Shown here: in pieces, positions 1-64,000 of the stretch | How positions within the stretch are numbered: the first letter of the stretch is position 1 | Layout: the number at the start of each line of letters is the position of its first letter | Assembly (NCBI GenBank): GCA_001799715.1 | Contig: MGTZ01000009.1 | Span: 17,082 to 81,081 of the forward strand | Length of the DNA: 64,000 bases | Origin: Elusimicrobia bacterium GWB2_63_16 | GTDB taxonomy: Bacteria > Elusimicrobiota > Elusimicrobia > Elusimicrobiales > UBA9959 | Direction: 5' to 3' | Notes under the pieces: generated by a model | Told to the model about the DNA's origin: nothing | The model's input: only the letters and a program-made list of their open reading frames with translations | Database searches by the model: none | Made by a program: the position numbers and the translations under genes

Positions 1-479
1 GTGCCGGACACGGCGGCCATGCCCAGGATCACCGCCAGGATCGGCCCTATGCACGGCGACCAGCCCAGCGCGAAAGCGAAGCCCATCAGGAAAGACCCCA
101 GCGGGCCCTGCGCCAGGCCGCGGGTGGAGAGCCGCCGCTCGTAATTCAGGAAATTCAGGTTCACCAGCCCCGTCATGTGCACGCCGAGCAGCACCATGAC
201 GACGCCGAACACCTTCATCAGCGCGTACTTGTGGTCGGCCAGCAGCTCGCCTATGCCCGAGGCGGCGGCCCCCATCAGCGCGAAAGCCAGCGTGAAGCCG
301 GCGATGAAGATGGCCGCGTTCAGCACCACCCTGCGCGTGGCTACCCGCGCGTCGCCCTTCAGGATCTCGCTGGCGGAGAAGCCGGACAGCATGGACAGGT
401 AGGCGGGCAGCAGCGGCAGGATGCAGGGCGAGAAGAAAGACGCCACACCGGCGCCGAAAGCGGTCAGGAATTCTCCCAT
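1..479 (-). CDS. ccdA: Cytochrome c biogenesis / thiol-disulfide transmembrane protein, CcdA/DsbD-core family (3' end runs off the window)
   Basis: The minus-strand frame opens at ATG 479-477, overlapping the upstream stop as TAATG. It reads MGEFLTAFGAGVASFFSPCILPLLPAYLSMLSGF..., which contains the CcdA-type SPCxLPLxP Cys motif followed by hydrophobic helices. The frame stays open to base 1, so it is absent from the ORF track. Confidence 0.75.
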   Translation of the reverse strand, partial: MGEFLTAFGAGVASFFSPCILPLLPAYLSMLSGFSASEILKGDARVATRRVVLNAAIFIAGFTLAFALMGAAASGIGELLADHKYALMKVFGVVMVLLGVHMTGLVNLNFLNYERRLSTRGLAQGPLGSFLMGFAFALGWSPCIGPILAVILGMAAVSG

Positions 480-928
480 TATTTCTTCCCTCCCGCCGGC
501 TTGGCGCCGGTCCCGAGTTCTATCTTGTGAATATCCATGCCGCCCCACGGGCCGAGCTGCACCCAGAAGAGGGCCGAGTATTTTTTGCCGGCCGCGTCCT
601 TGAAACCGGCCTTCACCGCGCGCGAGCCGTTATCGCCGCCGGCGGCCTTGCGGTCCACCGAGAGCAGCTCCAGCCGCAGTACTTTCCCGGTGGCCTTGTC
701 CTCTATCAGGAAGGCCCCCTTCAGCTGCACGTCCTTGCGTATATAGTCGGTCACGAAAGCGGCCAGGTCCTCGTCGCTCTCCTGCACCAGCGGCTGTTCC
801 TCCTCCTCGTCGCCGTTGCGGGCGGTATCGGTGGAGACCAGCGTTTCCGGCAGGCCTTCTTCCTCGAAGGCGGCCGCCGCGGGGCAGGCCAGGCAGGCGG
901 CTAAAATCGCGAGGGCGACGGTCTTCAT
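479..928 (-). CDS. Small exported protein of unknown function
   Basis: C-terminal part of track ORF 479..1564. The start MKTVALAILAACLACPAAAA (signal peptide) at 928 overlaps the kdsC stop as ATGA. An acidic linker precedes a small globular part. No family recognised. Confidence 0.55.
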   Translation of the reverse strand: MKTVALAILAACLACPAAAAFEEEGLPETLVSTDTARNGDEEEEQPLVQESDEDLAAFVTDYIRKDVQLKGAFLIEDKATGKVLRLELLSVDRKAAGGDNGSRAVKAGFKDAAGKKYSALFWVQLGPWGGMDIHKIELGTGAKPAGGKK

Positions 929-1533
929 TTTTTCCTCCCGCATTCGGACTGCCTCACTATTTTCATGGGGTCTTTTTTTATGGCGGGCCAGTGGGCCGTT
1001 TCCACGTAGCCCATCACGGTGTTCCAGTGCCCCTGGCTTTTGAGTATCAGGTCGCAAGCCTCCCGCACGGCGCCCATGCCGCCCTCTTTGCGGGTCACCA
1101 GCTGGGCGGCGGCCTTTACCTCGTCGAGGGCGTTGGCCGGGGCGCAGGCCAGCCCGGCCCGCTTCAGCACCGGGATGTCTGTCCAGTCGTCGCCCATATA
1201 GGCCACGTTCTCCGGCTTCAGACCGGTGTCGGCCAGGATGCGCTCCAGCGGGTCCACTTTGGAGAGGAAGCCCTGGTAGGCGTAGTTCATACCCAGGTCC
1301 TTCGCGCGCTCCTCGGTGCCGGGGGATTCGCGCCCGGTAATGACGCCGGTGGTGATGCCGAACTGGTTGAGCAGTCGCAGGCCTATGCCGTCGAGGGCGT
1401 GGAAGGCCTTGAACTCCACCATCTTCCCGTCCCGGCCGGGCAGGTAGTACATCTTGCCGTCGGTCAGGACGCCGTCCACGTCCATCAGGAAGAGCTTTAT
1501 TTTCTTGGCGCGCGCGGCTGCGTTCTTTGTCAT
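925..1533 (-). CDS. kdsC: 3-deoxy-D-manno-octulosonate 8-phosphate phosphatase (HAD superfamily)
   Basis: HAD motif I FLMDVDGVLTDG, a GDDWTDIP motif, and length and overall pattern typical of KdsC. The start is placed at MTKN (1533), which overlaps the epimerase stop as ATGA. An alternative ATG lies at 1548. Confidence 0.85.
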   Translation of the reverse strand: MTKNAAARAKKIKLFLMDVDGVLTDGKMYYLPGRDGKMVEFKAFHALDGIGLRLLNQFGITTGVITGRESPGTEERAKDLGMNYAYQGFLSKVDPLERILADTGLKPENVAYMGDDWTDIPVLKRAGLACAPANALDEVKAAAQLVTRKEGGMGAVREACDLILKSQGHWNTVMGYVETAHWPAIKKDPMKIVRQSECGRKK

Positions 1534-2522
1534 GTGCGTAATTTCCATTTGGCCGCCAGCTCAAGCTCCTGCTTGCGCGAGGCGTAATTTTTCGGGGCCG
1601 GCCCGGTGTAGCTGAACAGGTACCAGTTTATGCAGGTCTCCAGCCAGCCGGCCGCCGGAGTGGAGGTCCAGCCAAGGTCCCGCTCGGCTTTGGACACGTC
1701 CAGCACGAAATCCCCCCCCATCGTGAACGGGGAGGCCTCGAAGTTGAAGCCGTTCTCTTTGAGCCAGGCGTACTCCGGGTAGAGTATCTCGGCGTCGCGG
1801 TGCATGATCCTGGCCGACACCTTCACGAAATCTTCCAGCGTGAGCGCCTGCGAGTCGCCGAAATTGTAGGCCTGGCCGTAGGGCGAGTCGGCGTAGACCA
1901 GAGTTTCCAGGGCCCGGGCCAGGTCGCCGGAGAAGATGAAGCGGTTGCGGTGGGAGGCGCCAGGCAGGAACAGCGGGCCGCCGTCGGCCAGGCGCAGCCA
2001 GTACGAGTAGGCGCGCAGCGAGGGGTCGTTGGGGCCGATCACCACCGGCGGGCGTACTATGGCGGCCGGAAATTTATTTTCGGTAAAGGCCCCCAGGAAA
2101 ACCCGCTCCGCGGCGTATTTGCCCAGCCCGTAGGCGTATTTTTCCTTGAGCTGCCCCTTGAGCTGCAGCAGTTCCGTCTGGTTCTCGCGGAAGGGAGAGG
2201 TTGCGCCTTCCAGCAGCGGGTATACCGACGCGGAGGAGGTGAAGATATACAGGCCGGTCCTGCCGTTGAAGACGCGCACCGCTTTCTCGGCGTCCTCGGC
2301 CGTGTAGCAGATATTGTCTATGATGACGTCCCAGGGCTCCACGGACATGCGCGACAGGTCTATCTCGGCCGTCCGCTCTCCCCGGGCCTGGCGTATATCC
2401 AGCGGCAGGCCGTCCACCGGGACGCGCCTGGAGAAAACGGTGACCTCGTTGCCGGCCTTGTGCAGGCGTATGGCGGCTTCTTTGCCGAAGAAGCTGGTGC
2501 CGCCGAGTATCAGTATGCGCAT
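1530..2522 (-). CDS. NAD-dependent epimerase/dehydratase family protein
   Basis: N-terminal Rossmann motif MRILILGGTSFFGKEA in a 330-aa extended-SDR-like architecture. Confidence 0.8.
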   Translation of the reverse strand: MRILILGGTSFFGKEAAIRLHKAGNEVTVFSRRVPVDGLPLDIRQARGERTAEIDLSRMSVEPWDVIIDNICYTAEDAEKAVRVFNGRTGLYIFTSSASVYPLLEGATSPFRENQTELLQLKGQLKEKYAYGLGKYAAERVFLGAFTENKFPAAIVRPPVVIGPNDPSLRAYSYWLRLADGGPLFLPGASHRNRFIFSGDLARALETLVYADSPYGQAYNFGDSQALTLEDFVKVSARIMHRDAEILYPEYAWLKENGFNFEASPFTMGGDFVLDVSKAERDLGWTSTPAAGWLETCINWYLFSYTGPAPKNYASRKQELELAAKWKLRT

Positions 2523-2732
2523 AAGGTATTAATAGTATATAAATTTTTCGGCCGGGCTTCTGTTTCCGGGATGAACCGCCGGCAACTGCGGGGCCAGTGG
2601 GTTGTTCAGGGTTTTCTTTGCGCCGCGTTAACACAGGTTAACATTGTGCCCATGTGTGGTTTGGAATCTGCGCCATCGCTCCTTGTGTCTGGCCGGTATT
2701 GTAAAAAAGGTTAACATAAGTTAATATTCTGT

Positions 2733-3005
2733 ATGGCCCGGGAGTATTATTCATTGCCCGAAGTTGCCGCTTTGCTCGGCATCAGCCGCATCGCGGTGTT
2801 CAAGCGGGTTAAAAAGGGCCAGTTGCAGGCCCTGCGCATAGGCCGCAACTGGGCGGTCCCGGCTGCCGCCGTGCCCGTTCCTCCCCCCGCCGCCGCTTTT
2901 TCTTCCGTTTCCCCTGCCGCTCCCCCGGTTCCCGCAGTAAAGGACGGGGAGTCCACAGGCGCGGCCGCCGCCGACGCGGAGATGGATTCGATGGGCTGGG
3001 ATTAA
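2733..3005 (+). CDS. Helix-turn-helix DNA-binding protein (excisionase/MerR-like HTH) with Pro/Ala-rich tail
   Basis: The N-terminus YSLPEVAALLGISRIAVFKRVKKGQLQALRIGRNW matches the excisionase-type HTH pattern. The remainder is low complexity. Confidence 0.6.
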   Translation: MAREYYSLPEVAALLGISRIAVFKRVKKGQLQALRIGRNWAVPAAAVPVPPPAAAFSSVSPAAPPVPAVKDGESTGAAAADAEMDSMGWD

Positions 3006-3042
3006 GGTTGCCCGCAGGTGGGTATATAGATATAATCTTGCC

Positions 3043-3915
3043 ATGGCTAATTCTTTTTTTGAGGACTTGAAGGGTATTTTCGACGAGCTTGGCAAGCAGG
3101 ATCAGGGAGGAAAAATGGAAAAAGATTATATGGGTAAACTGTTGGTGCCGGTGATCCTTGTGGCGGCGGCCGTTATGGGCCTGTCCTCCTTCTTTATCGT
3201 TCCCCCCGGCGAGGTTGCCATCAAGACGCGCCTGGGGTCCATAGTCGATTCCTACAGCGAGGGCATGCATTTCAAGATGCCTTTCCTCGAGAGCGTTACC
3301 AAGTTCTCCATACAGATACAGCGCGCCGACATCAAGACGCAGGCCTTCTCCAAGGACCTGCAGACGATGAACTCCCACCTCGTCGTGAACCATCGCATAC
3401 AGAAGGAGACGGCGGTCAGTATTTACCGCAACCTCGGCCCCCGCTACGTCGAGAACATCGTGGACCCGGCGGTGCAGGAGGTCTTCAAGGCCATCGCCGC
3501 CCGTTATTCCGCCGAGAAGATCATCTCCGAGCGCAGCCTGCTCGTGGAGGAGATCAACACCGAAGTGAAGGAGCGGCTTAACAAGAAGGAGATCATCGTC
3601 ACCGATATTTCCGTCACCGATCTGGATTTCACCGACCAGTTCCTGAAGGCCGTGGAGGACAAGCAGGTGGCCGAGCAGCAGGCCAAGATGTCCGAAAAGC
3701 TCGTCGAGAAAGCCAAGCGCGACGCGGAGCAGCAGATCGCAAAATCCCGCGGCGAGGCCGAGGCCCTGCGCATGCAGCGCGAGCAGGTTACCCCCGCCCT
3801 CATCGAGCTGCGCAAGGTGGACGCCCAGCTTAAGGCCATCGAGAAGTGGAACGGCGTCCTGCCGGGCTACGTCGGAGGCGGAGTGCCTTTTGTCTCGCTC
3901 GACGCCAAACGTTGA
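3043..3915 (+). CDS. SPFH/Band-7 (prohibitin-like) membrane protein
   Basis: One N-terminal TM helix is followed by the SPFH core (PPGEVAIKTRLG..., HFKMPF...) and a long Glu/Lys/Ala coiled-coil tail. Confidence 0.85.
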   Translation: MANSFFEDLKGIFDELGKQDQGGKMEKDYMGKLLVPVILVAAAVMGLSSFFIVPPGEVAIKTRLGSIVDSYSEGMHFKMPFLESVTKFSIQIQRADIKTQAFSKDLQTMNSHLVVNHRIQKETAVSIYRNLGPRYVENIVDPAVQEVFKAIAARYSAEKIISERSLLVEEINTEVKERLNKKEIIVTDISVTDLDFTDQFLKAVEDKQVAEQQAKMSEKLVEKAKRDAEQQIAKSRGEAEALRMQREQVTPALIELRKVDAQLKAIEKWNGVLPGYVGGGVPFVSLDAKR

Positions 3916-3980
3916 CGGGGCAAGTGTTAAAAGGCCCCCGGCGCAATAGGGCGTAAAGCGCCCGCGCGCCGGGACCAAAG

Positions 3981-4006
3981 TCCCCCGCCCGGCGGGGGAT
4001 TTTTGT
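3981..4006 (+). terminator. Rho-independent terminator after the SPFH gene
   Basis: GC hairpin TCCCCCGCC-CGG-GCGGGGGA followed by TTTTTGTT. Confidence 0.6.
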
Positions 4007-4032
4007 TAAAATAGTTTTATCCTGGGAGGGAC

Positions 4033-4302
4033 ATGATGAAAAAATTGTTTATCGCTTTTTTGCTGATGTTCTTGGCGCTGGCTTACGGCACCGTTAGCGG
4101 CGCCGGCCTGCTCTGCGGCAGCGCCTACGCCGCCGACACCATGCCCGACGGCAACGACGATCCCGACGGCGGCGACTCCGACGACAGCGGCAACGGAGGC
4201 CCCGACGACAGCAGCGACGACGGCGGCTGCGGCGGCGGCGGTTCTGACGACAGCGGCGGCGGCTCGGACCCGGACGGTTCCGGAGGCGGCACTGATTTCT
4301 AA
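4033..4302 (+). CDS. Small secreted Asp/Gly/Ser-rich acidic protein
   Basis: Signal peptide MMKKLFIAFLLMFLALAYG, then about 55 residues composed almost only of D, G, S, P and N. A strong terminator follows. Confidence 0.55.
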   Translation: MMKKLFIAFLLMFLALAYGTVSGAGLLCGSAYAADTMPDGNDDPDGGDSDDSGNGGPDDSSDDGGCGGGGSDDSGGGSDPDGSGGGTDF

Positions 4303-4318
4303 GCCGCACCAGCGCGCT

Positions 4319-4352
4319 GAAGGGGCCCGGTTTCCGGGCCTCTTCTTTTTTT
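4319..4352 (+). terminator. Rho-independent terminator
   Basis: 12-bp stem GAAGGGGCCCGG / CCGGGCCTCTTC (one G-T wobble) with a TTT loop, followed by T7. Confidence 0.8.
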
Positions 4353-4513
4353 GCCGTGTTCCCCCTCACATCCCCCAGTCTTTCTTTCGGGCCTGAATTT
4401 TTCCCGTCCGCGGTTGCGTCCGCATGGCGGTAAAGGGGTCTGGGAGGTCTAAGGCTGGTTTTTTGGCCTCCTGCCTGCCTCTACCCTTTTATTTTTATAA
4501 AAACGCGCCAGCG

Positions 4514-4542
4514 TTGACTTGTGGCGTTTTTTGAATTATAAT
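4514..4542 (+). promoter_or_regulatory. Sigma-70-type promoter for the DUF2089 operon
   Basis: TTGACT (4514-4519), a 17-nt spacer and TATAAT (4537-4542) in an AT-rich stretch about 45 nt upstream of the ATG at 4589. Confidence 0.65.
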
Positions 4543-4588
4543 TTATAATTAGTCGAACATTGATAAAGTCAATAAACAGGTTAATAAA

Positions 4589-4957
4589 ATGAAAATGCCG
4601 ATAAAATGCCCTTCTTGCGACGGGCGCCTGATGATTACCGAAGTTTGCTGCTCGGATTGTAAAACCATTGTGCGCGGAGGGTTCGACCTTTCGGAATTTT
4701 CAGCCCTGCCAAGGGACGAGGAAAATTTTCTGCGAGTTTTTCTGACAGCGCGCGGCAGCGTGAAGGAAGTAGGCCGTCAGCTCGGAATTTCCTATCCTAC
4801 CGTAAAGGCCAGGCTGGAAGCCTTGCTGAACGCTCTGGGAATGGGTTCTATGCGCGCAGCCGCCAGGCGGCGCCGGCTGGAAATTCTGGAGCGCCTGGAG
4901 CGCGGCGAGATCAAGGCCGGGGAGGCCGTCGGCCAGCTGCGCCGGCTCGAGGAATAG
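4589..4957 (+). CDS. DUF2089-type protein (zinc-ribbon plus HTH)
   Basis: CPSC...CSDC zinc ribbon followed by FLRVFLTARGSVKEVGRQLGISYPTVKARLE, the pattern I associate with DUF2089. Alternative start MPIK at 4595. Confidence 0.65.
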   Translation: MKMPIKCPSCDGRLMITEVCCSDCKTIVRGGFDLSEFSALPRDEENFLRVFLTARGSVKEVGRQLGISYPTVKARLEALLNALGMGSMRAAARRRRLEILERLERGEIKAGEAVGQLRRLEE

Positions 4958-4964
4958 GGGGGGT

Positions 4965-5321
4965 ATGGAATCGGATAAACTGAAGACGCTTGAATTGCTG
5001 GAAAACAGGTTGATCTCCGCCGCGGAGGCGCTGGAGTTCCTGGAGGTCATTGATGCGGCGCCAGGCGCGGCCGGCGGCGTCAGTCTTCGCGTGCGTGTTT
5101 ATGCCCGGGGTCAAGCCGAGCCCAGGGCTAATATTAAGGTGCCTCTGGCTTGGGCCAAGTTCCTGGCCCCGTTCATAGAGGGGAAGATAGCCGGGGACCT
5201 GGCGTCCAGGGGGTATGTTCTTGATACCGGCAAGATACACGATGCCGTGCAGGCGGCCAGGCCGGCTGGCCTGGTGGATGTGCGGAATGGCGGGGACAGG
5301 GTGGAAATATTCATAGAGTAG
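4965..5321 (+). CDS. Hypothetical protein co-transcribed with the DUF2089 gene (SHOCT-like N-terminus)
   Basis: ORF of 118 aa starting 8 nt after the upstream stop. The N-terminal LELLENRLISAAEALEFLE resembles SHOCT-like helices. Family call is tentative. Confidence 0.5.
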   Translation: MESDKLKTLELLENRLISAAEALEFLEVIDAAPGAAGGVSLRVRVYARGQAEPRANIKVPLAWAKFLAPFIEGKIAGDLASRGYVLDTGKIHDAVQAARPAGLVDVRNGGDRVEIFIE

Positions 5322-5330
5322 CTCCTGCGG

Positions 5331-5347
5331 TGTTTCACGTGAAAACA
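5331..5347. promoter_or_regulatory. parS-like centromere site 1
   Basis: TGTTTCACGTGAAAACA: the canonical parS core TTTCACGTGAAA with one extra A in the right arm. Confidence 0.7.
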
Positions 5348-5425
5348 ATGCCCCGCTAAAAACACCATGAAGCAGGCTTCGGCCCCCAAAGTGAATGCTT
5401 TGGGGGTCTTTCCATATATTTGCTA

Positions 5426-5442
5426 TGTTTCACGTGAAAACA
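5426..5442. promoter_or_regulatory. parS-like centromere site 2
   Basis: TGTTTCACGTGAAAACA, identical to site 1. Confidence 0.7.
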
Positions 5443-5520
5443 TTTAGTGCGCCCTCTATTCCTCGGGCACGAGTGGGGGGCGGGTTGCAGAGGGGATGTC
5501 TTGCCAGGGTTATCGCCCTG

Positions 5521-5537
5521 TGTTTTCACGTGAAACG
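5521..5537. promoter_or_regulatory. parS-like centromere site 3 (opposite orientation)
   Basis: TGTTTTCACGTGAAACG, the reverse complement of the site 1/2 pattern apart from the terminal base. Confidence 0.7.
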
Positions 5538-5605
5538 TAGCGGGGGGAATTGACAGGGCACTGGCAAAACTATAGAATAAAGAAGCCCCAATATATAAGG
5601 GTGGC

Positions 5606-5623
5606 TGTTTTCACGTGAAAATA
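5606..5623. promoter_or_regulatory. parS-like centromere site 4
   Basis: TGTTTTCACGTGAAAATA, with both arms extended by one base. It lies 22 nt upstream of the parA ATG. Confidence 0.65.
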
Positions 5624-5644
5624 GTGTAACGTTAAGGGAGCATT

Positions 5645-6481
5645 ATGGCTGAAATAGTAGCTGTAGCTAACCAGAAGGGCGGTGTAGGCAAGACTACCAC
5701 GGCTATCAACCTGGCTGTGGCCCTTGCCGCTTTCGACTATGAGACGCTCTTGATAGACTTCGACCCCCAGAGCAACTCCACTTCGGGCCTTGGGGTGGAC
5801 ATTACCAAGAACAACAAGAATATTTACGACGTGCTCTGCAGCCGCGCCCCGGTGGAGTCGGCTATACACCAGACCTCGGTGGAGTGGCTGGATATTATCC
5901 CTACCAGCCACAACCTGGCCGGCGCCGAGATAGAGCTGGTGAGCGAATTTTCCCGCGAATCCGTGTTGAAGCGCTCCCTCGATAAAATAAGGGGGATGTA
6001 CAAATTCATTATCATAGACTGCCCGCCGTCGCTGGGACTGCTGACCGTGAACGCCCTGAACGCCTCCGACTCCGTTATTACCCCGGTGCAGTGCGAGTAT
6101 TACGCTATGGAAGGCCTGGCCTATTTCATGAATACCGTGGACAAGATACGCCAGGCCATAAACCCCGGCCTCAAGGTGGACGGGGGGGTTATAACCATGT
6201 ACGACTCCCGCATCAATCTGGCCAACCAGGTCAGGGAGGAAATAGGCAAGTATTACGGGGACAAACTCTATAAGACCGTTATCCCCCGCAATGTGCGCCT
6301 GGCCGAGGCCCCCAGTTACGGCCAGTCCATCTTCGTCTACGATCCCAGCTCTCGCGGCGCCCTGGCCTATAAAGAGCTTACGATCGAGTTCCTCGCCCGG
6401 CGCGGGGTGGACGTCTCAAGCTATAAGAAGTCCGACCTCTATGTCAACGAGGAAGAGCTGGAATACGACCTCGGCGGCTGA
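5645..6481 (+). CDS. parA: Chromosome partitioning ATPase ParA/Soj
   Basis: Deviant Walker A NQKGGVGKTTTAINLA, DFDPQ and IIDCPPSLG motifs, directly upstream of parB. Confidence 0.9.
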   Translation: MAEIVAVANQKGGVGKTTTAINLAVALAAFDYETLLIDFDPQSNSTSGLGVDITKNNKNIYDVLCSRAPVESAIHQTSVEWLDIIPTSHNLAGAEIELVSEFSRESVLKRSLDKIRGMYKFIIIDCPPSLGLLTVNALNASDSVITPVQCEYYAMEGLAYFMNTVDKIRQAINPGLKVDGGVITMYDSRINLANQVREEIGKYYGDKLYKTVIPRNVRLAEAPSYGQSIFVYDPSSRGALAYKELTIEFLARRGVDVSSYKKSDLYVNEEELEYDLGG

Positions 6482-6507
6482 GGGCCCCTATATATAAGGA
6501 GAACATT

Positions 6508-7377
6508 ATGAGGAAAGCTTTAGGAAGGGGCATAGACTCCCTGATAACCAAGGTTCAGAATAACGATATTTCCGGGGACATGGTGCAGAAGATCCCGCTG
6601 GGCCGCATAAGGGCCAACCGGTACCAGCCCAGGCGCATTTTCGACGACGCTGCCCTGGCCGAGCTGGCCGAGTCCATTAAGGAACGGGGCCTGCTGCAGC
6701 CTATCTCGGTATGGAAGGATCACGGCGACGACCATTACGAGCTGATAGCCGGCGAGCGGCGCCTGCGCGCCTCCAAGCTGGCCGGCCTGGCCGAGATAGA
6801 CGCCATAGTCAAGCGTGACCTCGACGACGAGCAGAAGCTGGGCCTGTCCCTGATAGAGAATATACAGCGCGAGGACCTCAACGCCGTGGACACCGCCATG
6901 GCCTATCGGCAGCTTATGGACGCTTTCGGCGTTTCCCAGGCGGACCTGGCCAAGCGCGTGGGCAAGTCCCGCGCGGCCGTTTCCAACACGCTGCGCCTGC
7001 TGGAGCTGGACACCGACATCCGCCAGGGCATACAGTCCGGAGCCATCAGCGAGGGGCATGCCCGCGCGCTGATCTCCATCCCCGATTCCTCCAAGCGCCG
7101 GGAGTTCTACCAGCGTATCATGGCCGAGAAGCTGAGCGTGCGCGACGTGGAGAGTTTCGCCCAGGGCTTCCACGCCCAGAAGCCGCGGGCCCAGCGGACC
7201 CCCCGCGCCGGCTCGCGCCGCACGCCGGAGGCGGTGGAGCTGGAATCCACTCTTGAAAAGACGCTGGGCACCAAGGTGGAGGTCTGCCCCGGCCCCGGCC
7301 CGCAGAACGGCAGGATCGTGATACATTATTTTTCCCTGGACGATCTCGACAGGGTGACACAGATTATAAAAAAGTAA
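6508..7377 (+). CDS. parB: Chromosome partitioning protein ParB/Spo0J
   Basis: ParB box motifs (QPRR, LIAGERRLRASKLAG), an HTH (QADLAKRVGKSRAAVSNTLRLL) and a position after parA. Confidence 0.9.
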   Translation: MRKALGRGIDSLITKVQNNDISGDMVQKIPLGRIRANRYQPRRIFDDAALAELAESIKERGLLQPISVWKDHGDDHYELIAGERRLRASKLAGLAEIDAIVKRDLDDEQKLGLSLIENIQREDLNAVDTAMAYRQLMDAFGVSQADLAKRVGKSRAAVSNTLRLLELDTDIRQGIQSGAISEGHARALISIPDSSKRREFYQRIMAEKLSVRDVESFAQGFHAQKPRAQRTPRAGSRRTPEAVELESTLEKTLGTKVEVCPGPGPQNGRIVIHYFSLDDLDRVTQIIKK

Positions 7378-7395
7378 CACAGAGGGGGAGTGAAG

Positions 7396-8460
7396 ATGCG
7401 CAATTTACTGGCTGCGGCCCTGCTGGCTTACTGCTGCGGCGCCGCCGGCGCCCAGCAGGCCGACGCGGGCAAGGCGCCGGCCTTTTCGGCCGCCGCCGCG
7501 GCCTTCGTGCCGGCTTACGTGGCGCCCGAGAAGAATCTGGGCAGGTACTACCTTTACGCCGACGGCGGCTTCCACGCCGACTGGTACGTCGGGTACAACA
7601 ACTGCTGGATAGTGAAACTGCCGCCGTCCGCTACCGGCGGCTACGCGCGCGCCTTCGTCGGGGCCAAACTGGGGCGGGCCAAGATAAAATCCTGGCCGGG
7701 CTCCTGGGATACGGAGCCTATTCCGGGCAAGATCTACATGGCGCTCAACCAGGCGCCCACCTTCAACTCCGACCACACCTATTTCCTGGCCGAGGCGGCC
7801 GATCTGCCTCGCGAGCCCCTGCCCAACGACTCGCTCGACGGGGTGGACTCGGCGCGCTGGATCTGGGCCGAGGTGCCGCTGTCCCGCATTTCAGCCGAGA
7901 AGGATAATTACCTGGCGCTGTGGTCGTCCTCGCGCTTCTTCACCTCCGCTTCCAGCGCGCCCATCATAGCGGCCGCGATGGGCGCCCCGGGCGAAGAGAA
8001 CGTCTGGCTGAACCGCTCCATACGCGGCAATTCCCCTACGGGCGCGGGCGTGCTGGAAACGCCCATCTCCGGCATCAAGCCGGCCATGGCCATAAAGCTG
8101 GTGCCGCTCAACGAGTACAAAGTTTTCATAAAGGGCTTCGCGGCCGAACTCAGCGCCGGGGAGATAGAAGTTTCCTTCACCGCCATAGGAGAGGACGTGC
8201 GTGCCGCCTGGCTGGAAGTCTCCTACGATAAGTTCGACTGGCAGCGGGTGACGCGGTACTTCTACCGGGCACCGTATTTCTGGACTTTCGGCCGAGACGC
8301 CATTTCGAGGGACATGTTCTACCTGCGGGCGGCCGCCGTGGACAACCTCGAGAATATCGGTTACTCCAAGGAGATAACCGTGCCGGCCATACCGGCCGCC
8401 CCTGCGGCCCCGGCCTCCGAAGGGGAGGAAGGCGGGCAGGCGCCGGAGCCCGGAGAGTAA
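7396..8460 (+). CDS. Exported hypothetical protein
   Basis: Signal peptide MRNLLAAALLAYCCGAAGAQQ. GGGGGAG lies 5-6 nt before the ATG at 7396 (the track start at 7390 is a GTG). No family recognised. Confidence 0.6.
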   Translation: MRNLLAAALLAYCCGAAGAQQADAGKAPAFSAAAAAFVPAYVAPEKNLGRYYLYADGGFHADWYVGYNNCWIVKLPPSATGGYARAFVGAKLGRAKIKSWPGSWDTEPIPGKIYMALNQAPTFNSDHTYFLAEAADLPREPLPNDSLDGVDSARWIWAEVPLSRISAEKDNYLALWSSSRFFTSASSAPIIAAAMGAPGEENVWLNRSIRGNSPTGAGVLETPISGIKPAMAIKLVPLNEYKVFIKGFAAELSAGEIEVSFTAIGEDVRAAWLEVSYDKFDWQRVTRYFYRAPYFWTFGRDAISRDMFYLRAAAVDNLENIGYSKEITVPAIPAAPAAPASEGEEGGQAPEPGE

Positions 8461-8463
8461 GGC

Positions 8464-9471
8464 ATGAAAAAATACAATATCGCTGTGGTGGGCGCTTCGG
8501 GCATGGTGGGCGGGGAGCTGCTGGGCCTGTTGGAGAGCCGGCGTTTCCCCGTCGCTGAATTCTACGCTTTTAACTCGGGCCGCAAGCCGGCCAGGGTGGT
8601 TTTTCGCGGAAAAAAGTACGCCTGCTCCGCCCCTACTTTCGGGGCGCTGCGCAGGGCCGACATCGCTTTTTTCGTTTCCAACGAGGAAGTCTCCGAGAAG
8701 TTCGCCCCGGGGCTGGCCGCCGCCGGCGTCTGGTGCGTGGACGATTCTTCGCAGTTCCGCCTGGCCCCTGACGTGCCTCTGGTGATCCCGGAGGTCAACG
8801 GCGGGGAACTGAGGTCCTCGCGCCGGCTGATAGCCGGCCCCAACTGCACCCTTACCGGCGCCGCCGTGGCGCTGGCCGGCATACACCGCAAATTCCGCGT
8901 GACCGAGCTGCGGGTGGCCACCTACCAGGCCGTGTCGGGCGCCGGCAAAGCCGCCATGCGCTGTCTGGAGGAGGAGCTCAAGGGTTATTTCAGGACCGGC
9001 CGCGTTCCCGCTCTGAAGGACCGCAAATTCCCGCATCCCATAGCTTTCAACCTGTTCCCGCAGGTGGGCGGTTTCGACGCCGAAGGGAATACCGGCGAAG
9101 AGAACAAGGTAGAGGCGGAACTGAAGAAGATCTGGGGCGACAAAAAACTTAAAATCAGCTGCACCTCGGTGCGCGTGCCGGTGTTGCGCGGCCATTCTCT
9201 GGCCGTCTGGTTTAAGACAGCGAAGCCGTGCTCTCCGGCCGTCCTCCGGGCTGAGCTGCGGCGCACCGAAGGCTTGCGCTTCTTCGAGAAGCCGGAGGAT
9301 TATCCGACGCCGCTGACGCACGGCGACCGCACCGACATCGTTTACGCCGGGCGCCTGCGCCGGGCCAAGACCGCCGCCAACGAGTACCAGCTGTGGATAG
9401 TTTCCGACAACCTGTACAAGGGCGCCGCGCTGAACTCGGTGCAGATCGCCGAGCGCATAGTTAAACTCTAA
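8464..9471 (+). CDS. asd: Aspartate-semialdehyde dehydrogenase
   Basis: N-terminal VVGASGMVGGEL NAD(P)-binding motif, active-site GPNCT, YQAVSGAG motif, 335 aa. Confidence 0.9.
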   Translation: MKKYNIAVVGASGMVGGELLGLLESRRFPVAEFYAFNSGRKPARVVFRGKKYACSAPTFGALRRADIAFFVSNEEVSEKFAPGLAAAGVWCVDDSSQFRLAPDVPLVIPEVNGGELRSSRRLIAGPNCTLTGAAVALAGIHRKFRVTELRVATYQAVSGAGKAAMRCLEEELKGYFRTGRVPALKDRKFPHPIAFNLFPQVGGFDAEGNTGEENKVEAELKKIWGDKKLKISCTSVRVPVLRGHSLAVWFKTAKPCSPAVLRAELRRTEGLRFFEKPEDYPTPLTHGDRTDIVYAGRLRRAKTAANEYQLWIVSDNLYKGAALNSVQIAERIVKL

Positions 9472-9480
9472 GGGGGGAAT

Positions 9481-9768
9481 ATGGGTAAGATACTCGCCGT
9501 ACTGCTGATAGCCGCTTTTGTCGCGGGCTGCAAAAAGAAAGCGCCAGAGCAGATACCGCAGCCGAAGGCTGAGGCCGCCGCCGTCGCGGCGCCTGCCGCC
9601 GAACCGGCCGCCCCGGCCCCGTCGCAGAATCCTCTGACGGCCCCCGGGAATTACCTGAAGACCACCGTCGGTCAGGTGCAGAAGGCCAAGGCCGCCGCCG
9701 CGGTTTACGAGGACGCCGCCAAGAACAGGGCCGACGCGCTGGACTCTTCCAAGCTGGGAGGGGAATAA
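9481..9768 (+). CDS. Small lipoprotein, Ala/Pro-rich
   Basis: Lipobox LLIAAFVAGC followed by a low-complexity A/P region. Confidence 0.55.
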   Translation: MGKILAVLLIAAFVAGCKKKAPEQIPQPKAEAAAVAAPAAEPAAPAPSQNPLTAPGNYLKTTVGQVQKAKAAAAVYEDAAKNRADALDSSKLGGE

Positions 9769-10427
9769 TGGACCCGGTTTTTCTTCAGACCTATACCATA
9801 CCGATCGTCATCGGCGGCGTGGCGCTGGTGATATTCCTGGTCTTCTGGCTGGAGCGCAAACGCCGCAACGACCTGATGGCTCTGGCCGCCTCCATGGGCC
9901 TGCGGTTCTCTCCGGAGGGGCCCGACGTTTATTCCCTCGAGGGCACGCAGCTGGAGATGTTCCGGCTTGGCCGCTCGCGCAAGGCCGCCAATATGATAGA
10001 GGTCTCCTCCGCCGGCGGGCAGATCCGGGTTTTCGACTACCGCTACACCACCGGCTCGGGGAAACACTCGCAAACCCATAATTTTACCGTGGCGCTGATC
10101 GCCTCCGGCGGCAACGTGCCGCAGTTCGACCTGAAACCCGAGACTTTCATGTATAAGATCGGCGAGCTGGTCGGTTTTAAGGACATAGACCTGCCCGCTT
10201 TCCCGCTGTTCTCGGAGAAGTACCGCCTGACCGGCCCCGACGAGGCGGCCGTGCACCTGTTCTTCACGCCGCGCCGGGCCGCCTGGTTCGAGTCCCGCCC
10301 GGGACTGCGCGTGCAGGGCGCCGCGGGCCACGCGCTGCTCTTCAAGGAAAACCGGCGCCTGCCGGTGGACGACTGGATGACCTTCATAGAGGAGGCCAAG
10401 GCTTTCGCCTCCGAAGCGCTTAAATAA
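9768..10427 (+). CDS. Membrane-anchored hypothetical protein
   Basis: One N-terminal TM helix (IPIVIGGVALVIFLVFWL) followed by a soluble domain. The start overlaps the upstream stop (TAATG). Confidence 0.55.
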   Translation: MDPVFLQTYTIPIVIGGVALVIFLVFWLERKRRNDLMALAASMGLRFSPEGPDVYSLEGTQLEMFRLGRSRKAANMIEVSSAGGQIRVFDYRYTTGSGKHSQTHNFTVALIASGGNVPQFDLKPETFMYKIGELVGFKDIDLPAFPLFSEKYRLTGPDEAAVHLFFTPRRAAWFESRPGLRVQGAAGHALLFKENRRLPVDDWMTFIEEAKAFASEALK

Positions 10428-10449
10428 CCCCCAGCTTCCCCTCCCGCTG

Positions 10450-10480
10450 CCGCCGGCCCCGCAAGGCCGGCGGTTTTATT
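10450..10480 (+). terminator. Rho-independent terminator
   Basis: CCGCCGGCC-CCGCAA-GGCCGGCGG hairpin followed by TTTTATT. Confidence 0.7.
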
Positions 10481-10552
10481 TCGGCTCCCGTCTGCGCCGC
10501 GGACCTTGGCCGTCCGAAGAGCATGGCTCCTTACGGCACCGCGTAGGCAGGC

Positions 10553-10582
10553 TTGACAACTAGTTTAGCATCTGCTAAACTA
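10553..10582 (+). promoter_or_regulatory. Promoter with embedded perfect palindromic operator (arsR-family gene)
   Basis: TTGACA (10553-58), a 17-nt spacer and TAAACT (10576-81). The perfect 10-2-10 inverted repeat TAGTTTAGCA-TC-TGCTAAACTA (10561-10582) fills the spacer and the -10 element. Confidence 0.65.
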
Positions 10583-10588
10583 CTATAC

Positions 10589-10891
10589 ATGAACAAAGCG
10601 ATGCTGGCCAAGGCCGAGGGTATAGCGGGCATGCTCTCCTGTATCGCGCATCCCTCCCGGCTTATGATAATTTGTATGCTGTTGAAGAGGGAAATGTTCG
10701 TGCACGAGCTGATAGAGAAGCTGGGCACGACCAAGGGGAACATCTCGCAGCACCTGCGCGTCCTTGCCGACCGGGGCCTCATCCAGAAGCGCCGCGACGG
10801 CAACCGCATCTTCTATAGCATCAAAGACCCAAACCTGGCGGAGCTGATCTCCAGGATCAAGAAGCTCTATTGCCCGAATTTCGACTTTTAG
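10589..10891 (+). CDS. ArsR/SmtB-family transcriptional repressor
   Basis: The winged-HTH pattern HPSRLMIICMLLKREMFVHELIEKLGTTKGNISQHLRVLADRGLIQKRRDGNRIFY is typical of ArsR. The start is taken at ATG 10589. The TTG start in the track (10553) is the -35 box. Confidence 0.8.
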   Translation: MNKAMLAKAEGIAGMLSCIAHPSRLMIICMLLKREMFVHELIEKLGTTKGNISQHLRVLADRGLIQKRRDGNRIFYSIKDPNLAELISRIKKLYCPNFDF

Positions 10892-10907
10892 AGTTAACGG
10901 AGGAAAT

Positions 10908-11153
10908 ATGGACCTTAGCCAGATAAAACCCGCGAAAGTTGTGGATGCCCGCTCTATGGCCTGTCCCGGACCCCTGCTCGAAGCCAAGAAAGGCATAGCC
11001 GGCGTGCCGGTGGGCGGCGTGCTGGAGATACAGTCCGGCGACAAGGGCAGCCGCGAGGACATCCCCGCCTGGTGCGGCAAGTCCGGCCACGAGTACATGG
11101 GCGTGCTCGAGCGGGACGGCTACGACAGCCTCTTCGTCACCCGCAAGAAGTAA
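10908..11153 (+). CDS. tusA: TusA/SirA-family sulfur carrier protein
   Basis: 81 aa with DARSMACPGPLLEAKK (the CPxP active-site motif) in a two-layer alpha/beta-sized protein. Confidence 0.8.
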   Translation: MDLSQIKPAKVVDARSMACPGPLLEAKKGIAGVPVGGVLEIQSGDKGSREDIPAWCGKSGHEYMGVLERDGYDSLFVTRKK

Positions 11154-11167
11154 AGTTCCACAAGCGT

Positions 11168-11301
11168 GGCCCGGCCGGCAGTACGGGCCCGTCGTGCACG
11201 GGGTTGCGCACACCGTGCGCCCCCCTCCTCTCTCGGCCTCGGCGCTTACGCAAGCCTCGGCCTCCGAGAGGGCCCGCCGAACCCATACCGCCGGTCGGGC
11301 C
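11168..11301. repeat. Palindromic intergenic element, copy A
   Basis: Imperfect terminal inverted repeats GGCCCGGCCGGCAGTACGGG / CCCATACCGCCGGTCGGGCC (17/20). The internal core CACACCGTG...TCGGCGCTTACGCAAGCCTC...CTCCGAGAGG...CCGAA..CATACC is colinear with copy B at 50324-50459. Confidence 0.6.
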
Positions 11302-11330
11302 TGAAAGGCAGGCCCGCATATTTCTCGCTT

Positions 11331-11711
11331 ATGACTCATCGGAAAATATTAATTATTACGACTAATCATAGTTCTTACCCGGGGGCGGACGCGGTGGGGC
11401 AGGCCCGGATGGCGTACAGCGCCAATACCTACGTGATACGCGTGCCCGACCCGGTGATGTTCCCGGAAGATTTCTATATGAGGGCCTTCGACAAGGGCAT
11501 CGGCGGCATCATCATCATGTCCTCCGGCTCCGACTGCCCTTACGAGGGCGCTTATGAGCGGCTTTCAAAGCGCGTGGCCCGCGTTTACGAACAGATGAGA
11601 GCCAAGGGGATAGCCCCCAACCGGCTCAAGCTGACCACCATCTGCACCGTCTGCCGCGCGGCCTTCCTTAAAGAGATCTCCGAAATGGAAAAGGCGGTGG
11701 CCGCTGTATGA
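11331..11711 (+). CDS. MvhD/FlpD-like protein (hydrogenase delta-subunit family) lacking most cluster cysteines
   Basis: Aligns by eye to MvhD along its whole length (YPGADAVG, IRV, MRAFDKGIGGIII, DCPYEG, KRV). The start is taken at MTHRK (11331). The 5' extension in the track covers the palindromic element. Confidence 0.65.
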   Translation: MTHRKILIITTNHSSYPGADAVGQARMAYSANTYVIRVPDPVMFPEDFYMRAFDKGIGGIIIMSSGSDCPYEGAYERLSKRVARVYEQMRAKGIAPNRLKLTTICTVCRAAFLKEISEMEKAVAAV

Positions 11712-12997
11712 GAGAACTCGAAAAAATAGAAGTGGACACCCTCGTGGTGGGCTCCGGCATAGCCGGGCTGCAGAGCGCGCTGGACCTGGCCGACCAGGGC
11801 TTCTCGGTGGCGATAGTGGAAAAAGCGCCGAGCATCGGCGGCAAGATGATCTCGCTGAGCAAGGTGTTCCCCACCCTGGACTGCGCGAGTTGCATCACCA
11901 CCCCGCGCATGGCCTCGGTCTCGCACCATCCGCGCATCACCACCCTCACCTACAGCACCGTGGACGCCATCCGGCGCGACGGCAAGACCTTCACCGCCTC
12001 CGTCACACGCAAGCCGCGCTATATCGACGAGAAGGAATGCATCTCCTGCAAGCGCTGCGAGGAAGTGTGCCCCGTCTTCGTGCCCGACGAGTACGAGGTT
12101 GGCCTGGGCGCCAAGAAGACCATCTCCATACCTTTCACCAACGCCATACCGCAGTACCCGGTGATGCACCCCGAGCATTGCATACGCTGCGGCGCCTGCG
12201 CGCGCGCCTGCCCCAAGGACTGCATAGAGTTCCTGCAGGAGCCGGCGCCCGTGGAAATAAAGGCCAAGGCCGTAATACTCGCCACCGGCTACGAGACCAC
12301 GCCGATGACGGCCAAGAAGCAGTACGGCCTGGGGAAACTCCCCAATGTCATTTCACCGATGGCGGCCGAGCGCCTGCTGGCGCCGCACGGCCCTTACGGC
12401 CGCGTCCTGCGCCCGTCCGACGGCATGACGCCGGGTTCCATCGCCTACGTGCAGTGCGCCGGCTCCCGCGACAAGAGCATCGGCATCCCCTATTGCTCGC
12501 GCGTCTGCTGCATGTACGCCATCAAGCAGGCCATTTTGCTGTCCGGCTCGCTGCCCATAGCCGATATCACCATCTATTACATGGACATCCGCGCTTTCGG
12601 CAAGGGCTACGAGCAGTTCTACAATAACGCCCGGGCCATGGGCATCAACTTCGTGAAGGCCAAGGTGGCCCGCATCACCGAGGACGAGAAGCATAACCCC
12701 ATACTGCGCATAGAGCGCCAGGAGGGGACCTCCGGCCCCGACGAGGTGAAGCACGAGCTCGTGGTGCTGTCGCAGGGGCTGATCCCCGGCCACGACGCCT
12801 CCGCTTTCGGCCTCGGCACGGAGAACAACGACTTCGGTTTCGTGAAACTCTCCGACGAGATGGTCTCTTCGGCCGTCACCGCCGGCGCGGGCGTGTTCGC
12901 CGCCGGCGTGGTCAAGGGCCCGCGCGACATTCCCGACTCGGTGGTGGACGCCGGCTCGGCCGCCATGGAAGCCGCCAGCTATATGAGGAAACTGTGA
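11708..12997 (+). CDS. HdrA-like FAD/FeS oxidoreductase (QmoA-like, 429 aa)
   Basis: FAD motif VVGSGIAGLQSA, the HdrA signature YVQCAGSRDKSIGIPYCSRVCCMYAIKQA, and internal Cys motifs CISCKRCEEVCP and CIRCGACARACP. ATGA overlap with the upstream gene. Confidence 0.8.
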   Translation: MRELEKIEVDTLVVGSGIAGLQSALDLADQGFSVAIVEKAPSIGGKMISLSKVFPTLDCASCITTPRMASVSHHPRITTLTYSTVDAIRRDGKTFTASVTRKPRYIDEKECISCKRCEEVCPVFVPDEYEVGLGAKKTISIPFTNAIPQYPVMHPEHCIRCGACARACPKDCIEFLQEPAPVEIKAKAVILATGYETTPMTAKKQYGLGKLPNVISPMAAERLLAPHGPYGRVLRPSDGMTPGSIAYVQCAGSRDKSIGIPYCSRVCCMYAIKQAILLSGSLPIADITIYYMDIRAFGKGYEQFYNNARAMGINFVKAKVARITEDEKHNPILRIERQEGTSGPDEVKHELVVLSQGLIPGHDASAFGLGTENNDFGFVKLSDEMVSSAVTAGAGVFAAGVVKGPRDIPDSVVDAGSAAMEAASYMRKL

Positions 12998-14787
12998 TGG
13001 ATGAGAAAACACGGGACGAAGCCTCCAAGGATAATTTCCGGCAGGAGCCGAAGGTCGGGGTATATGTCTGCCATTGCGGCGGCAACATCTCCGACATCAT
13101 CGACGTGAAAGCGGTGGCCGCGGCGCTGGCCAAGTATCCCGGCGTGGCCGTGGCCCGCGAGTACGCCTTCATGTGCTCTTCCAACGGCCAGGACCTGATC
13201 ACCGAGGATATCAAGAATCTCGGCATCAACCGCACCGTGGTGGCGGCCTGCTCGCCCAGCCTGCACGAACTCACCTTCCGCAACGTGCTGCAGCGCGCGG
13301 GCGTTAACCCGTACCTGCACGAGCATATCAATATCCGCGAGCAGGCCAGCTGGGTGCACAAATTAGACAAGGCGGGCGCCACCGCCAAAGCCATCAAGCT
13401 GGCGCAGGCCGGCGTGGAGAAGGTGCTGCGCAAGGACGCGCTCAACGCCATCCGCGTGGCCGCCGAGCAGCGCGTGGCCGTGATAGGCGGCGGCGTGGCC
13501 GGCATGCGCGCGGCCCTCTCGGCCGCCGGCAAGGGCCTGGAAGCCGTCATTATAGAGAAAGCGCCGCGCCTGGGCGGCAAGCTGCTGGAGCTGGGGAAAA
13601 TATACCCTTCCGGAGAGGAGGGGGCCGCGGTGGCGAAGAAACTCGAAACCCTGGTGCTCGCCGAAAAGAAGATAACCGTGCATACCGGCGCGGACATAGA
13701 CTATGTCAGCGGCTTCGTCGGGAACTTTAAGGTCAATTTCAAGAAGCCAGACGGCTCTTCGCGGCAGGTGAAGGCCGGCGCCATAGTTATGGCCACCGGC
13801 TACGAGCATTACAAGCCCGCCCAGGGCGAGTTCGGCTACGGCGAGGACGCCAATGTGGTCACGCTGCCCGAGTTCCTGGCCCTGATGAAGAATTCCCCGG
13901 CCGGCAGGCTGGAACTGGCCGGCAGGGAAATAAAGAGCCTCGCGCTGATACACTGCGTGGGCTCGCGCCAGGTGGAAGGGGTGCATAAGCCCCAGGCCGA
14001 CGGCAAGATCAACGATTACTGCTCCCGCGTCTGCTGCTCCTCCGCTCTCTACGCCGCCAACCAGGTGAAAGAGAGATATCCCGGCGTGCGCATCTACGAC
14101 GTGTACCGCGACATCCGCACCTACGGCATGCAGCACGAGGAATACTACGACAAGGCCTCCCGGGACGGCGTGCTGTTCTTCCGCCATAACGACACCGACC
14201 AGCCCGCGGTGACCTCGGACCGCACCGGCCACACCGTCAAGGTGAAGGACGTGCTGACCTGGGGCGAGGAACTGGAGGTGAAGGCCGACCTGATAGTGCT
14301 GGTCACCGGCATGATGCCCGCCGACATCTCCTTGATCAAATCCCAGCTGAAGCTGCCGTCCAGCGCCGACCGCTTCCTGCAGGAAGTGCATTTGAAACTG
14401 CGCCCGGTGGAGCTGGCCAACTCCGGCATCTTCGTGGCCGGCACGGCCCAGTACCCGATGGACGTCACCGAGGCCATGGCCTCCGCCGGCACCGCGGCCG
14501 CCAAGGCCGCCATTTTGCTGGCCGAGCCGGACATCCCGCTGGAACCTTTCGTCGCCGTGGTGGACGAGGCCAAGTGCACCGGCTGCGGCCTGTGCCCCGC
14601 CGAGTGCTCCTACGACGGCGCCCTGATGATGGGCGAGCATAAAGGCAAAAAAGTGGCGATCGTGAACCCGGCGCTGTGCAAAGGCTGCGGCGCCTGCGTG
14701 GCGGTCTGCCCGACCCGCGCCATCAACGTGGCCGGCTGGACGCTGGACCAGTTCGACGCGATGGTAGAAGCCATCGCCAAGGAATAA
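12997..14787 (+). CDS. HdrA-type FAD/FeS oxidoreductase (QmoB-like core, no fused MvhD domain)
   Basis: Canonical HdrA N-terminus GVYVCHCGGNISDIIDV...VVAACSP...NIREQASWVH. FAD motif VIGGGVAGMRAA, signature HCVGSRQ...YCSRVCCSSALY, and a C-terminal 2x[4Fe-4S] region CTGCGLCPAECS / CKGCGACVAVCP. The ATG at 12997 overlaps the upstream TGA. Confidence 0.85.
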   Translation: MDEKTRDEASKDNFRQEPKVGVYVCHCGGNISDIIDVKAVAAALAKYPGVAVAREYAFMCSSNGQDLITEDIKNLGINRTVVAACSPSLHELTFRNVLQRAGVNPYLHEHINIREQASWVHKLDKAGATAKAIKLAQAGVEKVLRKDALNAIRVAAEQRVAVIGGGVAGMRAALSAAGKGLEAVIIEKAPRLGGKLLELGKIYPSGEEGAAVAKKLETLVLAEKKITVHTGADIDYVSGFVGNFKVNFKKPDGSSRQVKAGAIVMATGYEHYKPAQGEFGYGEDANVVTLPEFLALMKNSPAGRLELAGREIKSLALIHCVGSRQVEGVHKPQADGKINDYCSRVCCSSALYAANQVKERYPGVRIYDVYRDIRTYGMQHEEYYDKASRDGVLFFRHNDTDQPAVTSDRTGHTVKVKDVLTWGEELEVKADLIVLVTGMMPADISLIKSQLKLPSSADRFLQEVHLKLRPVELANSGIFVAGTAQYPMDVTEAMASAGTAAAKAAILLAEPDIPLEPFVAVVDEAKCTGCGLCPAECSYDGALMMGEHKGKKVAIVNPALCKGCGACVAVCPTRAINVAGWTLDQFDAMVEAIAKE

Positions 14788-14788
14788 T

Positions 14789-15082
14789 ATGGCCGACGCT
14801 AAGAAACTCGCCGAACAACTGAAGAAACTTAACGAGCTGCGCGGCCCGGTGCCGCAGGAACTGCGCGACCGTGTGGCCGCGCAGAACAAGGCGCAGCGGG
14901 CCATCCTCGACGCGCTGAAAGAGGGCCCCAAGACCGCGCCCGAGCTGGCGGCCGCCGCCGGCCTGCCCCACGACCGGGCCATCTGGTATGTGTCGGCGCT
15001 GCGCAAGTACGGCAAAATCGCCGACGTGCCCGGTAAAGGCGACTATCCCAAATACGAGCTGAAGGGAGGGGAAGCGAAATGA
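14789..15082 (+). CDS. Small soluble protein, possibly winged-helix-like
   Basis: 97-aa ORF starting 2 nt after the HdrA stop, with its own stop overlapping the next start (ATGA). ILDALKEGPKTAPELAAAAGLPHDRAIWYVSALRKYGKI resembles a wHTH. Family not recognised. Confidence 0.55.
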   Translation: MADAKKLAEQLKKLNELRGPVPQELRDRVAAQNKAQRAILDALKEGPKTAPELAAAAGLPHDRAIWYVSALRKYGKIADVPGKGDYPKYELKGGEAK

Positions 15083-16161
15083 AGGTAAACCCCGAGCTCA
15101 TAGACGAGATAAAGAAATACGGCGCTTTCGACATTTCCGCCTGTTTTAACTGCGGCAACTGCACCGCCGTCTGCCCGCTGTCAAAGGAAGACGCTTCTTT
15201 TCCGCGCAAGCTGATCCGTGCGGGCCACGTGGGCATGGAGGAGAAGATAGGCTCCGCCCTGGAGCCCTGGCATTGCTACTACTGCGGCGAATGCTCCGCC
15301 ACCTGTCCGCGCGAGGCCCAGCCCGGCGAGTACATGATGGCCCTGCGCCGCTACCTCATCGCCAAATACGACATCACCGGCCTGTCCAGGATCTTCTACA
15401 AGACCGGCTGGCTGCAGACCTGGCTGGCGCTCGGCATGCTGGGCTTCTTCTACTGGCTCTACGCCTCCTACACCGGGGACTTCGGCGCGCTGGCAGGAAA
15501 GATAGAGCTGGCCTTCCCGGTCTATGTCACCATAGCGCTGGGCGGCTACATCATAAACATGTACCGCCACGCTATCGTAAAACCGCTGGGCGGCATAAAG
15601 GCGTCGCTCAAGCCGGCGCACGTCTACGAGACCCTGGTGCACGGCTTCACGCAGAAGAACTTCAACGGCTGCGAAGAGACGGACCTGGTGCGTTGGGGAG
15701 CGCATCTGCTGGTGATGAGCGGCTATGTGCTGACGCTGCTGATCTCCAACCTGCATTTGCTGTCGCCGCTCGACAAGCATTACGGCGCTTTCCACCCGGT
15801 GAGCCTGCTGGTCTGGTACGCGGGCTTCGGCATCCTCGTCGGCGGCGGCCTGATGTCCCTGCGCCGCGTGTTCAGGAGCGCCGAATCCAGCAAGTTCTCT
15901 CACCCGAGCGACTGGCTGTTCGTGGTGACGATGTTCCTGATAGGCGCGAGCCTGCTCTTCACCCATTACCTCAACGTGGCCTATGGCCCGGGGGACCCGC
16001 TGCTCGCCAAGGTCTACCGTCTGAACATCGCCATAGAGACGGTGTGGATCATCCTCATAGTGCCGTTCACCAAATGGATACACATCTTCTTCAGGCCGCT
16101 GGCTGTCTACTTCCAGCACGTTAAAAAGGAGGCTGAGGCCGGCACGGCTTTCAGTTTGTAA
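15079..16161 (+). CDS. QmoC-like subunit: 2x[4Fe-4S] ferredoxin (HdrC-like) fused to a multi-helix membrane domain (HdrE/NarI-like)
   Basis: CFNCGNCTAVCP and CYYCGECSATCP motifs in the first 90 aa, then about six hydrophobic helices with conserved-looking His residues. Confidence 0.75.
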   Translation: MKVNPELIDEIKKYGAFDISACFNCGNCTAVCPLSKEDASFPRKLIRAGHVGMEEKIGSALEPWHCYYCGECSATCPREAQPGEYMMALRRYLIAKYDITGLSRIFYKTGWLQTWLALGMLGFFYWLYASYTGDFGALAGKIELAFPVYVTIALGGYIINMYRHAIVKPLGGIKASLKPAHVYETLVHGFTQKNFNGCEETDLVRWGAHLLVMSGYVLTLLISNLHLLSPLDKHYGAFHPVSLLVWYAGFGILVGGGLMSLRRVFRSAESSKFSHPSDWLFVVTMFLIGASLLFTHYLNVAYGPGDPLLAKVYRLNIAIETVWIILIVPFTKWIHIFFRPLAVYFQHVKKEAEAGTAFSL

Positions 16162-16529
16162 TGGACAACAACGAAAAGATAGTTTACGTGGCCACGCATT
16201 TCAAGGATTCCCCGGAGAAGGCCCTCATCCCCTTCGTACTGGCCAACGCCAGTTACGCCATGGACGTCAACCCCGTGATCATAGTGCAGGGCGAGGGAGT
16301 GAACCTGGCCGTGAAAGGCCGGGCCGCCGAGATAGTGCACGCGCCTTTCGACCCGCTGGAAAAACTTTTTAATTCCTACGCAGAGCAGGGCGGCCAGCTG
16401 CTGGTTTGCTCCCCGTGCCTTAAAGCCCGCGGCCTCGACGAGAAAGACCTGGTGCCCAACGCCAGGATAGTCGGCGCGGCAAAGGTGATAGAGGAAATAA
16501 CCTCCGCCAAGACGGTGCTGTCCTACTAA
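16161..16529 (+). CDS. DsrE/DsrF-family sulfur-relay protein
   Basis: 122 aa with the pattern IVYVATHFKDSPEKALIPFVLANA...LLVCSPCLKARG...VLSY, typical of the DsrE fold. TAATG overlap with the upstream gene. Confidence 0.7.
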   Translation: MDNNEKIVYVATHFKDSPEKALIPFVLANASYAMDVNPVIIVQGEGVNLAVKGRAAEIVHAPFDPLEKLFNSYAEQGGQLLVCSPCLKARGLDEKDLVPNARIVGAAKVIEEITSAKTVLSY

Positions 16530-16530
16530 A

Positions 16531-16863
16531 ATGAAAAAAGCCGGAATAATACGCTGTCAGCAGACCGAAGATATCTGCCCGGGGACCACGGACTTCAAGT
16601 TCGCGCAGCTGGGCAAGGGCGCTTTCGCCGAAACCGGGCCGGTGGAGATAGCCGCCTTCGTTTCCTGCGGCGGCTGCCCCGGCAAGCGGGCCGTCATCCG
16701 CGCCGAGGAGATGGTTTCCCGCGGCGTCGAGGTCATCGCCCTGGCGTCCTGCGTAAAGAACGGCAACCCGCTCTGTTTTCCCTGCCCCCACGCTGACGCG
16801 ATGAAAGAGGCGATAGTGAAGAAGGTGGGGGACAAAGTAAAGATCCTGGATTACACGCATTAA
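16531..16863 (+). CDS. CGGC-domain protein
   Basis: IIRCQQTEDICPGT...FVSCGGCPGKRA...LASCVKNGNPLCFPCPH: the Cys pattern that defines the CGGC domain. Confidence 0.7.
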   Translation: MKKAGIIRCQQTEDICPGTTDFKFAQLGKGAFAETGPVEIAAFVSCGGCPGKRAVIRAEEMVSRGVEVIALASCVKNGNPLCFPCPHADAMKEAIVKKVGDKVKILDYTH

Positions 16864-16905
16864 GGGGACATAACACCTATTTCACGAAATAGGTGTTATG
16901 TCCCC
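16864..16905 (+). other. Perfect 19-bp stem / 4-nt loop hairpin filling an intra-operon gap
   Basis: GGGGACATAACACCTATTT-CACG-AAATAGGTGTTATGTCCCC starts directly after the CGGC stop codon. No U-tract follows, and the next gene's AAGGAG lies 6 nt downstream. Confidence 0.8.
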
Positions 16906-16920
16906 GATTTAAGGAGAATT

Positions 16921-17472
16921 ATGGCTGATATCAAAGAACTGGAAGCGCAGGTGGCGGCCCTCAAGGCCGACGTGGAGGTCCTCAAGGCCAACGCCCCCGA
17001 GGACAAGCTGAGCATGGTGGTGATGAGCGGCGACATGGACAAGCTCCTGGCCTCTTTCATCATAGCTACCGGTGCGGCCGCGATGTTCGAAAAGGTCGTC
17101 ATGTTCTTCACCTTCTGGTCCATACCGGCCCTCAAGGACCCCAAGAAGACCGTCTCCAAGGATACCGTCTCCAAGATGTTCGAGCTGATGCTCCCCAACG
17201 GCGCAGCCGGGACCAAACTCAGCAAGATGAACATGGGCGGCATGGGCAAGATGATGATAGAGTCCATCATGAAGAAGCACAACGTGATGAGCCTCGAGCA
17301 GCTGATAAAGACCGCCGCCGACTCCGGCGTGCAGATCTACGTCTGCCAGATGAGCATGGACCTGATGGGGTACAAGATGGAAGAGATGATAGACTACCCC
17401 GCCATGAAGAGCGCCGGCGTGGGCAAGTTCCTCGGCGAGGCCGGCACCAGCAAGTCCACGCTGTTCATATAA
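16921..17472 (+). CDS. DsrE/DsrF/DrsH-like family protein (COG2210-type) with N-terminal coiled coil
   Basis: LSMVVMSGDMDKLLASFIIATGAAAMFEKVVMFFTFW and QIYVCQMSMDLMG match the pattern of the DrsE_2-type proteins usually found next to TusA. Confidence 0.65.
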   Translation: MADIKELEAQVAALKADVEVLKANAPEDKLSMVVMSGDMDKLLASFIIATGAAAMFEKVVMFFTFWSIPALKDPKKTVSKDTVSKMFELMLPNGAAGTKLSKMNMGGMGKMMIESIMKKHNVMSLEQLIKTAADSGVQIYVCQMSMDLMGYKMEEMIDYPAMKSAGVGKFLGEAGTSKSTLFI

Positions 17473-17496
17473 TTTCGGAAAATTAACGGAGGTTAA

Positions 17497-18693
17497 ATGA
17501 AAAAAGTAAAACTGTTAGCTGCGGTTTTCTCTCTGGCCGTTCTGGCCTCTAACGTTCACGCCACCAACGGCGACAACCTCATCGGCGTGGGGCCCACCTC
17601 GCGCGCGATGGGCGGTACGGGCATAGCCGCCCCGCAGGACGCCATCAGCGCCATCTTCTCCAATCCGGCCGCGCTCTCGCAGCTGCAGGGCTCGCAGTTC
17701 AACTTCGCCGGCACCTACTTCTCTCCCGAGGTTAAAGCCACGGTCGTCTCTCCGGCGCCGGCTTTCGGCGTGGGCAACTGGAGCGGCAAGAGCCAGGACG
17801 CGGCTTACGCCGTGCCGGCCATCGGCCTCTCCACCCCGGTCAATGACAAGATGACCTTCGGTATAGCCGCCTACGGCGTGTCCGGCATGGGCGTGGACTA
17901 CCGCAATAAGGACGTGAACGGCTCCATGAACACCAAGGTGTCCGTGATGAAGTTCGTGCCGGCCCTGTCCTACAAATACGGCGCTTTCTCCTACGGCGCC
18001 GGCCTCGACATAGACTACCAGGCCGCCGACTTCGGCAAGGGTCTGTCGCATAACTACGCTCTCGGCCTGCGCCTCGGCGCCGGCTACGAGTACGGCAAGT
18101 GGAACTTCGGCCTTACCTACGTCACCCCGCAGAACGTCGAGCATGAGCGCGTCTACGACTTCGACATGGACAGCGACTTTGACGACCTGAAGCTGGAGAA
18201 CCCCGCCCAGTACGGCGTGGGCGCCTCCTATAAGGGCCTTGACAGGTGGGTGCTTTCCGCCGACGTGAAGTACGTGGACTGGGCCAACGCCGACGGTTAC
18301 AAGGACTTCGACTGGGAGAGCCAGACCGTATTCGGCCTGGGCGTACAGAACAAGACCACCGACAAGCTGACGTTGCGCGCCGGCTGGAACTACGGCAAGA
18401 ACCCGCTGAAAAAGCACGATTCTTTCAACGCCGCCGGCAACACCGTGGTGCAGGGATCCACGATGAACAACTTCAACTACGAGTACTTCCGCGTCATCGG
18501 TTTCCCCGGCATCGTGGAGCACCACATGACGCTGGGCGCGGGTTACGAGTTCTCGCCCAAGTTCGCCCTGAATGTGGGTTACAAAAAGGCTTTTGCCAAG
18601 AGCATCCGCGAAGTTAGCAGCAACGGGATGTATGACATAAAGTCCGAGCTCTCCGAGGACGCCTACGACATCGGCCTCACCTTCAAGTTCTAA
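17497..18693 (+). CDS. Outer-membrane channel of the FadL/TodX (OmpP1) family
   Basis: Signal peptide, then the family N-terminus NGDNLIGVGPTSRAMGGTGIAAPQDAISAIFSNPAAL. Alternating beta-strand pattern with C-terminal ...YDIGLTFKF. Confidence 0.8.
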   Translation: MKKVKLLAAVFSLAVLASNVHATNGDNLIGVGPTSRAMGGTGIAAPQDAISAIFSNPAALSQLQGSQFNFAGTYFSPEVKATVVSPAPAFGVGNWSGKSQDAAYAVPAIGLSTPVNDKMTFGIAAYGVSGMGVDYRNKDVNGSMNTKVSVMKFVPALSYKYGAFSYGAGLDIDYQAADFGKGLSHNYALGLRLGAGYEYGKWNFGLTYVTPQNVEHERVYDFDMDSDFDDLKLENPAQYGVGASYKGLDRWVLSADVKYVDWANADGYKDFDWESQTVFGLGVQNKTTDKLTLRAGWNYGKNPLKKHDSFNAAGNTVVQGSTMNNFNYEYFRVIGFPGIVEHHMTLGAGYEFSPKFALNVGYKKAFAKSIREVSSNGMYDIKSELSEDAYDIGLTFKF

Positions 18694-18710
18694 CAAGAGC
18701 CTGAACAAAG

Positions 18711-18738
18711 AAAGGGCCCCGCGATCGCGGGGCCCTTT
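18711..18738. terminator. Bidirectional GC-rich terminator hairpin between convergent genes
   Basis: Perfect 28-nt palindrome AAAGGGCCCCGCGATCGCGGGGCCCTTT. Confidence 0.7.
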
Positions 18739-18757
18739 CGCTTTATGCGGCCGGCCG

Positions 18758-19108
18758 CTACCCTATCGCTTCGCGGATCTTGGACAGGAGTTCGTGCAGC
18801 AGGAACGGCTTTTCGAAGCAGGCCGCCAGGCCGTAGCGCAGGGCCAGGGCTTCCAGCTCGTCCCGCTGCACTGATCCGGTGATCAGTATGGTCTTTATGC
18901 CGCGCGCTGCCTCCATTACCGCCGCGCCGGTGCCGTCCCCCAGTTGAAAATCGGTGATCACGAGGTCGTAAGAGCCGCTCGCGAGCAGGGCGCAACCATC
19001 CGCCGCGCCTTCGGCTAGGGTGAGGTGGTAGCCCTCTCCGCCCAGCACCTTGGCGTAGAGTCGCCGCACCTGACTGTCGTCCTCGACTACGAGTATGGTT
19101 TTGCCCAT
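18758..19108 (-). CDS. Stand-alone response-regulator receiver domain (CheY-like)
   Basis: ILVVEDD..., phospho-acceptor context DLVITDFQLGDG and KPF near the C-terminus, 116 aa. Confidence 0.8.
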   Translation of the reverse strand: MGKTILVVEDDSQVRRLYAKVLGGEGYHLTLAEGAADGCALLASGSYDLVITDFQLGDGTGAAVMEAARGIKTILITGSVQRDELEALALRYGLAACFEKPFLLHELLSKIREAIG

Positions 19109-19234
19109 ATGTCCTCCCGCTGTAGGTGCAGACGCGCGGCCTGTCGGAAAGGTTTAGCCGCTTTCTTAATATAATGACCTCTGGGACTAAACCATACGAG
19201 ACCGACAGGCGTCAGTATTGATGTGGAAAACTTA

Positions 19235-19810
19235 ATGGAGAACGTTAAAAAGACCGGGCCGGAAGGCCTTGCCGGGACGGACCCGGAAAGCGCCTTTGCC
19301 CTGCTCATAGAAGAGCAGCAGCGGCTGGTCTACTCCGTGGCCCTCCGGCTTACCGGCAATACGGCGGCGGCCGAGGACATTACCCAGGAGACTTTCATAG
19401 CCGCCTGGCGGCACATTAAGGATTTCCGCGGCGAAAGTTCTTTGAAGACCTGGCTGATGCGGATAGCGGCCAACAAGACCCGCTCCTACTGGCGCTGGAA
19501 GCGGCTGCGCTCCTGGGTGGGGCTCTCGGACAAGGGCGAGGATGGTGAGGGGGCGGCCCTCGAGGACCTGCTGCCGGACGATCCCGCCGGCCGCCCGGAG
19601 CAGGCGGCGCTGGCGGCCGAACTGGAGCGCCGGGTGCAGTCCGCCATAAACGCTCTGCCTCCCCGCCAGCGTGAAGTGGCCGTGCTGAGGGCGCAGGGGC
19701 TGGGCCTGGCGGAGATAGGCGCCGCGCTGGGCATGGCTGAGGGCACAGTGAAAGCCCACTGGTTCGAGGCCAGGAAGAAGCTGGGGGCCTCGCTGGGGGA
19801 ATATTTATGA
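19235..19810 (+). CDS. ECF-type RNA polymerase sigma factor (sigma-70 family, group 4)
   Basis: Region 2 (LVYSVALRLTGNTAAAEDITQETFIAAW...) and region 4 (LPPRQREVAVLRAQGLGLAEIGAALGMAEGTVKAH). ATG at 19235, with an upstream in-frame GTG at 19223. Confidence 0.85.
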   Translation: MENVKKTGPEGLAGTDPESAFALLIEEQQRLVYSVALRLTGNTAAAEDITQETFIAAWRHIKDFRGESSLKTWLMRIAANKTRSYWRWKRLRSWVGLSDKGEDGEGAALEDLLPDDPAGRPEQAALAAELERRVQSAINALPPRQREVAVLRAQGLGLAEIGAALGMAEGTVKAHWFEARKKLGASLGEYL

Positions 19811-20106
19811 ACGAAGAGAAAGAGAGCAAGCTTGTTTCGCTGCTGGCGGCGCGCCGCAGCGAAGCCTTCTGGCGCCGCCAGAAGGCGGGCATTCTGCGGG
19901 CCGCCGTAGAAGAGCGCGGACCGCGCCGGGCCTGGCTGCTGGCCCCGGCCGCGGCGCTGGCCGCCCTGCTGGTGCTGGTACTGGTCCGCAATCCCAGCCA
20001 GCCCGTCCTGGACGAGCCGCAGGCCGTTAGCGCGGCTTTCATCGAGCACCTGGACCTGCTGGACGACATGGACGTGCTGGAAGCCGTACCGGAGGAAGAA
20101 TTATGA
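19807..20106 (+). CDS. Putative anti-sigma factor (single-pass membrane protein)
   Basis: ATGA overlap with the sigma gene, a central TM helix (AWLLAPAAALAALLVLVLV) and an acidic C-terminus. Confidence 0.55.
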   Translation: MNEEKESKLVSLLAARRSEAFWRRQKAGILRAAVEERGPRRAWLLAPAAALAALLVLVLVRNPSQPVLDEPQAVSAAFIEHLDLLDDMDVLEAVPEEEL

Positions 20107-20384
20107 AAAAGCGGTTTTTAAGTTTCTGGCTGGGCCTGGCGCTCACGGCCGCGGCTATGGCCGCGGCGGTAAGCGCGCCGGCCGAAGTCCTGGATAACCT
20201 GGATTTCTTCAGCGATTTTGACCTGTTGTACAACCTGGAACTGATAGAAAGCACGGAACTGGAGAGCGGCACGGTGGCCGTTTCCACGGCGCCGGCCGTC
20301 TCAACGGCCGCGGCCGTTGTCCTGTTCTCCACCGGAACCGTAACGGCGTCCACCGCCGCCTGGGGGTCTTATGAAAAGCGTTAA
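20103..20384 (+). CDS. Small exported protein
   Basis: Signal peptide MKKRFLSFWLGLALTAAAMAAA. ATGA overlap with the upstream gene. Confidence 0.5.
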   Translation: MKKRFLSFWLGLALTAAAMAAAVSAPAEVLDNLDFFSDFDLLYNLELIESTELESGTVAVSTAPAVSTAAAVVLFSTGTVTASTAAWGSYEKR

Positions 20385-20793
20385 TTTGCTGCTGCTGGGA
20401 CTGATCCTGGTTACGGCGCCGGCCGCAATGGGAGAGGATGCGCGGCAGGCCGACAAGCGGGCCGCCTGGGAAAAGCTGCCCGAGGCCGAAAAAAAGCGCG
20501 TACTGGCCAACTACGAGAAGTGGAAGGGCATGGAAGAGGGTAAGAAAGAAGAAATAAAGGAAAAGTTCGCCCGCTTCCGCGCCATGCCCAAGGAGAAGCA
20601 GGCCGAACTCAGGGCCCGCTGGGCCCGCTTCCAGGCTATGCCGCAGGCGGATCAGAAAAAACTGATGAACAAATTCGGCAAATGGAAAAAACTGTCAAAG
20701 GAACGCCGCGAGGAACTGCGCAAGGAATACCGGCGTGATAAATCAATAGAGCGACGCAACGGGCACGGCGGCGCAGGCCGGAATCGCCGTTGA
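20371..20793 (+). CDS. Exported Lys/Glu-rich protein with repeated W/F-x-x-M/L-P-x-x-x-K motifs (DUF3106-like)
   Basis: Signal peptide, then the repeats AWEKLPEAEKKR / FRAMPKEKQAELRARWARFQAMPQADQKK. The family call is tentative. Confidence 0.55.
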   Translation: MKSVNLLLLGLILVTAPAAMGEDARQADKRAAWEKLPEAEKKRVLANYEKWKGMEEGKKEEIKEKFARFRAMPKEKQAELRARWARFQAMPQADQKKLMNKFGKWKKLSKERREELRKEYRRDKSIERRNGHGGAGRNRR

Positions 20794-20867
20794 CCGGGCT
20801 AAACCCTTTTCCGGCCAGCGGAGTCAGTACATAAGAGGCGGAGCGCCGCCCCTGACAAGGAGGAGTT

Positions 20868-21431
20868 ATGAAAACCAAAATAATGATAGTAGCCGCCCTC
20901 GGTCTGGTTTCCGTTTTTTTGTCGACGGCCGCCGTAAAAGCCGAGGACGCGGTCAAGGAGCAGGATAAACTGCAGACGCAGGACAAACTGCAGATCCGGG
21001 ACCGGGAGAAGGTCCAGGACAAACTGCAGACCGGGGAGAAGCTGCAGATAAAAGAGCAGCTCCGCCTCAAGGACGGCGAAGGCGCCGGCGAAGAGAAGAA
21101 GACCGGCCTGGACCGGGCCGACGAGGCTGCCGGAGACCATGGCCTCCAGGGCCGCGAGAAGGCCCGCGAGATGCAGGGCGCGGACAAAGCCAAGGGCGAC
21201 ACCGTCAGGGAGATGGCGGAGAACGCCGGCGAAGAGAAGGCCCTGAAGAACCAGGAGAAAGCCGGCGCGAACGGCGAGAAGGCGCTGAAAAAGCAGGAGC
21301 GCAAGCAGGAGAAGAAAGAGGTTAAGGAGCAGCGCAAGGAGCAACGGGAGGACCGCAAAGAAATGAGGTCCGAGAAGCGCCAGAGCCGCGGCGGCAACGG
21401 CGGCAATGGCGGCGGCAAGCGCGGCCGTTAA
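20868..21431 (+). CDS. Exported low-complexity Lys/Glu/Gln-rich protein with QDKLQ repeats
   Basis: Signal peptide MKTKIMIVAALGLVSVFLSTAAVKA. The 15-mer CAGGA(C/T)AAACTGCAG occurs at 20961, 20979 and 21015. Gly/Asn/Arg tail. Confidence 0.55.
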   Translation: MKTKIMIVAALGLVSVFLSTAAVKAEDAVKEQDKLQTQDKLQIRDREKVQDKLQTGEKLQIKEQLRLKDGEGAGEEKKTGLDRADEAAGDHGLQGREKAREMQGADKAKGDTVREMAENAGEEKALKNQEKAGANGEKALKKQERKQEKKEVKEQRKEQREDRKEMRSEKRQSRGGNGGNGGGKRGR

Positions 21432-21483
21432 CAGCGAGGCAAACCGCCGCCCCGGCCGGGGCGGCGGAAAAACGGGGAACAAT

Positions 21484-22350
21484 ATGAAAAGACTGATTCT
21501 GTCGGCCTTGTTTTTTTTATTCGCCGCCGTCAACGCGGCGGCTTATACCGATACGGGGGCGAAATATACCGCCGGCCCGGACGGTTACGGGGGCGTGAGC
21601 GCCTTCGCCGAATGGGGTGACGACGCGTACTACCTGCGCCCTTCCGTCAATACCTACAAGAGCGACCTGGCCGACAGGTTCTCCACTTATTCTTTCGGCG
21701 CGGGGCTGGATCGCGAAGCCTGGAGCGCGGGAGCCGAGCTCTCCCTTACCCCGGAGACCGGCGGCTACAAAAATACCGCCCTTTACGCCGACTTCAGCTA
21801 TAACCTGCTGCGCTCCCCTTCAGAAGATGCCGCGCTGCAGGCCGTCTCCCTGGGCGTGTTCGCCGGGACGACCAGGCATGAGGATACGTACGCCGCCTCC
21901 ACCGCCACGGTTTCCGTAGGCCGCCGCGGCACCTCTGTCGTCACCCTCACGGACGCTTTTAAGCTCAACCAGACCGACTACGGCGTCACCGCCGCCGTTA
22001 AACTTTACGGCGTGCGCGCTAGCGGCCGTTTCACCAAGACCGCCTACGATAAGGACGTTACCGCCGAGGCCCGCGAGCTGCCGCTGGACATCGGCGGCAT
22101 AGGCACCAGCGGCTTCCCGGACACGGCGGTCTCGGCCCGCCTCGGCGTCCCCGGCCTGCCGCTCTCTCCGACGGCAGGCTACACAAAGACCGCGTATCTG
22201 CTGGACCAGCCGGCCTCGGAAAGTTTCAGCCTGGGCCTGTCCGTCGAAGCCGGCCGGGCGGAGATCTCGGCGGGCTGGGAAAATTTGAATCCGGGCGGCG
22301 GCGCCGCCAGGAGCGACTATTGGTCGCTGGGCCTCACCCTGTCCTTCTAA
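21484..22350 (+). CDS. Putative outer-membrane beta-barrel protein
   Basis: Signal peptide MKRLILSALFFLFAAVNAAA, alternating Tyr/Gly-rich strands and C-terminal ...WSLGLTLSF. The start is trimmed from the track ORF at 21406. Confidence 0.6.
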   Translation: MKRLILSALFFLFAAVNAAAYTDTGAKYTAGPDGYGGVSAFAEWGDDAYYLRPSVNTYKSDLADRFSTYSFGAGLDREAWSAGAELSLTPETGGYKNTALYADFSYNLLRSPSEDAALQAVSLGVFAGTTRHEDTYAASTATVSVGRRGTSVVTLTDAFKLNQTDYGVTAAVKLYGVRASGRFTKTAYDKDVTAEARELPLDIGGIGTSGFPDTAVSARLGVPGLPLSPTAGYTKTAYLLDQPASESFSLGLSVEAGRAEISAGWENLNPGGGAARSDYWSLGLTLSF

Positions 22351-22466
22351 ACGGCCGGAACTGAAACTTTCCGCCCCCCGGCGCATCTAAATTATCCGGG
22401 TAGAAAATCCGGAAAAAATTGGTATATTTCTTTTGGCGCTCCAAACGCCGAAAGGGGGAGACTAAA

Positions 22467-23219
22467 ATGAAAAAACTGATAGTACTGCCGCTGCTCGCGG
22501 CAATGTTCGCCGTTCAGCCGCTGTTCGCCGAGGGTATGCCGCTCATCGGGGACGACGCCCCGGCCTTCAAGGCCGTTACTACGCAGGGGCCGATAGACTT
22601 CCCGGCCGATTACAAAGGGAAGTGGGTGATATTGTTCAGCCATCCGGCTGACTTTACGCCGGTGTGCACCACCGAGTTCATGACCTTCGCCAGGATGATG
22701 CCGGAGTTCAAGGCGCTCAACACCGAGGTGGTGGGGCTGTCCATCGACAGCATCTATAGCCACGTGGCCTGGCTGCGGATGATAAAAGAGAAGATAGAGT
22801 ATAAGGGTATGAAGAACGTGGAAGTCACGTTCCCGCTTATCGAGGACATAAAGATGGAGGTGGCCAAAAAGTACGGCATGGTGCAGCCGAACGCCTCCGG
22901 TACCCAGGCCGTGCGGGCCGTGTTCTTCATCGACCCGGCGGGCAAGATCCGCGCGCTGATATATTACCCGCTCTCGGCGGGCCGCAACTTCGACGAGATC
23001 AAGCGCCTGCTGATAGCCATGCAGACCGCCGACAAGTATAAGGTGGCCACGCCGGCCGACTGGCGCCCCGGCGAAGACGTGATAGTGCCTCCGCCCAACT
23101 CCTGCGGGGTAGCCAAGACGCGCGTAGATACCCAGAAAGAGAGCGGGATGCACTGCTACGACTGGTTCATGTGCTTCAAGCCGATGCCCAAGGACGAGCC
23201 GAAAAAAGACGGGAAATAA
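22467..23219 (+). CDS. Peroxiredoxin (Prx6/archaeal-type, extra C-terminal Cys pair) with an N-terminal signal-peptide extension
   Basis: HPADFTPVCTTE peroxidatic-Cys motif and a C-terminal HCYDWFMCFK pair. GGGGGAG lies before the ATG at 22467. The canonical Prx N-terminus MPLIGDDAPAF starts at internal Met 22536. Confidence 0.85.
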   Translation: MKKLIVLPLLAAMFAVQPLFAEGMPLIGDDAPAFKAVTTQGPIDFPADYKGKWVILFSHPADFTPVCTTEFMTFARMMPEFKALNTEVVGLSIDSIYSHVAWLRMIKEKIEYKGMKNVEVTFPLIEDIKMEVAKKYGMVQPNASGTQAVRAVFFIDPAGKIRALIYYPLSAGRNFDEIKRLLIAMQTADKYKVATPADWRPGEDVIVPPPNSCGVAKTRVDTQKESGMHCYDWFMCFKPMPKDEPKKDGK

Positions 23220-23234
23220 ACAGCCCGGCTGAAA

Positions 23235-23265
23235 AAGAAGGCCCCGGGATCCCCGGGGCCTTCTT
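23235..23265 (+). terminator. Rho-independent terminator after the peroxiredoxin gene
   Basis: 14-bp stem AAGAAGGCCCCGGG / CCCGGGGCCTTCTT with a 3-nt loop, followed by a T-rich tail. Confidence 0.75.
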
Positions 23266-23276
23266 ATATCCTTCTT

Positions 23277-23302
23277 TCATACTATTGTGTAGAATAGTAT
23301 GA
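23277..23302. promoter_or_regulatory. Perfect 10-6-10 palindrome overlapping the start of the NikR-like gene
   Basis: TCATACTATT-GTGTAG-AATAGTATGA. The outer hexamers TCATAC/GTATGA are those of the E. coli NikR operator half-sites, but in the swapped order and with N14 spacing. Confidence 0.65.
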
Positions 23303-23715
23303 ATATGAAGAACAAACCGCTGGACCGCTTCACCGTCTGCCTGGAGAAGGGGCTGTTGGCCCGCCTCGACGGGATCTCCGCGGAGCGCGGCTACCCCAGC
23401 CGCTCACAGGCCATGGCCGATTTCATCCGCCGGGCGATAGTCAAAAAGGACTGGCGCGCCGGCCGCGACTGCGCGGCCACGGTTTCCGTGGTCTACGACC
23501 CCGCCGATCCGCGCCCCGGGCGCGGCCTGGAGAAGCTGCTGCGCGCCAGCGCCAGGTACGTGCTCTCCTCCCAGAACCACCAGTTGCGCGGCGGCCGCAC
23601 CCTCTGCACCGTCACTCTCACCGGCCGCCCCGCCGACCTGCAGCGCCTGGCCGACGCCGTCCGGGCGCTGAAGGGCGTCACGCATGGCGCCTTCTCAATA
23701 GTGGCCCCGGTATAA
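23299..23715 (+). CDS. NikR-family regulator paralog (RHH + ACT-like domain) lacking most Ni-binding ligands
   Basis: RHH N-terminus DRFTVCLEKGLLARLDGISAERGYPSRSQAMADFIRRA. The C-domain aligns to NikR, but the His cluster and HxH are replaced (RASARY, NHQ) and only the Cys (LCTVTL) is kept. Confidence 0.7.
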   Translation: MNMKNKPLDRFTVCLEKGLLARLDGISAERGYPSRSQAMADFIRRAIVKKDWRAGRDCAATVSVVYDPADPRPGRGLEKLLRASARYVLSSQNHQLRGGRTLCTVTLTGRPADLQRLADAVRALKGVTHGAFSIVAPV

Positions 23716-23724
23716 AGTTTAGCC

Positions 23725-25692
23725 ATGAAGACCGCCGCCGCGCTGCTGGCTTTCTTGCTTTGCCCCGCCGTTAAGGCGGCCGATATAGACATTACAGTGG
23801 TCACGCCGGCCAGGACGGCGCGCGCCATAGGCGACGTGCCCGGGGCGGTGGAGGTCCTCACCGGCGAACAGCTGCAAAGCGCCCCCGGCGGCACGCTGAA
23901 CGACAAGCTGGCCGCCCTGATCCCGGGCGCGGCTACCAACAGGGCCAACGGGATATACTCGTATACTTCGGTGCTGACGCTGCGAGGCCTGCCCGCCAAC
24001 GAGCAGGGCCGCACGCTGATACTGCTCGACGGCGTGCCGGTGAACACCAGCGCCACCGGAGCCGCCAACTGGAACCGCCTCGCGCTGGAGAACGTGGACC
24101 GCGTGGAGGTGCTCAAGGGGCCGGCCTCCGCTATCTACGGCTCCAACGCAGCGGCAGGCGTGATCAACATCATCACTAAAAAAAGCGCGCCGGGCTGGCG
24201 GCTGGGTTCCGCTTACGGCACTTACAACACCTTGCGCGCCAACGCCGGGGCCGGAGTAAAGCTTAAAGGTCTTTCCTTGTCGGCCGACGGGAGCTACCTG
24301 GCCAGCGACGGCTACAATTCCACTCCGGACTATTCCCCCGACCGGCCCTATTCCATTAATAAATACGTCAGGGAGAAGAACGCCGCGGCCAGGGCTTCGC
24401 TGGAGCTGGGAAGCGGCACGGCCGAGGCGGCATACTCCCGGACCGAAGGTCTGCGCGGCGAGGGCTATAAGATAAGGACCAACGGCAACAGCCGCCGGTA
24501 CACAACGGATTCGGCCCGCGCCGCATGGCGGGGCCGTAACGGGGAGGTTTCCTGGCTGGCGCAGGCCCATTACCAGCTCGAGGATTACGAGCGGCAGAGC
24601 GAGTCCGCGAAGAGCGGCTATACCAGGGCCGATACGGCCGCCCTGCGCGAAGACGCCGGCGGACAGGCCGCGTTCTCCGCGCCTTTGGCCGGGCTGACCG
24701 CAACGCTGGGCGCCGATTATAAGCTCGGCTCGGTGGATGCCACCGACACTTACACGGCGCCCTCCGCGTACGAGGCCAAGAACCGCGGACGGACCGCCCT
24801 GTACGCGCCCTACGCGCAGGCCGAGAAACAGTATTACGGCGGCCGTCTTAAACTGCTGGCGGCCCTGCGTTACGACAACGCCGTTTACTTCGGCGGCTAT
24901 TTCTACAACCCGTCCAACCCCGCCTACGGCGCCGTCAACGGCCCCCAGCGGCGCCATTACTGGGACAGTTTCTCGCCGAAAGCGGCCGCCTCCTGGCGCT
25001 ACTCGGACCAGGTAGAGCAGTATCTCTCCTACGGCAGGGGTTTCAGGCCGCCGGCGCTGGAGGACATGTGCCTGACCCTGAAAAAGGGAGCCGTGCTGTG
25101 GGTGGCCAATCCGGGATTGAAGCCTGAAACGGTGGATACCGCCGAGACGGGTTTCCGGCTGGCGCCGCTGGCCGGGCTGTATATCGAGCCGTCTGCCTAC
25201 TACACGCTGGGCCGCCATTTTATCTATCCCACCCTGCTCGGCGCCGCGCTGGGTAAAATGCAGAATATAGAAAGGGTGCGTATATACGGCGCGGAGCTGC
25301 CGGTGAAATACTACCGCGGCGGGCTGTCGCTGGCGGCGGCCTACGGCTGGTCCGAAAGCGGCATAGAAAAGTACTCGGCCAACCCCGCGCTGGAAGGCAA
25401 AACGCTGGTCAATTCCCCGCGCCACACCTTGTCCGCCAACATCGGCGTAAAGACCGCAGCGGCCGACCTGAACCTTGCGTGGACCTACAAATCCAGGCAG
25501 TACACGGCCGACAGCAACGGTGCCTGGGTCCGAGGGTATCACAACCTCTCGGCGTCGGCCTCGCGGGCCTTAACCGGGAGCGTCAGGATCAGCCTGTCCG
25601 CCGAGAATGTTTTCGACAAGCGCTACCAGGAGAGCTCCGCCGACCTGGCGCCGGGGCGGACCTTGACCCTTTCGGCGGAGGCCGGGTTCTGA
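23725..25692 (+). CDS. TonB-dependent outer-membrane receptor
   Basis: Signal peptide, plug motifs (VVTPARTA...VEVLTGEQL, LTLRGL, VEVLKGPASAIYGSNAAAGVINIITK), a long beta-barrel and C-terminal ...SAEAGF. Confidence 0.9.
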   Translation: MKTAAALLAFLLCPAVKAADIDITVVTPARTARAIGDVPGAVEVLTGEQLQSAPGGTLNDKLAALIPGAATNRANGIYSYTSVLTLRGLPANEQGRTLILLDGVPVNTSATGAANWNRLALENVDRVEVLKGPASAIYGSNAAAGVINIITKKSAPGWRLGSAYGTYNTLRANAGAGVKLKGLSLSADGSYLASDGYNSTPDYSPDRPYSINKYVREKNAAARASLELGSGTAEAAYSRTEGLRGEGYKIRTNGNSRRYTTDSARAAWRGRNGEVSWLAQAHYQLEDYERQSESAKSGYTRADTAALREDAGGQAAFSAPLAGLTATLGADYKLGSVDATDTYTAPSAYEAKNRGRTALYAPYAQAEKQYYGGRLKLLAALRYDNAVYFGGYFYNPSNPAYGAVNGPQRRHYWDSFSPKAAASWRYSDQVEQYLSYGRGFRPPALEDMCLTLKKGAVLWVANPGLKPETVDTAETGFRLAPLAGLYIEPSAYYTLGRHFIYPTLLGAALGKMQNIERVRIYGAELPVKYYRGGLSLAAAYGWSESGIEKYSANPALEGKTLVNSPRHTLSANIGVKTAAADLNLAWTYKSRQYTADSNGAWVRGYHNLSASASRALTGSVRISLSAENVFDKRYQESSADLAPGRTLTLSAEAGF

Positions 25693-27323
25693 TGGCAGGC
25701 CGCGCGCCGCTCTGGCGTAAGGCGGCCGTGATAGGCAGCCTGTGGGCTGCCTCGGAGATAGTGCTGGGCAGTTTCCTCAAGAACGCGCATATCCCTTTCG
25801 CCGGGCTGCTGCTGACCGGCATAGGGGTAGCCATACTGGTGGCGGGCCACCGCCTCTGGCCGGAAAGAGGCCTGCTCTGGCGCGCCGGACTGGTCTGCGC
25901 CGCCATGAAATCCATCTCTCCGAGCGCGGTGCTGCTGAGCCCCATGGTGGCCATCTTCGCCGAGGGCGTCTGCGCCGAGCTGGGCGTGCGGCTGCTCGGC
26001 GGCAATGCGGCGGGCTACCTGCTCGCCGGCGGCCTGGCTATGAGTTGGGGGCTGCTGCATAAGATCGGGAAGATATATATTTTTTACGGGCCGGAATCGG
26101 TGGGCGCCTACGCGCGGGGATTGCGGAAACTGAGAGACTGGCTGGGCAGCCCCGGCGGGATCTGGGAGCCTCTGGCGGCGCTGCTGGCGCTCTATTTACT
26201 GGCCGGCGCCTTCGCCGCCGCTATAGGCATGCGGGCGTCGCGCCGGGGCGAGACCGTGCCGGTCAAAGAGCGCGGCTCTGAAATTTTCAGGCCGCGGCCA
26301 GGCGCGCCAGCCGGTTATAACTCCGTGCTCATCCTTGCCGCCCATCTGGCCGCGGTGGCGGCGCTGATGGCTTCCGGAAATGTGCGCCTGGAATTAGCAG
26401 CCGCGCTCTCGGTCGTCTACGGCCTCCTCTGCGCCATCTTCTACCGCCGCTCTTCGGCGCTGCTGGGCCGGGGCGGGCTCTGGGCCGGGCTTGCGGCGGC
26501 CGGAGTGCTGGCCGGCTGGCTGTTGGGCGACTGGGGTTCCGGCCTGCGCATGGCCGCCCGCGCTTTCGCGCTTACGCTGGGTTTCGCCGCGATAGCGCAG
26601 GAACTGCTGAATCCCGCCGTGCGGCGCGGCCTGGAGCGCGCGGCGGGGCAGGCTTTCTTCGACACGCTAGAGTACGCTTTCGCCTCGCTGCCGCTGGTGC
26701 TGGAGGCGCTGCCATCCGGAAAAGACATGCTGCTGCGTCCCGCGGCCTCGCTGCGTACCGTTATTTCGCGAGCTCCTTGCCTGCTGGAGAGGAAGCGGCG
26801 GCGGGTGTATATTATCTCCGGCGGCCTCGGCGCCGGCAAATCCTCTCTGGCCGCCGCCCTGGCCCGGCTGCTGCTGGAAAAAGGGAAAAAGCCGGCCGGT
26901 ATGATCGCCGAGGGGTTCTGGGCCGGCGGCGTGCGGTCCGGTTTCGACCTGTTGGACCTTTCCGCCTGGGCCAGGACGCCTCTTTGCCGCCGCGGGGCCG
27001 GAGGCGGGACGCGCGCGGGGGAATTCGGGTTCTTCGAGGAAGGGCTCGCCGCCGGCCGCGCCGCCCTCGCTGCGAAGAAGACCGCCGGTGCCGCCGCCGT
27101 GTTCCTGGACGAAGTAGGTTTCCTGGAATTGGATGGTGGCGGCTGGGCGCCGCAGCTTGCCGCGCTGCTGGGCGAGGACGGCCCGCCCTTGGTGCTGGTG
27201 ATCCGGGACTACCTGCTGGAAAGAATAATCTCCCACTGGCGCATAAAGCCCGCCGCCGTCTGGACGGTCCCGGGCACCGAGCCCGAAGCGGCCCTCGCCG
27301 CGCTGACCGCCCGCGTTGACTAA
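25692..27323 (+). CDS. Fusion protein: polytopic membrane domain + C-terminal P-loop NTPase (THEP1/DUF2478-like)
   Basis: The ATG at 25692 shares its A with the receptor stop (TGATG). About 8-10 hydrophobic helices in the first ~390 aa, then Walker A ISGGLGAGKSSLA and Walker B AAVFLDEVG. The 5' extension in the track is discarded. Confidence 0.65.
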   Translation: MAGRAPLWRKAAVIGSLWAASEIVLGSFLKNAHIPFAGLLLTGIGVAILVAGHRLWPERGLLWRAGLVCAAMKSISPSAVLLSPMVAIFAEGVCAELGVRLLGGNAAGYLLAGGLAMSWGLLHKIGKIYIFYGPESVGAYARGLRKLRDWLGSPGGIWEPLAALLALYLLAGAFAAAIGMRASRRGETVPVKERGSEIFRPRPGAPAGYNSVLILAAHLAAVAALMASGNVRLELAAALSVVYGLLCAIFYRRSSALLGRGGLWAGLAAAGVLAGWLLGDWGSGLRMAARAFALTLGFAAIAQELLNPAVRRGLERAAGQAFFDTLEYAFASLPLVLEALPSGKDMLLRPAASLRTVISRAPCLLERKRRRVYIISGGLGAGKSSLAAALARLLLEKGKKPAGMIAEGFWAGGVRSGFDLLDLSAWARTPLCRRGAGGGTRAGEFGFFEEGLAAGRAALAAKKTAGAAAVFLDEVGFLELDGGGWAPQLAALLGEDGPPLVLVIRDYLLERIISHWRIKPAAVWTVPGTEPEAALAALTARVD

Positions 27324-27347
27324 TAGGCCGCAAGTTGTTAGGATGTG

Positions 27348-27369
27348 GTTATTGGCGTACGCCAATAAC
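27348..27369. promoter_or_regulatory. Perfect 22-bp palindrome immediately upstream of the DUF134 gene
   Basis: GTTATTGGCGTACGCCAATAAC equals its own reverse complement and ends 1 nt before the ATG at 27371. Confidence 0.7.
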
Positions 27370-27370
27370 T

Positions 27371-27670
27371 ATGCCCCGTCCCAGAAAATGCAGAAAGGTC
27401 ACCGCCGAACCCCGCGCCTATTATTTTAAACCGCGCGCGGTGCCGCTTTGTGAACTTGAAGAGGTGACGCTGCGGCTGGACGAACTGCAGGCGCTCAAGC
27501 ACGCAGACTTGAAACGGGGGGACCAGGCCTCCGGGGCCGCGGCCATGAAGGTGTCCAGGCAGACTTTTGGGAACATACTCGCTTCCGCCAGGCGGAAGCT
27601 GGCCGACGCCGTAGTTAACGGTAAGGCCCTCAAGATAGAGCCGGCCCCTCCCGCGGACAGGAAAAGCTGA
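27371..27670 (+). CDS. DUF134-family predicted DNA-binding protein
   Basis: MPRPRKCRKV...YFKP...LDELEALKHADL...QASGAAAMKVSRQTFGNILASARRKLA is the characteristic DUF134 (UPF0251) pattern with a sigma-70 region-4-like HTH. Confidence 0.75.
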   Translation: MPRPRKCRKVTAEPRAYYFKPRAVPLCELEEVTLRLDELQALKHADLKRGDQASGAAAMKVSRQTFGNILASARRKLADAVVNGKALKIEPAPPADRKS

Positions 27671-28104
27671 TGGAAACAAAAAAACAGCAGCATACCGGGC
27701 ATAAATCCCACGCGGCCTGCATAGCCTGCGGCCCCGCCAACCCCGTAGGGCTGCGCTTGAAATTCGCGCGCCAGGAGGACGGCTCCGTGCGCGCCGCCGT
27801 CTTCTGCCGCAGGGAGATGTCCGGTTATGACGGCTTCCTGCACGGCGGCGTAGCCGCGCTGATGCTCGACAGCGCCATGACCAACTGCCTCTTCTCCATG
27901 GGTATCGCCGCCCTGACGGCCGAATTTAACCTTAAGTACAAGGCCCCGGTGATCATAGGCCGGGCGGCTGAAGTAAGCGCCAGCCTGGTTTCCGACCTGG
28001 CCCCGCTGTATGTCATGAAAGCCGAGCTTTGCCAGGACGGCCAGCCCAAAGTGCTGGCCGAGGCCAAGTTCCTGAAAAATATCTTCCTTAAGGAGGGAGA
28101 ATGA
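27670..28104 (+). CDS. PaaI/hotdog-fold thioesterase family protein
   Basis: GFLHGGVAALMLDSAM motif, a CxxC near the N-terminus and 144 aa. The start overlaps the upstream stop. Confidence 0.7.
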   Translation: METKKQQHTGHKSHAACIACGPANPVGLRLKFARQEDGSVRAAVFCRREMSGYDGFLHGGVAALMLDSAMTNCLFSMGIAALTAEFNLKYKAPVIIGRAAEVSASLVSDLAPLYVMKAELCQDGQPKVLAEAKFLKNIFLKEGE

Positions 28105-28421
28105 AACTGGGTATTGTCATAACGCAGACCGAGCCGGAAAGCGTCTACAACGCGCTGCGGCTGGCACTCTATTCACGCAAGCAGGGCGACGAGGTAAAGG
28201 TCTTCCTGTCGGGCCGCGGGGTGGAGATAGACAAGATCGAGGACGCCCGGTTTGACGTTAAGGGCGAGGCCGAAAAACTCCTGGCCGCCGGCGGACGCTT
28301 TTTCGCCTGCGGCACCTGCCTGAAGATCCGCAACTCGGGAGGCTCCGAGATCTGCCCGCTGTCCACGCTGAAGGACCATTACGAGATAGTGCGCGACTCC
28401 GACAGGCTTATTACGGTCTGA
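28101..28421 (+). CDS. Small DsrE-family protein
   Basis: MKLGIVITQTEPESVYNALRLA...VFLSGRGV...FFACGTCLKIR, a DsrE-like fold pattern. ATGA overlap. Confidence 0.65.
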   Translation: MKLGIVITQTEPESVYNALRLALYSRKQGDEVKVFLSGRGVEIDKIEDARFDVKGEAEKLLAAGGRFFACGTCLKIRNSGGSEICPLSTLKDHYEIVRDSDRLITV

Positions 28422-28442
28422 GGGGGGGGGGCAACCTCCCGC

Positions 28443-28472
28443 TTGACAGGTCCCCGATGTTAATTGTACTAT
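28443..28472 (+). promoter_or_regulatory. Sigma-70-type promoter of the Fur-family gene
   Basis: TTGACA (28443-48), an 18-nt spacer and TACTAT (28467-72). Confidence 0.6.
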
Positions 28473-28491
28473 TGAGAATAGTTCTCATTAA
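28469..28491. promoter_or_regulatory. Fur-family 7-1-7 operator (box 1)
   Basis: CTATTGAGAATAGTTCTCATTAA with the core TGAGAAT-A-GTTCTCA. It overlaps the -10 element and the predicted transcription start of the Fur-family gene. Confidence 0.7.
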
Positions 28492-28493
28492 GT

Positions 28494-28961
28494 ATGCGCA
28501 ACCGCAAAGACCATGATCCTGACTGCTGCTGCCGCCGCATCCGCGGCGACGGCCGCCGCATGACGCCGCCGCGCCACGCCGTGCTGGACGCCCTCAGCGA
28601 GCGGGGGGAGCATTTGACCGCGGAGGAGGTTTTCAAGAAAGCCTCCCGCCGCTGCCCCAATATCGGCCTGGCCACCGTCTACCGCACGCTGGAGCTGCTG
28701 ACCGGCCTGGGCCTGGTCAGTAAGTTCGATACCGGCGACGACAAGGCCCGCTATGAGTTCGCCGACCCCGCCGGAGAGAAAGGGCATCATCACCACCTGG
28801 TCTGCAGCGGCTGCGGAAAGATAGTCGACTACAAGGATTTTATCGGCGAGGAGATGGAGCTGCTGCACAAGACGGAGCAGGGACTCTCTAAAAAATACGG
28901 CTTTAAGATCAAAAGCCATATCATACAGTTCTTCGGCCTCTGTCCGGATTGCGGGCGCTGA
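28494..28961 (+). CDS. Fur-family metalloregulator (Fur/Zur/PerR type not resolved)
   Basis: Winged helix (RHAVLDALSERGEHLTAEEVF...ATVYRTLELL), HHHHLVCSGCG and a C-terminal CPDC structural Zn site. The unusual Cys-rich 22-aa N-terminal extension (DCCC) would be absent if the real start is Met 28560. Confidence 0.8.
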   Translation: MRNRKDHDPDCCCRRIRGDGRRMTPPRHAVLDALSERGEHLTAEEVFKKASRRCPNIGLATVYRTLELLTGLGLVSKFDTGDDKARYEFADPAGEKGHHHHLVCSGCGKIVDYKDFIGEEMELLHKTEQGLSKKYGFKIKSHIIQFFGLCPDCGR

Positions 28962-28975
28962 TTTTTTTTAAGATT

Positions 28976-28998
28976 CTATTGAGAATACTTCTCATTAA
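28976..28998. promoter_or_regulatory. Fur-family 7-1-7 operator (box 2)
   Basis: CTATTGAGAATACTTCTCATTAA matches box 1 at 22 of 23 positions and ends 20 nt upstream of the DUF302 gene ATG. Confidence 0.7.
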
Positions 28999-29018
28999 CG
29001 ACCACAAGGAGACACAAC

Positions 29019-29513
29019 ATGGCAAAAAAGATAATTCTGGCGGCGGCTTTCATGGTTTTAGGCGCGGTGCTGGCGGCCTTCGGGGCGTATAAGGCGGCGC
29101 CGGGACTGATGATCGTTTCCGGCGAGACCGGCCTGGGCTTCGAGGAGAGCGTGGCGGCCCTGGAGAAAAGTATAAAAGGCAACGGCTGGGAGCACGCCGG
29201 CACTTCGCGCCTGAGCGACTCGATAGAGAAAAAAGGTTACGGCATAGGCCGCAGGGTGGCCGTGGTCAAGCTCTGCCATCCTAAATACGCGCAGGAGGTG
29301 CTGGCCTCTGACCGCTACCTCTCGGCGCTGATGCCCTGTTCGGTGGCCCTGTGGGAGGGAGACGACGGCAAGGTGCGCTACTCCAAGATGAACACCGGCC
29401 TTATCGCCCCTGTTTTCGGCGGCACGGTACGGCGGGTGATGGGCGGCAGCGTTGCGGCGGACGAGCACAAGATCCTTTCGGTGTTCTGCGGCGCAGACGC
29501 CTGCGGAAAATAA
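29019..29513 (+). CDS. DUF302-domain protein with N-terminal membrane anchor/signal
   Basis: N-terminal hydrophobic segment, then VAVVKLCHPKYAQEVL...LMPCSVALWE, which is typical of DUF302. Confidence 0.6.
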   Translation: MAKKIILAAAFMVLGAVLAAFGAYKAAPGLMIVSGETGLGFEESVAALEKSIKGNGWEHAGTSRLSDSIEKKGYGIGRRVAVVKLCHPKYAQEVLASDRYLSALMPCSVALWEGDDGKVRYSKMNTGLIAPVFGGTVRRVMGGSVAADEHKILSVFCGADACGK

Positions 29514-29529
29514 ATTTCAGGAGGTACTT

Positions 29530-29745
29530 ATGCCAAACAGGAACGGAACGGGTCCCCTGGGAATGGGGCCGATGAGCGGGAAGGGGGGCGGGCGCTGCGG
29601 CGCCGGCCGCGGCAGGGGCGCGGGCATGGGGATGGGGCGGCGCGGCATCTTCCAGGCTCCCGCGGAACCGACGGACGACGACACGCGGTCCATAAAAGAG
29701 CGCGTGGCGGAACTTGAGCGGCGCCTTAAAGAGGGAAAGAACTAG
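29530..29745 (+). CDS. DUF5320-like small protein (Gly/Arg-rich N-terminus + C-terminal coiled coil)
   Basis: MPNRNGTGPLGMGPMSGKGGGRCG... then KERVAELERRLKE. AGGAGG lies 6 nt upstream. The start is trimmed from the track ORF at 29452. Confidence 0.6.
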   Translation: MPNRNGTGPLGMGPMSGKGGGRCGAGRGRGAGMGMGRRGIFQAPAEPTDDDTRSIKERVAELERRLKEGKN

Positions 29746-29805
29746 CGGAGCAAGTATTTAAGCGGGAGGGGTTAGCCCCCCCCGCCGGTTAAACAGGAGA
29801 CAAAA

Positions 29806-30180
29806 ATGAAAATCGGCATCACATTGAACGACGACCAGGGGCTGAACAGCGAAGTCTGCGCCCATTTCGGCCAGTGCTCTCACTTCCTCATAGTGGAAGC
29901 GGAGGGGGACAAAATAAATAAATCCACGGTAGTGGTCAACGCGGCGGTGCACGGCGGCGGCGGCTGCCAGGCCGTGGGGGAGATCCTCAAGTACGGCATC
30001 ACGCACGTAATAGCCGGCGGCATGGGCATGGGCGCGCAGAATAAGTTCGCCGCCGCCAATGTGCCGATCTTCGGCTACTGCGGCAAAGCAGGGGACGCCG
30101 TGAAGGCGCTGCTGCAGAGCAAGCTGGGCGGCATAGATCCCTGCAAAGACCACGGCCACGACGGCAATTGCGGGCATTAA
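29806..30180 (+). CDS. NifX/NifB-C-terminal-like (dinitrogenase FeMo-cofactor-binding fold) protein, His/Cys-rich tail
   Basis: HFGQCSHFLIVE...ITHVIAGGMGMGAQNKF pattern of the NifX-like family. Tail CKDHGHDGNCGH. Confidence 0.7.
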   Translation: MKIGITLNDDQGLNSEVCAHFGQCSHFLIVEAEGDKINKSTVVVNAAVHGGGGCQAVGEILKYGITHVIAGGMGMGAQNKFAAANVPIFGYCGKAGDAVKALLQSKLGGIDPCKDHGHDGNCGH

Positions 30181-31020
30181 ATGAAACTGGCTGTCGCTAG
30201 CGGTAAGGGCGGCACGGGGAAGACCAGCCTGGCCTGCGCTCTGGCTCAGGTGCTGGGGCCCCGCGCCGCGCTGCTGGATTGCGACGTGGAGGAGCCCGAC
30301 TGCGCGCTTTTCCTGAATCCTGAGATAAAATTCGAAAAGGACTTCACGGTGGAAGTGCCGCGCATAGACCCGCAGAAATGCAGGGGCAGCGGGCGCTGCC
30401 AGGAAGTCTGCGAGTACAACGCCATAAAGCTGTTCAACGGCAAGCCCTACCTGTTCGGGCATATGTGCCACTCCTGCGGCGGCTGCGCCATAGCCTGCCC
30501 CGAGGGGGCCATCACGGAAATACCGCGCAAGGCCGGTAAGCTGCGGTCGGGCCTGGCCGGCGGGATCTTCTTCGCCGACGGCGTGCTGGACATAGGCGAG
30601 GCCAGCCCGGTGCGGCTGATAAAGGCCGTGAAAAAGCTGGCGCCCGACGGCCTTGACGTCATTATAGACTGCCCGCCGGGGACTTCCTGCCCCATGATAG
30701 CCTCGGTTACCGGGGCCGACTTCTGCCTGCTGGTCAGCGAGCCCACGCCGTTCGGCCTCAGCGACCTGAAGCTGGCCGTGGAAACCCTGGAAAAGATAAA
30801 GGTGCCGCATGCCCTGGCGATAAACCGCGCCGACCTCGGCGACGGGGAGATGGAGGCCTGGTGCGCGCGCAAAGGCCTGCCTATACTGCTCAAGATCCCT
30901 TTCGACCGGGAGATAGCCGCCGCCTATTCCCGCGGCCAGACCCTGCTGGAGGCCCGCCCCGAATACCGCCCGGCCCTGCGGTCCATGTTCGAGGCGATAA
31001 GGGCGGAGAGGGCCGCATGA
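30181..31020 (+). CDS. MinD/ParA-type P-loop ATPase with inserted 2x[4Fe-4S] ferredoxin domain (paralog 1)
   Basis: Deviant Walker A SGKGGTGKTSLA, ferredoxin insert CRGSGRCQEVCE / CHSCGGCAIACP, and IIDCPPGTSCP. Confidence 0.8.
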   Translation: MKLAVASGKGGTGKTSLACALAQVLGPRAALLDCDVEEPDCALFLNPEIKFEKDFTVEVPRIDPQKCRGSGRCQEVCEYNAIKLFNGKPYLFGHMCHSCGGCAIACPEGAITEIPRKAGKLRSGLAGGIFFADGVLDIGEASPVRLIKAVKKLAPDGLDVIIDCPPGTSCPMIASVTGADFCLLVSEPTPFGLSDLKLAVETLEKIKVPHALAINRADLGDGEMEAWCARKGLPILLKIPFDREIAAAYSRGQTLLEARPEYRPALRSMFEAIRAERAA

Positions 31021-31883
31021 AACAGGTACTGATACTCAGCGGCAAGGGCGGCACCGGCAAGACCACCGTGGCCGGAGCTTTCGCGCGGCTGGCGGCGCCC
31101 TGCGTTACGGCGGACTGCGACGTGGACGCGGCCGACCTGCATATCACGCTCTCCCCGGAGCCAGCGGAGCGCAAAAAATTTTTCGGCGGGAAAAAAGCCG
31201 CCATCGACCCGGCCAGGTGCGACGGCTGCGGCCGCTGCCTGGAGGTGTGCCGCTTCGAAGCCATACTTCCCGGGCCCTTCCGGATAAACGCCAACTACTG
31301 CGAGGGCTGCGGGGTCTGCGTCTGGAACTGCCCGGCCGGGGCTATAGATTTCCGGGAAGTGCTGAGCGGTACCTGGGCCGTTTCGCCCTGCCGCTTCGGG
31401 ACTTTCGCCGGGGCGCGGCTGGAACCGGCCGAGGAGAATTCCGGCAAGCTGGTGGCTCTGATTAAGACCGAGGCGGTGAAGGTCGCCGAAGCCGCCGGGG
31501 TGAAGTATCTGATCCTCGACGGCTCCCCCGGCATAGGCTGCCCCGTGCTGGCTTCGCTGGGCGGGGTGGATGCCGTGGTGGTGGTGGCCGAGCCCACCGT
31601 TTCCGGCCGGCATGATTTCCTGCGCCTGGCCGAACTGCTGAAAGCGCAGAAGATCCGCGGCTTCCTGCTGGTGAACAAGTGGGACCTGAACGGCGAAGAA
31701 ACCGCCAGGCTGGAAGCCGCCGCGGCGCAATACGGTTTTCCACTGCTCGGGCGCGTCCCTTTCGACGCCGCGGTAGTGAAAGTGCTCGTTGACCGGAAGA
31801 CCCTCGGAGAGGAAGGGGGCGGCGAGGCCGCCGCCGCCGTGGAGTTGGCCTGGAACAAGCTGAACCTGGGACTGGAGGCTTAA
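31017..31883 (+). CDS. MinD/ParA-type P-loop ATPase with inserted 2x[4Fe-4S] ferredoxin domain (paralog 2)
   Basis: SGKGGTGKTTVA, CDGCGRCLEVCR / CEGCGVCVWNCP, and ILDGSPGIGCP. ATGA overlap with paralog 1. The 5' extension in the track is discarded. Confidence 0.8.
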   Translation: MKQVLILSGKGGTGKTTVAGAFARLAAPCVTADCDVDAADLHITLSPEPAERKKFFGGKKAAIDPARCDGCGRCLEVCRFEAILPGPFRINANYCEGCGVCVWNCPAGAIDFREVLSGTWAVSPCRFGTFAGARLEPAEENSGKLVALIKTEAVKVAEAAGVKYLILDGSPGIGCPVLASLGGVDAVVVVAEPTVSGRHDFLRLAELLKAQKIRGFLLVNKWDLNGEETARLEAAAAQYGFPLLGRVPFDAAVVKVLVDRKTLGEEGGGEAAAAVELAWNKLNLGLEA

Positions 31884-32245
31884 TGGAAGACAGGAAAATG
31901 AAGATAGAAGACGCGCTGAAAGAATATGCCGGCCGCCTGAACGACCCGGACGCCTCGGCCAGCGTCACCGGTCCCTGCGGCGACACGATGGAGTTTTATA
32001 TCAATATCGAAGGGGACAAGATCAGCAAGATAAGGTATCACGCCGAGGGCTGCGGCGTCACGCAGGCCTGCGGGGCCGTGGTTTCATTTTACGCGGACCA
32101 GCGCCCGCTGGCCGAGGCGTTCTTCGTCTCTCCGGGGCTGGTGCTCAAGACCCTGGGGCAGGTGCCCGAAGACCATAAGCATTGCGCCATACTGGCCTCC
32201 ACCGCTTTTTACAGGGCGCTGGCCGATTACCTGATAAAACCCTGA
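31883..32245 (+). CDS. IscU/NifU-N-terminal-like Fe-S scaffold protein
   Basis: The three scaffold Cys contexts GPCGD, EGCGV and HKHCAIL, in 120 aa. Confidence 0.7.
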   Translation: MEDRKMKIEDALKEYAGRLNDPDASASVTGPCGDTMEFYINIEGDKISKIRYHAEGCGVTQACGAVVSFYADQRPLAEAFFVSPGLVLKTLGQVPEDHKHCAILASTAFYRALADYLIKP

Positions 32246-32985
32246 TGGAAGTCCGACTTCTCCTGCTCAGCCTGGCCGGCAGCGTGCTCAGCGTCGCGGC
32301 CGCCGGTCTATTCCTGGTCTTCCCGGAAAAGACGCGCAGGCAAATGGTGCCTTGCCTGGTCAGCTACGCCACCGGCACTCTGCTGGGCGCGGCCTTCCTG
32401 GGCATGCTGCCCAAGGCCTTGGGGATGGGCGCGCCGGCCTTGCCGGTACTGGCCGCCGCGCTTGCCGGGCTGTTCCTCTTCCTGGGCCTGGAGAAGACCC
32501 TGCTCTGGCGGCATTGCCACACTGAGAACTGCGAAGTGCATTCCTCGGCCGGCATCATGATAACGGTGGGCGACGCGCTGCACAACTTTATGGACGGCGT
32601 GCTGATAGGTTCGGCCATGCTGGTCTCGCCCGCGCTGGCTTTCAGTTCCACCCTGGCGGTGGTGGCGCACGAGATACCGCAGGAGACCGGGGACTTCGCC
32701 ATAATGCTCTCGGCGGGCTGGTCCGTGAAGAAAGCCATGGCGGCCAATATCGCGGCTTCGCTGGCCACCCTGCCGGGGGCTTTCGGGGCCTATTACCTGC
32801 TCGACTCTTTCAGGCCGGCGCTGCCCTATGTGCTGGCCGTCTCCGCGGCAAGTTTTATTTACATAGCGCTCGCAGATTTGATACCGGCCGCGCACCGCCA
32901 CCCGAAGCAGGGAAAGCCGGCGCTGCAGTTCCTGCTGGGCCTGGCCGGCGTGGGTACCATAGCCATTTTCGTTTTGAAACATTAA
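32245..32985 (+). CDS. ZIP-family divalent metal permease (ZupT-like)
   Basis: GDALHNFMDGVLIG and VVAHEIPQETGDFAIM motifs with about 8 TM helices. The ATG overlaps the upstream TGA. Confidence 0.8.
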   Translation: MEVRLLLLSLAGSVLSVAAAGLFLVFPEKTRRQMVPCLVSYATGTLLGAAFLGMLPKALGMGAPALPVLAAALAGLFLFLGLEKTLLWRHCHTENCEVHSSAGIMITVGDALHNFMDGVLIGSAMLVSPALAFSSTLAVVAHEIPQETGDFAIMLSAGWSVKKAMAANIAASLATLPGAFGAYYLLDSFRPALPYVLAVSAASFIYIALADLIPAAHRHPKQGKPALQFLLGLAGVGTIAIFVLKH

Positions 32986-32995
32986 GGGAGGGAAT

Positions 32996-33319
32996 ATGAA
33001 AATATGCGTATCCGCGATGGGCGGTTCCATGGAAGCTAAGGTGAGCGAGCGCTTCGGCCGCGCGCCTTACTTCGTGATAGTGGAGAGCGACGACATGAGC
33101 TTCTTGCCGGTGCTTAACGGCGCGGTCAGCATGCAGGGCGGCGCGGGCCCCGAAGCTGTGCGCCAGGCGGCCGAGCACGGCGCCAAAGTTGTGCTGACCG
33201 GAGAGCTGGGCGGCAACGCCAAAACGGCTGTTGAAGCCGCCGGCATAAAAGGCGTTACCGGCGTTTCCGGCACCAAGACCGTGCGGGAAGCCGTGGAAGA
33301 GTTCCTGGCTAAAAAATGA
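32996..33319 (+). CDS. NifX/NifB-C-terminal-like protein (second copy)
   Basis: RFGRAPYFVIVE...GAKVVLTGELGGNAKTAVEAAGI pattern, 107 aa. Confidence 0.7.
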   Translation: MKICVSAMGGSMEAKVSERFGRAPYFVIVESDDMSFLPVLNGAVSMQGGAGPEAVRQAAEHGAKVVLTGELGGNAKTAVEAAGIKGVTGVSGTKTVREAVEEFLAKK

Positions 33320-34134
33320 ACTCCTTCAAGTATTGTTATGGCCCGGTGGGATCGTGGCGGCTGGGAGTATCGCTCGGTATAGACCCGGTTTCGCAGCCGG
33401 AGAAGATCTGCACCTTCGACTGTACTTATTGTCAGTTGGGAACGCGTGCGGCGCAGGCGGCGCGCCGCCAGGTGTACGTGAGCCCCGCTGACCTGGGGGC
33501 GGAACTGGACCTGATAAAAGCCCCGGCAGATTACCTGACTTTTTCGGGACGCGGCGAGCCCACCATGGCGTCCAACCTGCCGGAACTGCTCCTGGAGTGC
33601 GGCCACCGCCGGCCGGAAAAGACCGCCATAATCACTAACGCTTCTATGATGTATTCGGAGAAGGTCAGGGAGGAACTGGCCTCCTTCGATTTTGTGCTGG
33701 CTAAACTGGACGCCCCGGACAGCGGCCTGTTCGGGAGCATAAACAGGCCCGGCCCCGGCGTATACTTTGAAGAGGTACTGCGCGGCCTGATCCTGTTCTC
33801 CAAGGGGCGGCGCGGCCGGCTGGCGATACAGACCATGGTCCTAGCCGCCAATAAAGATCAGGCCAAAGGCCTGGCGCGCCTTTACGCGGATATCGGCCCC
33901 GACGAGGTGCAGCTGAACACGCCGCTGCGTCCCTGCGCCGAGCGGCCGCTGCCCAGGGAGGAACTGGAGGCGGTGGCGGCCGCGGTGTCCGCCGAACTGT
34001 CGCGGCTCGGGGCCGGCGCCATAAGGATTATAAACGTGTACGGGGAAAAAGCCCCGGAGGTGGAGCCGGTCAGCGCGCCGGACACGCTGCTGCGGCGCGG
34101 CAAAACTCGCGGCGGCAAGGAAGGAGGAAAATGA
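33316..34134 (+). CDS. Small radical-SAM enzyme
   Basis: CTFDCTYCQ (CxxxCxxC) near the N-terminus and GEPT in FSGRGEPTM. 272 aa with ATGA overlaps on both sides. Confidence 0.75.
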   Translation: MNSFKYCYGPVGSWRLGVSLGIDPVSQPEKICTFDCTYCQLGTRAAQAARRQVYVSPADLGAELDLIKAPADYLTFSGRGEPTMASNLPELLLECGHRRPEKTAIITNASMMYSEKVREELASFDFVLAKLDAPDSGLFGSINRPGPGVYFEEVLRGLILFSKGRRGRLAIQTMVLAANKDQAKGLARLYADIGPDEVQLNTPLRPCAERPLPREELEAVAAAVSAELSRLGAGAIRIINVYGEKAPEVEPVSAPDTLLRRGKTRGGKEGGK

Positions 34135-34949
34135 ACACGCAGGAAGCCATGAAACAGCAGGGCGAAGAGATCTCCGCCAGGATGAAACTGGTGCGCCGCA
34201 AGGTGCTGGTGATGAGCGGCAAGGGCGGGGTGGGCAAGAGCACGGTGGCGGTGAACCTGGCCGCCGCCATGGCCGCAGCCGGCAAGAAGACCGGCCTGCT
34301 CGACATAGACCTGCACGGCCCCAACGTGCCGCGGATGCTGGGCATAGACGGCATGCGGCTGGAGTCCGACGGCGAGGACATTCTGCCTTACGCCGCCGCG
34401 CCCAACCTGTGGGCCTGCAGCATGGCGCTGCTCGGCGTGGATCCCTCCACGGCGCTCATCTGGCGCGGCCCGCGCAAGACCTCCGCCATCAAGGAGCTGC
34501 TCGGCGGAGTTAAATGGGGAACGCTTGATTATCTTTTCCTTGATTCTCCTCCCGGCACCGGCGACGAATCGCTTACCGCTGCCCAGTCCATCCCCGGCCT
34601 TACCGGCGCGGTTCTGGTGACCACCCCGCAGGAGGTGGCGCTCGACGACGCACGCCGCAGCGCTTCTTTCGCCGCCAGTATGAAGTTGAGAATACTCGGC
34701 GTGGTCGAGAACATGAGCGGTTTCGTCTGCCCAGGCTGCGGCCTGGAGACGCCGGTGTTCAGCAGCGGCGGCGGCGAGAAACTGGCCGCAGAGCTCAAGA
34801 CCTCGTTCCTCGGCCGTATACCGCTGGACCCGCTGGCCGTCAGCCGGGCCGACGCCGGGCGCACCCTGTTCGATATCGAATCCGGCAAGACCCGCGAGGC
34901 CGTGCGGGCCATAGCCGCTAAGTTCGAGGAGGCCTGCGCCGGCCTATGA
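34131..34949 (+). CDS. Mrp/NBP35/ApbC-family Fe-S cluster carrier ATPase
   Basis: VMSGKGGVGKSTVAVNLA, LDSPPGTGDE and the CPGCG (CxxC) cluster-bridging motif. Confidence 0.85.
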   Translation: MNTQEAMKQQGEEISARMKLVRRKVLVMSGKGGVGKSTVAVNLAAAMAAAGKKTGLLDIDLHGPNVPRMLGIDGMRLESDGEDILPYAAAPNLWACSMALLGVDPSTALIWRGPRKTSAIKELLGGVKWGTLDYLFLDSPPGTGDESLTAAQSIPGLTGAVLVTTPQEVALDDARRSASFAASMKLRILGVVENMSGFVCPGCGLETPVFSSGGGEKLAAELKTSFLGRIPLDPLAVSRADAGRTLFDIESGKTREAVRAIAAKFEEACAGL

Positions 34950-35224
34950 GCGCGCTCGGCATCAGGCTGTAGGTCGATCCCGGCCAGGCCCGGGCCCTGC
35001 AGCACTAAATCGACCGACTCAACGACCTGGTCTTTACCGAGCGCCTCTACCTGCCGGATAACGCAGGGGAGATAGTTTTGACAGGTTAAGGCCGCCTTTT
35101 TGTGGCTGACGGTCTCGGCCGTTTCGCTTTTCGCCATCCTGCGCTTTGGCCTGCGCGCCTGAGCGCGGGCGGCGTGTTTCGCCGGCCTCATGGCGCGCTG
35201 GCCGTTTTGACCTCCGTCTTAGTA

Positions 35225-35255
35225 ATGTGTTATTATTTCCATAAAGGTAACACAT
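35225..35255. promoter_or_regulatory. Inverted repeat overlapping the nikR start codon
   Basis: ATGTGTTA-N15-TAACACAT. The right arm contains the ATG at 35254. Confidence 0.55.
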
Positions 35256-35664
35256 GAACAACAAGCTCGTCAGGTTCGGCGTCTCGCTGGAGGGGGAACT
35301 CCTCCGTCGGTTCGACGCCTTTATAGGCGCCGAGGGGTATGATAACCGCTCGCAGGCCATAGCCGGGCTGATCCGCAAGGAGTTCGTCTCCGACTCGTTC
35401 GCGCACGGCGGCCCCGTGGCGGGCGCCGTCACCCTGGTGTACGACCACCACAAGCGCGAGGTAGTCAACAAGCTGATGGACATCCAGCACGACCACGGCG
35501 GGATCATAATCTCCTCGCAGCACGTGCACCTGGACCACGACAACTGCCTGGAGATCGTGGCCGTGAAGGGCCCCGGCGCCAAGGTGAAGGCCCTGGCCGA
35601 CGCCCTCAAGTCCGTGAAAGGCGTCAAGCACGCCACGCTCAGTGTGACCTGCTCGGGCAAATAA
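35254..35664 (+). CDS. nikR: Nickel-responsive regulator NikR (canonical ligand set)
   Basis: RHH N-terminus VRFGVSLEGELLRRFD...NRSQAIAGLIR. The C-domain carries YDHHKRE, QHDH, HVHLDHDNCLEIVAVKG, equivalent to the E. coli His/His/His/Cys Ni site. Confidence 0.85.
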   Translation: MNNKLVRFGVSLEGELLRRFDAFIGAEGYDNRSQAIAGLIRKEFVSDSFAHGGPVAGAVTLVYDHHKREVVNKLMDIQHDHGGIIISSQHVHLDHDNCLEIVAVKGPGAKVKALADALKSVKGVKHATLSVTCSGK

Positions 35665-35720
35665 TTTTTTTGCCTTTTGGTGTTACGAATATAGCAATAG
35701 TGCCACAAAAGGAACCCGTC

Positions 35721-37904
35721 ATGAACACCGCCGCCCTACTTCCCCTGCTCCTGCTGGCCCTGCCGCCCGTCCGCGCCGCGGCCGAGACCGAGGTCTGGGC
35801 CGGGCAGGTGGTGGGCGTGGCGGCCAGGGGGCCGAAAAGCGCGCGAAAAAATCCCGGCTCGGTCAGCGTGGTGGCCAGGCAGGACCTGGAGGCCAAGACC
35901 GTGCAGTCGGCCGATCAGGCGCTCAACGCGCTGCCCGGGGTGTTCAACCGCCGGGGCAAGGGGCTGATGGACACTTCCTCGGCGGTGACGCTGCGCGGCG
36001 TGCCGGAGCAGAAGCGCACGCTGGTCCTCTTCGACGGCGTCCCCATGAACGACGCTTATACCGGCGTGGTCTCTTTCGGCGGCATGCAGGCCGACGACAT
36101 AGAGCGCGTCGAAGTGGGGCGCGGGCCCTTCTCCGGTCTTTACGGCGGCAACGCCATGGGCGGGGTGGTGAATTTCGTGCCGCGGCGGCCGCTCAAGCGG
36201 GAGCTGACGCTCAAGCTGGGCGGCGGGGGCGCGCTGGGCCCCGGGCCGGCCATGGAACGCATGGCCAAAGGCTACCTCGCCTACGGCGACCGCCTCGGCC
36301 GTAAGGTCAGTTTCCTGGGCAGCTACGGCTACAAATACACCTCCGGGTTCCCGGCCGACCTCAACGTGCAGAGCGCCGCTCCCACGGCGGGCCTCTCCGG
36401 CTGGGAAGGCACCACCAGCAATACCGGCGCTCCGCGCTACCTGGTAGGCGACAAGGGCGACAACGGCTGGCGGGAAGCAAACTTGGCGCTGCGCGGCTGG
36501 TACGACCTCAGCGACGCCGACAAGCTCAGCGTCTCCTTCACGCACACCGACTATTCCTATTTCTACGGCGACCCCCACACTTACCTGCGCGACGCCGCCG
36601 GCGCCGAAGTCTGGACCTACGGCAGCGTGAAGGAAGGCACTTTCCTCGGCGGCGGCGGCGGGCGCCTGCAGAACAGCTTCTCCTCCGCCTACGACAGGAA
36701 AGGGGAAAGCTATGCGCTGCGGCTCTCGGCGGGCTATATAGATACCCTGAAGAGCTGGTATGTCACGCCGGCTTCGGCTTCGGCGCTGCGCTCCGGCGGC
36801 GCCGGAAAAGTGTCCGATACCCCGGCTTCCTCGCTTAATTCCGAGGCCCAGCTGACGCTGCCCGAGGTCCTGCCCCGCCACTCGCTGACCGGGGGGCTTT
36901 CCTACCGCTTCTCTGAAGCCGAGACCAGCGAGAACAATCTGGCCGACTGGCGCGACGAGCAGGCGAAAGGGGCGCTGACCTACCGCGCCGGCGGCAAGAA
37001 CGCGGACGTCGGCGCCTACCTGCAGGACGAGATCCGCCTGCACGACAGTCTCACCGCCTACCTGGCCGCCCGCGGCGACTGGTGGCGCACCTATGACGGC
37101 GCAGCGCAGCAGCCCGGCACCGCCGGCTACCCGGTTGCTTACGCCGCCCGCACCGGTTCCGCCTTAAGTCCCAAGGCCTCGCTGGTCTATAACCCGATAG
37201 AGAAGACCACCCTGCGCGCCTCTGCCGGCCGCTCTTTCCGCTCGCCCACCGTCTACGAGCTTTACCGCACCTGGACCTCCGGCACCAAGGTCTACCAGGG
37301 CAACCCCGACCTGGACCCGGAGACGGTGGACTCCTGGGACGCCGGCGTGGAACAGCGCCCCTGGCAGGGCCTCAAGCTGGGCGCGGTGTATTTCGAGAAC
37401 CGCATGAAGGACCTGGTGTACAGGCGCACGGTGAACGCCAGCCTGCTGATCTACGAGAACGCCGGAGAGGCCTTCGGAAAGGGCTGGGAGTTCGAGGCGG
37501 AACAGGTTTTTGGTACGGCGGGGCGACTGTTCGCCAACCTGACGCTCAACGACGCGGAGATCACCAGAAATCCGGCCAGCGCCGCCAGTGTGGGCAAGCG
37601 GCTGCAGGACCTGCCGGAGAAGATGTATTCCTTCGGCGGCGACCTCAAGGCGGGCCGGTTCAGCTTCGGAGCGCTGGGCCGCTACGTGGGTAAGCGCTGG
37701 ACCTCCGACGCCAACACCGATACGGTGGACGGGGTTTACAGTTCCCGCGACCCGTATTTCACGGCGGAGGCCAGGGCGGGCTGGAGCCCGCTGGAAGGCC
37801 TGGAAATCTCGCTGGCCGTGCAGAACCTCTTCGACAAGGTCTATTACGACTACTACCTCGCCCCGGGCCGCAGCTGGTTCGCGGAGCTGGCCTGGAAGCT
37901 GTAA
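35721..37904 (+). CDS. TonB-dependent outer-membrane receptor
   Basis: Signal peptide MNTAALLPLLLLALPPVRAAA. Plug motifs (SVSVVARQDLE, VTLRGV, VEVGRGPFSGLYGGNAMGGVVNFV) and a large barrel. The start is trimmed from the track ORF at 35670. Confidence 0.9.
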   Translation: MNTAALLPLLLLALPPVRAAAETEVWAGQVVGVAARGPKSARKNPGSVSVVARQDLEAKTVQSADQALNALPGVFNRRGKGLMDTSSAVTLRGVPEQKRTLVLFDGVPMNDAYTGVVSFGGMQADDIERVEVGRGPFSGLYGGNAMGGVVNFVPRRPLKRELTLKLGGGGALGPGPAMERMAKGYLAYGDRLGRKVSFLGSYGYKYTSGFPADLNVQSAAPTAGLSGWEGTTSNTGAPRYLVGDKGDNGWREANLALRGWYDLSDADKLSVSFTHTDYSYFYGDPHTYLRDAAGAEVWTYGSVKEGTFLGGGGGRLQNSFSSAYDRKGESYALRLSAGYIDTLKSWYVTPASASALRSGGAGKVSDTPASSLNSEAQLTLPEVLPRHSLTGGLSYRFSEAETSENNLADWRDEQAKGALTYRAGGKNADVGAYLQDEIRLHDSLTAYLAARGDWWRTYDGAAQQPGTAGYPVAYAARTGSALSPKASLVYNPIEKTTLRASAGRSFRSPTVYELYRTWTSGTKVYQGNPDLDPETVDSWDAGVEQRPWQGLKLGAVYFENRMKDLVYRRTVNASLLIYENAGEAFGKGWEFEAEQVFGTAGRLFANLTLNDAEITRNPASAASVGKRLQDLPEKMYSFGGDLKAGRFSFGALGRYVGKRWTSDANTDTVDGVYSSRDPYFTAEARAGWSPLEGLEISLAVQNLFDKVYYDYYLAPGRSWFAELAWKL

Positions 37905-37907
37905 AGC

Positions 37908-38858
37908 ATGTTGGCGCCTGAAATTACCAAAGCTTTCTCCGGCGGAACAAGCTTCCTGCTGCGGATGCTGCCCGTCTTCGCGGCCGCCGTCTATGCGGCC
38001 AACCTCGCGGGCAGGCTGGGCTGGCTCTCCGGCCTGGCCTGGCTGGCCGGACCGGTGATGCGGCTGGGACGGCTCAGCCCGAACTGCGGGCCCGGCTTCG
38101 TCACCAGCATAGTGTCGCCCACGGCGGGCCACGCCCTGCTGGCCGACCTGCGGGTGGCTGGAAAGCTGGACCGGCGCGAACTGACCGTGGCCGCCGTGGT
38201 CAATAACCTGCCCGGGGAGATCGCTGCTGGAAAGAGCGTGCTGCCGCTGGCCTTGCCGTTGCTGGGTTTCTTCGGGGCGGCCTATTACGGGGCGCTGCTG
38301 GCCGCCGCCGCGCTGAAAGCGCTGCTGATGCTGCTGGCCGGGCGGTTGTTGCTGCCCCGGCGCCCCCGCGCGGCGGCCGCCGCCCTCCGCCCGACGGGCG
38401 TGCCGCTGCGCGCTGCGGCCGCGGCCTCGCTCAAACCTTCGCTGCGGACCATGCTCAAGGTGCTCAAGACCATGGTCCCGGCGGCTTACCTCGTCTATTT
38501 CCTGCTGGCCGCCGGCTTTTTCGACAAGGCGGCCGGGCCGCTGGCTTTCCTGACCGAATACCTGCCGCTGAACCCGGCCGTGCTGCCGGTGGTGGCGGCC
38601 AGGCTGTTGAGCCCGGCCGGCGCTTATACCGTGGCCGGCGGGCTCTATGCCGCCGGCGCGGCCACCGGCTGGGAACTGGTGCTGGCGCTCTTCGCCGGCG
38701 CTTTCGCGGCTACCGCCACCAGCCTGCGCTATACCGTGCCGTATTATTTCGGCATCTTCGGCGCCGCCGACGGCACGGCGATAATAGCGGCGTCCCTGGC
38801 CTCGCGCCTGGCCGCCTACGGCGCGGTGCTGCTGGCGCTGGTATTCTTTATCTCCTGA
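37908..38858 (+). CDS. Polytopic membrane protein, nucleoside-recognition (FeoB Gate-like) domain suspected
   Basis: Starts 4 nt after the receptor stop. PVMRLGRLSPNCGPGFVTSIVSPTAGHALLADL...NNLPG resembles Gate-domain proteins. Multiple hydrophobic helices. Confidence 0.6.
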   Translation: MLAPEITKAFSGGTSFLLRMLPVFAAAVYAANLAGRLGWLSGLAWLAGPVMRLGRLSPNCGPGFVTSIVSPTAGHALLADLRVAGKLDRRELTVAAVVNNLPGEIAAGKSVLPLALPLLGFFGAAYYGALLAAAALKALLMLLAGRLLLPRRPRAAAAALRPTGVPLRAAAAASLKPSLRTMLKVLKTMVPAAYLVYFLLAAGFFDKAAGPLAFLTEYLPLNPAVLPVVAARLLSPAGAYTVAGGLYAAGAATGWELVLALFAGAFAATATSLRYTVPYYFGIFGAADGTAIIAASLASRLAAYGAVLLALVFFIS

Positions 38859-38867
38859 GGAGGCCCT

Positions 38868-39422
38868 ATGACTGAAAATCCGCAAACTAAGGACAGTTAT
38901 CTGGAAGGCCGGCGGCTGGAGTCCGTCGCCAGAAAACAGAATTCTCCCGGCGCCTGGCTGAAGTTCGCGGCGGTCAAGGCCGCCAAGGGCAGCTACGCGC
39001 TGGCCGCTATGGGCTTCCTGAACTCCGGTATCTTGGCCGAAGCCGGCGGCGGGGCGCCGGCGGCCGCGGCCTATGAGCGGGGCCTGGCGGTCTGTTTGAA
39101 AGGCGGCCTCAAAGAGGTCGCCCTCATTCTTGTTTCAAGGCTAGCGGCCCTGCGCGAACGCGCCGGTGACTTCTCCGGGGCCGCGGCGGCTTATGAAAGT
39201 TTTGCTTCCTTCTGCGAGGGCGCCGGTGCTTTTTTCCTGGCCGCGGACGCCGGCGAGCACGCGGCGGAGCTGCGCCTGGCGGCCGGGGAGGAACTCTCCG
39301 CCTACACCAAACCGGCGGAATTGTGGCTGCGCAACGCGGAGTACTGGAAAGACAAGAACGCCGGCGACGAGGCCTGGAGCCGCCGTCGGGCGGAGCTCTA
39401 CCTGGAGGCCGTAAAGAAATGA
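38868..39422 (+). CDS. Ala-rich helical (TPR-like?) hypothetical protein
   Basis: GAGGAGG lies upstream of the ATG. 184 aa of helical-repeat-like composition. No family recognised. Confidence 0.5.
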   Translation: MTENPQTKDSYLEGRRLESVARKQNSPGAWLKFAAVKAAKGSYALAAMGFLNSGILAEAGGGAPAAAAYERGLAVCLKGGLKEVALILVSRLAALRERAGDFSGAAAAYESFASFCEGAGAFFLAADAGEHAAELRLAAGEELSAYTKPAELWLRNAEYWKDKNAGDEAWSRRRAELYLEAVKK

Positions 39423-40492
39423 CCGGCGTGCTCTTTCACGGCCCGGAGGTGTTCGACAGCGGCTGGGCGGCGCGCTTCAAGCGCGCCTTCCCGCGCGGCC
39501 GCTTCATGCTGGCCGGCACCATGTCGCGCACTGCCCTGCACGACAGCGGCCTGGAAGGGGTGGCGGCGCCGGGGCTTCAGCCTTCGGCCTGCCTGAAACT
39601 CCTCGGTAAAAAATGTTCGGCGCTGCTGATCGCCACCGCCAGCAAATCGGAGAAATCCGGCCTGACCTTCGGCGGGCTGGTGACCGGCCGGGCGGGGCTT
39701 AAGCTGCCGGTGGTTCAGGCCGAATGCGCCGGTCCCGTCTACGCCGCGCACGCCGGGGCCTGCCCACCGCGCCTCGCGGCCGCGTTGGGCAAACTCGGTT
39801 TTTTGAGGACCCGGGCCCCGGAGACGCGTATCGAACTTTGGAACGAGGGCGGCGCGCTCTGCAGACGCCTGACCACCTGCGCGAAAGGGGATTTCATTTT
39901 AGTCGACGGCATAGTTGTAGGCCGGGCGAATGGGACGGAAGTCGTCCTGGTGGCGAGGGACAGGGCGATAACGGAGCTGCGCGGCGTCACCGTAAAACCC
40001 CACGGCCTGGAGAAAGTGAGGCGCCTCGGCGGCGTGGACCTGGCCGCGGCCAAACTGGCCTCTACCCGCACCCTGCGGCGCGGCGGCCGCGCGCGGATAC
40101 TGAAAGCCGCCGGCAAAGGCGTGGTCTTTATCGATCATGCGGGTATGCACGTCTACGCGCTGGCTGAAAAGGCGGCGGGAGCGGTCACGGTGGGGGATGA
40201 CACTACCGCAGTGGCCGGGGATATACTGCGGCGCTACGGCGTCCCGGTGGTGGGGATAGTCGACGGCGACGGCGACGGAATACATCAAGGGGGGAGCCTG
40301 GCTCCGGGTTCGGTAGTGCTTACCGTAAAAGCCGATGATAGGGAAGGCCTGCGCGTGCGCCGCCTCATTTTCCGCGGCAGCGGCAGGACTGGGAAAAGTT
40401 TCAGCAGGGTAAGGTCGGAAATAGAACACCTGCTGTCGGGCGTATTGTTAGGTCGTCGCCAGGTGATGGAAAGTTGTAAAATATGTTCATGA
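39419..40492 (+). CDS. Conserved hypothetical protein (possibly DUF2117-like; low-confidence family call)
   Basis: ATGA overlap with the upstream gene and coding-like composition over 357 aa. Motifs GDFILVDGIVVGRA and VVGIVDGDGDG. The 5' extension in the track is discarded. Confidence 0.5.
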   Translation: MTGVLFHGPEVFDSGWAARFKRAFPRGRFMLAGTMSRTALHDSGLEGVAAPGLQPSACLKLLGKKCSALLIATASKSEKSGLTFGGLVTGRAGLKLPVVQAECAGPVYAAHAGACPPRLAAALGKLGFLRTRAPETRIELWNEGGALCRRLTTCAKGDFILVDGIVVGRANGTEVVLVARDRAITELRGVTVKPHGLEKVRRLGGVDLAAAKLASTRTLRRGGRARILKAAGKGVVFIDHAGMHVYALAEKAAGAVTVGDDTTAVAGDILRRYGVPVVGIVDGDGDGIHQGGSLAPGSVVLTVKADDREGLRVRRLIFRGSGRTGKSFSRVRSEIEHLLSGVLLGRRQVMESCKICS

Positions 40493-40761
40493 AGTTCCGG
40501 GCCGTTAAAAATGTGCTGTGCCTCGCCTTCGCGGTAGTCGCCGCGGGGGCCTGGGACCTGCATATGCTGGGCCCCGCCCACGAGGCGGGGGAGAGCTGCC
40601 AGGTCTGCTCCGTAGCTGGCTCGCCGGAACTCAACGCCGACTGCGGCGGCAGGCTGCTGGTCCGCCCCGACAATTTTGTGCTGAACGAGGCCGCCCTCCC
40701 CGGGCTGCCGGCTGAAACTCCATTCATAGCGGCCTTCCTCGGCCGCGCCCCTCCCCGCTAA
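40483..40761 (+). CDS. Possible small exported Cys-containing protein
   Basis: 92-aa ORF with a hydrophobic N-terminus (VLCLAFAVVAAGA), overlapping the upstream gene end by 10 nt. No other support. Confidence 0.3.
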   Translation: MFMKFRAVKNVLCLAFAVVAAGAWDLHMLGPAHEAGESCQVCSVAGSPELNADCGGRLLVRPDNFVLNEAALPGLPAETPFIAAFLGRAPPR

Positions 40762-40852
40762 AAAGGTAGTTGCTGCCTGCAATTAATAACCTGTCCTCCC
40801 AAAGGTGCCTGGTACCTTTGGGGGTGTGCGGACATAATTAGAAGGGAGATTT

Positions 40853-41995
40853 ATGAGAAAAATAATAGCTATAGCTTTGGTTTTTGGCGCTTGCGGCCTG
40901 GCCGCGGCGCAGGAGGCCGGCACGCCGCCGCAGGGGATGCGCGGTACGGCGGCGAACCTGCCGGACATCAGCGCCTTGGCCAATATAACCGGTTATCTCA
41001 GCGACGATAAGAACGACAGCGCCCGCAACGAGCTGGGAGTGAACGAGGTCGAAACGGCCTTCCAGGGCTATATCTACCCTGAAATGCGCGCCGACATCAT
41101 TCTGGCCATACACAAACACGATGGGGAATATGAAAGCGAGATCTGCGAGGCCAAAGCGAGCTTCCTGAACCTGGCGCCGGGCCTGTCCGGCGAACTGGGC
41201 AAGATCCACCTGGACTTCGGGCGCATCAACAAGCTGCACACCCATCACCTGCCGATGGTGGATAAGCCGGCCGTGCTCACGAACTTTTTCGGCGACCACG
41301 AACTGGCCGGCCAGGGCGGCACGCTGAAGTACCTGCTGCCGTTCATGCCGTTCTACACGCAGTTGCAGGCCGGCGCCTGGACCATGGCGGCCCATGAGCA
41401 CGGGGTCACGGCGGATTACCCGGAGGACGTGCTGACCATAACCGGGTCCACGGTCTCTGTGCCTTCGCTGGTGCACGCGGATGAGGACTTCTCTCCGGCC
41501 GGGAAAACATACACGGCCCGCCTGAATTCCTCTTTCGAAGTGGCCGACAAGACCGAACTGGAGCTGGGCGTGAGCGGCCTGAAGGGGCGCGGCGCGCATT
41601 ACGAGGAGCACAAAGATAACGTGGAAGTTACCGGCGCGGACCTCACCCTGCGCCTCTGGCCTTCCGCCTATAAGCGGTTCACCTTCCAGAACGAGTGGAT
41701 GCACCTTAAGCGCGTGGTGCCGGCCGGTACCCTTCACCGCGACGGCTTCTACTCTTTCCTGAACTACCGCGCGGACAAGTACTGGGACTTCGGCGCGCGC
41801 TTCGACTACGCCGAAGGCGCCTGGCCCACGATAAGCTATGAGCGCGCGCTGTCGGCCATGGTTACCCGCCACCTCACCGAAACCTCGTACTGGCGCCTGC
41901 AGTACAAGCACCGCAACCTCGACGGCGAGAATGTCAACGAGGGCTGGGTGCAGGTGTCTTTCGGCATAGGCCCGCACAGCCACGAACTGGAGTAA
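40853..41995 (+). CDS. Putative outer-membrane beta-barrel protein with His-rich motifs
   Basis: Signal peptide MRKIIAIALVFGACGLAAAQ, strand-like alternation and the His clusters HKHDGEYE, HTHHLP, AAHEHG, GPHSHELE. Sits directly upstream of a Znu/Tro-type binding protein. Confidence 0.55.
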   Translation: MRKIIAIALVFGACGLAAAQEAGTPPQGMRGTAANLPDISALANITGYLSDDKNDSARNELGVNEVETAFQGYIYPEMRADIILAIHKHDGEYESEICEAKASFLNLAPGLSGELGKIHLDFGRINKLHTHHLPMVDKPAVLTNFFGDHELAGQGGTLKYLLPFMPFYTQLQAGAWTMAAHEHGVTADYPEDVLTITGSTVSVPSLVHADEDFSPAGKTYTARLNSSFEVADKTELELGVSGLKGRGAHYEEHKDNVEVTGADLTLRLWPSAYKRFTFQNEWMHLKRVVPAGTLHRDGFYSFLNYRADKYWDFGARFDYAEGAWPTISYERALSAMVTRHLTETSYWRLQYKHRNLDGENVNEGWVQVSFGIGPHSHELE

Positions 41996-42002
41996 GGCTA
42001 TC

Positions 42003-42908
42003 ATGAAAATAATAATACTAACCGCCGCCGCGCTGGCCTGCTGGGCCGGCGCCGCGCGCGCGGAAATAAAAGTGGTGACCGCCTCCAGCGACCTTAAGTA
42101 TATCTGCGAACGGGTGGGTGGCGCGGAGGTGAAGGCGGAGAGCCTGGCCTCCGGAGACCAGGATCTGCACATGGTGGAGCCGCGCCCCAGCCTGGTCTAC
42201 AAGCTCAAGAAAGCGGACCTGGTGGTGCGCGTGGGGCTGGACCTGGATATGTGGGTGGACAGCCTTATAAACGCGGCCCGCAATAAGCGGCTGTTCTACG
42301 GCAAGGAAGGCTATGTGGACGCCTCGGCGGGGGTGCCGCTGCTGGAGAAGCCGGAGGGAAAGGTTGACGCCTCCATGGGCGACATACACATCTACGGCAA
42401 CCCGCATTACTGGCTGGACCCGGCGAACTCGAAAATAATGGCTGCCAATATCCTGGCCGGCTTCAAGCGGGCCGCTCCTGACAAGGCCGGCGTCTTCGAG
42501 GCCAACTACGCCGCCTTCGTGAGGGAGCTGGACGAAAAAATGGCCGGCTGGCAGGCCCGCATGGCGAGATATAAGGGGCTGAAGGTGATAACCTACCACA
42601 GTTCCTGGCCCTACTTCGCCAGGCGCTTCGGTCTGGACGTGGCCGGCCACGTGGAGCCAAAGCCGGGCATACCGCCTACCGCTGCGCACCTGGACGGCCT
42701 GGTGAAGAAGATGAAGGCTGAGAACATAAAAGTAATACTGACGGAGAGCTACTACCCGCGCAGGGGCCCCGACTTCCTGGCCGGAAAAACGGGCGCGGTC
42801 GTGGTCCCCGCGGCGGTCAGCGCCGGAGGGGCGAGGGACGTTAAGACCTACTTCGACGTGTTCGACCGGGTTATCGAGGACCTGGAAAAATCCGCCGGGA
42901 ATAAATAA
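42003..42908 (+). CDS. Metal ABC transporter substrate-binding protein (ZnuA/TroA cluster-9 family)
   Basis: Signal peptide and DLHMVEPRPS, GDIHIYGNPHYWLDP, YHSSWPYFA motifs typical of ZnuA/TroA-type SBPs. Confidence 0.8.
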   Translation: MKIIILTAAALACWAGAARAEIKVVTASSDLKYICERVGGAEVKAESLASGDQDLHMVEPRPSLVYKLKKADLVVRVGLDLDMWVDSLINAARNKRLFYGKEGYVDASAGVPLLEKPEGKVDASMGDIHIYGNPHYWLDPANSKIMAANILAGFKRAAPDKAGVFEANYAAFVRELDEKMAGWQARMARYKGLKVITYHSSWPYFARRFGLDVAGHVEPKPGIPPTAAHLDGLVKKMKAENIKVILTESYYPRRGPDFLAGKTGAVVVPAAVSAGGARDVKTYFDVFDRVIEDLEKSAGNK

Positions 42909-42959
42909 GCTAAGCTCCCGGGGCGGCGGGGCCGCCCCGGGGCGCTTTCAAAGGAATTT

Positions 42960-43832
42960 ATGCTCGAAATAATGCTGCCGGCCATAGCCGCGGCCGTGAT
43001 ACTGGTGGGGATACACGCTTACCTGGGCATACACATACTCGCCCGCGGTGTGATCTTTGTGGACCTGGCCCTGGCGCAGATCGCCGCGCTGGGCGCCATC
43101 ACCGGGGTGCTGTTCGGCCTGCAAATGCATACTACCGGCTCTTACCTGGCGTCGCTCTTGGCCACGTTCCTGGGCGCCGGCGTGTTTGCCCTGACGCGCG
43201 GCAAAAAGACCACGGGCGCCATGCAGGAGGCGGCCATCGGCATAGTGTACGTGGTATCGGCGGCGCTGGCCGTAATGGTGCTGGACCGCCTGCCGGGAGA
43301 GGCCGAGCATCTAAAAGGGATGCTGGTGGGCAATATCCTGTTCGTCACGTGGCCGCAGGTGGCCAAGACCGCCGTTCTTTACGCCGCGGTGGGTTTGGCC
43401 CATTACCTGTTCCGCGCGCGGTTCACGGCCATTTCGTTCTGCCCCGCCTCGGCGGCGGCCGGAGGCCTGGACGTGAAACTGTGGGACTTCCTCTTCTACG
43501 CCCTGTTCGGTTTTGTGGTGACGAGTTCGGTGGAACTGGCCGGCGTGCTGCTGGTGTTCACCTTCCTGATAATCCCCGCGGTGTCGGCGGGTCATTTCGC
43601 CTCTTCACTGAAAGGGCGCATCTGGCTGGGCTGGGCGATGGGCGTTATAACCAGCCTGGCCGGCATAGCCGCCTCGGCCGCTTATGATCTGCCCACCGGC
43701 CCCGCCATAGTCTGCGCCTTCGGTGCGCTGGCGTTGTTGTCTTTCTGCGCGGGCAAGCTGCTGCGACCGCGCGAACCGGCGGCCGCTGACGGGGAGATGG
43801 TACAGGCTCCCGATCCCGGCCTGCCGCACTAA
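42960..43832 (+). CDS. Metal ABC transporter permease (ZnuB/TroCD, ABC-3 family)
   Basis: About 8 TM helices and an N-terminus ...GIHAYLGIHILARGVIFVDLALAQIAALG typical of ABC-3 permeases. Confidence 0.8.
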   Translation: MLEIMLPAIAAAVILVGIHAYLGIHILARGVIFVDLALAQIAALGAITGVLFGLQMHTTGSYLASLLATFLGAGVFALTRGKKTTGAMQEAAIGIVYVVSAALAVMVLDRLPGEAEHLKGMLVGNILFVTWPQVAKTAVLYAAVGLAHYLFRARFTAISFCPASAAAGGLDVKLWDFLFYALFGFVVTSSVELAGVLLVFTFLIIPAVSAGHFASSLKGRIWLGWAMGVITSLAGIAASAAYDLPTGPAIVCAFGALALLSFCAGKLLRPREPAAADGEMVQAPDPGLPH

Positions 43833-43887
43833 ATGTTATCATAGTGGTCTGCTCTCCGCCGTAAAGACGGCTGCGGGGACTACCGCC

Positions 43888-45687
<1,800 letters not shown>

Positions 45688-45734
45688 GCCTCTTCTTGAT
45701 TGCGGTCCGCTCCGACAAATATTAGAATTGTCCC

Positions 45735-46685
45735 ATGATATCCCCCGCTCTTTGCGTCCTGCTGGCGCTGTTCGCCAGCCCCGCCGTTGCCGCGCCCGGC
45801 GCCGTTGAAACTGCCATACGCGGCCTCTACTCCGAAAAAAACGAAGTCAGGGCGGCGGCGCTGCGTACCCTTTCTTCAGTAAAACCGGGTGCGGAGACCA
45901 GGCAGGTGCTGGACGGCTTCAGCGCCGAGCTGGCCTGCGCCGCCAAAGAGCCCCGTCCGGCTAAATGCCACGCGCCGGAGTTCGTGCGCGGCGTGCTGCT
46001 GGCGGCTGGAGCGCTGGCGAAGAAGGACGATACGCTGCCCTGGGATTTCCTGGTGGGCCTGGCCAGTGGGCGCTCGTCTACGGATGGCTCCTTTTTTCAG
46101 GACAAGGACGCTCTCGGGGAGCAGGATTTCAGGGACAACGACTATTATAGCCCGCCGGACGGCGACGGGCAGCGGGCGGAACTACAGAAACTGCTGGATG
46201 AAGTCATGAAGGGCGCCGGCATCGTGCCCTCTTGCGACTGGCCGCTGGAGCGGGTGCGGGCGCGAGCGAAGAAGGCGCAGGTTCAAGGCGGGTACCAGGT
46301 GTATTCTTATTCCCGGGATTATTCGGGCGCCGGCCTGCAGGAGCAGTACGGCGTGACCTATGCGCAGAACTGGATCTACCGCGGCGAGGAGCGCGCCTAC
46401 TGCGGGCCAGCTTCGCGCGTCATCTCCTTCGGCAAGGCGGGCCCGCTGGCCGCCGAGATCATAGACCTGTCCGGTGAGGAGCCGGCCTACAGTATAAGCC
46501 TCTACGACCTGGCCGGGAAAAAGACGTTGTGCTCCTACGGCGTTAACGTGGATTCCACCGAGGCCGGGGAGCTGTTCGACCTCGGTGAACTTGGCCCGGA
46601 TAAACTGATAGCGGCCCTGTTCGCGCTGGACAAAGGCTCGTGCCGCCCCCGAAAGCTGAAGGGCTGCCTGTTCACGCCCAATTAA
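45735..46685 (+). CDS. Exported hypothetical protein
   Basis: Signal peptide MISPALCVLLALFASPAVAA in a 316-aa ORF with coding-like composition. No family recognised. Confidence 0.5.
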   Translation: MISPALCVLLALFASPAVAAPGAVETAIRGLYSEKNEVRAAALRTLSSVKPGAETRQVLDGFSAELACAAKEPRPAKCHAPEFVRGVLLAAGALAKKDDTLPWDFLVGLASGRSSTDGSFFQDKDALGEQDFRDNDYYSPPDGDGQRAELQKLLDEVMKGAGIVPSCDWPLERVRARAKKAQVQGGYQVYSYSRDYSGAGLQEQYGVTYAQNWIYRGEERAYCGPASRVISFGKAGPLAAEIIDLSGEEPAYSISLYDLAGKKTLCSYGVNVDSTEAGELFDLGELGPDKLIAALFALDKGSCRPRKLKGCLFTPN

Positions 46686-46688
46686 CCA

Positions 46689-46880
46689 CTAACATTCCTT
46701 GAGCCCGAGCTTCCGGAAGAACCAGATGGCCGGGCACCACCGGGTGAAAGCCGACTGCAGCAGGTTCAGCCCGACGAAGACCGTCAGCCAGTACCAGCGC
46801 GGGTCGGCGTAAACCGCCAGGCCCACGCTCAGCAGCACCATCGTTCCCGCCAGCAGCCTCAACGCGTCATTTAATTTCAT
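46689..46880 (-). CDS. DUF2892-type small membrane protein (YgaP-like TM hairpin)
   Basis: 63 aa with RLLAGTMVLLSVGLAV...WLTVFVGLNLLQSAFTRWCP, the characteristic DUF2892 pattern. Confidence 0.7.
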   Translation of the reverse strand: MKLNDALRLLAGTMVLLSVGLAVYADPRWYWLTVFVGLNLLQSAFTRWCPAIWFFRKLGLKEC

Positions 46881-46892
46881 CTCATCCTCCTG

Positions 46893-46999
46893 AAAACTAG
46901 GGACAGCGCCCTATTTAAAAACTAGGGACAGCGCCCTGTTTTGCCTCGAGAAGTTCTTGTTAAAACGCACTAAATTAATAGGGCGCTGTCCCTAGTTTG
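46893..46999. repeat. REP/BIME-like cluster: three copies of a 19-20-nt self-hairpin unit (two direct, one inverted)
   Basis: AAAACTAGGGACAGCGCCCT at 46893-46912 and 46918-46937, with its exact reverse complement AGGGCGCTGTCCCTAGTTT at 46980-46998. Each unit contains an AGGG-ACAGCG-CCCT mini-hairpin. Confidence 0.8.
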
Positions 47000-47007
47000 T
47001 TCCTGGT

Positions 47008-50000
47008 TTATTCGCCGGTGGCGCCGAGCAGGTCTTCGCGCACTTCCGGCTCGGCCTGCCGGGGCTTCAATTTGTATTCCTGGTCCTTGAAGGCCAGGAA
47101 GTAGAGTACGGGTACGGCCACGCGGCTCAAGAGCGTGGCGGCTATCTGGCCGGCTATCAGCGAGATGGCCAGGCCCTGGAAGATGGGGTCGAACAGTATG
47201 ACGCCCGCCCCGACGATAACGGCCAGCGCCGTCAACAGCATGGGGCGGAAGCGCACCACGCCGGCCTCTATCACGGCCTCCTTGAGCTCCATGCCCTCGC
47301 GCACCTTCAGATTGATGAAGTCCACCAAAATGATGGAGTTGCGCACCACGATGCCCGCCGAAGCTATGAAACCTATCATCGACGTGGCGGTGAAGAAGGC
47401 GCCCATACCCCAATGGGCCGGGATGATGCCGATGAGCGCCATCGGGATGGCGGCCATGATGATGAACGGCGTGAGGAAGTCCTCGAACCAGGCCACTACG
47501 AGGATGTAGATGAGCACCAGCACCATGGCGAAGGCCAGGCCCAGGTCCCGGAACACCTCGTAGGTGATATGCCACTCACCGTCCCACTTGATGGCCGTCT
47601 CGGCATTGCTGAGCGGCTGGCGGGTGAAGTACTGCTTCACTTCGGCCCCCCGGGTGGCGGACAACTCGTCTATCTTCTTCTTCAGGTCCAGCACCGCGTA
47701 CACCGGGCTCTCCGTGCCGCCGGCGATGTCGGCGGTGACATAGGCCACGCGCTGCAGGTTCTTGCGGTAGATGGGCCGGTTCTCCAGGCCGCTCTCGGCC
47801 CGCACGAAGCTGGCCATGGGGATGGCCGTGCCGTTGGGCGAGAAGAACTTGATCTCCTTAAGGGTGTTCAGTTCCCGGCGCTTCTCCGGCGAGAGGCGCA
47901 GGCGGATGTCCACGGCCTCGTTCTCGTCGTCCACGTGGGCCGAGTCTATGTCGGCGCCGTTGAGGGAGAGGCCGGCGGTCTGAACTATGTCCGCGGCCGC
48001 CACGCCGTTAAGCGTGGCCTTCTGCCTGTCCACCAGCAGCCGGGTTATCGGCTGGTCCTCGGGGATGTAGGAGTCGACGTCGACTATGCCCTCCGTATTC
48101 TTGAGGATGTTCTTGATCTGCTCGGCCAGCGCGCGCTGGTTCTTGGGGTTGGGGTCGAAGACCTCCACCAGCAGGGTGGCCATGACGGGCGGGCCCGGCG
48201 GCACCTCGGCCACCTGCAGCCTGGCGCCGTATTTGTCGGCAATGGCCTTGAGCGGCGGGCGCACGGCCACGGCGATGTCGTGGCTCTGGCGCTTGCGGTC
48301 GTGCTTGTCGGAGAGGTTCACCTGTATGTCGGCCTGGTAGGGTTCGCGGCGCAGGAAGTAATGCCGCACCAGGCCGTTGAAGTTGTACGGGGCGCTGGCG
48401 CCGGCGTACACCTGCAGGTCGCGCACCTCCGGCACCCCGGCCAGGTAGGCGGCCATTTCGCCCGCGGCGCGCTCGGTGCGCTGCAGCGAGGAGCTCTCGG
48501 GCATGTTAATGACCACCTGGAACTCGTTCTTGTTGTCGAAGGGCAGCGTCTTGAAGATGACCAGCCTGAAGGCCACCATGGCCAGCACCACGGCCAGCAG
48601 GCCGGCGGTGAACCACAGGAATTTCTTGCCGTTGGCCGGGTTGTAGATGAGCTTCTTCATCAGGCCGCGGTACATCCTGTCGAGAAAGCCCTCGCGTTCG
48701 TTATGGCAGTGCTTGAGCGGCCACTTCTCCACCACGCGGGCGTACAGCCACGGCGCGAAGGCGAAAGCCACGCCCAGCGAGAACAGCATGGCCACCGAGG
48801 CGCCGATGGGGATGGGGCGCATGTAGGGGCCCATCATGCCGCTGACGAAAGCCATGGGCAGGATGGACGCGATCACGGTCCAAGTGGCGAGTATGGTCGG
48901 GTTGCCCACCTCGTCCACGGCGTTGAGGATGTTGCGGTACAGGGAGTTCTTCCTGTTCATCACGCAGTGCCGGTTGATGTTCTCCACCACCACGATGGCG
49001 TCGTCGACGAGGATGCCGATGGAGAAGATCAGCGCGAACAGCGTGATGCGGTTGAGGGTATAGCCGTAGAGATAGTAGACCAGCAGCGTGAGGGCCAGCG
49101 TGACCGGGATGGCCACCAGCACCACCGCCGCCTCGCGCAGGCCCAGCGTCAGGGCAATCAACAGCGTTACGGAGAGCGTGGCCAGCAGCATGTGGTAGAT
49201 CAGTTCGTCGCTCTTGGCCTTGGCCGTCTCGCCGTAGTTGCGCGTGACGGTGACGTTGATGCCGTCGGGGATCTCGCGGCCCTTCATGGCCTCCACCTTG
49301 GCGAGTATTTCGCGCGAGACCTCGGTGGCGTTGGCGCCGCGGCGCTTGGCCACGGAGAGGGTGACGGCGGGCGAGGCCGCGGCGGCCTTCACGGCCGAGG
49401 CCGGGCCCTGCAGCATGGTGACGGAGCGTTCGTCCTCGTCGGGGCCGTCCGTGATCTTGGCCACTTCCGAAAGCTTCACGGGCCGCCCGTCGTAAACGCC
49501 CACCACTATGTTGCGCAGGTCGTCGGCGCTGCGGATGAAGGCGTCGGTCTCGGCCAGCAGGCGGGTGTCGCCCTTGTTGTAGTGGCCGGCCGGCAGCGTG
49601 GCGTTGGACATCTTGATGATGCCGGCGAGCATGGGCGGCGTCAGGCGGTGGCGGGCAATGGAGGCCGGGTCGAAATGTACTATGAACTGGCGCTTATGGC
49701 CGCCTATGATGCGGGTCTCGGAGACGTTGGAGACGGAATTGATCTCGGTCTGGATGCGCGCGGCCGCCCGGCGCAGGGCGTAGCCGTCCCTGCCCTCGCC
49801 CCACAGCGTAAGGGCCAGCACGGGCACGTCGTCGATGGCGCGGTATTTTATCAGCGGCTCGCCGGTGCCGCGGGGGAAGATATCCTTATTGTCCAGCGTC
49901 TTGGTATAGACCAGGTTGGCCGCGGTCTCGGGGGCGGTGCCCACCTTGAAGCGCACGGTGAACATGGCGAAGTTGGGCTGGGCTATGGAGTAGATGTATT

Positions 50001-50262
50001 CCACGCCCGGGATCTCCCAGAGCTTGCGCTCGCCCACCTCCACCAGGTGCTTCTCTATCTCGTTGGGCGCGGCGCCGTAGAACGGCACCATGATGTCGAA
50101 CATGGGCACGTTGATCTGCGGCTCTTCCTCGCGCGGCAGCTTGAACGTGGAGAATACGCCCAGGAGTATGAAGGTGATTATCAATATGGGCGTCAGGCGC
50201 GAGCTGATAAAGCCCTCCGCCATTTTGCCCGCCATTCCGTATTTATGTTCGTTGTTCTGCAT
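47008..50262 (-). CDS. RND efflux transporter permease (AcrB/HAE-1-like)
   Basis: 1084 aa with a 12-TM / two-large-loop layout. The TM4 motif GILVDDAIVVVENI is AcrB-type rather than CzcA-type. Confidence 0.9.
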   Translation of the reverse strand: MQNNEHKYGMAGKMAEGFISSRLTPILIITFILLGVFSTFKLPREEEPQINVPMFDIMVPFYGAAPNEIEKHLVEVGERKLWEIPGVEYIYSIAQPNFAMFTVRFKVGTAPETAANLVYTKTLDNKDIFPRGTGEPLIKYRAIDDVPVLALTLWGEGRDGYALRRAAARIQTEINSVSNVSETRIIGGHKRQFIVHFDPASIARHRLTPPMLAGIIKMSNATLPAGHYNKGDTRLLAETDAFIRSADDLRNIVVGVYDGRPVKLSEVAKITDGPDEDERSVTMLQGPASAVKAAAASPAVTLSVAKRRGANATEVSREILAKVEAMKGREIPDGINVTVTRNYGETAKAKSDELIYHMLLATLSVTLLIALTLGLREAAVVLVAIPVTLALTLLVYYLYGYTLNRITLFALIFSIGILVDDAIVVVENINRHCVMNRKNSLYRNILNAVDEVGNPTILATWTVIASILPMAFVSGMMGPYMRPIPIGASVAMLFSLGVAFAFAPWLYARVVEKWPLKHCHNEREGFLDRMYRGLMKKLIYNPANGKKFLWFTAGLLAVVLAMVAFRLVIFKTLPFDNKNEFQVVINMPESSSLQRTERAAGEMAAYLAGVPEVRDLQVYAGASAPYNFNGLVRHYFLRREPYQADIQVNLSDKHDRKRQSHDIAVAVRPPLKAIADKYGARLQVAEVPPGPPVMATLLVEVFDPNPKNQRALAEQIKNILKNTEGIVDVDSYIPEDQPITRLLVDRQKATLNGVAAADIVQTAGLSLNGADIDSAHVDDENEAVDIRLRLSPEKRRELNTLKEIKFFSPNGTAIPMASFVRAESGLENRPIYRKNLQRVAYVTADIAGGTESPVYAVLDLKKKIDELSATRGAEVKQYFTRQPLSNAETAIKWDGEWHITYEVFRDLGLAFAMVLVLIYILVVAWFEDFLTPFIIMAAIPMALIGIIPAHWGMGAFFTATSMIGFIASAGIVVRNSIILVDFINLKVREGMELKEAVIEAGVVRFRPMLLTALAVIVGAGVILFDPIFQGLAISLIAGQIAATLLSRVAVPVLYFLAFKDQEYKLKPRQAEPEVREDLLGATGE

Positions 50263-50323
50263 TGTATGCTCCTAGAACTTGCCGCTTTGAATGTATTCTG
50301 TGCAGCTCTTGTCGGTCCGGACA

Positions 50324-50459
50324 GGGTATGCCTTCGTAGGGGCCCGCCAAGGGTACGCCTTCTCCGGGTACGCTCGGCCACACCGTGGCCTCGCTCTTTC
50401 GCTCCGGTTCGGCGCTTAAGCAAGCCTCACCTCCGCGAGGCCCCTCCGAAGGCATACCC
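50324..50459. repeat. Palindromic intergenic element, copy B
   Basis: Terminal inverted repeats GGGTATGCCTTCGTAGGGGCC (50324-44) and GGCCCCTCCGAAGGCATACCC (50439-59) match at 20/21. The internal core is colinear with copy A (CACACCGTG, TCGGCGCTTA, GCAAGCCTC, CTCCG-GAGG, CCGAA, CATACC in the same order and spacing). Confidence 0.7.
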
Positions 50460-50479
50460 TCGGCGGGCCTTGGGATTTT

Positions 50480-51826
50480 TTATTTAGCTACTCCTAACTT
50501 ATCCGAGATATCTTTTACGGCGGCGGCGTCCAGGGTTTCGGAGGCCAGCAGGGCCTGGGCTCGGTAGAGGTTCAGTTTGTAAAGGGTCTCGTAGTATCCG
50601 GCCTCGGCCTGCAGCAGCGAGGCCTGGGCGCGCAGCACTTCCAGCACGCTCTGGCGGCCCTGGCGGTAGAGGGGGCGGAACAGCTCCAGCGATTTCCTGG
50701 CCTTGTCCACGGTCTCCTGGGCCACCGGCAGGCCCTCCCTGGCCGCGGCGTAGTTGCTCAGGGCTTCGGCCAGCTCTATGGAGGCCTGGCGGCGCGCCTC
50801 CTGTACACGGCTTTCGGCCATGGCGGCCTCGGCTTTGGCCGCGTCGCGCCTGGCGAACCAGGCGGGGTCGCCTATGGGCATGGTCAGGCGTATGCCCAGC
50901 AGTCGGTTGTCCCTGAATTCGGACAGGCTTTCCGAGTTGGTCTCCCAGGCGCCGAAGGCTTCCACCACCGGCAGCACCGAATTCTTCTGCATGGAGGCCG
51001 ATACTTTGGAGATCTCCGCCATCTTTTCCAGGGCCTTCACGTCCCTGCGGCCGGCCGAGGCCGAGGCGAGGGCCCCGCGGTCCAGGGGGCCGTAGCCGGG
51101 ATCGCTCAGAGCGCCGGCCGCGCCGGCGCCGCCGGGCAGGCCCACGGCTATGCCGAGCCGCTCGCGCTCCAGCCGCAGCGCGCTGTCCCAGGTTATCTGG
51201 TAGCCTTTCAAGGTGGAAAGTATGGCTTCGGCGCCGAAATAGTCCGAGCCCAGCACCATGCCCTTGTCCTTGAGCATCTGGGCGGTTTTCAATTCTTCCT
51301 CGGCCGCCCGCACGCTGCCGGCCGCCAGGGCCGCCAGGCGCTCGCGCAGGGCCACGGTCAGCCACTGGTAGGTGGTCTTGAAGGTTATGCCGGCCCGGGC
51401 CCGCTCATAGCCGCTGCTGGCCGCTTCTACACCCAAATTCCCCATTTTGGCCGCGTTGGACAGGGCGAAGCCGGTGAAAAGCGGTATCCCGGCCTCTATG
51501 CCGGCCATGTAGTTGCGGGCCGGCTCCGGATCGTTGATCGTGGCCATGGAGGCCATGCTGAAGCTGCCCTGCTTCATGGCGGTGGCGAAAGCGTAAACGG
51601 GGTCATTGCCGTCCGTGTACATGCCCTTGAGCTTCAGGCCGCCCAGGCGGCTCATTTTGGCCTGGCGCAGGCCGGCCCGGGCCCCGCTTACGCGGTCGGC
51701 TTCGGCCTGAACTATGTTGTCGGTCTTGAGCGCCCGGTTTACAGCCTCCTCCAGGGAGAGGTCCGCCTGCGCCAGAGCCAGAGCCGGCGCGGTCAGAGTT
51801 ATAAGGATTGAAAGTATAAGCTTCAT
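50480..51826 (-). CDS. TolC-family outer-membrane efflux protein
   Basis: Signal peptide MKLILSILITLTAPALALAQ and two OEP-type repeats with long helical segments. 448 aa. Confidence 0.85.
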   Translation of the reverse strand: MKLILSILITLTAPALALAQADLSLEEAVNRALKTDNIVQAEADRVSGARAGLRQAKMSRLGGLKLKGMYTDGNDPVYAFATAMKQGSFSMASMATINDPEPARNYMAGIEAGIPLFTGFALSNAAKMGNLGVEAASSGYERARAGITFKTTYQWLTVALRERLAALAAGSVRAAEEELKTAQMLKDKGMVLGSDYFGAEAILSTLKGYQITWDSALRLERERLGIAVGLPGGAGAAGALSDPGYGPLDRGALASASAGRRDVKALEKMAEISKVSASMQKNSVLPVVEAFGAWETNSESLSEFRDNRLLGIRLTMPIGDPAWFARRDAAKAEAAMAESRVQEARRQASIELAEALSNYAAAREGLPVAQETVDKARKSLELFRPLYRQGRQSVLEVLRAQASLLQAEAGYYETLYKLNLYRAQALLASETLDAAAVKDISDKLGVAK

Positions 51827-51914
51827 GCTGTCTCCTTTGCCTGCCCATATGAGATGCGGCCAAGGTCAGAAAGTTTCACCCTGGCAATCCCCCGTTAAGT
51901 CAATGCCGGCGCCC

Positions 51915-51942
51915 TTGACAAGTCAAGATATATGCGTATAAT
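51915..51942 (+). promoter_or_regulatory. Near-consensus sigma-70 promoter upstream of the C11 peptidase operon
   Basis: TTGACA (51915-20), a 16-nt spacer and TATAAT (51937-42). This implies a 5' leader of about 120 nt before the ATG at 52067. Confidence 0.6.
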
Positions 51943-52066
51943 ATTAGGGCGACGTCGATGCTCCCAATGAGAGGTTTGGTTGTATAGGACTAAGGGCCTA
52001 CTGCGGCCTGGGGCTTAAGACCTTTGATAAATGTCAACCGGCGACGCAGAATATAGTTGAGGATAT

Positions 52067-53371
52067 ATGAACAAGGCGCTGTTGGTAACTTTCGCGGCGA
52101 TAGCCGCACTGGCTTCCGGGCTGCAGGCCCAGGACGCCTCCCTTGATTCATTCTCCAGGAGCCTGCAGCAGCCCTCCGCCGTTACCGTCCCAGAGGTTTC
52201 CGCCCCCGCCGCCGTGGAAATGCCCAACGCCGGCGCCGCCGCCGGCGAGCGCGAGTGGCTGGTGCTGGTCTTCATAAACGGCGTCAACGACCTGGGCATA
52301 CTCGGTTTCGCCAACAGCGACATAAACGAGATGGAAGCCGTGGGCTCCACCGAGCGCATGTCCGTGGTTGTGGAATATGGCATACTGGGCGAAGACGGCT
52401 CTGGCGACCGCAACCTGCAGTTCCAGCGCGGCTCCAGCACCATCTTCGTCACGCGCGACGCGGACGCCAACCGCATAAATTCTCCCGTGGTCTTCACCTC
52501 CAACGACGCCGACATGGGCAGCGAGGCCAATCTGGTGCGCTTCGTCAAGCGCGCGCTGCGCAACGGCCACCGCGCCCGCAAGACGGCCCTGGTGGTGTGG
52601 AACCACGGCGGCGGCCGCCTGGGCATCTCCTACGACGACGTCAGCAAGAACCATATGGAAGTGGATGCCCTGGGCCGTGCGCTGGGCCAGATCAAGCAGG
52701 CCCTGGGCAAGAAGATAGACGTCTTCGCCACCGACGCCTGCCTGATGCAGATGGCCAGCGTGGCCTACGAGTTCCGCGATTCGGCCGAGGTGATAGTGGG
52801 CTCCGAGGAAGTCATCCCCGGCAACGGCTATCCCTATACTCCCATACTCACGCAACTGGCCACCAACCCCGGCATGAGCGCCGAGCAGCTGGGCCGGACC
52901 ATCGTGACCGCCTACGGTGCCAGCTACCCCAGCGACGCCACCCTGTCGGCCATACGTACCTCGGTCCTGGACGGTTTCAAGGACGCGGTGAACAACTGGG
53001 TGGGCGCCGTGCGCTCCGACCCGCAGGCCTTCGCTGCCGCCACCGACGCCTCCGTGGTGGACTCGGTTTCCCGCTTCGAATATAAGGATTCTAAAGACCT
53101 TATAGATTATTTAGATAAGGTGGAGGCCCGCCTGGCCGACAACCGCGCGGTGAAGGACGCCGGCGCGGCCGTCAGGGAGCAGGTGCGGCGCATGCTGGTG
53201 GCCAACGTGGCCAAGCCCGCCCGGGGCAACAAGTATACCGCCGCCAACGGCCTGGCCGTCTACATCCCCGACCTGCGCTACGCCTCGGCCAACTATGAAC
53301 GCATGGCTTTCGCCGCCGATTCGCTGTGGGACGATTTTCTGCTGGACATGATGAGCGAGAGGCTCAGGTAA
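52067..53371 (+). CDS. Clostripain-family (C11) cysteine peptidase, exported
   Basis: Signal peptide and a catalytic His/Cys dyad in the contexts VVWNHGGG and FATDACLMQ. Confidence 0.75.
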   Translation: MNKALLVTFAAIAALASGLQAQDASLDSFSRSLQQPSAVTVPEVSAPAAVEMPNAGAAAGEREWLVLVFINGVNDLGILGFANSDINEMEAVGSTERMSVVVEYGILGEDGSGDRNLQFQRGSSTIFVTRDADANRINSPVVFTSNDADMGSEANLVRFVKRALRNGHRARKTALVVWNHGGGRLGISYDDVSKNHMEVDALGRALGQIKQALGKKIDVFATDACLMQMASVAYEFRDSAEVIVGSEEVIPGNGYPYTPILTQLATNPGMSAEQLGRTIVTAYGASYPSDATLSAIRTSVLDGFKDAVNNWVGAVRSDPQAFAAATDASVVDSVSRFEYKDSKDLIDYLDKVEARLADNRAVKDAGAAVREQVRRMLVANVAKPARGNKYTAANGLAVYIPDLRYASANYERMAFAADSLWDDFLLDMMSERLR

Positions 53372-53372
53372 T

Positions 53373-55154
53373 ATGAAACTCTTAGCCGCCAAAACGCTGC
53401 GCCTGGCCGCCCTTACGGCGGGGCTGCTGCTTTGCGGTCTGCCCATCTCGGCGCAGGAGCCGGAGGAGAAGGACGCAACCGAGCGCCTGGCCGCCTATGA
53501 AGTTTCCATAGCCAGCGCCGACCCCGCAGCGGCCGTGGCCTACCTCAGGGACGGCGAGGCCCGCGAGCTGGCGGAGGCCGATCCCCGCAAGGCCGCCGCG
53601 CTGCTGGGCAAGGCCGAGGCCCTGAAGGACCTGAAAGACCTGATGGCCATGCGCTGGGACGCCGCCCGGGTCAACCAGCTTAACCAGGCCCTGACCATAC
53701 GCCTGGATGCCGGCAAGCCGCTGGTACGCCTGGGCGTCGGCCCCGAGCCCGAGAAATTGCTGACCTGGCTGAAAAATTACGCGCCCTCCTACAATGAGGA
53801 AAAGACGGCCGTGGTGAAAAAGGCCATAAGGCAGTGGGAAGTAGTCTTCGGCACCATGACGGACACCCGCTCTATGAGCTGGGGCCAGGCCAACATGGGC
53901 GCCGGCCGCGGCGTTACCGTGACCAAGGCCGCCTGGGAGGCCATGGTGCTGCGCGAGCGCAACGCGGTCATCGAAAATATCATAGCGCAGGACCCCCGGT
54001 TCCTGGTCTATAACGACGAGCGCCTGGCCTCGGCGCGGCAGAACAGCACGCTGAATGTGGACGTGAGGAGCTTCATCAACTCCGGCGCGCTGACCCCCGA
54101 CCAGAAGTCGCAGCTGGCCGGCAAATCCTTCAACGACCAGCTCTACCTGCTGGGCAACATGTTCGACAACAGCAATGTGGCCGTGGACCCCGCCCTGCGT
54201 TCCAGGGTGGACGCCGCCCGCTCCTCGCTGCCCCAGGAAGTGCTGCCTTCCGGGCAGCGGCAGGTGCTGGGCACCATGCTCAATACCGCGGTGGCCAGGG
54301 AGCTGGCCGGCACGCAGGCCGGCGACAGGGCCCTGGCGGCCTTCCCGGGCGGCCTGCGGATCACCGTGGCGCCCGTGGACGGCGGCTACTCCCGCTACGA
54401 CGCGGCCACCGGCTCGGTGGTGCTGGATTCCGAGACCATACAGCAGTACATGCGCCTGAAGGGTTATACCGCCTCTTCTGTGATGGGCAATCAGGCGCAG
54501 CTCTCCGAGATAGCCAAGTACATGAGCCCGGCCGTGGTTTACGAGGCCGCGCACAAGTCGCAGGCCGACTGGGCCGCCAGCCGCGGCGTCTATATGCCCC
54601 GCACGCAGGAGAACGAGATAGAGGCCATGTCGCTGGAAGGCCTGTTCACCACGGAGAAAATGCGCGGGGACCCCGAGTTCAACAGGATCATGACCTCCAG
54701 CCGCGATTTCTCTACCTACGCCTCCAAGCGCCTGGATGTGGGCACCGAGTTCGAGATGAACGGCTCGAAGAAATTCGCCACCTCGGTGCGCCAGCGCTAC
54801 TATGCCGGCCTGCCCTCGCTGGACGCGGCCGCCGGTCAGGTGCTGGGCGCCGTCAGCGATGAACTGGAGCGCCGCGGCTCGATGAGCGCCGCCGACCGGG
54901 CCGCCATAGATTCCAACGGCCTGAACCTGGCCGAGACCATGGAGATGTCCCCCGACGAACTGGCCTCCTCCGTGGCCGAAATACAGACCCCCGTTCTTGC
55001 TAAAATACAGGGAGACCTGTCCAGGATGGGAGTTTACCGCAGCCGCTACAGCGCCTCTGACAGGCAGACCCGCGGAGCCCTGAAGTCCCTTTCGGCCGGC
55101 GGGAGCGAGGCTGCCGGCAGCGCGGCCAAGAACGCGCCGCCGCCTATTATATGA
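53373..55154 (+). CDS. Exported hypothetical protein (593 aa)
   Basis: Signal peptide. Starts 2 nt after the peptidase stop. No family recognised. Confidence 0.55.
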   Translation: MKLLAAKTLRLAALTAGLLLCGLPISAQEPEEKDATERLAAYEVSIASADPAAAVAYLRDGEARELAEADPRKAAALLGKAEALKDLKDLMAMRWDAARVNQLNQALTIRLDAGKPLVRLGVGPEPEKLLTWLKNYAPSYNEEKTAVVKKAIRQWEVVFGTMTDTRSMSWGQANMGAGRGVTVTKAAWEAMVLRERNAVIENIIAQDPRFLVYNDERLASARQNSTLNVDVRSFINSGALTPDQKSQLAGKSFNDQLYLLGNMFDNSNVAVDPALRSRVDAARSSLPQEVLPSGQRQVLGTMLNTAVARELAGTQAGDRALAAFPGGLRITVAPVDGGYSRYDAATGSVVLDSETIQQYMRLKGYTASSVMGNQAQLSEIAKYMSPAVVYEAAHKSQADWAASRGVYMPRTQENEIEAMSLEGLFTTEKMRGDPEFNRIMTSSRDFSTYASKRLDVGTEFEMNGSKKFATSVRQRYYAGLPSLDAAAGQVLGAVSDELERRGSMSAADRAAIDSNGLNLAETMEMSPDELASSVAEIQTPVLAKIQGDLSRMGVYRSRYSASDRQTRGALKSLSAGGSEAAGSAAKNAPPPII

Positions 55155-55735
55155 AGAACCTGGTGCTGACCTTAACCATGCTTTCAGTCCTGGCCGCCGC
55201 GGCCTGCGCCGGCGCGCAGGCCAAGGGAGACCGGTTCAAGCTTTACGCCATGGACAATAATTATTTCTCCTGCAGCGTGCCCTCAGCCTGGACGCTGGAG
55301 CGCAATAAGGAGCAGGACGAGGAATACAGGATCTACGAGGTACAGTTGCTCGCCCCGCAGGCCGCCAAGGCCCCTACCAGTATAACCGTGTCCTATTACG
55401 CCAAGGATAACGAGGATTTCAACGGCCACGAGGACTTTGTGAAACGGAATTCCCGCAACGTGGCCGGCGAAACCAAAAGCCCGCGCGAGAATTATCAGCC
55501 GGTAAAGAAAACAACGCTGGCCGGCCGCGCCGGCTTCGAGCTCGCCCGCGAGCGCCTGGTTTTTCTGCACCCCAACAGCAAGTCCGACGAGAGCGTGCAG
55601 CTGAAAGAGAAACTGTACGTGCTGCCTGCCAAGGCCGGCTTCTACGTGCTGCACTTCAGCGCCGAGAAAGCGGCCTTTACTGCCAACAGCGCCGTCTTCG
55701 AGCGGGTGGCTAGATCTTTCAAGGGTCAGCCCTAG
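55151..55735 (+). CDS. Putative lipoprotein of unknown function
   Basis: Lipobox-like LAAAACAG. ATGA overlap with the upstream gene. Confidence 0.55.
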   Translation: MKNLVLTLTMLSVLAAAACAGAQAKGDRFKLYAMDNNYFSCSVPSAWTLERNKEQDEEYRIYEVQLLAPQAAKAPTSITVSYYAKDNEDFNGHEDFVKRNSRNVAGETKSPRENYQPVKKTTLAGRAGFELARERLVFLHPNSKSDESVQLKEKLYVLPAKAGFYVLHFSAEKAAFTANSAVFERVARSFKGQP

Positions 55736-55754
55736 GGGCCTGTGTTCGGGCAAT

Positions 55755-55782
55755 AAAAAACCGCGCCACGGCGCGGTTTTTT
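55755..55782. terminator. Bidirectional terminator between convergent genes
   Basis: A6-CCGCGCC-AC-GGCGCGG-T6. Confidence 0.75.
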
Positions 55783-55800
55783 ATTTGGCGGCGGTCCGCG

Positions 55801-56688
55801 CTATTTCTTCGCTGCCCTCAGCGCCGCAAGGTGCTCCACCAGGGCGGCCGGGTAATCGGTGATGATGGCGTCCACGCCGGCGGCTATCGCCAGGTCCCAT
55901 TCCTTTCTGGTGTTGATGGTCCAGGGCGCCACCTTGATGCCGGCGGCCTGCGCCTCCTTCACGGCTTCTACGGTGATCCACTTGTAGTTGGGGCTCCAGA
56001 TGTCCACCTTGGAATTCTTGAGCGCCGGCACTATGTCCACCAGCGACTCGTAGGTCAGCTGCGAGGTGCGGATGGCGGGGGCGAACTTCTTTACCGCCCG
56101 CAGGGTGCGCACGTCGAAGGACTGCACCATCACGCGCGCCTCCATGCCGTGCTTTTTCACCACGTCCGTCACCAGGCGGGCGAACTCCTCCGGCGAGGGG
56201 GAGAGCGCCGGCTCGTAGGGGAAGATCTTGGTCTCTATATTGAATTCCACCTTGGGGGCGGCCGCGTAGCCGGACTTCTTCACCAACTCGAAAACTTCTT
56301 CGAGCGTGGGCATCGGCGTGCCGGGCACCTCTATCTGCTGCGGGAACTTGGGGTTGAGCAGCGTGCCGCAATCGTATTTTTTGAGCTCGGCCAGCGTGAG
56401 TTCCCTTATCGCCACGGGCTTGTCCAGTTTGTTCCCGTCGGCGCCCAGGCAGCGCTCCGGCGTGACCTTGGGCTCGTGCGAGACTATCACCACGCCGTCT
56501 TTGGTGACGCCCAGGTCGAATTCCAGCACGTCGGCCCCGGCCAGCAGGGCGGCCTCGAAGGCCGGGAGGGTATTCTCGGGCACGGTGCCGCGGCTGCCGC
56601 GGTGGCCGTGCACGGCGGGCAGCCGGAGGTCGGCGGCCAGCGCCGGCACAGAGGCCGCTATCAGGGTCAGGAAAAGGATCTTCTTCAT
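55801..56688 (-). CDS. Glycerophosphodiester phosphodiesterase (GDPD family), exported
   Basis: Signal peptide and the GDPD motifs HGHRGSRGTVPENTLPAF and EFDLGVTKDGVVIVSHE. Confidence 0.85.
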   Translation of the reverse strand: MKKILFLTLIAASVPALAADLRLPAVHGHRGSRGTVPENTLPAFEAALLAGADVLEFDLGVTKDGVVIVSHEPKVTPERCLGADGNKLDKPVAIRELTLAELKKYDCGTLLNPKFPQQIEVPGTPMPTLEEVFELVKKSGYAAAPKVEFNIETKIFPYEPALSPSPEEFARLVTDVVKKHGMEARVMVQSFDVRTLRAVKKFAPAIRTSQLTYESLVDIVPALKNSKVDIWSPNYKWITVEAVKEAQAAGIKVAPWTINTRKEWDLAIAAGVDAIITDYPAALVEHLAALRAAKK

Positions 56689-56805
56689 GTGTTCTCCTTG
56701 GAAAACCGCCGGGTTCAGTAGTTATAGGTTACAACAAAAAACAGGGTTTGATAAAGAGCCGCCCGCCCGTCGGCGGCGCCGGTTTTGCTATTATTGACAA
56801 GGCGT

Positions 56806-57531
56806 ATGGAATACTTTGACGCGCATAACCACCTGCAGCTTTACCCCGCGGACGCCGCGCTGGACGCGGCCATGGCCGCCGCCGCGGCGGCCGGGGTGAC
56901 CGGCATGCTGTGCTGCGGCACCAGCCCCGAGGACTGGGGCCGCGTGCTGGAGATCTCCTGCCGGTACTCCGGCGTCACGCCCTGCTTCGGCCTGCATCCC
57001 TGGTTCTCCGGCGAGGACGGCTGGCAGGGCAGGCTGGAGGAATTCCTGCGTCGCTCGCCCGCCGCCTGCGTCGGCGAGATCGGCCTCGACGGGGTGAAGG
57101 ACCGGCCCGGCCAGCGGGAGGATTTCGCGGCGCAGCTGGAGCTGGCCCGGTCTTTCGGCCGGCCGGCGGTGCTGCACTGCGTGCGCGAGTGGGGCCCGCT
57201 GCTGGAAAGTGTGAAGAAGGCCGGGCTGCCGGTCTTCATGCTGCACGGCTACGGCGGCTCGCCGGAACTGGTAAAGGACTTCGCGGCTCTCGGCGGTTAC
57301 TTCTCTTTCGGCGCGGGGATAGCGGCCCCGGGGCGGGAACGCCTGCGGGCCGCGCTGGCCTCCGTGCCCGCCGACAGGCTGCTGTTCGAGACCGAGGCGC
57401 CGGACACGGGCGGTCCCGCCGGCATAACCGCAGTAGTGGAAGCCGCGGCCGCGGCGCTGGGCCGCCCGGCCGAAGAACTCGCGGAACTTAGCGCCGCCAA
57501 CGGCGGCAGGTTCGCGAAAGGACTGATATGA
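56806..57531 (+). CDS. TatD-family metal-dependent hydrolase
   Basis: N-terminal FDAHNHL, plus GEIGLD and VLHCV motifs. The start is trimmed from the track ORF at 56785. Confidence 0.75.
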   Translation: MEYFDAHNHLQLYPADAALDAAMAAAAAAGVTGMLCCGTSPEDWGRVLEISCRYSGVTPCFGLHPWFSGEDGWQGRLEEFLRRSPAACVGEIGLDGVKDRPGQREDFAAQLELARSFGRPAVLHCVREWGPLLESVKKAGLPVFMLHGYGGSPELVKDFAALGGYFSFGAGIAAPGRERLRAALASVPADRLLFETEAPDTGGPAGITAVVEAAAAALGRPAEELAELSAANGGRFAKGLI

Positions 57532-58274
57532 ACGAGGACAGGCTGGCCCGCATCCGGCTGATGCTGGGCGAAGAGAAACTGGAGCGGCTCAAGAAATCTT
57601 TTGTAGTGGTGGTGGGCATGGGCGCCGTTGGCAGCTACGCCGTGGAGGGCCTGGCCCGCTCCGGCGTGGGCCGGCTGCGGCTGGTGGATTTCGACGTGAT
57701 CCGGGCCAGCAACATCAACCGCCAGCTCTACGCGCTGGGCTCTACGCTGGGCCGCCACAAGGCCGACGCCGCTGCCGAGCGGGTGTTGGACATCAACCCG
57801 CATTGCCGCGCCGAAAAGATGAACGCCTTCGCCGACGAGAGCACTTTCGAGGCCATACTGGAAGGCAGCCCCGACCTGGTGATAGACGCCATAGACTCGC
57901 TGGGGCCGAAGGCCGGCCTGATAGCCGCCGCGGTGAAGCGGGGCCTGCCGCTGATCGCTTCTATGGGCGCTGCGCTGCGCACCGACGCCTCCGCCGTGAG
58001 AGTAGGCCCGATAAAGGAGGTGGTAGGCTGCCCGCTGGCGGCTAAGGTGCGAAATTTGCTGCGCAAAAGCGGCACACACCTGGACTTTACCTGCGTCTAC
58101 TCCACCGAGCCGGTGGGTGAACTGAAGAAGAAACGGCAGGTGGACCCTGAAACCGAATATTTTGAAAAGGGCCGCCGCCGCGCGGCGCTGGGCAGCCTGC
58201 CCACGCTCACCGGCATCTTCGGCCTGACCATAGCCAACGCGGCCATACAGCTGCTGGCCGCCGATAAAAAATAA
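57528..58274 (+). CDS. tcdA: tRNA threonylcarbamoyladenosine dehydratase (ThiF/E1-like, TcdA/CsdL type)
   Basis: VVVGMGAVGSYAVEGLARSGVGRLRLVDFDVIRASNINRQ Rossmann/E1 motif, about 250 aa. ATGA overlap with tatD. Confidence 0.75.
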   Translation: MNEDRLARIRLMLGEEKLERLKKSFVVVVGMGAVGSYAVEGLARSGVGRLRLVDFDVIRASNINRQLYALGSTLGRHKADAAAERVLDINPHCRAEKMNAFADESTFEAILEGSPDLVIDAIDSLGPKAGLIAAAVKRGLPLIASMGAALRTDASAVRVGPIKEVVGCPLAAKVRNLLRKSGTHLDFTCVYSTEPVGELKKKRQVDPETEYFEKGRRRAALGSLPTLTGIFGLTIANAAIQLLAADKK

Positions 58275-58285
58275 AACCGCCCCGG

Positions 58286-58990
58286 CTACAGGCCGGGGAG
58301 CCAGTCGAGCAGGGCTTTAATGAAACCGGGTGTGGAGAACATGCCGGAGCCGTGGCCTTTGGCTCCGTCCAGGAAATCGGAAAGAAACTTTTTTTCTTTA
58401 GCCGCTTCATGCAGGCGCAGGGAGCTCTGCCACGCGTACTGGTCGGTAGGGGCCGCGGCTATCAGCATTTCCGTCCGTATATAAGGCAGGCTGCGCACGC
58501 CGGCGTAATCCAGCCCCGGAGAGAGCAGTATCAGCCCGGCCGGCTTTACGGCCCCTTCGGCGGCGGCCTTCATGGACAGGTTGGCGCCTATGCTGGCGCC
58601 GCAGAAGACCAGGCGCCCGGGGGCGTAGCCTTTCTCCCGTAGCCACAGGGCGGCGGCTTCTATGTCGCGCCAGGAGGCGGCCCAGTCCGCCCTGGTGAAT
58701 TTGCGGTAGTTAACCGGCTTGCCGTTGCAGCTGCGGCTGCCGCCGTGGCCGCGCAGGTCCAGCGACAGGTAGCCGTGCGTCCGCTCCGCGGCCGCGGTCT
58801 GCAGCGGCCCCCATTCGCTCCTGTTGGAGCCGAGGCCGTGCGTGTTGACCAGTATGTAGGAACCTTTCGCGGGGGCGGAGAATACAGCCTCTATGGCGCA
58901 GCCGTCGGCCGTGCGGAAAGTGACCGTGCTCTCGGCCGCCCCGGCCGGAGCGGCCAGCGCCAGGCCGGCCGCCAACAGTAGATAGTTCAT
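58286..58990 (-). CDS. Exported alpha/beta hydrolase
   Basis: Signal peptide and the nucleophile elbow GASIGA (GxSxG). Confidence 0.65.
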   Translation of the reverse strand: MNYLLLAAGLALAAPAGAAESTVTFRTADGCAIEAVFSAPAKGSYILVNTHGLGSNRSEWGPLQTAAAERTHGYLSLDLRGHGGSRSCNGKPVNYRKFTRADWAASWRDIEAAALWLREKGYAPGRLVFCGASIGANLSMKAAAEGAVKPAGLILLSPGLDYAGVRSLPYIRTEMLIAAAPTDQYAWQSSLRLHEAAKEKKFLSDFLDGAKGHGSGMFSTPGFIKALLDWLPGL

Positions 58991-58999
58991 GAAACCCCC

Positions 59000-59020
59000 T
59001 AGCGCGGCCCGGCCGCGCTA
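59000..59020 (-). terminator. GC hairpin at the end of glpT
   Basis: TAGCGCGGC-CCG-GCCGCGCTA, a 9-bp stem overlapping the glpT stop codon. No clear U-tract. Confidence 0.4.
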
Positions 59021-60391
59021 ATCCTTCTCGTGGTGCTTCTTCCAGGTCAGGGCCAGCAGCACTATGGCCAGCACGCAGGAGACCAACAGCAGCTTGAAGC
59101 CGCCGTCCCAGCCCCAGCGGTCCACCACGCGGCCTATGCCCACCTCGGCGATGACCGCGCCGAACATGTAGCCGAAGAAACCGGTAAAGCCCGCTGCTGT
59201 GCCGGCCGCCTTCTTGGGCACCATGTCCACGGCGCTGACGCCGATGAGCATGACGGGCCCGTAGATCAGGAAGCCGATGACGAACAGCGACAGCGAGTCC
59301 ACCCAGAAGCGCCCCGCCGGATTCTGCCAGTACACGTAGACGGCGACGGTGACGAACAGCATGTAGATCACCGAGACGGGCCCGCGCCGGCCGTGGAAGA
59401 ATTTGTCCGACGCCCAGCCGGCCAGCAGCGTGCCGGGGATGCCGGCCCACTCATAGACGAAGAACTGCCACCGCGCCGTGTCCTGCGGGCAGCCTTTCAC
59501 CGCGGTCAGGTAGGTGGGGGCCCAGTCCAGCACGCCGTAGCGTATCACATAGACGAAGATGTTGGCGATGGCGATGATCCAGAGCGGCTTGTTATTGAGC
59601 ACGTGCTCGAACAGGATCTCCTTGGCCGTCATCTCGCGCTCCGGGTCGGCCACGCCGGTGTCGGGGTTGTCGCCGGTATGCTCCTCGATGGACGGCAGGC
59701 CGCAGCTCTGCGGGGTGTCGCGCAGGAAGGTGGCGATGAGCAGGCCCATGCCGATGGCCATCAGGGCCGGCACGTAGAAGATCAGGTAGAACGGCAATTT
59801 TCCGTCGCCGGTGACGGCCGCCAGGCCGGCTATGGCCGCCAGCGCTAGCGCGCCGTTGATGATGGGGCCCACTATGCCGCCGCCCACGTTGTGCGCCAGG
59901 TTCCAGAAAGCGAACTTGGTGCCGCGCTCGTCGTCGGAGAACCAGTGCGTCAGCGTGCGCGCGCAAGGGGCCCAGCCCATGCCCTGCGCCCAGCCGTTGA
60001 CGAACCACAGCGCGAACATGGCCCACAGCGAACCGGCCAGCGTCGGGAACAGCAGGTTCACCGCGCCGGAGAGGATCAGGCCGGTGGCCATGAAGTAGCG
60101 CGGGTTGGAGCGGTCCGAAACGTTGCCCATCACGAACTTGCTCAGGCCGTAGGCTATGGCCAGGCCCGTGGCTATCAGGCCCACGTCGCCCTTGGTGAAG
60201 CCGTATTCGTTGATCAGGTAGGGTTTGGCCAGCGAGAAGTTCTTGCGCACCAGGTAGAACCCGGCGTAACCGAAGAAGATGGAGAGCATCATCTGCCAGC
60301 GCAGCGCCTTGTAGCGGGCGGCGTGGGCTTCCTTGGGCAGGCGCTCTATGTGCGCCGCGGGTTTGTAGATGCTTAAGAGTCCGGAGATCAT
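59018..60391 (-). CDS. glpT: MFS organophosphate:phosphate antiporter (glycerol-3-phosphate transporter type)
   Basis: FFGYAGFYLVRKNFSLAKPYL and GNVSDRSNPR motifs typical of GlpT/UhpT. The start is taken at MISGL (60391) to avoid overlap with the upstream gene. Confidence 0.8.
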   Translation of the reverse strand: MISGLLSIYKPAAHIERLPKEAHAARYKALRWQMMLSIFFGYAGFYLVRKNFSLAKPYLINEYGFTKGDVGLIATGLAIAYGLSKFVMGNVSDRSNPRYFMATGLILSGAVNLLFPTLAGSLWAMFALWFVNGWAQGMGWAPCARTLTHWFSDDERGTKFAFWNLAHNVGGGIVGPIINGALALAAIAGLAAVTGDGKLPFYLIFYVPALMAIGMGLLIATFLRDTPQSCGLPSIEEHTGDNPDTGVADPEREMTAKEILFEHVLNNKPLWIIAIANIFVYVIRYGVLDWAPTYLTAVKGCPQDTARWQFFVYEWAGIPGTLLAGWASDKFFHGRRGPVSVIYMLFVTVAVYVYWQNPAGRFWVDSLSLFVIGFLIYGPVMLIGVSAVDMVPKKAAGTAAGFTGFFGYMFGAVIAEVGIGRVVDRWGWDGGFKLLLVSCVLAIVLLALTWKKHHEKD

Positions 60392-60399
60392 GTTGTCCT

Positions 60400-61695
60400 T
60401 TATTTTCCAGTTTCGCAGGCGCATTCGGCCTTGTCCTGCTCCTCGCCGCCGCCGAAAGAGAGGATGAGGTTCAGCGCCACGGCCAGTACGGTGCCGAAGG
60501 CGATGCCGGCTATGTTGAGGCCGTTGACGGTGAAGCCTTTCACGCCGAGGCCGGTGGCGACGATGATGGAGGAGCCCGCGATGATGAGGTTCTTATGCGA
60601 GCAGAAGTCCACCCGGGCGTCCATCCAGATCTTGATTCCCATCACGGCTATCAGGCCGTAGAGTATCACCGTCACGCCGCCCAGCACCGGGGCCGGGATG
60701 CTCTGTATGACCGCACCGAACTTGGGGCAGAGGCCGAGCAGCAGGGCTATGCAAGCCGCCGCGATGAAGTTATACACGCTGAAGACGCGGGTGATGGCCA
60801 TCACGCCCATGTTCTCGGCGTAGGTGGTCTGCGGCGTGCCGCCGCCCAGCGCGGCGACGAAGGTGGCCGCGGCGTCGCCCAGGTAGGCGCGGCCCAGGTG
60901 GGGGTTGAGGTCGCGCTTCATGTATCCGCCGATGGCCTCGATATGGCCCTTGTTCTCGGCCACCAGCACCACGAACACCGGCGCTATCACCAAGATGGCC
61001 TGCCAGTTGAAAGCGGGCGCGGTGAAAGGCGGCAGGCCTATCCAGGCGGCGCTGCGCACGGCCTCCAGGCTGGCCAGGTCTATGAGGCCCAGCGCGAATG
61101 CGAGGGTGTAGCCGGCCACGACGCCGGTGAGTATGGGCAGCAGGCGGATGAACCCCCTGAGGTAGATGGAGACCGACGCGGCCGTGACGAAGGTGACCGC
61201 CGCCACCAGCAGGCGGACCGCGTCGTCGCGGGTGGCCAGGCGGAAGTCGGCGTTGAGGAAGTTGGATACCGCCGAAGAGGAGAGGTTGAGGCCGATGATG
61301 GCCACCACTGCCCCGGTCACTATGGGCGGCATCAGGCGGTCTATCCAGCCCGATCCATAGCGCACGGTGGCGGCGCCCGCCAGGGCGTACAGCACGGCCG
61401 CGCCGGCTATGCCCGAGAGCGCCAGCGGTATGTTCTCGGCCAGGCCGCCGGTGACGGCCAATACGGGGCCGATGAAGGCGAAGGAGGAGCCGAGGTAGCT
61501 GGGCACCTTGGCGCGCGTGACGGCTATGAAGATCAGCGTGCCTATGCCGGAGAAGAAAATGGCGGTCTGCGGGTTGAAGCCCATCAGTATGGGGGCCAGC
61601 ACCGTGGCCCCGAACATGGCCACCACATGCTGCATGCCCATCGGTACCAGGCGGGCCAGCGGCAGCTTGTCCTCAGGGTAATAAATCTTTTGCAT
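60400..61695 (-). CDS. NCS2-family nucleobase permease (uracil/xanthine type)
   Basis: GMQHVVAMFGATVLAPILMG N-terminal signature with about 13 TM helices. Confidence 0.8.
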   Translation of the reverse strand: MQKIYYPEDKLPLARLVPMGMQHVVAMFGATVLAPILMGFNPQTAIFFSGIGTLIFIAVTRAKVPSYLGSSFAFIGPVLAVTGGLAENIPLALSGIAGAAVLYALAGAATVRYGSGWIDRLMPPIVTGAVVAIIGLNLSSSAVSNFLNADFRLATRDDAVRLLVAAVTFVTAASVSIYLRGFIRLLPILTGVVAGYTLAFALGLIDLASLEAVRSAAWIGLPPFTAPAFNWQAILVIAPVFVVLVAENKGHIEAIGGYMKRDLNPHLGRAYLGDAAATFVAALGGGTPQTTYAENMGVMAITRVFSVYNFIAAACIALLLGLCPKFGAVIQSIPAPVLGGVTVILYGLIAVMGIKIWMDARVDFCSHKNLIIAGSSIIVATGLGVKGFTVNGLNIAGIAFGTVLAVALNLILSFGGGEEQDKAECACETGK

Positions 61696-61779
61696 GAATC
61701 AATAATAATATTAATAGGTCTGCAGCGTAAAGCGGGTTTTACGGCAGGGCGGGCTATATAGTAAACTCTAATTCGGGGT

Positions 61780-62064
61780 ATGAAAAAATTAATTCCGTTG
61801 ATATTTGCGCTGGCTTGCGCCGCCTGCCTGCCGCCGGCCAAAACTCCTCCTCCGCCTCCGATAAAGACGGCGGCGCCGGCGCGCCTTACCCCCGAGCAGG
61901 CTAAGAAAGTGGAGCAGCTGTATTACAAGGCCGTGGGCGCCTACAGCCGCAACGACATGACCGCCGCCAACGCCCACCTCAAAGAGATACTCGTCCTCAA
62001 TCCTTACCACAAGCCCGCCCTTGAATTGCGGGAAAAAATACGCCTTGCCACCGGGCGCAACTAA
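61780..62064 (+). CDS. Small lipoprotein with one TPR-like helix pair
   Basis: Lipobox region LIFALACAAC, a Pro-rich linker and YYKAVGAYSRNDMTAANAHLKEILVLNP. Confidence 0.55.
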   Translation: MKKLIPLIFALACAACLPPAKTPPPPPIKTAAPARLTPEQAKKVEQLYYKAVGAYSRNDMTAANAHLKEILVLNPYHKPALELREKIRLATGRN

Positions 62065-62077
62065 GGCCGCCGGGAAT

Positions 62078-63433
62078 ATGAAACTCAAACAGTACAGGGA
62101 GACCGTGGTAAACGTCGTCCTGGCGCTGTCCCTGCTTATCCTGCTCGTGATCGCCGGCGTCTCGGGCCTTATCCTGGAATCCGAAAAGAATTCGACCTTC
62201 GACGCCATGCGCCAGCGCGCGGACCTGTTCGCCGCCAGGGCCGGTGCGGCCCTGTTCCCGCGCACCGATCCCTTCGCGCTCCACTTCCTGGTTAACACGG
62301 TCATGCTGGACAAGGCGGTCGGTTCCGCCGCAGTGCACCGACAGGACGGCACCATCCGCTCCCACTCGGACCCGGAAAGGATAGGCGACCGCGACAAGGG
62401 CCCGGAGAGCGGGGCGGCCAGGAGCGCCAAGGGCGCGCTCACGCAGGCCTACAAGGACGCCGAGGGCCGCGAAGGTTACTATTTCTCCAGCCCCATAACG
62501 GTGGGCCAGCGGCGCCTGGGTACCGTCGCAGTGACGGTGTCCGAGGAGAAGCTGGACGAGCTGCTGGGCCCCATCAGGCAGAAACTGCTCTTCATTTTCC
62601 TCGCGGCCCTGGCGGCCATACCGGTGTTGCTGCAGCTGCGCTACCTGCTGCGCGCCGAGCAGCGCTCGGCCGCCATGAAGTCCGCCATGATGCGCACCGT
62701 CAGCCACGAGTTCAACAACGCCATCACCGTCATAGACGCCGCGGTGTTCATGCTCAACGAGACCGAGCCGGACAAAAAAAACTCCCGCCGGGCCGGCCTC
62801 TACGACACGCTGAAGTTCGAGACCAAGTCGCTGGGCCGCTACGTCAAGAATATTCTCAACGAGGCCAGGATGGAGTCGGGGCGTTTCAAGGTGGAAAAGA
62901 AGGAACTGGCGCTGCGCGACCTGGTGTCGCGCGCGGTCAACTCCATGGAAGGCCTGATGCGGCAGAAGAACGTCACTTTCCGCCTGGACATCCCGGGCAA
63001 GCCGGTTCCGGTCTTCGCCGACCCGGAAGCCATGTCTCTGGTCATCTCCAATCTGATTGGCAACGCGGTTAAGTACGTGCCGCCCGGCGGCAGCGTGCTG
63101 GTGCGGTTGGCAGCGGACCAGGCCAGCCCCGGCAGTGTCTCGTTCTACGTGGAGAACAGCGGACACGGTATAAAGCCGGAAGATATAAAGAAGCTGAAGC
63201 AGGAGTTTTACCGCACCGAGGACGCCAAGGCCGCGGCCTCCGGCTTCGGCCTGGGCCTTCGCATCTCCAACGAGATGCTGCAACTGCACGGCAGCGAGCT
63301 GGAGATAACCAGCGAGGTGGGCAAGTATTCGGCTTTCTCCTTCACGCTGCCGGCGGCGGAACAGGTCTTGCGGCCCGCCGCCGCGCCCGCGCCCGTTCTC
63401 CCGGCGCCGGCGAAGAAGAAGGGGAAAGGCTAG
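62078..63433 (+). CDS. Membrane-bound sensor histidine kinase
   Basis: Two TM helices flank a periplasmic domain. H-box VSHEFNNAIT, N-box NLIGNAVKY and G-boxes (GHGI, GFGLGL). The start is trimmed from the track ORF at 62021. Confidence 0.8.
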   Translation: MKLKQYRETVVNVVLALSLLILLVIAGVSGLILESEKNSTFDAMRQRADLFAARAGAALFPRTDPFALHFLVNTVMLDKAVGSAAVHRQDGTIRSHSDPERIGDRDKGPESGAARSAKGALTQAYKDAEGREGYYFSSPITVGQRRLGTVAVTVSEEKLDELLGPIRQKLLFIFLAALAAIPVLLQLRYLLRAEQRSAAMKSAMMRTVSHEFNNAITVIDAAVFMLNETEPDKKNSRRAGLYDTLKFETKSLGRYVKNILNEARMESGRFKVEKKELALRDLVSRAVNSMEGLMRQKNVTFRLDIPGKPVPVFADPEAMSLVISNLIGNAVKYVPPGGSVLVRLAADQASPGSVSFYVENSGHGIKPEDIKKLKQEFYRTEDAKAAASGFGLGLRISNEMLQLHGSELEITSEVGKYSAFSFTLPAAEQVLRPAAAPAPVLPAPAKKKGKG

Positions 63434-63723
63434 AAGCCAAGCAAATGGCGCAAGGCCAGCAGCGGGCGCCGGAGCGCCAGGCGCGGCCCGGCATAGCGCA
63501 TAACCTCGCGGACGCGCTCGCGCATGGCCGGCGAGTAGCAGTGGACGGGGCAATCCTTGCAGGCGGGCTTGGGATGCTGCGGGCAGAGCCGCAGCCGTTC
63601 GGCGGAGTACTCCAGCAGTTCGCGGCAGCCTGCGCAAAGCGGCCGCCCGCCGTGCGCGGCGCGGCAGTAGAGTTGGAGCATCTTCTCCAGGGTTTCCAGT
63701 TCTGCGCGAACGCTGCGCTTCAT
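63430..63723 (-). CDS. Nitrous-oxide-stimulated-promoter (YgbA-like) family Cys-rich protein
   Basis: LYCRAAHG...CAGCREL...LCPQHPKPACKDCPVHCY pattern, 97 aa. Confidence 0.65.
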   Translation of the reverse strand: MKRSVRAELETLEKMLQLYCRAAHGGRPLCAGCRELLEYSAERLRLCPQHPKPACKDCPVHCYSPAMRERVREVMRYAGPRLALRRPLLALRHLLGF

Positions 63724-63769
63724 GCGGCCTCCGTGACTATCTTATAAAACCTGAGGGCGGGGAAAATAT

Positions 63770-64000
63770 ATGGCTAACGACAAAAGGCGCGCGCGGCGCG
63801 ACCGGCACGACTCGGTGATAGAGATCTTCGGCGCGGACGGCCGGCTGGAAGGCACGGGCCGCCTGGCCGATTTCTCGGAGTCCGGAGTCTCTTTCTCTTC
63901 GGAAGAGACCTTCCCGAAAGGGGAAAGGGTCAAGGCCCGCCTGCGCTTGCTGCACAAGGGCGTACTGGACGTTACCGGCGAAATAGTCTGGGTGCGCGGC
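63770..64000 (+). CDS. PilZ-domain protein (5' part; runs off the window)
   Basis: The ATG at 63770 opens a frame that stays open to base 64000, so it has no stop and is not in the track. RRARRDR and DFSESG match the PilZ RxxxR / DxSxxG c-di-GMP motifs. Confidence 0.6.
   Translation, partial: MANDKRRARRDRHDSVIEIFGADGRLEGTGRLADFSESGVSFSSEETFPKGERVKARLRLLHKGVLDVTGEIVWVRG

Follow-up and report, generated by a model that had tools for sequence, protein, structure and literature searches.

A predicted operon combining sulfur carriers, a Qmo-like redox module and a FadL-type channel in an Elusimicrobia bacterium

The relay of sulfur through TusA and DsrE proteins is established biochemistry, and regulators of the SqrR type classically govern genes for sulfide oxidation. 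Two Hdr-based systems serve as comparison for the locus analysed here: the classical Qmo complex, which holds a fused MvhD domain where this locus encodes a free-standing MvhD, and the sHdr system, from which the locus differs by lacking both a CCG subunit and a lipoate-binding protein. Clusters of a similar kind, combining Hdr and TusA, are present in sulfide-tolerant fermenters and have been read as sulfur oxidation or sulfide detoxification systems (PMC8542988, PMC11129491). No functional description of this operon, or of the cassette at its centre, was found in the literature.

In the window (the whole stretch of 64,000 nucleotides analysed from Elusimicrobia bacterium GWB2_63_16, an uncultured organism from groundwater), eleven co-directional plus-strand genes occupy approximately 10553-18739, bounded by two predicted terminators (Table 1), beyond the second of which lies a convergent response-regulator gene (18758-19108, minus strand). 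An apparent operon of eleven same-strand genes had been proposed in an earlier, sequence-only reading; all of its open reading frames were found, a promoter and both flanking terminators are predicted, and in profile searches every gene matches the families then named. Neighbouring genes overlap by four bases at 11708, 12994 and 15079 and by one base at 16161, and are separated by one base at 14788 and 16530. Two of the listed start codons, those of ArsR and MvhD, are probably incorrect. Judged by the length of relatives (127-128 aa), the MvhD-like protein most likely begins at ATG 11331 and not at 11166; for the repressor, ATG 10589 or 10601 is more likely, giving 96-100 aa (relatives, 96-102 aa). 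A repressor start at TTG 10553 is disfavoured, as the predicted promoter has its -35 box there. A metal/Fe-S assembly island is located near the operon.

Table 1. Features of the operon and its boundaries in window coordinates
Feature	Position	Strand	Evidence and remarks
Terminator-like hairpin ending the upstream gene (9768-10427)	10449-10474	+	10-pair stem with 9 G-C pairs and a T-rich tail; delimits the unit on its 5' side
Sigma-70-like promoter, TTGACA, 17-nt spacer, TAAACT with TG extension	10553-10581	+	10/12 matches; top site in 10300-19300
Perfect 22-bp palindrome TAGTTTAGCA-tc-TGCTAAACTA, predicted ArsR-type repressor operator	10561-10582		between -35 and -10 boxes
SqrR/BigR/YgaV-like ArsR-family repressor	10589-10891	+	start uncertain (ATG 10589 or 10601)
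TusA sulfur carrier, ACPGP active-site cysteine	10908-11153	+	64 bits
GC-rich 177-nt spacer after tusA, hairpin 11296-11316	11154-11330	+	not conserved in relatives
Free-standing MvhD/FlpD-like protein, 126 aa, only three cysteines	11331-11711	+	FlpD/MvhD 67 bits
HdrA1, 429 aa, FAD domain and inserted 2x[4Fe-4S] ferredoxin domain	11708-12997	+	NCBIfam HdrA2 449 bits
HdrA2, 597 aa, N-terminal HdrA, FAD and C-terminal 2x[4Fe-4S] domains	12994-14787	+	NCBIfam HdrA2 486 bits
ArsR/SmtB-like winged-helix protein, 97 aa, cysteine-free	14789-15082	+	signature gene of the cassette, in 42/53 cassette loci
QmoC-like subunit, 360 aa, HdrC-like 2x[4Fe-4S] fused to membrane domain	15079-16161	+	NCBIfam qmoC 128.7 bits
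DsrE-family sulfurtransferase, conserved cysteine in LVCSPC	16161-16529	+	DsrE 56 bits
CGGC-domain protein, 7 Cys and 2 His	16531-16863	+	97 bits
DsrE2-type (DrsE_2) sulfur carrier, conserved cysteine in YVCQMS	16921-17472	+	DrsE_2 155 bits; PDB 3PNX, E 7e-27
FadL/TodX-type outer-membrane channel	17497-18693	+	Toluene_X/FadL 100 bits; signal peptide, NPA hatch motif, C-terminal Phe
Bidirectional palindromic terminator	18710-18739		13-pair stem, 10 G-C pairs; between fadL and response-regulator gene

The product of the first gene scores 51 bits against HTH_5 and 86 bits against an NCBIfam metalloregulator profile. Its nearest solved relatives are SqrR, YgaV and BigR, with SqrR 6O8L as the top PDB match (E 3e-16), and both of its sensing cysteines align with C41 and C107 of SqrR. 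The palindrome within its promoter occurs only once in the window, where chance alone would give 0.02 matches, and an identical one precedes arsR in two other Elusimicrobial chromosomal contexts (L081/L082 and L083/L084). The first reading had considered the repressor a thiol/persulfide or metalloid switch: the persulfide part is supported by these relatives, cysteines and operator position, while the metalloid part remains without support, no indication of arsenite or metal sensing by this ArsR having been found. By homology and operator position, it can be hypothesized that the repressor would sit on the palindrome in the absence of reactive sulfur, and that sulfane sulfur would cross-link its two cysteines and release it.

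The two flavoproteins both hold the CxGSR...CSRVCC signature. HdrA1 aligns to positions 137-561 of the HdrA2 profile and is devoid of the N- and C-terminal HdrA domains, while in HdrA2 neither the inserted ferredoxin domain nor an MvhD domain is present; these complementary losses imply a heterodimer, and jointly both proteins retain the full methanogen-type HdrA cofactor set. Their iron-sulfur cysteines are invariant in the cassette described below, except for C531 of HdrA2 (62%); the non-ligand C172 of HdrA1 is conserved at 47%, and two of the invariant ones, the signature cysteines C59 (HdrA1) and C28 (HdrA2), have no counterpart in classical QmoA/QmoB. The QmoC-like protein, with two CxxCxxCxxxCP motifs and approximately six transmembrane helices, keeps eight iron-sulfur cysteines and four candidate haem b histidines (H188, H209, H275 and H335). 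The cluster and electron path of the MvhD-like protein are uncertain, because most homologues have five cysteines and this one only three. An AF2 model of the 97-aa winged-helix protein (pLDDT 84) matches Mb0332, NolR, SqrR and CzrA in Foldseek.

Comparison of loci indicates that these subunits belong to a widespread six-gene cassette, overlooked at first, with the core order TusA-MvhD-HdrA1-HdrA2-wHTH(97 aa)-QmoC in 53 of the best 80 loci retrieved. Its carriers are MAGs of Bacteroidota, Chloroflexota, Desulfobacterota, Spirochaetota and Elusimicrobiota; the culturable Ancylomarina longa (L011) also has it. The recurrent neighbours in the 53 loci are exclusively sulfur genes (DsrE2 in 23 loci, DsrE in 18, YeeE/YedE and rhodaneses in 5 each) and regulators (Crp/Fnr in 14, LysR in 8, ArsR in 6), and the entry genes vary with the lineage, being FadL in Elusimicrobia, YeeE/YedE in Anaerolineales and rhodaneses in Bacteroidales. 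These linkage statistics rest on tblastn labels and, for each scan, on the 80 best loci, with a bias towards close relatives of the queries.

The QmoC architecture and the pair of HdrA-type flavoproteins are shared with Qmo, and the module could be taken for an ordinary QmoABC working with an APS reductase whose genes lie at another genomic locus. This proposal is highly improbable and already contradicted by the data. The QmoC-like protein falls far under the NCBIfam qmoC cut-off (128.7 bits against 300), identity between the cassette proteins and those of classical Qmo loci is only 27-37%, with the classical ones grouping separately, MvhD is unfused, and the cassette adds the winged-helix gene and TusA. 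Moreover, its carriers are mostly not sulfate reducers, and a separate classical-type Qmo set is encoded in L047 and, outside the cassette set, in L089/L090. Regular partnership with aprAB/sat or dsr would have meant an ordinary Qmo, but apr, sat, dsr, CCG and Lbp genes are all absent from the recurrent neighbours of the 53 loci. Within the window, Pfam scans of approximately 60 open reading frames revealed no CCG-domain protein, Apr, Sat, DsrAB/DsrC or lipoate-binding protein, as initially noted, and the assignment to neither classical Qmo-AprAB nor sHdr is thus borne out.

Among the sulfur carriers, TusA keeps its active-site cysteine across cassette loci. The spacer that follows tusA, for which no Rfam match was found, measures 86 nt in L081, 50 nt in L083 and 1 nt in L085. 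The CGGC gene is missing from L081-L086, including the closest syntenic relatives L081/L082, and occurs sporadically close to the cassette in L007, L046 and L058; judged from these loci, it is a lineage-specific local insertion, a point missed by the sequence-only reading. The CGGC protein and the nearby metal/Fe-S island are compatible with a role in homeostasis or assimilation, in which reactive sulfane sulfur would be stripped from cellular thiols, or environmental S0 or thiosulfate channelled into the synthesis of cysteine, Fe-S clusters and thio-cofactors, the complex supplying only reductant without a part in energy metabolism. Stress regulons for reactive sulfur likewise typically have a persulfide-sensing repressor, TusA is known to act as a hub for biosynthetic sulfur, and elsewhere the cassette is accompanied by YeeE/YedE thiosulfate importers and rhodaneses. 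This role is nevertheless considered unlikely, as the supply of housekeeping reductant would hardly justify the cost of a membrane complex of five subunits that contains haem, multiple clusters and a full bifurcation-type HdrA, and additional sulfur import through FadL would be counter-productive under pure detoxification.

The FadL-type channel, which contains no cysteine, is kept in three separate Elusimicrobial contexts (window/L081, L083 and L004). Members of its subfamily are 46-88% identical to the query P0225 and, outside Elusimicrobia, roughly 40-57% identical to the window protein. In other lineages, the subfamily adjoins DsrE2/TusA in 52 of 65 informative metagenomic loci (80%), 37 of which also encode an HdrDE-like quinol-linked module, and this linkage strengthens the earlier suggestion that the channel might admit a hydrophobic sulfur species. 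HdrDE-type FadL clusters are often flanked by a rhodanese-lactamase B gene, sat and classical qmo. In the remaining 13 informative loci, as well as in L087, L088 and L092, sulfur genes are not nearby. Together with the nearest solved relatives of the channel, the aromatic-hydrocarbon channels TbuX, TodX and CymD, and with the lack of an identifiable catalytic sulfur site, those 13 loci leave room for a function without direct sulfur chemistry: MvhD-HdrA1A2-QmoC would be a general oxidoreductase between ferredoxin (or another donor) and menaquinone, TusA/DsrE would maintain cofactors or clusters, and FadL would import an ordinary hydrophobic organic substrate. Such a function is quite improbable in view of the DsrE2/TusA linkage, the persulfide-sensing type of the regulator, the presence of TusA in the invariant core in every lineage, and the fact that all recurrent accessory genes other than regulators are sulfur carriers or importers.

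Gene content, cofactor motifs, operon boundaries, operator, and cross-lineage conservation and linkage are direct observations. The reading that best accommodates them, with a probability of about 0.5, is a single persulfide-induced operon for the quinone-linked, possibly ferredoxin-confurcating, reduction of carrier-bound zero-valent (sulfane) sulfur, its direction being unproven. All support for this interpretation is genomic inference and none is biochemical; the quinone-linked handling of persulfide or polysulfide sulfur inferred at the outset is consistent with all the evidence, without having become more than an inference. Hydrophobic sulfur, most plausibly S8 or organic polysulfanes, would cross the outer membrane through the FadL-type channel, a step inferred from family chemistry and the recurrent DsrE2/TusA-FadL linkage. 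DsrE2 and DsrE would then bind this sulfur as a cysteine persulfide and hand it to TusA, as inferred from the conserved active-site cysteines and the known relay. The MvhD-like protein, the HdrA1/HdrA2 heterodimer, the winged-helix protein and QmoC are proposed to form a membrane complex in which the haem b of QmoC and the HdrC-like clusters would join the menaquinone pool to a complete HdrA-type flavin/iron-sulfur machinery. In fermentative or facultative anaerobes, menaquinol, probably with reduced ferredoxin (flavin-based confurcation), would turn carrier-bound sulfane sulfur into H2S.

Substrate, complex formation, reaction direction, ferredoxin involvement and catalytic site are thus inferred. 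The site remains unidentified because no HdrB/CCG subunit is encoded; as neither an HdrB/HdrD CCG domain nor a CoA-persulfide-reductase-type cysteine is encoded, the sulfur chemistry lacks an identified catalyst, which weighs against the preferred reading, as does the uncertain cluster of the MvhD-like protein. E0' is approximately -270 mV for S0/HS-, -75 mV for menaquinone and -450 mV for ferredoxin, and the closeness of the first value to the mean of the other two would, by our own inference, make either reduction by confurcation or oxidation by bifurcation feasible. To our knowledge, menaquinol by itself cannot reduce S0, and the participation of ferredoxin is an assumption that has not been demonstrated.

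Electron flow from sulfide or carrier-bound sulfane sulfur to menaquinone would be thermodynamically downhill, and an oxidative direction, possibly with partial bifurcation to ferredoxin, is conceivable though doubtful. FadL would then release or exchange hydrophobic S8, and the operon would be a sulfide detoxification or energy module with an outcome analogous to that of SQR or sHdr. The classical targets of SqrR-type regulators fit this direction, as do the oxidising or disproportionating-looking surroundings of HdrDE-type FadL clusters and the published interpretation of similar Hdr and TusA clusters (PMC8542988, PMC11129491). However, the window encodes no HdrB, LbpA, Sox, Dsr or PDO for further oxidation of sulfane sulfur, the carriers are mostly fermenters without obvious terminal acceptors, and the toxic inducer would itself be the oxidised product. 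An importer in a persulfide-induced operon fits substrate use, but a passive FadL could equally release S8 from the cell. One spirochaete isolate did not use elemental sulfur as electron acceptor (PMC11129491), which also argues against reduction, although the presence of the cassette there is not known.

Under the reductive reading, sulfur would serve as both electron sink and sulfur source, and related genomes suggest an uncharacterised but widespread route for elemental-type sulfur in anaerobes.

The eleven-gene operon of named families that the sequence-only reading had described is borne out by family matches, gene junctions and boundary elements. All eleven genes lie on the plus strand, each matches the family originally given to it, and the genes are connected by four stop/start overlaps and, at two more junctions, by a 1-base spacing. 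Pfam scans of about 60 ORFs of the 64-kb window found no CCG-domain protein (CCG being the catalytic domain of HdrB/HdrD/DsrK), AprAB, Sat, DsrAB/DsrC or lipoate-binding protein. The observation is therefore confirmed.

Features of the operon and its surroundings (window positions; operon genes in their order)
Feature	Position	Remark
parA-parB	5645-7377	just upstream of operon
Operon region	10449-18739	eleven genes, + strand
Terminator-like hairpin	10449-10474	ends upstream gene
Promoter-like site	10553-10581	best of region
Palindrome	10561-10582	between -35 and -10 hexamers
ArsR-family regulator		
TusA		ACPGP
tusA-mvhD spacer	11154-11330	GC-rich, 177 nt
Hairpin in spacer	11296-11316	terminator-like
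FlpD/MvhD-like	11331-11711	
HdrA1		429 aa
HdrA2		597 aa
97-aa ORF (w97)		
QmoC-like		360 aa
DsrE		
CGGC-domain		
DrsE_2/DsrE2-type		
Toluene_X/FadL		
Stop/start overlaps, 4 bases	11708, 12994, 15079	
Stop/start overlap, 1 base	16161	
Palindromic terminator, 13 pairs	18710-18739	between fadL and convergent response-regulator gene
ECF sigma factor and small ORFs	19223-21431	downstream of operon
Metal-homeostasis / Fe-S island	23299-46685	
4HBT thioesterase-family ORF	27670-28104	
Third DsrE-family ORF	28101-28421	106 aa

The TTG at 10553 belongs to the predicted promoter as its -35 hexamer, and a start of the regulator at ATG 10589 or 10601 is more likely, giving 96-100 aa (96-102 aa in relatives). 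For the MvhD-like protein the most likely start, ATG 11331, yields 126 aa (127-128 aa in relatives) and leaves the long spacer behind tusA. This spacer is unconserved in relatives, where it measures 86, 50 or 1 nt (Elusimicrobial loci L081, L083 and L085, respectively). Since no Rfam element was found in the window, spacer included, it is not a known riboswitch; it may be an attenuator or the remnant of an insertion.

Outside the operon, the presence of parA-parB indicates that the locus is probably near the replication origin. On the other side lie an ECF sigma factor, small ORFs (among them a DUF3106 protein) and lysine/glutamate-rich repetitive ORFs. The metal-homeostasis and Fe-S island holds two NikR_C genes, each followed by a TonB-dependent receptor, as well as Fur, ZIP, ZnuA, an ABC ATPase, two Nitro_FeMo-Co-domain ORFs, a CbiA+Fer4 ATPase, a radical SAM gene, a NUBPL/ParA ATPase and a DUF2117 ("archaeal") protein. 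A third DsrE-family ORF overlaps a thioesterase-family ORF by 4 bases, and a Fur gene follows.

The core of the operon recurs as a six-gene cassette. A scan with a QmoC alignment, using one genome per species, was followed by a check of gene order by tblastn with the window proteins, and the order TusA-MvhD-HdrA1-HdrA2-w97-QmoC was present in 53 of the best 80 loci. These 53 loci belong to Bacteroidales and other Bacteroidota (including the isolate Ancylomarina longa, L011), Anaerolineales, Chloroflexota, Desulfobacterales, Krumholzibacteriia, a Rectinemataceae spirochaete and Elusimicrobiota. The ORFs of the cassette loci were clustered and the recurrent clusters annotated, gene labels in related loci being assigned by tblastn with the window proteins and, in a few cases, checked by Pfam. 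The recurrent neighbours (counts among the 53 loci) are DsrE2 (23), DsrE (18), Crp/Fnr (14), LysR (8), ArsR (6), sigma-54 response regulators (6), YeeE/YedE sulfur transporters (5) and rhodaneses (5), and apr, sat and dsr are absent from among them.

The genes added to the cassette differ between lineages. Within Elusimicrobia, L081/L082 have the parAB-asd context in common with the window and carry DsrE-DsrE2-FadL downstream; in L083/L084 and L004, located in other contexts, the downstream order is DsrE2-DsrE-FadL, and L085/L086 have DsrE2 alone. Only the window's own lineage has the CGGC gene there; scattered cassette loci of other phyla (L007, L046, L058) also have a CGGC gene close by. Anaerolineales add DsrE and YeeE/YedE downstream of the cassette, while Bacteroidales add rhodaneses and DsrE2 upstream. 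The cassette core is therefore constant, and the sulfur entry module changes with the lineage. Genes of the Nitro_FeMo-Co and CbiA-Fer4 kinds, as in the window's island, lie close to the cassette in further phyla as well (L046, L054, L058, L068, L076). A further arrangement, HdrA1-QmoC-HdrA2-MvhD, without TusA or the winged-helix gene, was seen in Bacteroidales MAGs and in one MAG labelled Patescibacteria (L009, L019, L051, L053, L057, L064), and a Methanoperedens locus (L018) encodes tandem QmoC-like genes adjoining several HdrA genes.

The 97-aa gene, w97, is a signature of the cassette that is missing from classical Qmo. It occurs in 42 of the 53 loci, always between HdrA2 and QmoC, and in the window it is translationally coupled and encodes no cysteine. 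Its AlphaFold2 model (pLDDT 84, from a shallow alignment of 32 sequences) is a winged helix of four helices and two strands, and the nearest structures are of the ArsR/SmtB type, including Mb0332, NolR, SqrR and CzrA (E ~1e-4, TM ~0.55). A role as a DsrC/TusE-like carrier was rejected in view of this predicted fold and the absence of cysteine. w97 could be either a second regulator or a structural subunit.

HdrA1 and HdrA2 jointly hold all of the HdrA motifs, that is, the N-terminal cluster, FAD, the CxGSR...CSRVCC signature, and the inserted and C-terminal 2x[4Fe-4S] domains. Compared with methanogen HdrA (8RVU, 5ODC), HdrA2 is an HdrA without the inserted ferredoxin domain, and HdrA1 consists only of the FAD domain and the inserted ferredoxin domain. 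In 40 cassette loci the motif cysteines are invariant, except for C531 of HdrA2 (62%), and so are C59 of HdrA1 and C28 of HdrA2, both absent from classical QmoA/QmoB. Because these domain and cysteine sets are complementary, HdrA1 and HdrA2 are inferred to form an obligate heterodimer.

The QmoC-like protein carries two CxxCxxCxxxCP motifs in an N-terminal domain that matches HdrC (E 2.6e-11). It keeps the eight iron-sulfur cysteines, C198, and H188, H209, H275 and H335, and these histidines lie in or beside about six hydrophobic helices, a pattern consistent with two haems b; no QmoC structure is available in the PDB. The MvhD-like protein of the window has only three cysteines (C69, C105 and C108), versus five in most cassette homologues, with D40 and A74 where most of these have C40 and C74. 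In Anaerolineales it is other cysteines that have been lost. Its cluster, which would be a [2Fe-2S] one with the full cysteine set, is therefore uncertain. Pentatricopeptide matches of the MvhD query are repeat-summation artefacts. An NCBIfam TsoR match (36 bits) led to a dead end. Judging from these motifs, the whole complex looks like MvhD-HdrA-HdrC-HdrE, i.e., an Hdr in which a quinone anchor takes the place of the catalytic HdrB.

One explanation for this composition is that the operon encodes the classical Qmo of sulfate reducers and green sulfur bacteria. Both systems share two HdrA-related flavoproteins and a QmoC in which HdrC-like 2x[4Fe-4S] clusters are fused to an HdrE/NarI-like haem b domain with the same invariant cysteines and histidines. 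However, the QmoC-like protein scores 128.7 bits against the NCBIfam qmoC equivalog, whose cut-off is 300, and MvhD is a separate upstream gene, whereas in classical Qmo it forms the C-terminus of QmoB. HdrA2 terminates in its C-terminal ferredoxin domain, while classical QmoB reaches 737-772 aa. HdrA1 has both inserted-domain clusters, one of which is missing from most classical QmoA (C158, C161 and C164 are present in 25%). TusA is always co-encoded in the cassette, and neither the window nor the recurrent neighbours show linkage to aprBA/sat. True sulfate-reducer loci (e.g., Desulfacinum, L059) share only 27-37% identity and have neither TusA nor w97 nor an MvhD gene of its own. Their QmoCs, eight to nine sequences, form a group in the QmoC tree, and nothing else is drawn from this tree, in which the automatic "classical" label had also taken in truncated Bacteroidales cassette loci. 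According to the qmoC score, the unfused MvhD, the cofactor set and organisation, and the apr/sat linkage missing from the window and the recurrent neighbours, a classical Qmo was rejected and is considered highly improbable.

The methanogen MvhD-HdrABC complex (PDB 5ODC, 8RVU) resembles the window system in its complete HdrA motifs (403 bits to HdrA of 8RVU), its MvhD partner and its HdrC-like clusters, but here HdrA is split into two complementary polypeptides and HdrB is missing. Since a membrane anchor with haem b stands in for HdrB, a quinone and not a heterodisulfide is predicted as the high-potential partner. The sulfur-oxidising heterodisulfide-reductase-like system sHdr-LbpA of Hyphomicrobium, Aquifex and Acidithiobacillus (PMC11094781) likewise combines an Hdr-type complex with TusA and DsrE-family carriers and, in some organisms, with an ArsR-type repressor responsive to sulfane sulfur. 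In contrast, the window lacks sHdrB1/B2 (CCG), the sHdrC pair, LbpA and the lipoate-assembly genes; PF02754 (CCG) matched none of the scanned window ORFs, and no LbpA or lipoate-assembly family was found among them. The quinone anchor and the MvhD module of the window are in turn missing from sHdr. The operon had been described as neither classical Qmo-AprAB nor sHdr, and this holds, both failing on defining features.

Regarding its control, the solved homologues ranking best for the ArsR-family regulator are SqrR from Rhodobacter capsulatus (E 3e-16), E. coli YgaV and Xylella BigR (PDB 6O8L, 3CUO and 3PQJ, respectively). They have a common fold, and in phmmer and MAFFT alignments the sensing pair of SqrR, C41 and C107, aligns with cysteines of the window regulator, both kept in three other Elusimicrobial orthologues (L081, L083, L085). 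The window protein differs in a third cysteine, conserved within Elusimicrobia, and in its presumed target, which is an Hdr/Qmo-like operon and not SQR, PDO or Blh genes. The NCBIfam BigR equivalog is not reached (78.3 bits, cut-off 155), so by sequence it is placed as a member of the SqrR/BigR/YgaV family and not as a BigR orthologue.

As in these relatives, a palindromic predicted operator overlaps the promoter of the regulator's own operon. This sequence, TAGTTTAGCATCTGCTAAACTA, contains the perfect 10-2-10 palindrome TAGTTTAGCA-tc-TGCTAAACTA, which is unique in the window (0.02 chance matches expected). The palindrome is also present in front of the orthologous regulator of L081/L082 and of that of L083/L084, the latter pair having another chromosomal context. 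With SqrR-type cysteines aligned and a conserved palindrome inside the promoter, the proposed ArsR gating is well founded. Of the two signals suggested earlier, a thiol or persulfide is supported and a metalloid is less likely: the predicted signal is likely sulfane sulfur, in the absence of binding or response data. In Anaerolineales, the ArsR types upstream of the cassette (L031, L036, L043, L044, L046 and L067, at ~5130-5550) have Trp in place of the SqrR alpha-2 cysteine, and most of them have cysteines elsewhere in the sequence, pointing to a thiol switch of independent origin.

The sulfur carriers are recognised by Pfam with 64 (TusA), 56 (DsrE) and 155 bits (DrsE_2), and the cysteines of ACPGP (TusA), LVCSPC (DsrE) and YVCQMS (DsrE2) are conserved across loci. 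The NCBIfam DsrE2 equivalog is not reached (54 bits, cut-off 210), and BurrH matches of the DsrE query are repeat-summation artefacts.

The channel that ends the operon is a Toluene_X protein (100.2 bits, cut-off 29.7) matching TbuX/TodX, with an N-terminal signal-like helix, a SNPAAL hatch motif and an ...LTFKF end with an aromatic C-terminal residue, and it shares 100% identity with a protein from Elusimicrobia bacterium GWA2_64_40. It shares the barrel, N-terminal hatch and NPA motif of FadL, TodX and TbuX, although no substrate is known for its subfamily. A first look outside Elusimicrobia covered seven homologues with 48-52% identity. Two of them (L089, L090) lie in the context MarR-DsrE2-TusA-NarI-like cytochrome b-Fer4/CCG (HdrD-like)-FadL, one in DsrE2-TusA-FadL (L091) and one in MarR-DsrE2-FadL (L093), and no sulfur genes were found near the other three (L087, L088, L092). 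Metagenomes were also scanned with a FadL alignment whose first sequence was P0225; among the best 80 loci, 65 had enough flanking DNA, a sample skewed towards relatives of the query. An HdrDE-like module lies directly upstream of FadL in 37 of the 65, most of them with DsrE2 and TusA too; 14 have DsrE2 and/or TusA only, one has a Qmo-like arrangement and 13 have none of these. The linkage persists although identity to the window FadL drops to ~40%. Hence, this FadL subfamily is genetically tied to DsrE2/TusA and a quinone-linked Hdr-type module, as a genuine partner of the sulfur genes also outside Elusimicrobia, and the early suggestion that the channel might admit a hydrophobic sulfur species gains support, from gene neighbourhood only. 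In Chlorobaculum (C. tepidum), the FadL homologue CT2230 has been speculated to move hydrophobic sulfur chains (bioRxiv 10.1101/172254).

The clusters of the MarR type (L089, L090, L098 and others) share with the window the FadL subfamily, DsrE2, TusA and a quinone-linked Hdr-type module, but differ in having a MarR-type regulator and a two-subunit HdrDE/DsrMK-like enzyme with the CCG domain. The module beside FadL in most lineages contains the catalytic subunit that is missing from the window version. Outside Elusimicrobia, FadLs of DsrE2/TusA-linked clusters also have two conserved cysteines (AAMCFGxYCPGSE) in their N-terminal hatch (about residues 60-70; alignment A3 of P0225, P0235, P0219, P0220, P0224 and P0240), a pair that is missing in FadLs without sulfur neighbours and in the cysteine-free window FadL. 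The MarR-DsrE2-TusA-NarI-like-HdrD/DsrK-like-FadL operon is widespread (L089:3156-9655, L090, L098, L100-L103, L106, L113, L114 and others; 37 loci) and often adjoins a rhodanese-lactamase B gene, sat and classical qmoCBA. No characterisation of it was found in the literature, and it could bear on the unresolved first step of sulfur disproportionation or oxidation.

According to these data, it is postulated that sulfane sulfur would inactivate the SqrR-like repressor and that FadL would let in a hydrophobic zero-valent sulfur species, which DsrE2 and DsrE would trap as persulfide and pass to TusA. The membrane complex would then use menaquinol, probably together with reduced ferredoxin through flavin-based confurcation, to reduce the carrier-bound sulfur to sulfide. 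The S0/HS- couple has an E0' of ~-270 mV, near the mean of menaquinone (~-75 mV) and ferredoxin (~-450 mV), and menaquinol alone could not drive the reduction. The most far-reaching reading still compatible with the data is an unrecognised class of respiratory or bifurcating enzyme, a membrane complex of split HdrA, MvhD and QmoC that would connect both ferredoxin and menaquinone to zero-valent sulfur borne by TusA/DsrE. Its supply would come through a FadL subfamily, which would then be the first outer-membrane channel dedicated to elemental sulfur. This reading is tentative, with a probability of roughly 0.25. Gene content, cofactor motifs, operon boundaries, the operator and the cross-lineage linkage were directly observed, and all function, including bifurcation or confurcation, is inferred from sequence and gene neighbourhood.

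The complex could also run in the oxidative or bifurcating direction. Passing mentions of "Hdr" genes with TusA in sulfide-tolerant fermenters have guessed at sulfur oxidation or detoxification (PMC8542988, PMC11129491). The reductive direction is preferred because most carriers are fermenters, because an importer that is induced along with the operon by the very substrate it brings in would suit use of that substrate, and because no enzyme for further oxidation is encoded; oxidation is unlikely, while staying a serious possibility. Another explanation, pure sulfur homeostasis or assimilation, is rather doubtful. The main weakness of the reductive model is that no catalytic site for S-S chemistry can be named. 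This leaves room for a function without any direct sulfur chemistry, judged improbable, with the constant co-occurrence of TusA on the opposite side.

In the full-text literature searched (subscription-only literature was outside its scope), no functional description of either the cassette or the MarR-type FadL cluster was found. Long-standing questions on the reduction, oxidation and disproportionation of elemental sulfur are by what route this insoluble, hydrophobic substance passes the outer membrane and what first activates it. The FadL subfamily tied to DsrE2/TusA and the two alternative quinone-linked Hdr-type modules are concrete, testable candidates for its uptake and activation, and the findings point to sulfur cycling that has gone unrecognised in common anaerobes. 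For the evolution of Hdr, the cassette represents a natural experiment, with HdrA machinery that is quinone-anchored and lacks HdrB. It is present in abundant sediment and groundwater fermenters not counted among sulfur-cycling organisms, and if it is active, the marker sets in use (dsr, apr, sox, sqr, psr) overlook part of the cryptic sulfur cycle. If the reductive or oxidative coupling is true, many Bacteroidota, Chloroflexota, Spirochaetota and Elusimicrobiota of sulfidic habitats that pass as "purely fermentative" would have sulfur as an electron sink or source.

Follow-up and report, generated by a model that had tools for sequence, protein, structure and literature searches.

A probable Elusimicrobia version of the orp gene cluster with dedicated Fur-type control

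Introduction

The orange-protein (orp) gene cluster of anaerobes is described from Desulfovibrio vulgaris, where its five proteins co-purify as the ORP complex. Among them, MrpORP delivers Fe–S clusters to Orp3/Orp4 in vitro, while Orp8/ORP is the protein that binds a Mo–Cu–sulfide cluster (PMC6345978, PMC8359166, PMC3897727). This Mo–Cu cluster, [S2MoS2CuS2MoS2], is bound non-covalently, and IssA, a protein of the same fold as ORP, binds thioferrate (PMC6345978). In Desulfovibrio, MrpORP is found at a single cell pole, and Orp3/Orp4 have at their C-terminus an amphipathic helix like that of MinD (PMC6345978); under oxidising conditions, the orp genes are switched off, not on (PMC8359166).

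Here, we analyse a window, by which we mean a whole stretch of 64,000 nt, of the metagenomic contig MGTZ01000009.1 (GCA_001799715.1) from Elusimicrobia bacterium GWB2_63_16, an organism known solely as a metagenome-assembled genome. Our reading, to which we give a probability of roughly three in four, is that the region 27348–34949 is the Elusimicrobia version of the orp cluster, organised in three transcription units and placed under dedicated Fur-type control rather than that of sigma-54 and OrpR.

Results

Gene content and transcription units

The region holds 14 tightly packed genes, all on the + strand as the preliminary description had it, though one fewer than the fifteen counted there. 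Every gene family that it named was recovered with Pfam, and the calls agree with genes predicted independently on this contig. GC content is not distinct from the surroundings, so the term "island" used for the region is a figure of speech only. The features are as follows.

27316–27344, +, sigma-70-like promoter TTGACT-17-TAGGAT of the DUF134 unit (predicted by consensus scan)
27348–27369, no strand, perfect 22-bp palindrome GTTATTGGCGTACGCCAATAAC, candidate DUF134-type operator, unique in the window
27371–27670, +, DUF134/UPF0251 predicted DNA-binding protein (PF02001, E=5e-19)
27670–28104, +, hotdog-fold 4HBT/PaaI-type thioesterase with N-terminal CxxC (PF03061)
28101–28421, +, small DsrE-like protein with ACGTC motif (PF02635)
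28443–28472, +, sigma-70-like promoter TTGACA-18-TACTAT of the fur-like gene (consensus scan)
28470–28491, no strand, Fur-type box 1, core TGAGAA-TAG-TTCTCA, overlapping the -10 hexamer
28494–28961, +, Fur-family regulator with N-terminal Cys-rich extension (DPDCCCRRIRGDGRRMT) (PF01475, E=3e-31)
28977–28998, no strand, Fur-type box 2, 20 bp upstream of the DUF302 start codon
29019–29513, +, DUF302 protein with N-terminal hydrophobic segment (PF03625)
29530–29745, +, short DUF5320 protein, MPNRNGTGP..., Gly/Arg-rich with a coiled-coil end (PF17253)
29806–30180, +, NifX-fold (Nitro_FeMo-Co) protein of the Orp5/MrpORP Di-Nase type, CAHFGQC, C-terminal CKDHGHDGNCGH (PF02579)
30181–31020, +, CbiA/MinD-type ATPase with inserted ferredoxin domain (2 Fer4), Orp3/Orp4-type paralog A (Pfam)
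31017–31883, +, CbiA/MinD-type ATPase with inserted 2x[4Fe-4S] ferredoxin domain, Orp3/Orp4-type paralog B (Pfam)
31883–32245, +, IscU/NifU_N-like scaffold (GPCGD, GC, HKHC) (PF01592; TIGR03419 below cut-off)
32245–32985, +, ZIP/ZupT-like divalent-metal permease (PF02535, E=2e-29)
32996–33319, +, orange protein (ORP/Orp8) homologue, Nitro_FeMo-Co (best PDB match 2WFB)
33316–34134, +, small radical-SAM enzyme (CTFDCTYC), COG0731-like (PF04055)
34131–34949, +, Mrp/NBP35 Fe–S carrier ATPase, ParA/NUBPL (GKGGVGKST, CPGC) (NF041136, P-loop half)

These genes would form three transcription units: DUF134–thioesterase–DsrE (unit 1), the fur-like gene (unit 2) and the ten genes of 29019–34949 (unit 3). 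No significant terminators or hairpins were found at the unit boundaries, so this model rests on the positions of promoters and operators.

Identity of the core

Judged by sequence, the core at 29530–34949 matches the Desulfovibrio orp cluster one-to-one, and unit 3 is predicted to encode counterparts of all five ORP-complex proteins: Orp8/ORP, the Orp5/Di-Nase-type NifX protein, the Orp3/Orp4 MinD–ferredoxin pair and the Mrp domain of Orp9. As a bona fide orp reference, we used the locus of Desulfovibrio sp. X2, whose ORP is 74% identical to that of D. gigas; there, the best matches of ORP, the second NifX protein and the two MinD–ferredoxin paralogs are one-to-one. The protein at 32996–33319, which hits the D. 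gigas ORP structure at E=5e-14, is 44% identical to the X2 ORP; paralog A is 42% identical to its X2 namesake versus 30% to B, paralog B 48% versus 32% to A, and the NifX-fold protein at 29806–30180 shares 31% identity with the second NifX-like protein of X2, so that identities across the compared core are just 31–48%. A Gly-rich protein in X2 occupies the position of DUF5320.

The Mrp protein scores 311 bits against the MrpORP model NF041136 versus 214 for ApbC, a score below the NCBIfam cut-off of 450 and from an alignment spanning model positions 2–246 of 365, the P-loop half only. Unlike Desulfovibrio MrpORP, it has neither a fused Di-Nase domain nor an N-terminal Cys motif; the C-terminal part of the model is matched by the NifX-fold protein at 29806–30180, among whose homologues Cys/His C-termini are family-wide. 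Both MinD paralogs were said to carry a 2x[4Fe-4S] ferredoxin; this holds for B, whereas the first motif of A has only three Cys (CRGSGRC...C). The additions in unit 3 are DUF5320 and the variable accessories: the IscU-like scaffold, the COG0731-type radical-SAM enzyme (AF2 model pLDDT 87.7, fold matches to generic radical-SAM proteins only), the ZIP permease and DUF302. The set is thus not an orphan, as its NifX-like, MinD–ferredoxin, Mrp and DUF5320 members belong to a described cluster; the association of NifX-like with ferredoxin–MinD genes does have an assigned system, the orp/ORP complex.

Conservation across related loci

We compared 80 related loci from bacteria and archaea, including Planctomycetota, Omnitrophota, Desulfobacterota, Chloroflexota, Acidobacteriota, Bathyarchaeia and Methanocellaceae. 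By tblastn, the two MinD–ferredoxin paralogs are adjacent in 78 of the 80 and accompanied by a nearby ORP-like gene in 70; Mrp is found in 41, the IscU-like scaffold in 25 and the radical-SAM enzyme in 22. Clustering of ORFs places the NifXa family in 59 loci and DUF5320 in 21, with up to three NifX-fold families per locus, and the common genes nearly always share a strand. DUF134 adjoins orp-like clusters in 11–12 of about 84 loci (11 by tblastn) and the 4HBT thioesterase is present in 10–11 (10 by tblastn), often after Mrp–NifX. The DsrE-like protein, possibly a sulfur carrier, has copies 74–78% identical between the two MinD–ferredoxin genes of L033 and L049. The idea of a coherent, co-conserved metallocluster module, as opposed to a chance juxtaposition, is borne out by these loci.

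The MinD-like ATPases and their partners could instead act in septum placement or polar organisation, the metal clusters being redox sensors and not cargo. The Walker A motif of the window paralogs is indeed the deviant MinD/ParA form, with an invariant GKGGTGKT, and the Desulfovibrio complex is described as "putatively involved in cell division", in line with the polar MrpORP and the amphipathic helix of Orp3/Orp4 (PMC6345978). Yet the genes that recur nearby encode scaffolds and carriers of clusters, or proteins that handle sulfur or bind metals, and not division proteins; no min, fts or par gene adjoins the cluster in the window, where the sole ParA-type gene found (5645–6481) is 22 kb distant, and the operon's Fur-family regulator and ZIP permease suggest a connection with metal status. 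We consider a division role improbable.

The number of NifX-fold families per locus would fit another idea, that these proteins sequester iron sulfide or thiometallate in sulfidic, anoxic habitats and the ATPases load and unload them. The clusters bound by ORP and IssA are precedents (PMC6345978), and DsrE, rhodanese fusions, MBL, TehB-like methyltransferases and DUF364 co-occur as accessories. The window NifX proteins, however, are without the cationic C-terminal tail of IssA (PMC6345978), one having a Cys/His tail and the other none, and the region 27348–34949 has no Mo/W or Cu transporter. Fur-type repression usually means induction under metal scarcity, the opposite of what storage or detoxification would call for, and this explanation appears distinctly unlikely.

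Metal import and the flanking modules

The preliminary description proposed an unassigned pathway that couples metal import, through ZIP and the NikR-controlled receptors, to the assembly or trafficking of an Fe–S or heterometal cluster. Several observations agree with it: the ZIP gene is inside the Fur-box-controlled operon with gaps of 0–11 bp or overlaps to its neighbours, and metal accessories recur elsewhere (DUF364 "heavy-metal chelation", CGGC, Zn-ribbon, DUF1847). NikR and a TonB-dependent receptor do flank the cluster on both sides, and a NikR–receptor–NTPase_1 module also adjoins it in L085, a 77%-identical Elusimicrobia relative. As had been stated, Pfam searches of nearly all window ORFs of ~290 aa or more revealed no nitrogenase, hydrogenase or CODH; a cysteine desulfurase was likewise absent from these ORFs, leaving the window with no encoded sulfur donor of this kind. 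No client enzyme is encoded close to the cluster, here or in the 80 related loci, which is in keeping with such a pathway. But the core is the described cluster (PMC6345978), and tblastn found ZIP and DUF302 in none of the 80 loci from other phyla. ZIP is missing from the cluster in L085 and L087, and on the other strand and 3 kb away in L086, and we regard it as a lineage-specific insertion and DUF302 as a lineage-specific addition. The NikR operators differ from the Fur boxes and the receptors have regulators of their own; the sole link tying these modules to the cluster is synteny in that one close relative. The proposed metal-uptake link is weak, and we consider the pathway as first drawn rather unlikely.

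Operators and regulators

The claimed pair of Fur-type operators is real: two identical boxes, TATTGAGAATA[G/C]TTCTCATTAA, for which no match is expected by chance. The TTGACA promoter with its box recurs in six related loci (L008, L013, L017, L022, L028 and L039), and in seven other phyla an orthologous fur-like gene is preceded by this layout (AATGrAAAynrTTTTCAaT). With a matrix trained on those sites, 1.27 Mb yielded 21 matches overall, among them sites outside the training set at equivalent places in L085, L086, L008 and L039; L085, L008 and L039 likewise have a second box downstream of the fur gene. The claim of control by a Fur-family regulator applies to fur itself and to the ten-gene operon but not to unit 1, which has no Fur box and a different operator. 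As judged from sequence, DUF134 genes carry their own conserved palindrome; related TTAT-N3-CATATG-N3-ATAA sequences precede DUF134 genes in other phyla as well as orp genes in loci that lack DUF134.

The Fur-like proteins align as a subfamily that retains the His/Glu/His/His/Asp metal ligands and both CxxC pairs. Marked by an extended N-terminus and a conserved 7-1-7 box that overlies the promoter, the subfamily provides the head regulator in 12 loci, which span at least seven phyla, compared with 20 loci headed by an OrpR-like sigma-54 activator (EBP); with one locus holding both, the two are nearly mutually exclusive as head regulators. Neither a sigma-54 promoter nor an EBP gene was found within 27348–34949.

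The box departs from the Bacillus Fur consensus at two symmetric positions, so the sensed metal is not readable from the sequence. The regulator may be a PerR-like peroxide or redox sensor, and not one of metal sufficiency, in which case oxidative damage to Fe–S proteins would induce the cluster for repair or replacement. With the exception of L052, every member of the subfamily, the window protein included, carries Asp at the site of PerR Asp104, a Glu in B. subtilis Fur; this would suit a peroxide or redox sensor rather than an iron sensor. Fur is the best NCBIfam and PDB match, B. subtilis PerR the second-best in PDB. In the B. subtilis consensus, G-A at box positions 2–3 is typical of Fur rather than PerR, and the window box keeps it. 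A 1-Cys peroxiredoxin 4 kb upstream recurs in four related loci, and rubrerythrin, AhpC, desulfoferrodoxin and rubredoxin lie upstream in L086. While redox control of the Desulfovibrio orp operons also speaks for such a sensor, its direction there, off under oxidising conditions, speaks against it (PMC8359166). On balance, we find PerR-like sensing doubtful.

Discussion

For the Elusimicrobia orp cluster, we infer a flow of metal clusters from the Desulfovibrio biochemistry. A cluster would be assembled on the IscU-like scaffold, bridge an Mrp dimer as a [4Fe-4S] bound through CxxC, and then pass to the MinD–ferredoxin ATPases, with the NifX-fold proteins probably holding an Fe–S or heterometal-sulfide species. 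The Fur-family repressor of unit 2 would bind the two 7-1-7 boxes, at its own promoter and in front of unit 3, and be released on loss or oxidation of its co-repressor metal, probably Fe2+, whereas the DUF134 protein may autoregulate unit 1 through its own palindrome.

The system itself is already known, and it is its Fur-type regulation that looks like the new element: where the Desulfovibrio orp genes rely on the sigma-54 activator OrpR, the Elusimicrobia cluster would be governed by a dedicated Fur-type repressor instead.

The island and its gene content

The joint claim made here, that the core of the island (29530-34949) is an orp-type gene cluster related to the orange-protein (ORP) system of Desulfovibrio and that it is under Fur-type control, has in our estimate a probability of about 0.75. 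Pfam searches resolve 14 closely packed + strand genes between 27348 and 34949, one fewer than the 15 counted in the preliminary description, whose family list was otherwise reproduced by Pfam and agrees with a separate gene prediction for this metagenomic contig. A protein of the groundwater genome Elusimicrobia bacterium GWB2_63_16 is 100% identical to one of the proteins encoded here.

Genes of the island in the order of the Pfam assignments
island, +: DUF134 protein, 4HBT thioesterase and DsrE-like protein (the last at 28101-28421)
28494-28961, +: FUR-family regulator
island, +: DUF302 and DUF5320 proteins
29806-30180, +: NifXa, Nitro_FeMo-Co (NifX-fold) protein with the C-terminus CKDHGHDGNCGH
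30181-31020 and 31017-31883, +: MinD-Fd 1 and MinD-Fd 2, two CbiA/MinD ATPases with inserted ferredoxin motifs
island, +: NifU_N (IscU-like) scaffold and ZIP permease
32996-33319, +: ORPb, second NifX-fold protein
island, +: radical-SAM enzyme with the motif CTFDCTYC
34131-34949, +: Mrp/NBP35 ATPase

From 29806 to 34949, neighboring genes overlap or are separated by at most 11 bp, and modules of NikR and TonB-dependent-receptor genes lie on both flanks. The GC content resembles that of the surroundings, and a horizontally acquired island was rejected as the composition is the same as in the flanks. Among the ORFs submitted to Pfam, nearly all those in the window of at least about 290 aa, there was no nitrogenase, hydrogenase, CODH or cysteine desulfurase, in line with the earlier statement that nif, hydrogenase and CODH genes are missing. 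A scan of the whole window with Rfam found no riboswitch and no other RNA family. Hairpins 3' of the DsrE, fur, DUF5320 and Mrp genes were no more stable than shuffled controls, and terminator-like matches were for that reason left out of the evidence. We read the island as three units. The first is DUF134-4HBT-DsrE, the second consists of the fur-like gene, and the third extends from DUF302 to Mrp; only the positions of promoters and operators delimit them. Two intergenic homopolymers, a G10 run after the DsrE gene (28422-28431) and a C8 run after the DUF5320 gene (29776-29783), are partly complementary over 23 nt; their local hairpins, too, do not exceed shuffled controls.

Identity of the core

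In the PDB, ORPb finds its best match in the orange protein of D. gigas, 2WFB, aligned over 103 residues with E=5e-14. As a reference we used the locus of Desulfovibrio sp. X2, a genuine orp locus with an ORP 74% identical to that of D. gigas and the gene order PAS sigma-54 enhancer-binding protein (EBP), two small proteins of which one, like DUF5320, is Gly-rich, then ORP, MinD-Fd, MinD-Fd and NifX-fold protein. In BLASTP, the window and X2 proteins pair one to one: ORPb is 44% identical to the X2 ORP and 28% to the second X2 NifX protein (NifX126), to which NifXa is 31% identical, while the MinD-Fd pairs are reciprocal best matches, with MinD-Fd 1 closer to X2 paralog A than to B (42% vs. 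30%) and MinD-Fd 2 closer to B than to A (48% vs. 32%). Both window ATPases show CbiA and two Fer4 stretches in Pfam, the ferredoxin cysteines of MinD-Fd 1 being 3+4 and not 4+4. At residues 66-77 (30376-30411), MinD-Fd 1 and its two closest relatives (P0015 and P0024) read CxG[S/H/R]GRC, with Ser, His or Arg in place of the second cysteine in the first ferredoxin motif; CxxCxxC is kept in all more distant homologs, which suggests a three-Cys ferredoxin site in the window's lineage. The MinD-Fd proteins also have conserved cysteines in a PPGTSCP sequence.

The island Mrp scores 311 bits on the NCBIfam MrpORP model NF041136, covering the P-loop part (positions 2-246 of 365), against 214 bits for ApbC; the score is below the model's cut-off of 450, and the protein is not a two-domain fusion as MrpORP is. 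It carries the deviant Walker A motif GKGGVGKST and a CxxC in the form CPGC (PF10609, 288.9 bits). The Di-Nase-like protein is a separate gene of the island, and NifXa and ORPb both match the C-terminal Di-Nase part of NF041136. NifXa has the Cys/His motifs CAHFGQC and, at its C-terminus, C-x-DH...C (the C-termini of its family are CDH, CGGGGH or CKDHxHxGGCH), and motifs of this type are those of the [3Fe-4S]-binding Di-Nase domain of MrpORP (PMC6345978). The components of the ORP complex are Orp3, Orp4, Orp5, Orp8 and Orp9 (PMC6345978), and the profile, PDB and X2 matches lead us to assign a predicted counterpart in the island to every one of the five, with Orp9 split over two genes.

In D. 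vulgaris, the five ORP proteins associate in one complex, and their operons depend on the redox-sensing activator OrpR together with sigma-54 and IHF; MrpORP is found at one cell pole, its CxxC holds a bridging [4Fe-4S] cluster that is transferred in vitro to aconitase and Orp3/Orp4, homologs of Orp8 bind a noncovalent Mo-Cu-sulfide cluster, and the complex is considered "putatively involved in cell division" (PMC6345978, PMC8359166, PMC3897727). The label "orphan" was thus mistaken, as the core of the island belongs to this described system. The statement that the association has no assigned function was half right, because the system is known while its physiological function is debated (PMC6345978, PMC8359166, PMC3897727). 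As an observation the preliminary description holds, and its interpretation does so in part.

The IscU-like protein matches PF01592 and has the motifs GPCGD, GCGV and HKHC, with all equivalog scores below cut-off; a partner cysteine desulfurase was not found among the window ORFs searched. The radical-SAM protein gave no match in a sequence search of the PDB. Its AF2 model (pLDDT 87.7) matches the generic radical-SAM barrel only, with TM about 0.6 to DesII, TYW1, viperin, NifB and PFL-AE, and because of this generic match we leave the protein without a substrate assignment.

Conservation across loci

A scan anchored on MinD-Fd 1 retrieved 80 loci. Among their hosts are Planctomycetota, Omnitrophota, Desulfobacterota, Chloroflexota, Acidobacteriota, NC10, Spirochaetota, Bathyarchaeia and Methanocellaceae, but neither Elusimicrobia nor D. 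vulgaris; Elusimicrobia relatives and a Desulfovibrio orp locus were gathered separately. The cultivable Desulfobulbus propionicus and Propionivibrio limicola are carriers of related loci. Partners were counted by tblastn of the window proteins against the 80 loci, and the counts are lower bounds because many contigs are truncated. A second census clustered the ORFs of 84 loci all against all and ran Pfam on the cluster representatives.

Loci with each family: by tblastn (of 80, lower bounds) and by ORF clustering (of 84)
Second MinD-Fd: 78 by tblastn
ORP-like: 70 by tblastn
Mrp: 41 by tblastn
NifXa: 29 by tblastn; NifXa family, 59 by clustering
IscU-like: 25 by tblastn
Radical-SAM: 22 by tblastn
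DUF134: 11 by tblastn; 12 by clustering
4HBT: 10 by tblastn; 11 by clustering
Fur-like: 9 by tblastn; 12 by clustering
DsrE-like: 3 by tblastn
Third NifX-fold family: 28 by clustering
Zn-ribbon: 23 by clustering
DUF5320: 21 by clustering
OrpR-like PAS sigma-54 EBP: 20 by clustering
Metallo-beta-lactamase: 20 by clustering
ARMT1/DUF89: 16 by clustering
CGGC: 10 by clustering
TrmO_N: 9 by clustering
DUF364 ("heavy-metal chelation"): 8 by clustering

The neighborhood analysis proposed in the preliminary description thus recovers a co-conserved gene set in both the 80 and the 84 loci. Rarer neighbors in the 84 loci include fusions of CoA-disulfide reductase and rhodanese, SAM methyltransferases, DUF1847 and a 1-Cys peroxiredoxin. 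No known client recurs: hydrogenase, CODH, nitrogenase and Mo/W enzymes are missing from the recurrent neighbors, and neither these nor the window ORFs submitted to Pfam show a linkage to nifHDK, nifEN or nifB. Groundwater Elusimicrobia have group VI nitrogenase paralogs (bioRxiv 10.1101/765248); a connection to them was considered and rejected, as these are absent from the window and orp-type clusters occur in many phyla without such paralogs.

Three Elusimicrobia relatives all keep the Fur-like regulator, the NifX-fold proteins and the MinD-Fd pair, with gene order, DUF5320 and the accessories (IscU-like, DUF364, TauE, radical-SAM) variable and the ZIP gene either missing or at another place. 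By tblastn, ZIP and DUF302 were each found in 0 of the 80 loci, many of the contigs being truncated, and because of these distributions we regard both as recent additions in the window's lineage; the remaining genes, including the thioesterase, DsrE and DUF134, belong together.

These contexts also bear on two other explanations of the system. A MinD-like positioning role has already been proposed in the literature, yet it finds no support in the gene contexts, and we consider it quite improbable. We are equally skeptical of a role in the storage or detoxification of metal sulfides: it would match the chemistry of ORP and IssA and the sulfur and metal accessories, but it is at odds with the tails of the NifX-fold proteins and with the logic of Fur control.

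Two further observations concern neighboring genes. The window's DsrE-like protein is 74-78% identical to the products of genes that sit between the two MinD-Fd genes in Verrucomicrobiota and Pirellulales genomes (L033 10837 and L049 3504), far above the 45-50% of the neighboring genes. A 1-Cys peroxiredoxin is encoded at 22419-23219, just upstream of the first NikR gene, and this family occurs near orp-type clusters in four other loci (e.g., L075 19281-20054).

The Fur-type regulator and its boxes

The box TATTGAGAATA[G/C]TTCTCATTAA, for which 0 occurrences are expected by chance, is present twice.

28470-28491: box 1, overlapping the -10 hexamer of the TTGACA-18-TACTAT promoter of the fur-like gene
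28977-28998: box 2, 20 bp upstream of the DUF302 start codon

An exact search for the window's box TGAGAATNNTTCTCA gave 0 matches in 82 other loci, and a conserved box emerged only when the upstream regions were read through and a position matrix was made. In six other loci, the region upstream of the fur-like gene contains TTGACA, a -10 hexamer, AATG(A/G)AAAynrTTTTCAaT and then a ribosome-binding site; in a seventh (L052), the upstream sequence that was read begins with the box. The matrix made from the fur-upstream sites has only 21 matches in 1.27 Mb, and these include sites in the corresponding position of the Elusimicrobia loci L085 and L086, which had not been used to train it. Second boxes directly follow the fur gene in L008 and L039 (by the matrix) and in L085, each upstream of a DUF5320 gene. 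A 7-1-7 inverted repeat is thus found at the putative regulated promoters and is conserved in orthologous loci.

Orthologs of the fur-like gene, 36-60% identical, head the cluster in Omnitrophota, Planctomycetota, WOR-3, Clostridia, Verrucomicrobiota, Spirochaetia and Elusimicrobia. They form a subfamily sharing HHHHLVCxxC, a six-residue insertion and a second CxxC, with an N-terminal extension. In most phyla this extension reads WWHGKFRGCGYR(M/I)T; the window protein and its two closest Elusimicrobia relatives, L085 and L086, have DPDCCCRRIRGxGRRMT instead. The window protein matches the FUR domain (PF01475, 108.7 bits), and in alignment with B. subtilis Fur and PerR the His/Glu/Asp regulatory ligands and two CxxC pairs are kept. 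In PDB and NCBIfam searches Fur is best and PerR second, all scores being below the equivalog cut-offs (Fur, 117 bits against 220). All members except L052 have Asp at the position that we take to be Asp104 in B. subtilis PerR and Glu in B. subtilis Fur. This residue and the peroxiredoxin neighbors would fit a PerR-like oxidative-stress switch, the response of which would, however, be opposite to the redox response of Desulfovibrio; we think such a switch unlikely.

Fur-like and OrpR-like regulators almost never occur in one locus. OrpR-like EBPs are found in 20 other loci and no EBP gene in the island; a search for sigma-54 promoters gave fewer matches than expected by chance and none in the island's intergenic regions, from which the -24/-12 element is absent. 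We infer that the Fur-like protein is a dedicated repressor of its own gene and of the orp-type operon. Literature searches on Fur together with NifX-like proteins found nothing functional, and no description of a Fur-type regulator of orp clusters was found.

The N-terminal extension of the Fur-like proteins (28494-28560 in the window; MPRRDGTGPQWWHGKFRGCGYR in L008, 133-200) resembles the N-terminus of DUF5320 proteins, for which the pattern is MPGGDGTGPxGMGPMTGRAAGYC ... RxWFYATGLPGW; in the window, the DUF5320 N-terminus is encoded at 29530-29600. In most Fur-headed loci, the DUF5320 gene lies directly downstream.

DUF134 and its palindrome

A perfect 22-bp palindrome, GTTATTGGCGTACGCCAATAAC, which differs from the Fur boxes, lies at 27348-27369, with a promoter-like site on one side and the start codon of DUF134 on the other. 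In Zixibacteria, Desulfobacterales, Dehalococcoidia, Verrucomicrobiota, Acidobacteriota and a Methanocellaceae archaeon, DUF134 genes are preceded by palindromes of the form (G/A)TTAT-N3-CAT|ATG-N3-ATAA(C/T). When as many as 3 mismatches are allowed, there are 74 matches in 1.24 Mb; 7 of them fall in the 120-bp stretches upstream of the 12 DUF134 genes, where chance predicts about 0.1. A pattern search also located near-perfect palindromes, TTATGAGCATA[T/A]GCTCATAA and variants, directly 5' of ORP or MinD-Fd genes in loci without an adjacent DUF134 gene.

Palindromes directly 5' of ORP or MinD-Fd genes (locus and position)
L058: 3591
L081: 9580, 9960
L053: 9850, 9883
L062: 3506
L072: 5087
L082: 7762

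Such palindromes precede DUF134, ORP and MinD-Fd genes alike, which points to DUF134 as one more alternative, the third, among the regulators of orp-type clusters; within the window, its control seems confined to the three genes of its own unit. Literature searches on DUF134/UPF0251/COG1342 and on DUF5320 yielded nothing functional. The regulatory architecture of Fur subfamily and DUF134 appears to be undescribed and, judged by sequence, conserved across phyla.

A possible mechanism and its significance

Our confidence in the details of a mechanism is much lower than in the orp identification and Fur-type control. A putative cluster would be built on the IscU-like scaffold and carried by an Mrp dimer to the MinD-ferredoxin ATPases, the NifX-fold proteins would hold Fe-S or heterometal-sulfide species, and expression would be released when the Fur-like repressor loses its metal. 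More generally, and tentatively, orp may be a widespread anaerobe module controlled by metal status, a separate route for Fe-S or metal-sulfide clusters that is induced at shortage of the co-repressor metal. Its switch may be any of three interchangeable, dedicated regulators: the sigma-54 activator OrpR, the Fur subfamily with a Cys/Trp-rich N-terminal extension, or DUF134/UPF0251 acting through TTAT-N3-CATATG-N3-ATAA. Clusters may be assembled on an IscU-like scaffold that belongs to the system and trafficked by its Mrp and MinD-ferredoxin carriers.

The ORP complex is conserved in anaerobic bacteria and archaea, and its cellular role, proposed to be in cell division or in Fe-S maturation, is debated more than a decade after its description. 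In many phyla, not the redox-sensing OrpR but a dedicated Fur-type repressor or DUF134 heads the orp gene set, which often includes a separate IscU-like scaffold, a radical-SAM enzyme and accessories that handle sulfur or metals. The gain is a set of testable cues (metal limitation and specific operators) and candidate regulators for the system's function. DUF134 and DUF5320, two domains of unknown function, are also placed in a functional context for the first time, with a DNA site predicted. If the wider reading were true, it would indicate iron status as the missing physiological cue for the ORP complex. For the window itself, the gain is more modest: the "orphan island" becomes a recognizable member of a described system.

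Other features of the window

The two NikR genes have different inverted repeats upstream (23277-23302 and 35227-35253): TCATAC-N14-GTATGA overlaps the first NikR start codon, and GTGTTA-N15-TAACAC overlaps the TTGACC-18-TATTAT promoter before the second. The two paralogs probably recognize different operators. After the first TonB-dependent receptor, 25689-27323 encodes a protein of 544 aa in which a long hydrophobic stretch at the N-terminal side is followed by an NTPase_1 (THEP1-like) domain at the C-terminus, and the same NikR-receptor-NTPase_1 module precedes the orp-type cluster of the 77%-identical Elusimicrobia relative (L085 6616-8280). A same-strand run at 11708-17472 contains two HdrA-like proteins (Pyr_redox_2 and 4Fe-4S), a further ferredoxin-domain protein and a DsrE_2 protein, and is followed by a FadL/TodX-type outer-membrane protein (17497-18693). 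Downstream of the second TonB receptor, 37908-40761 encodes a "Gate" (nucleoside-recognition) membrane protein, a DUF2117 protein of a family described as archaeal, a 92-aa protein and a 184-aa protein with no family match; a ZnuA-type binding protein lies at 42003-42908.

Comparison with known systems

The island shares with orp1/orp2 of D. vulgaris Hildenborough the same protein set (ORP, Cys/His NifX-fold protein, two MinD-Fd and Mrp/NBP35), and with the Desulfovibrio orp locus a Gly-rich, DUF5320-like neighbor gene. It is, however, one co-directional operon and not two divergent ones, lacks the logic of sigma-54 promoter, OrpR and IHF, having in its place a predicted Fur-family repressor with two boxes, adds the IscU-like scaffold, radical-SAM enzyme, ZIP and DUF302, has Mrp and the Di-Nase domain as separate genes, and belongs to an Elusimicrobia genome, not to a sulfate reducer. 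Compared with MrpORP/Orp9, the window Mrp has the P-loop domain with GKGGVGKST and CPGC and prefers the MrpORP model over ApbC, whereas it has neither a Di-Nase domain fused to its C-terminus nor the four-Cys motif at its N-terminus, a free-standing Di-Nase-like protein being encoded 4 kb upstream. ORPb is similar in length to the D. gigas (Megalodesulfovibrio gigas) ORP 2WFB, and its lack of the Cys/His cluster motif of the NifXa type would fit noncovalent cluster binding as in that protein; the alignment is clearly divergent, with 44% identity to a close Desulfovibrio homolog of 2WFB.

The island's NifX-fold proteins share PF02579 with NifX, NafY and the C-terminal domain of NifB, but nifHDK, nifEN and nifB were not found among the window ORFs submitted to Pfam, and the radical-SAM enzyme matches no NifB model, resembling NifB at the level of the generic fold only. 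With B. subtilis Fur and PerR, finally, the window regulator shares the winged-helix and dimerization domains, HHHH-L-V-C-x2-C, the C-terminal CxxC, the regulatory-site ligands and a 7-1-7-type inverted repeat overlapping the promoter of its gene. It differs in an N-terminal extension of ~22 residues (CCC in Elusimicrobia and WWHGKFRGCGYR in other phyla), in the subfamily's 6-residue insertion after the first CxxC, in a box with TGA(G/A)AAT instead of TGATAAT and in being embedded in, and apparently dedicated to, an orp-type cluster.
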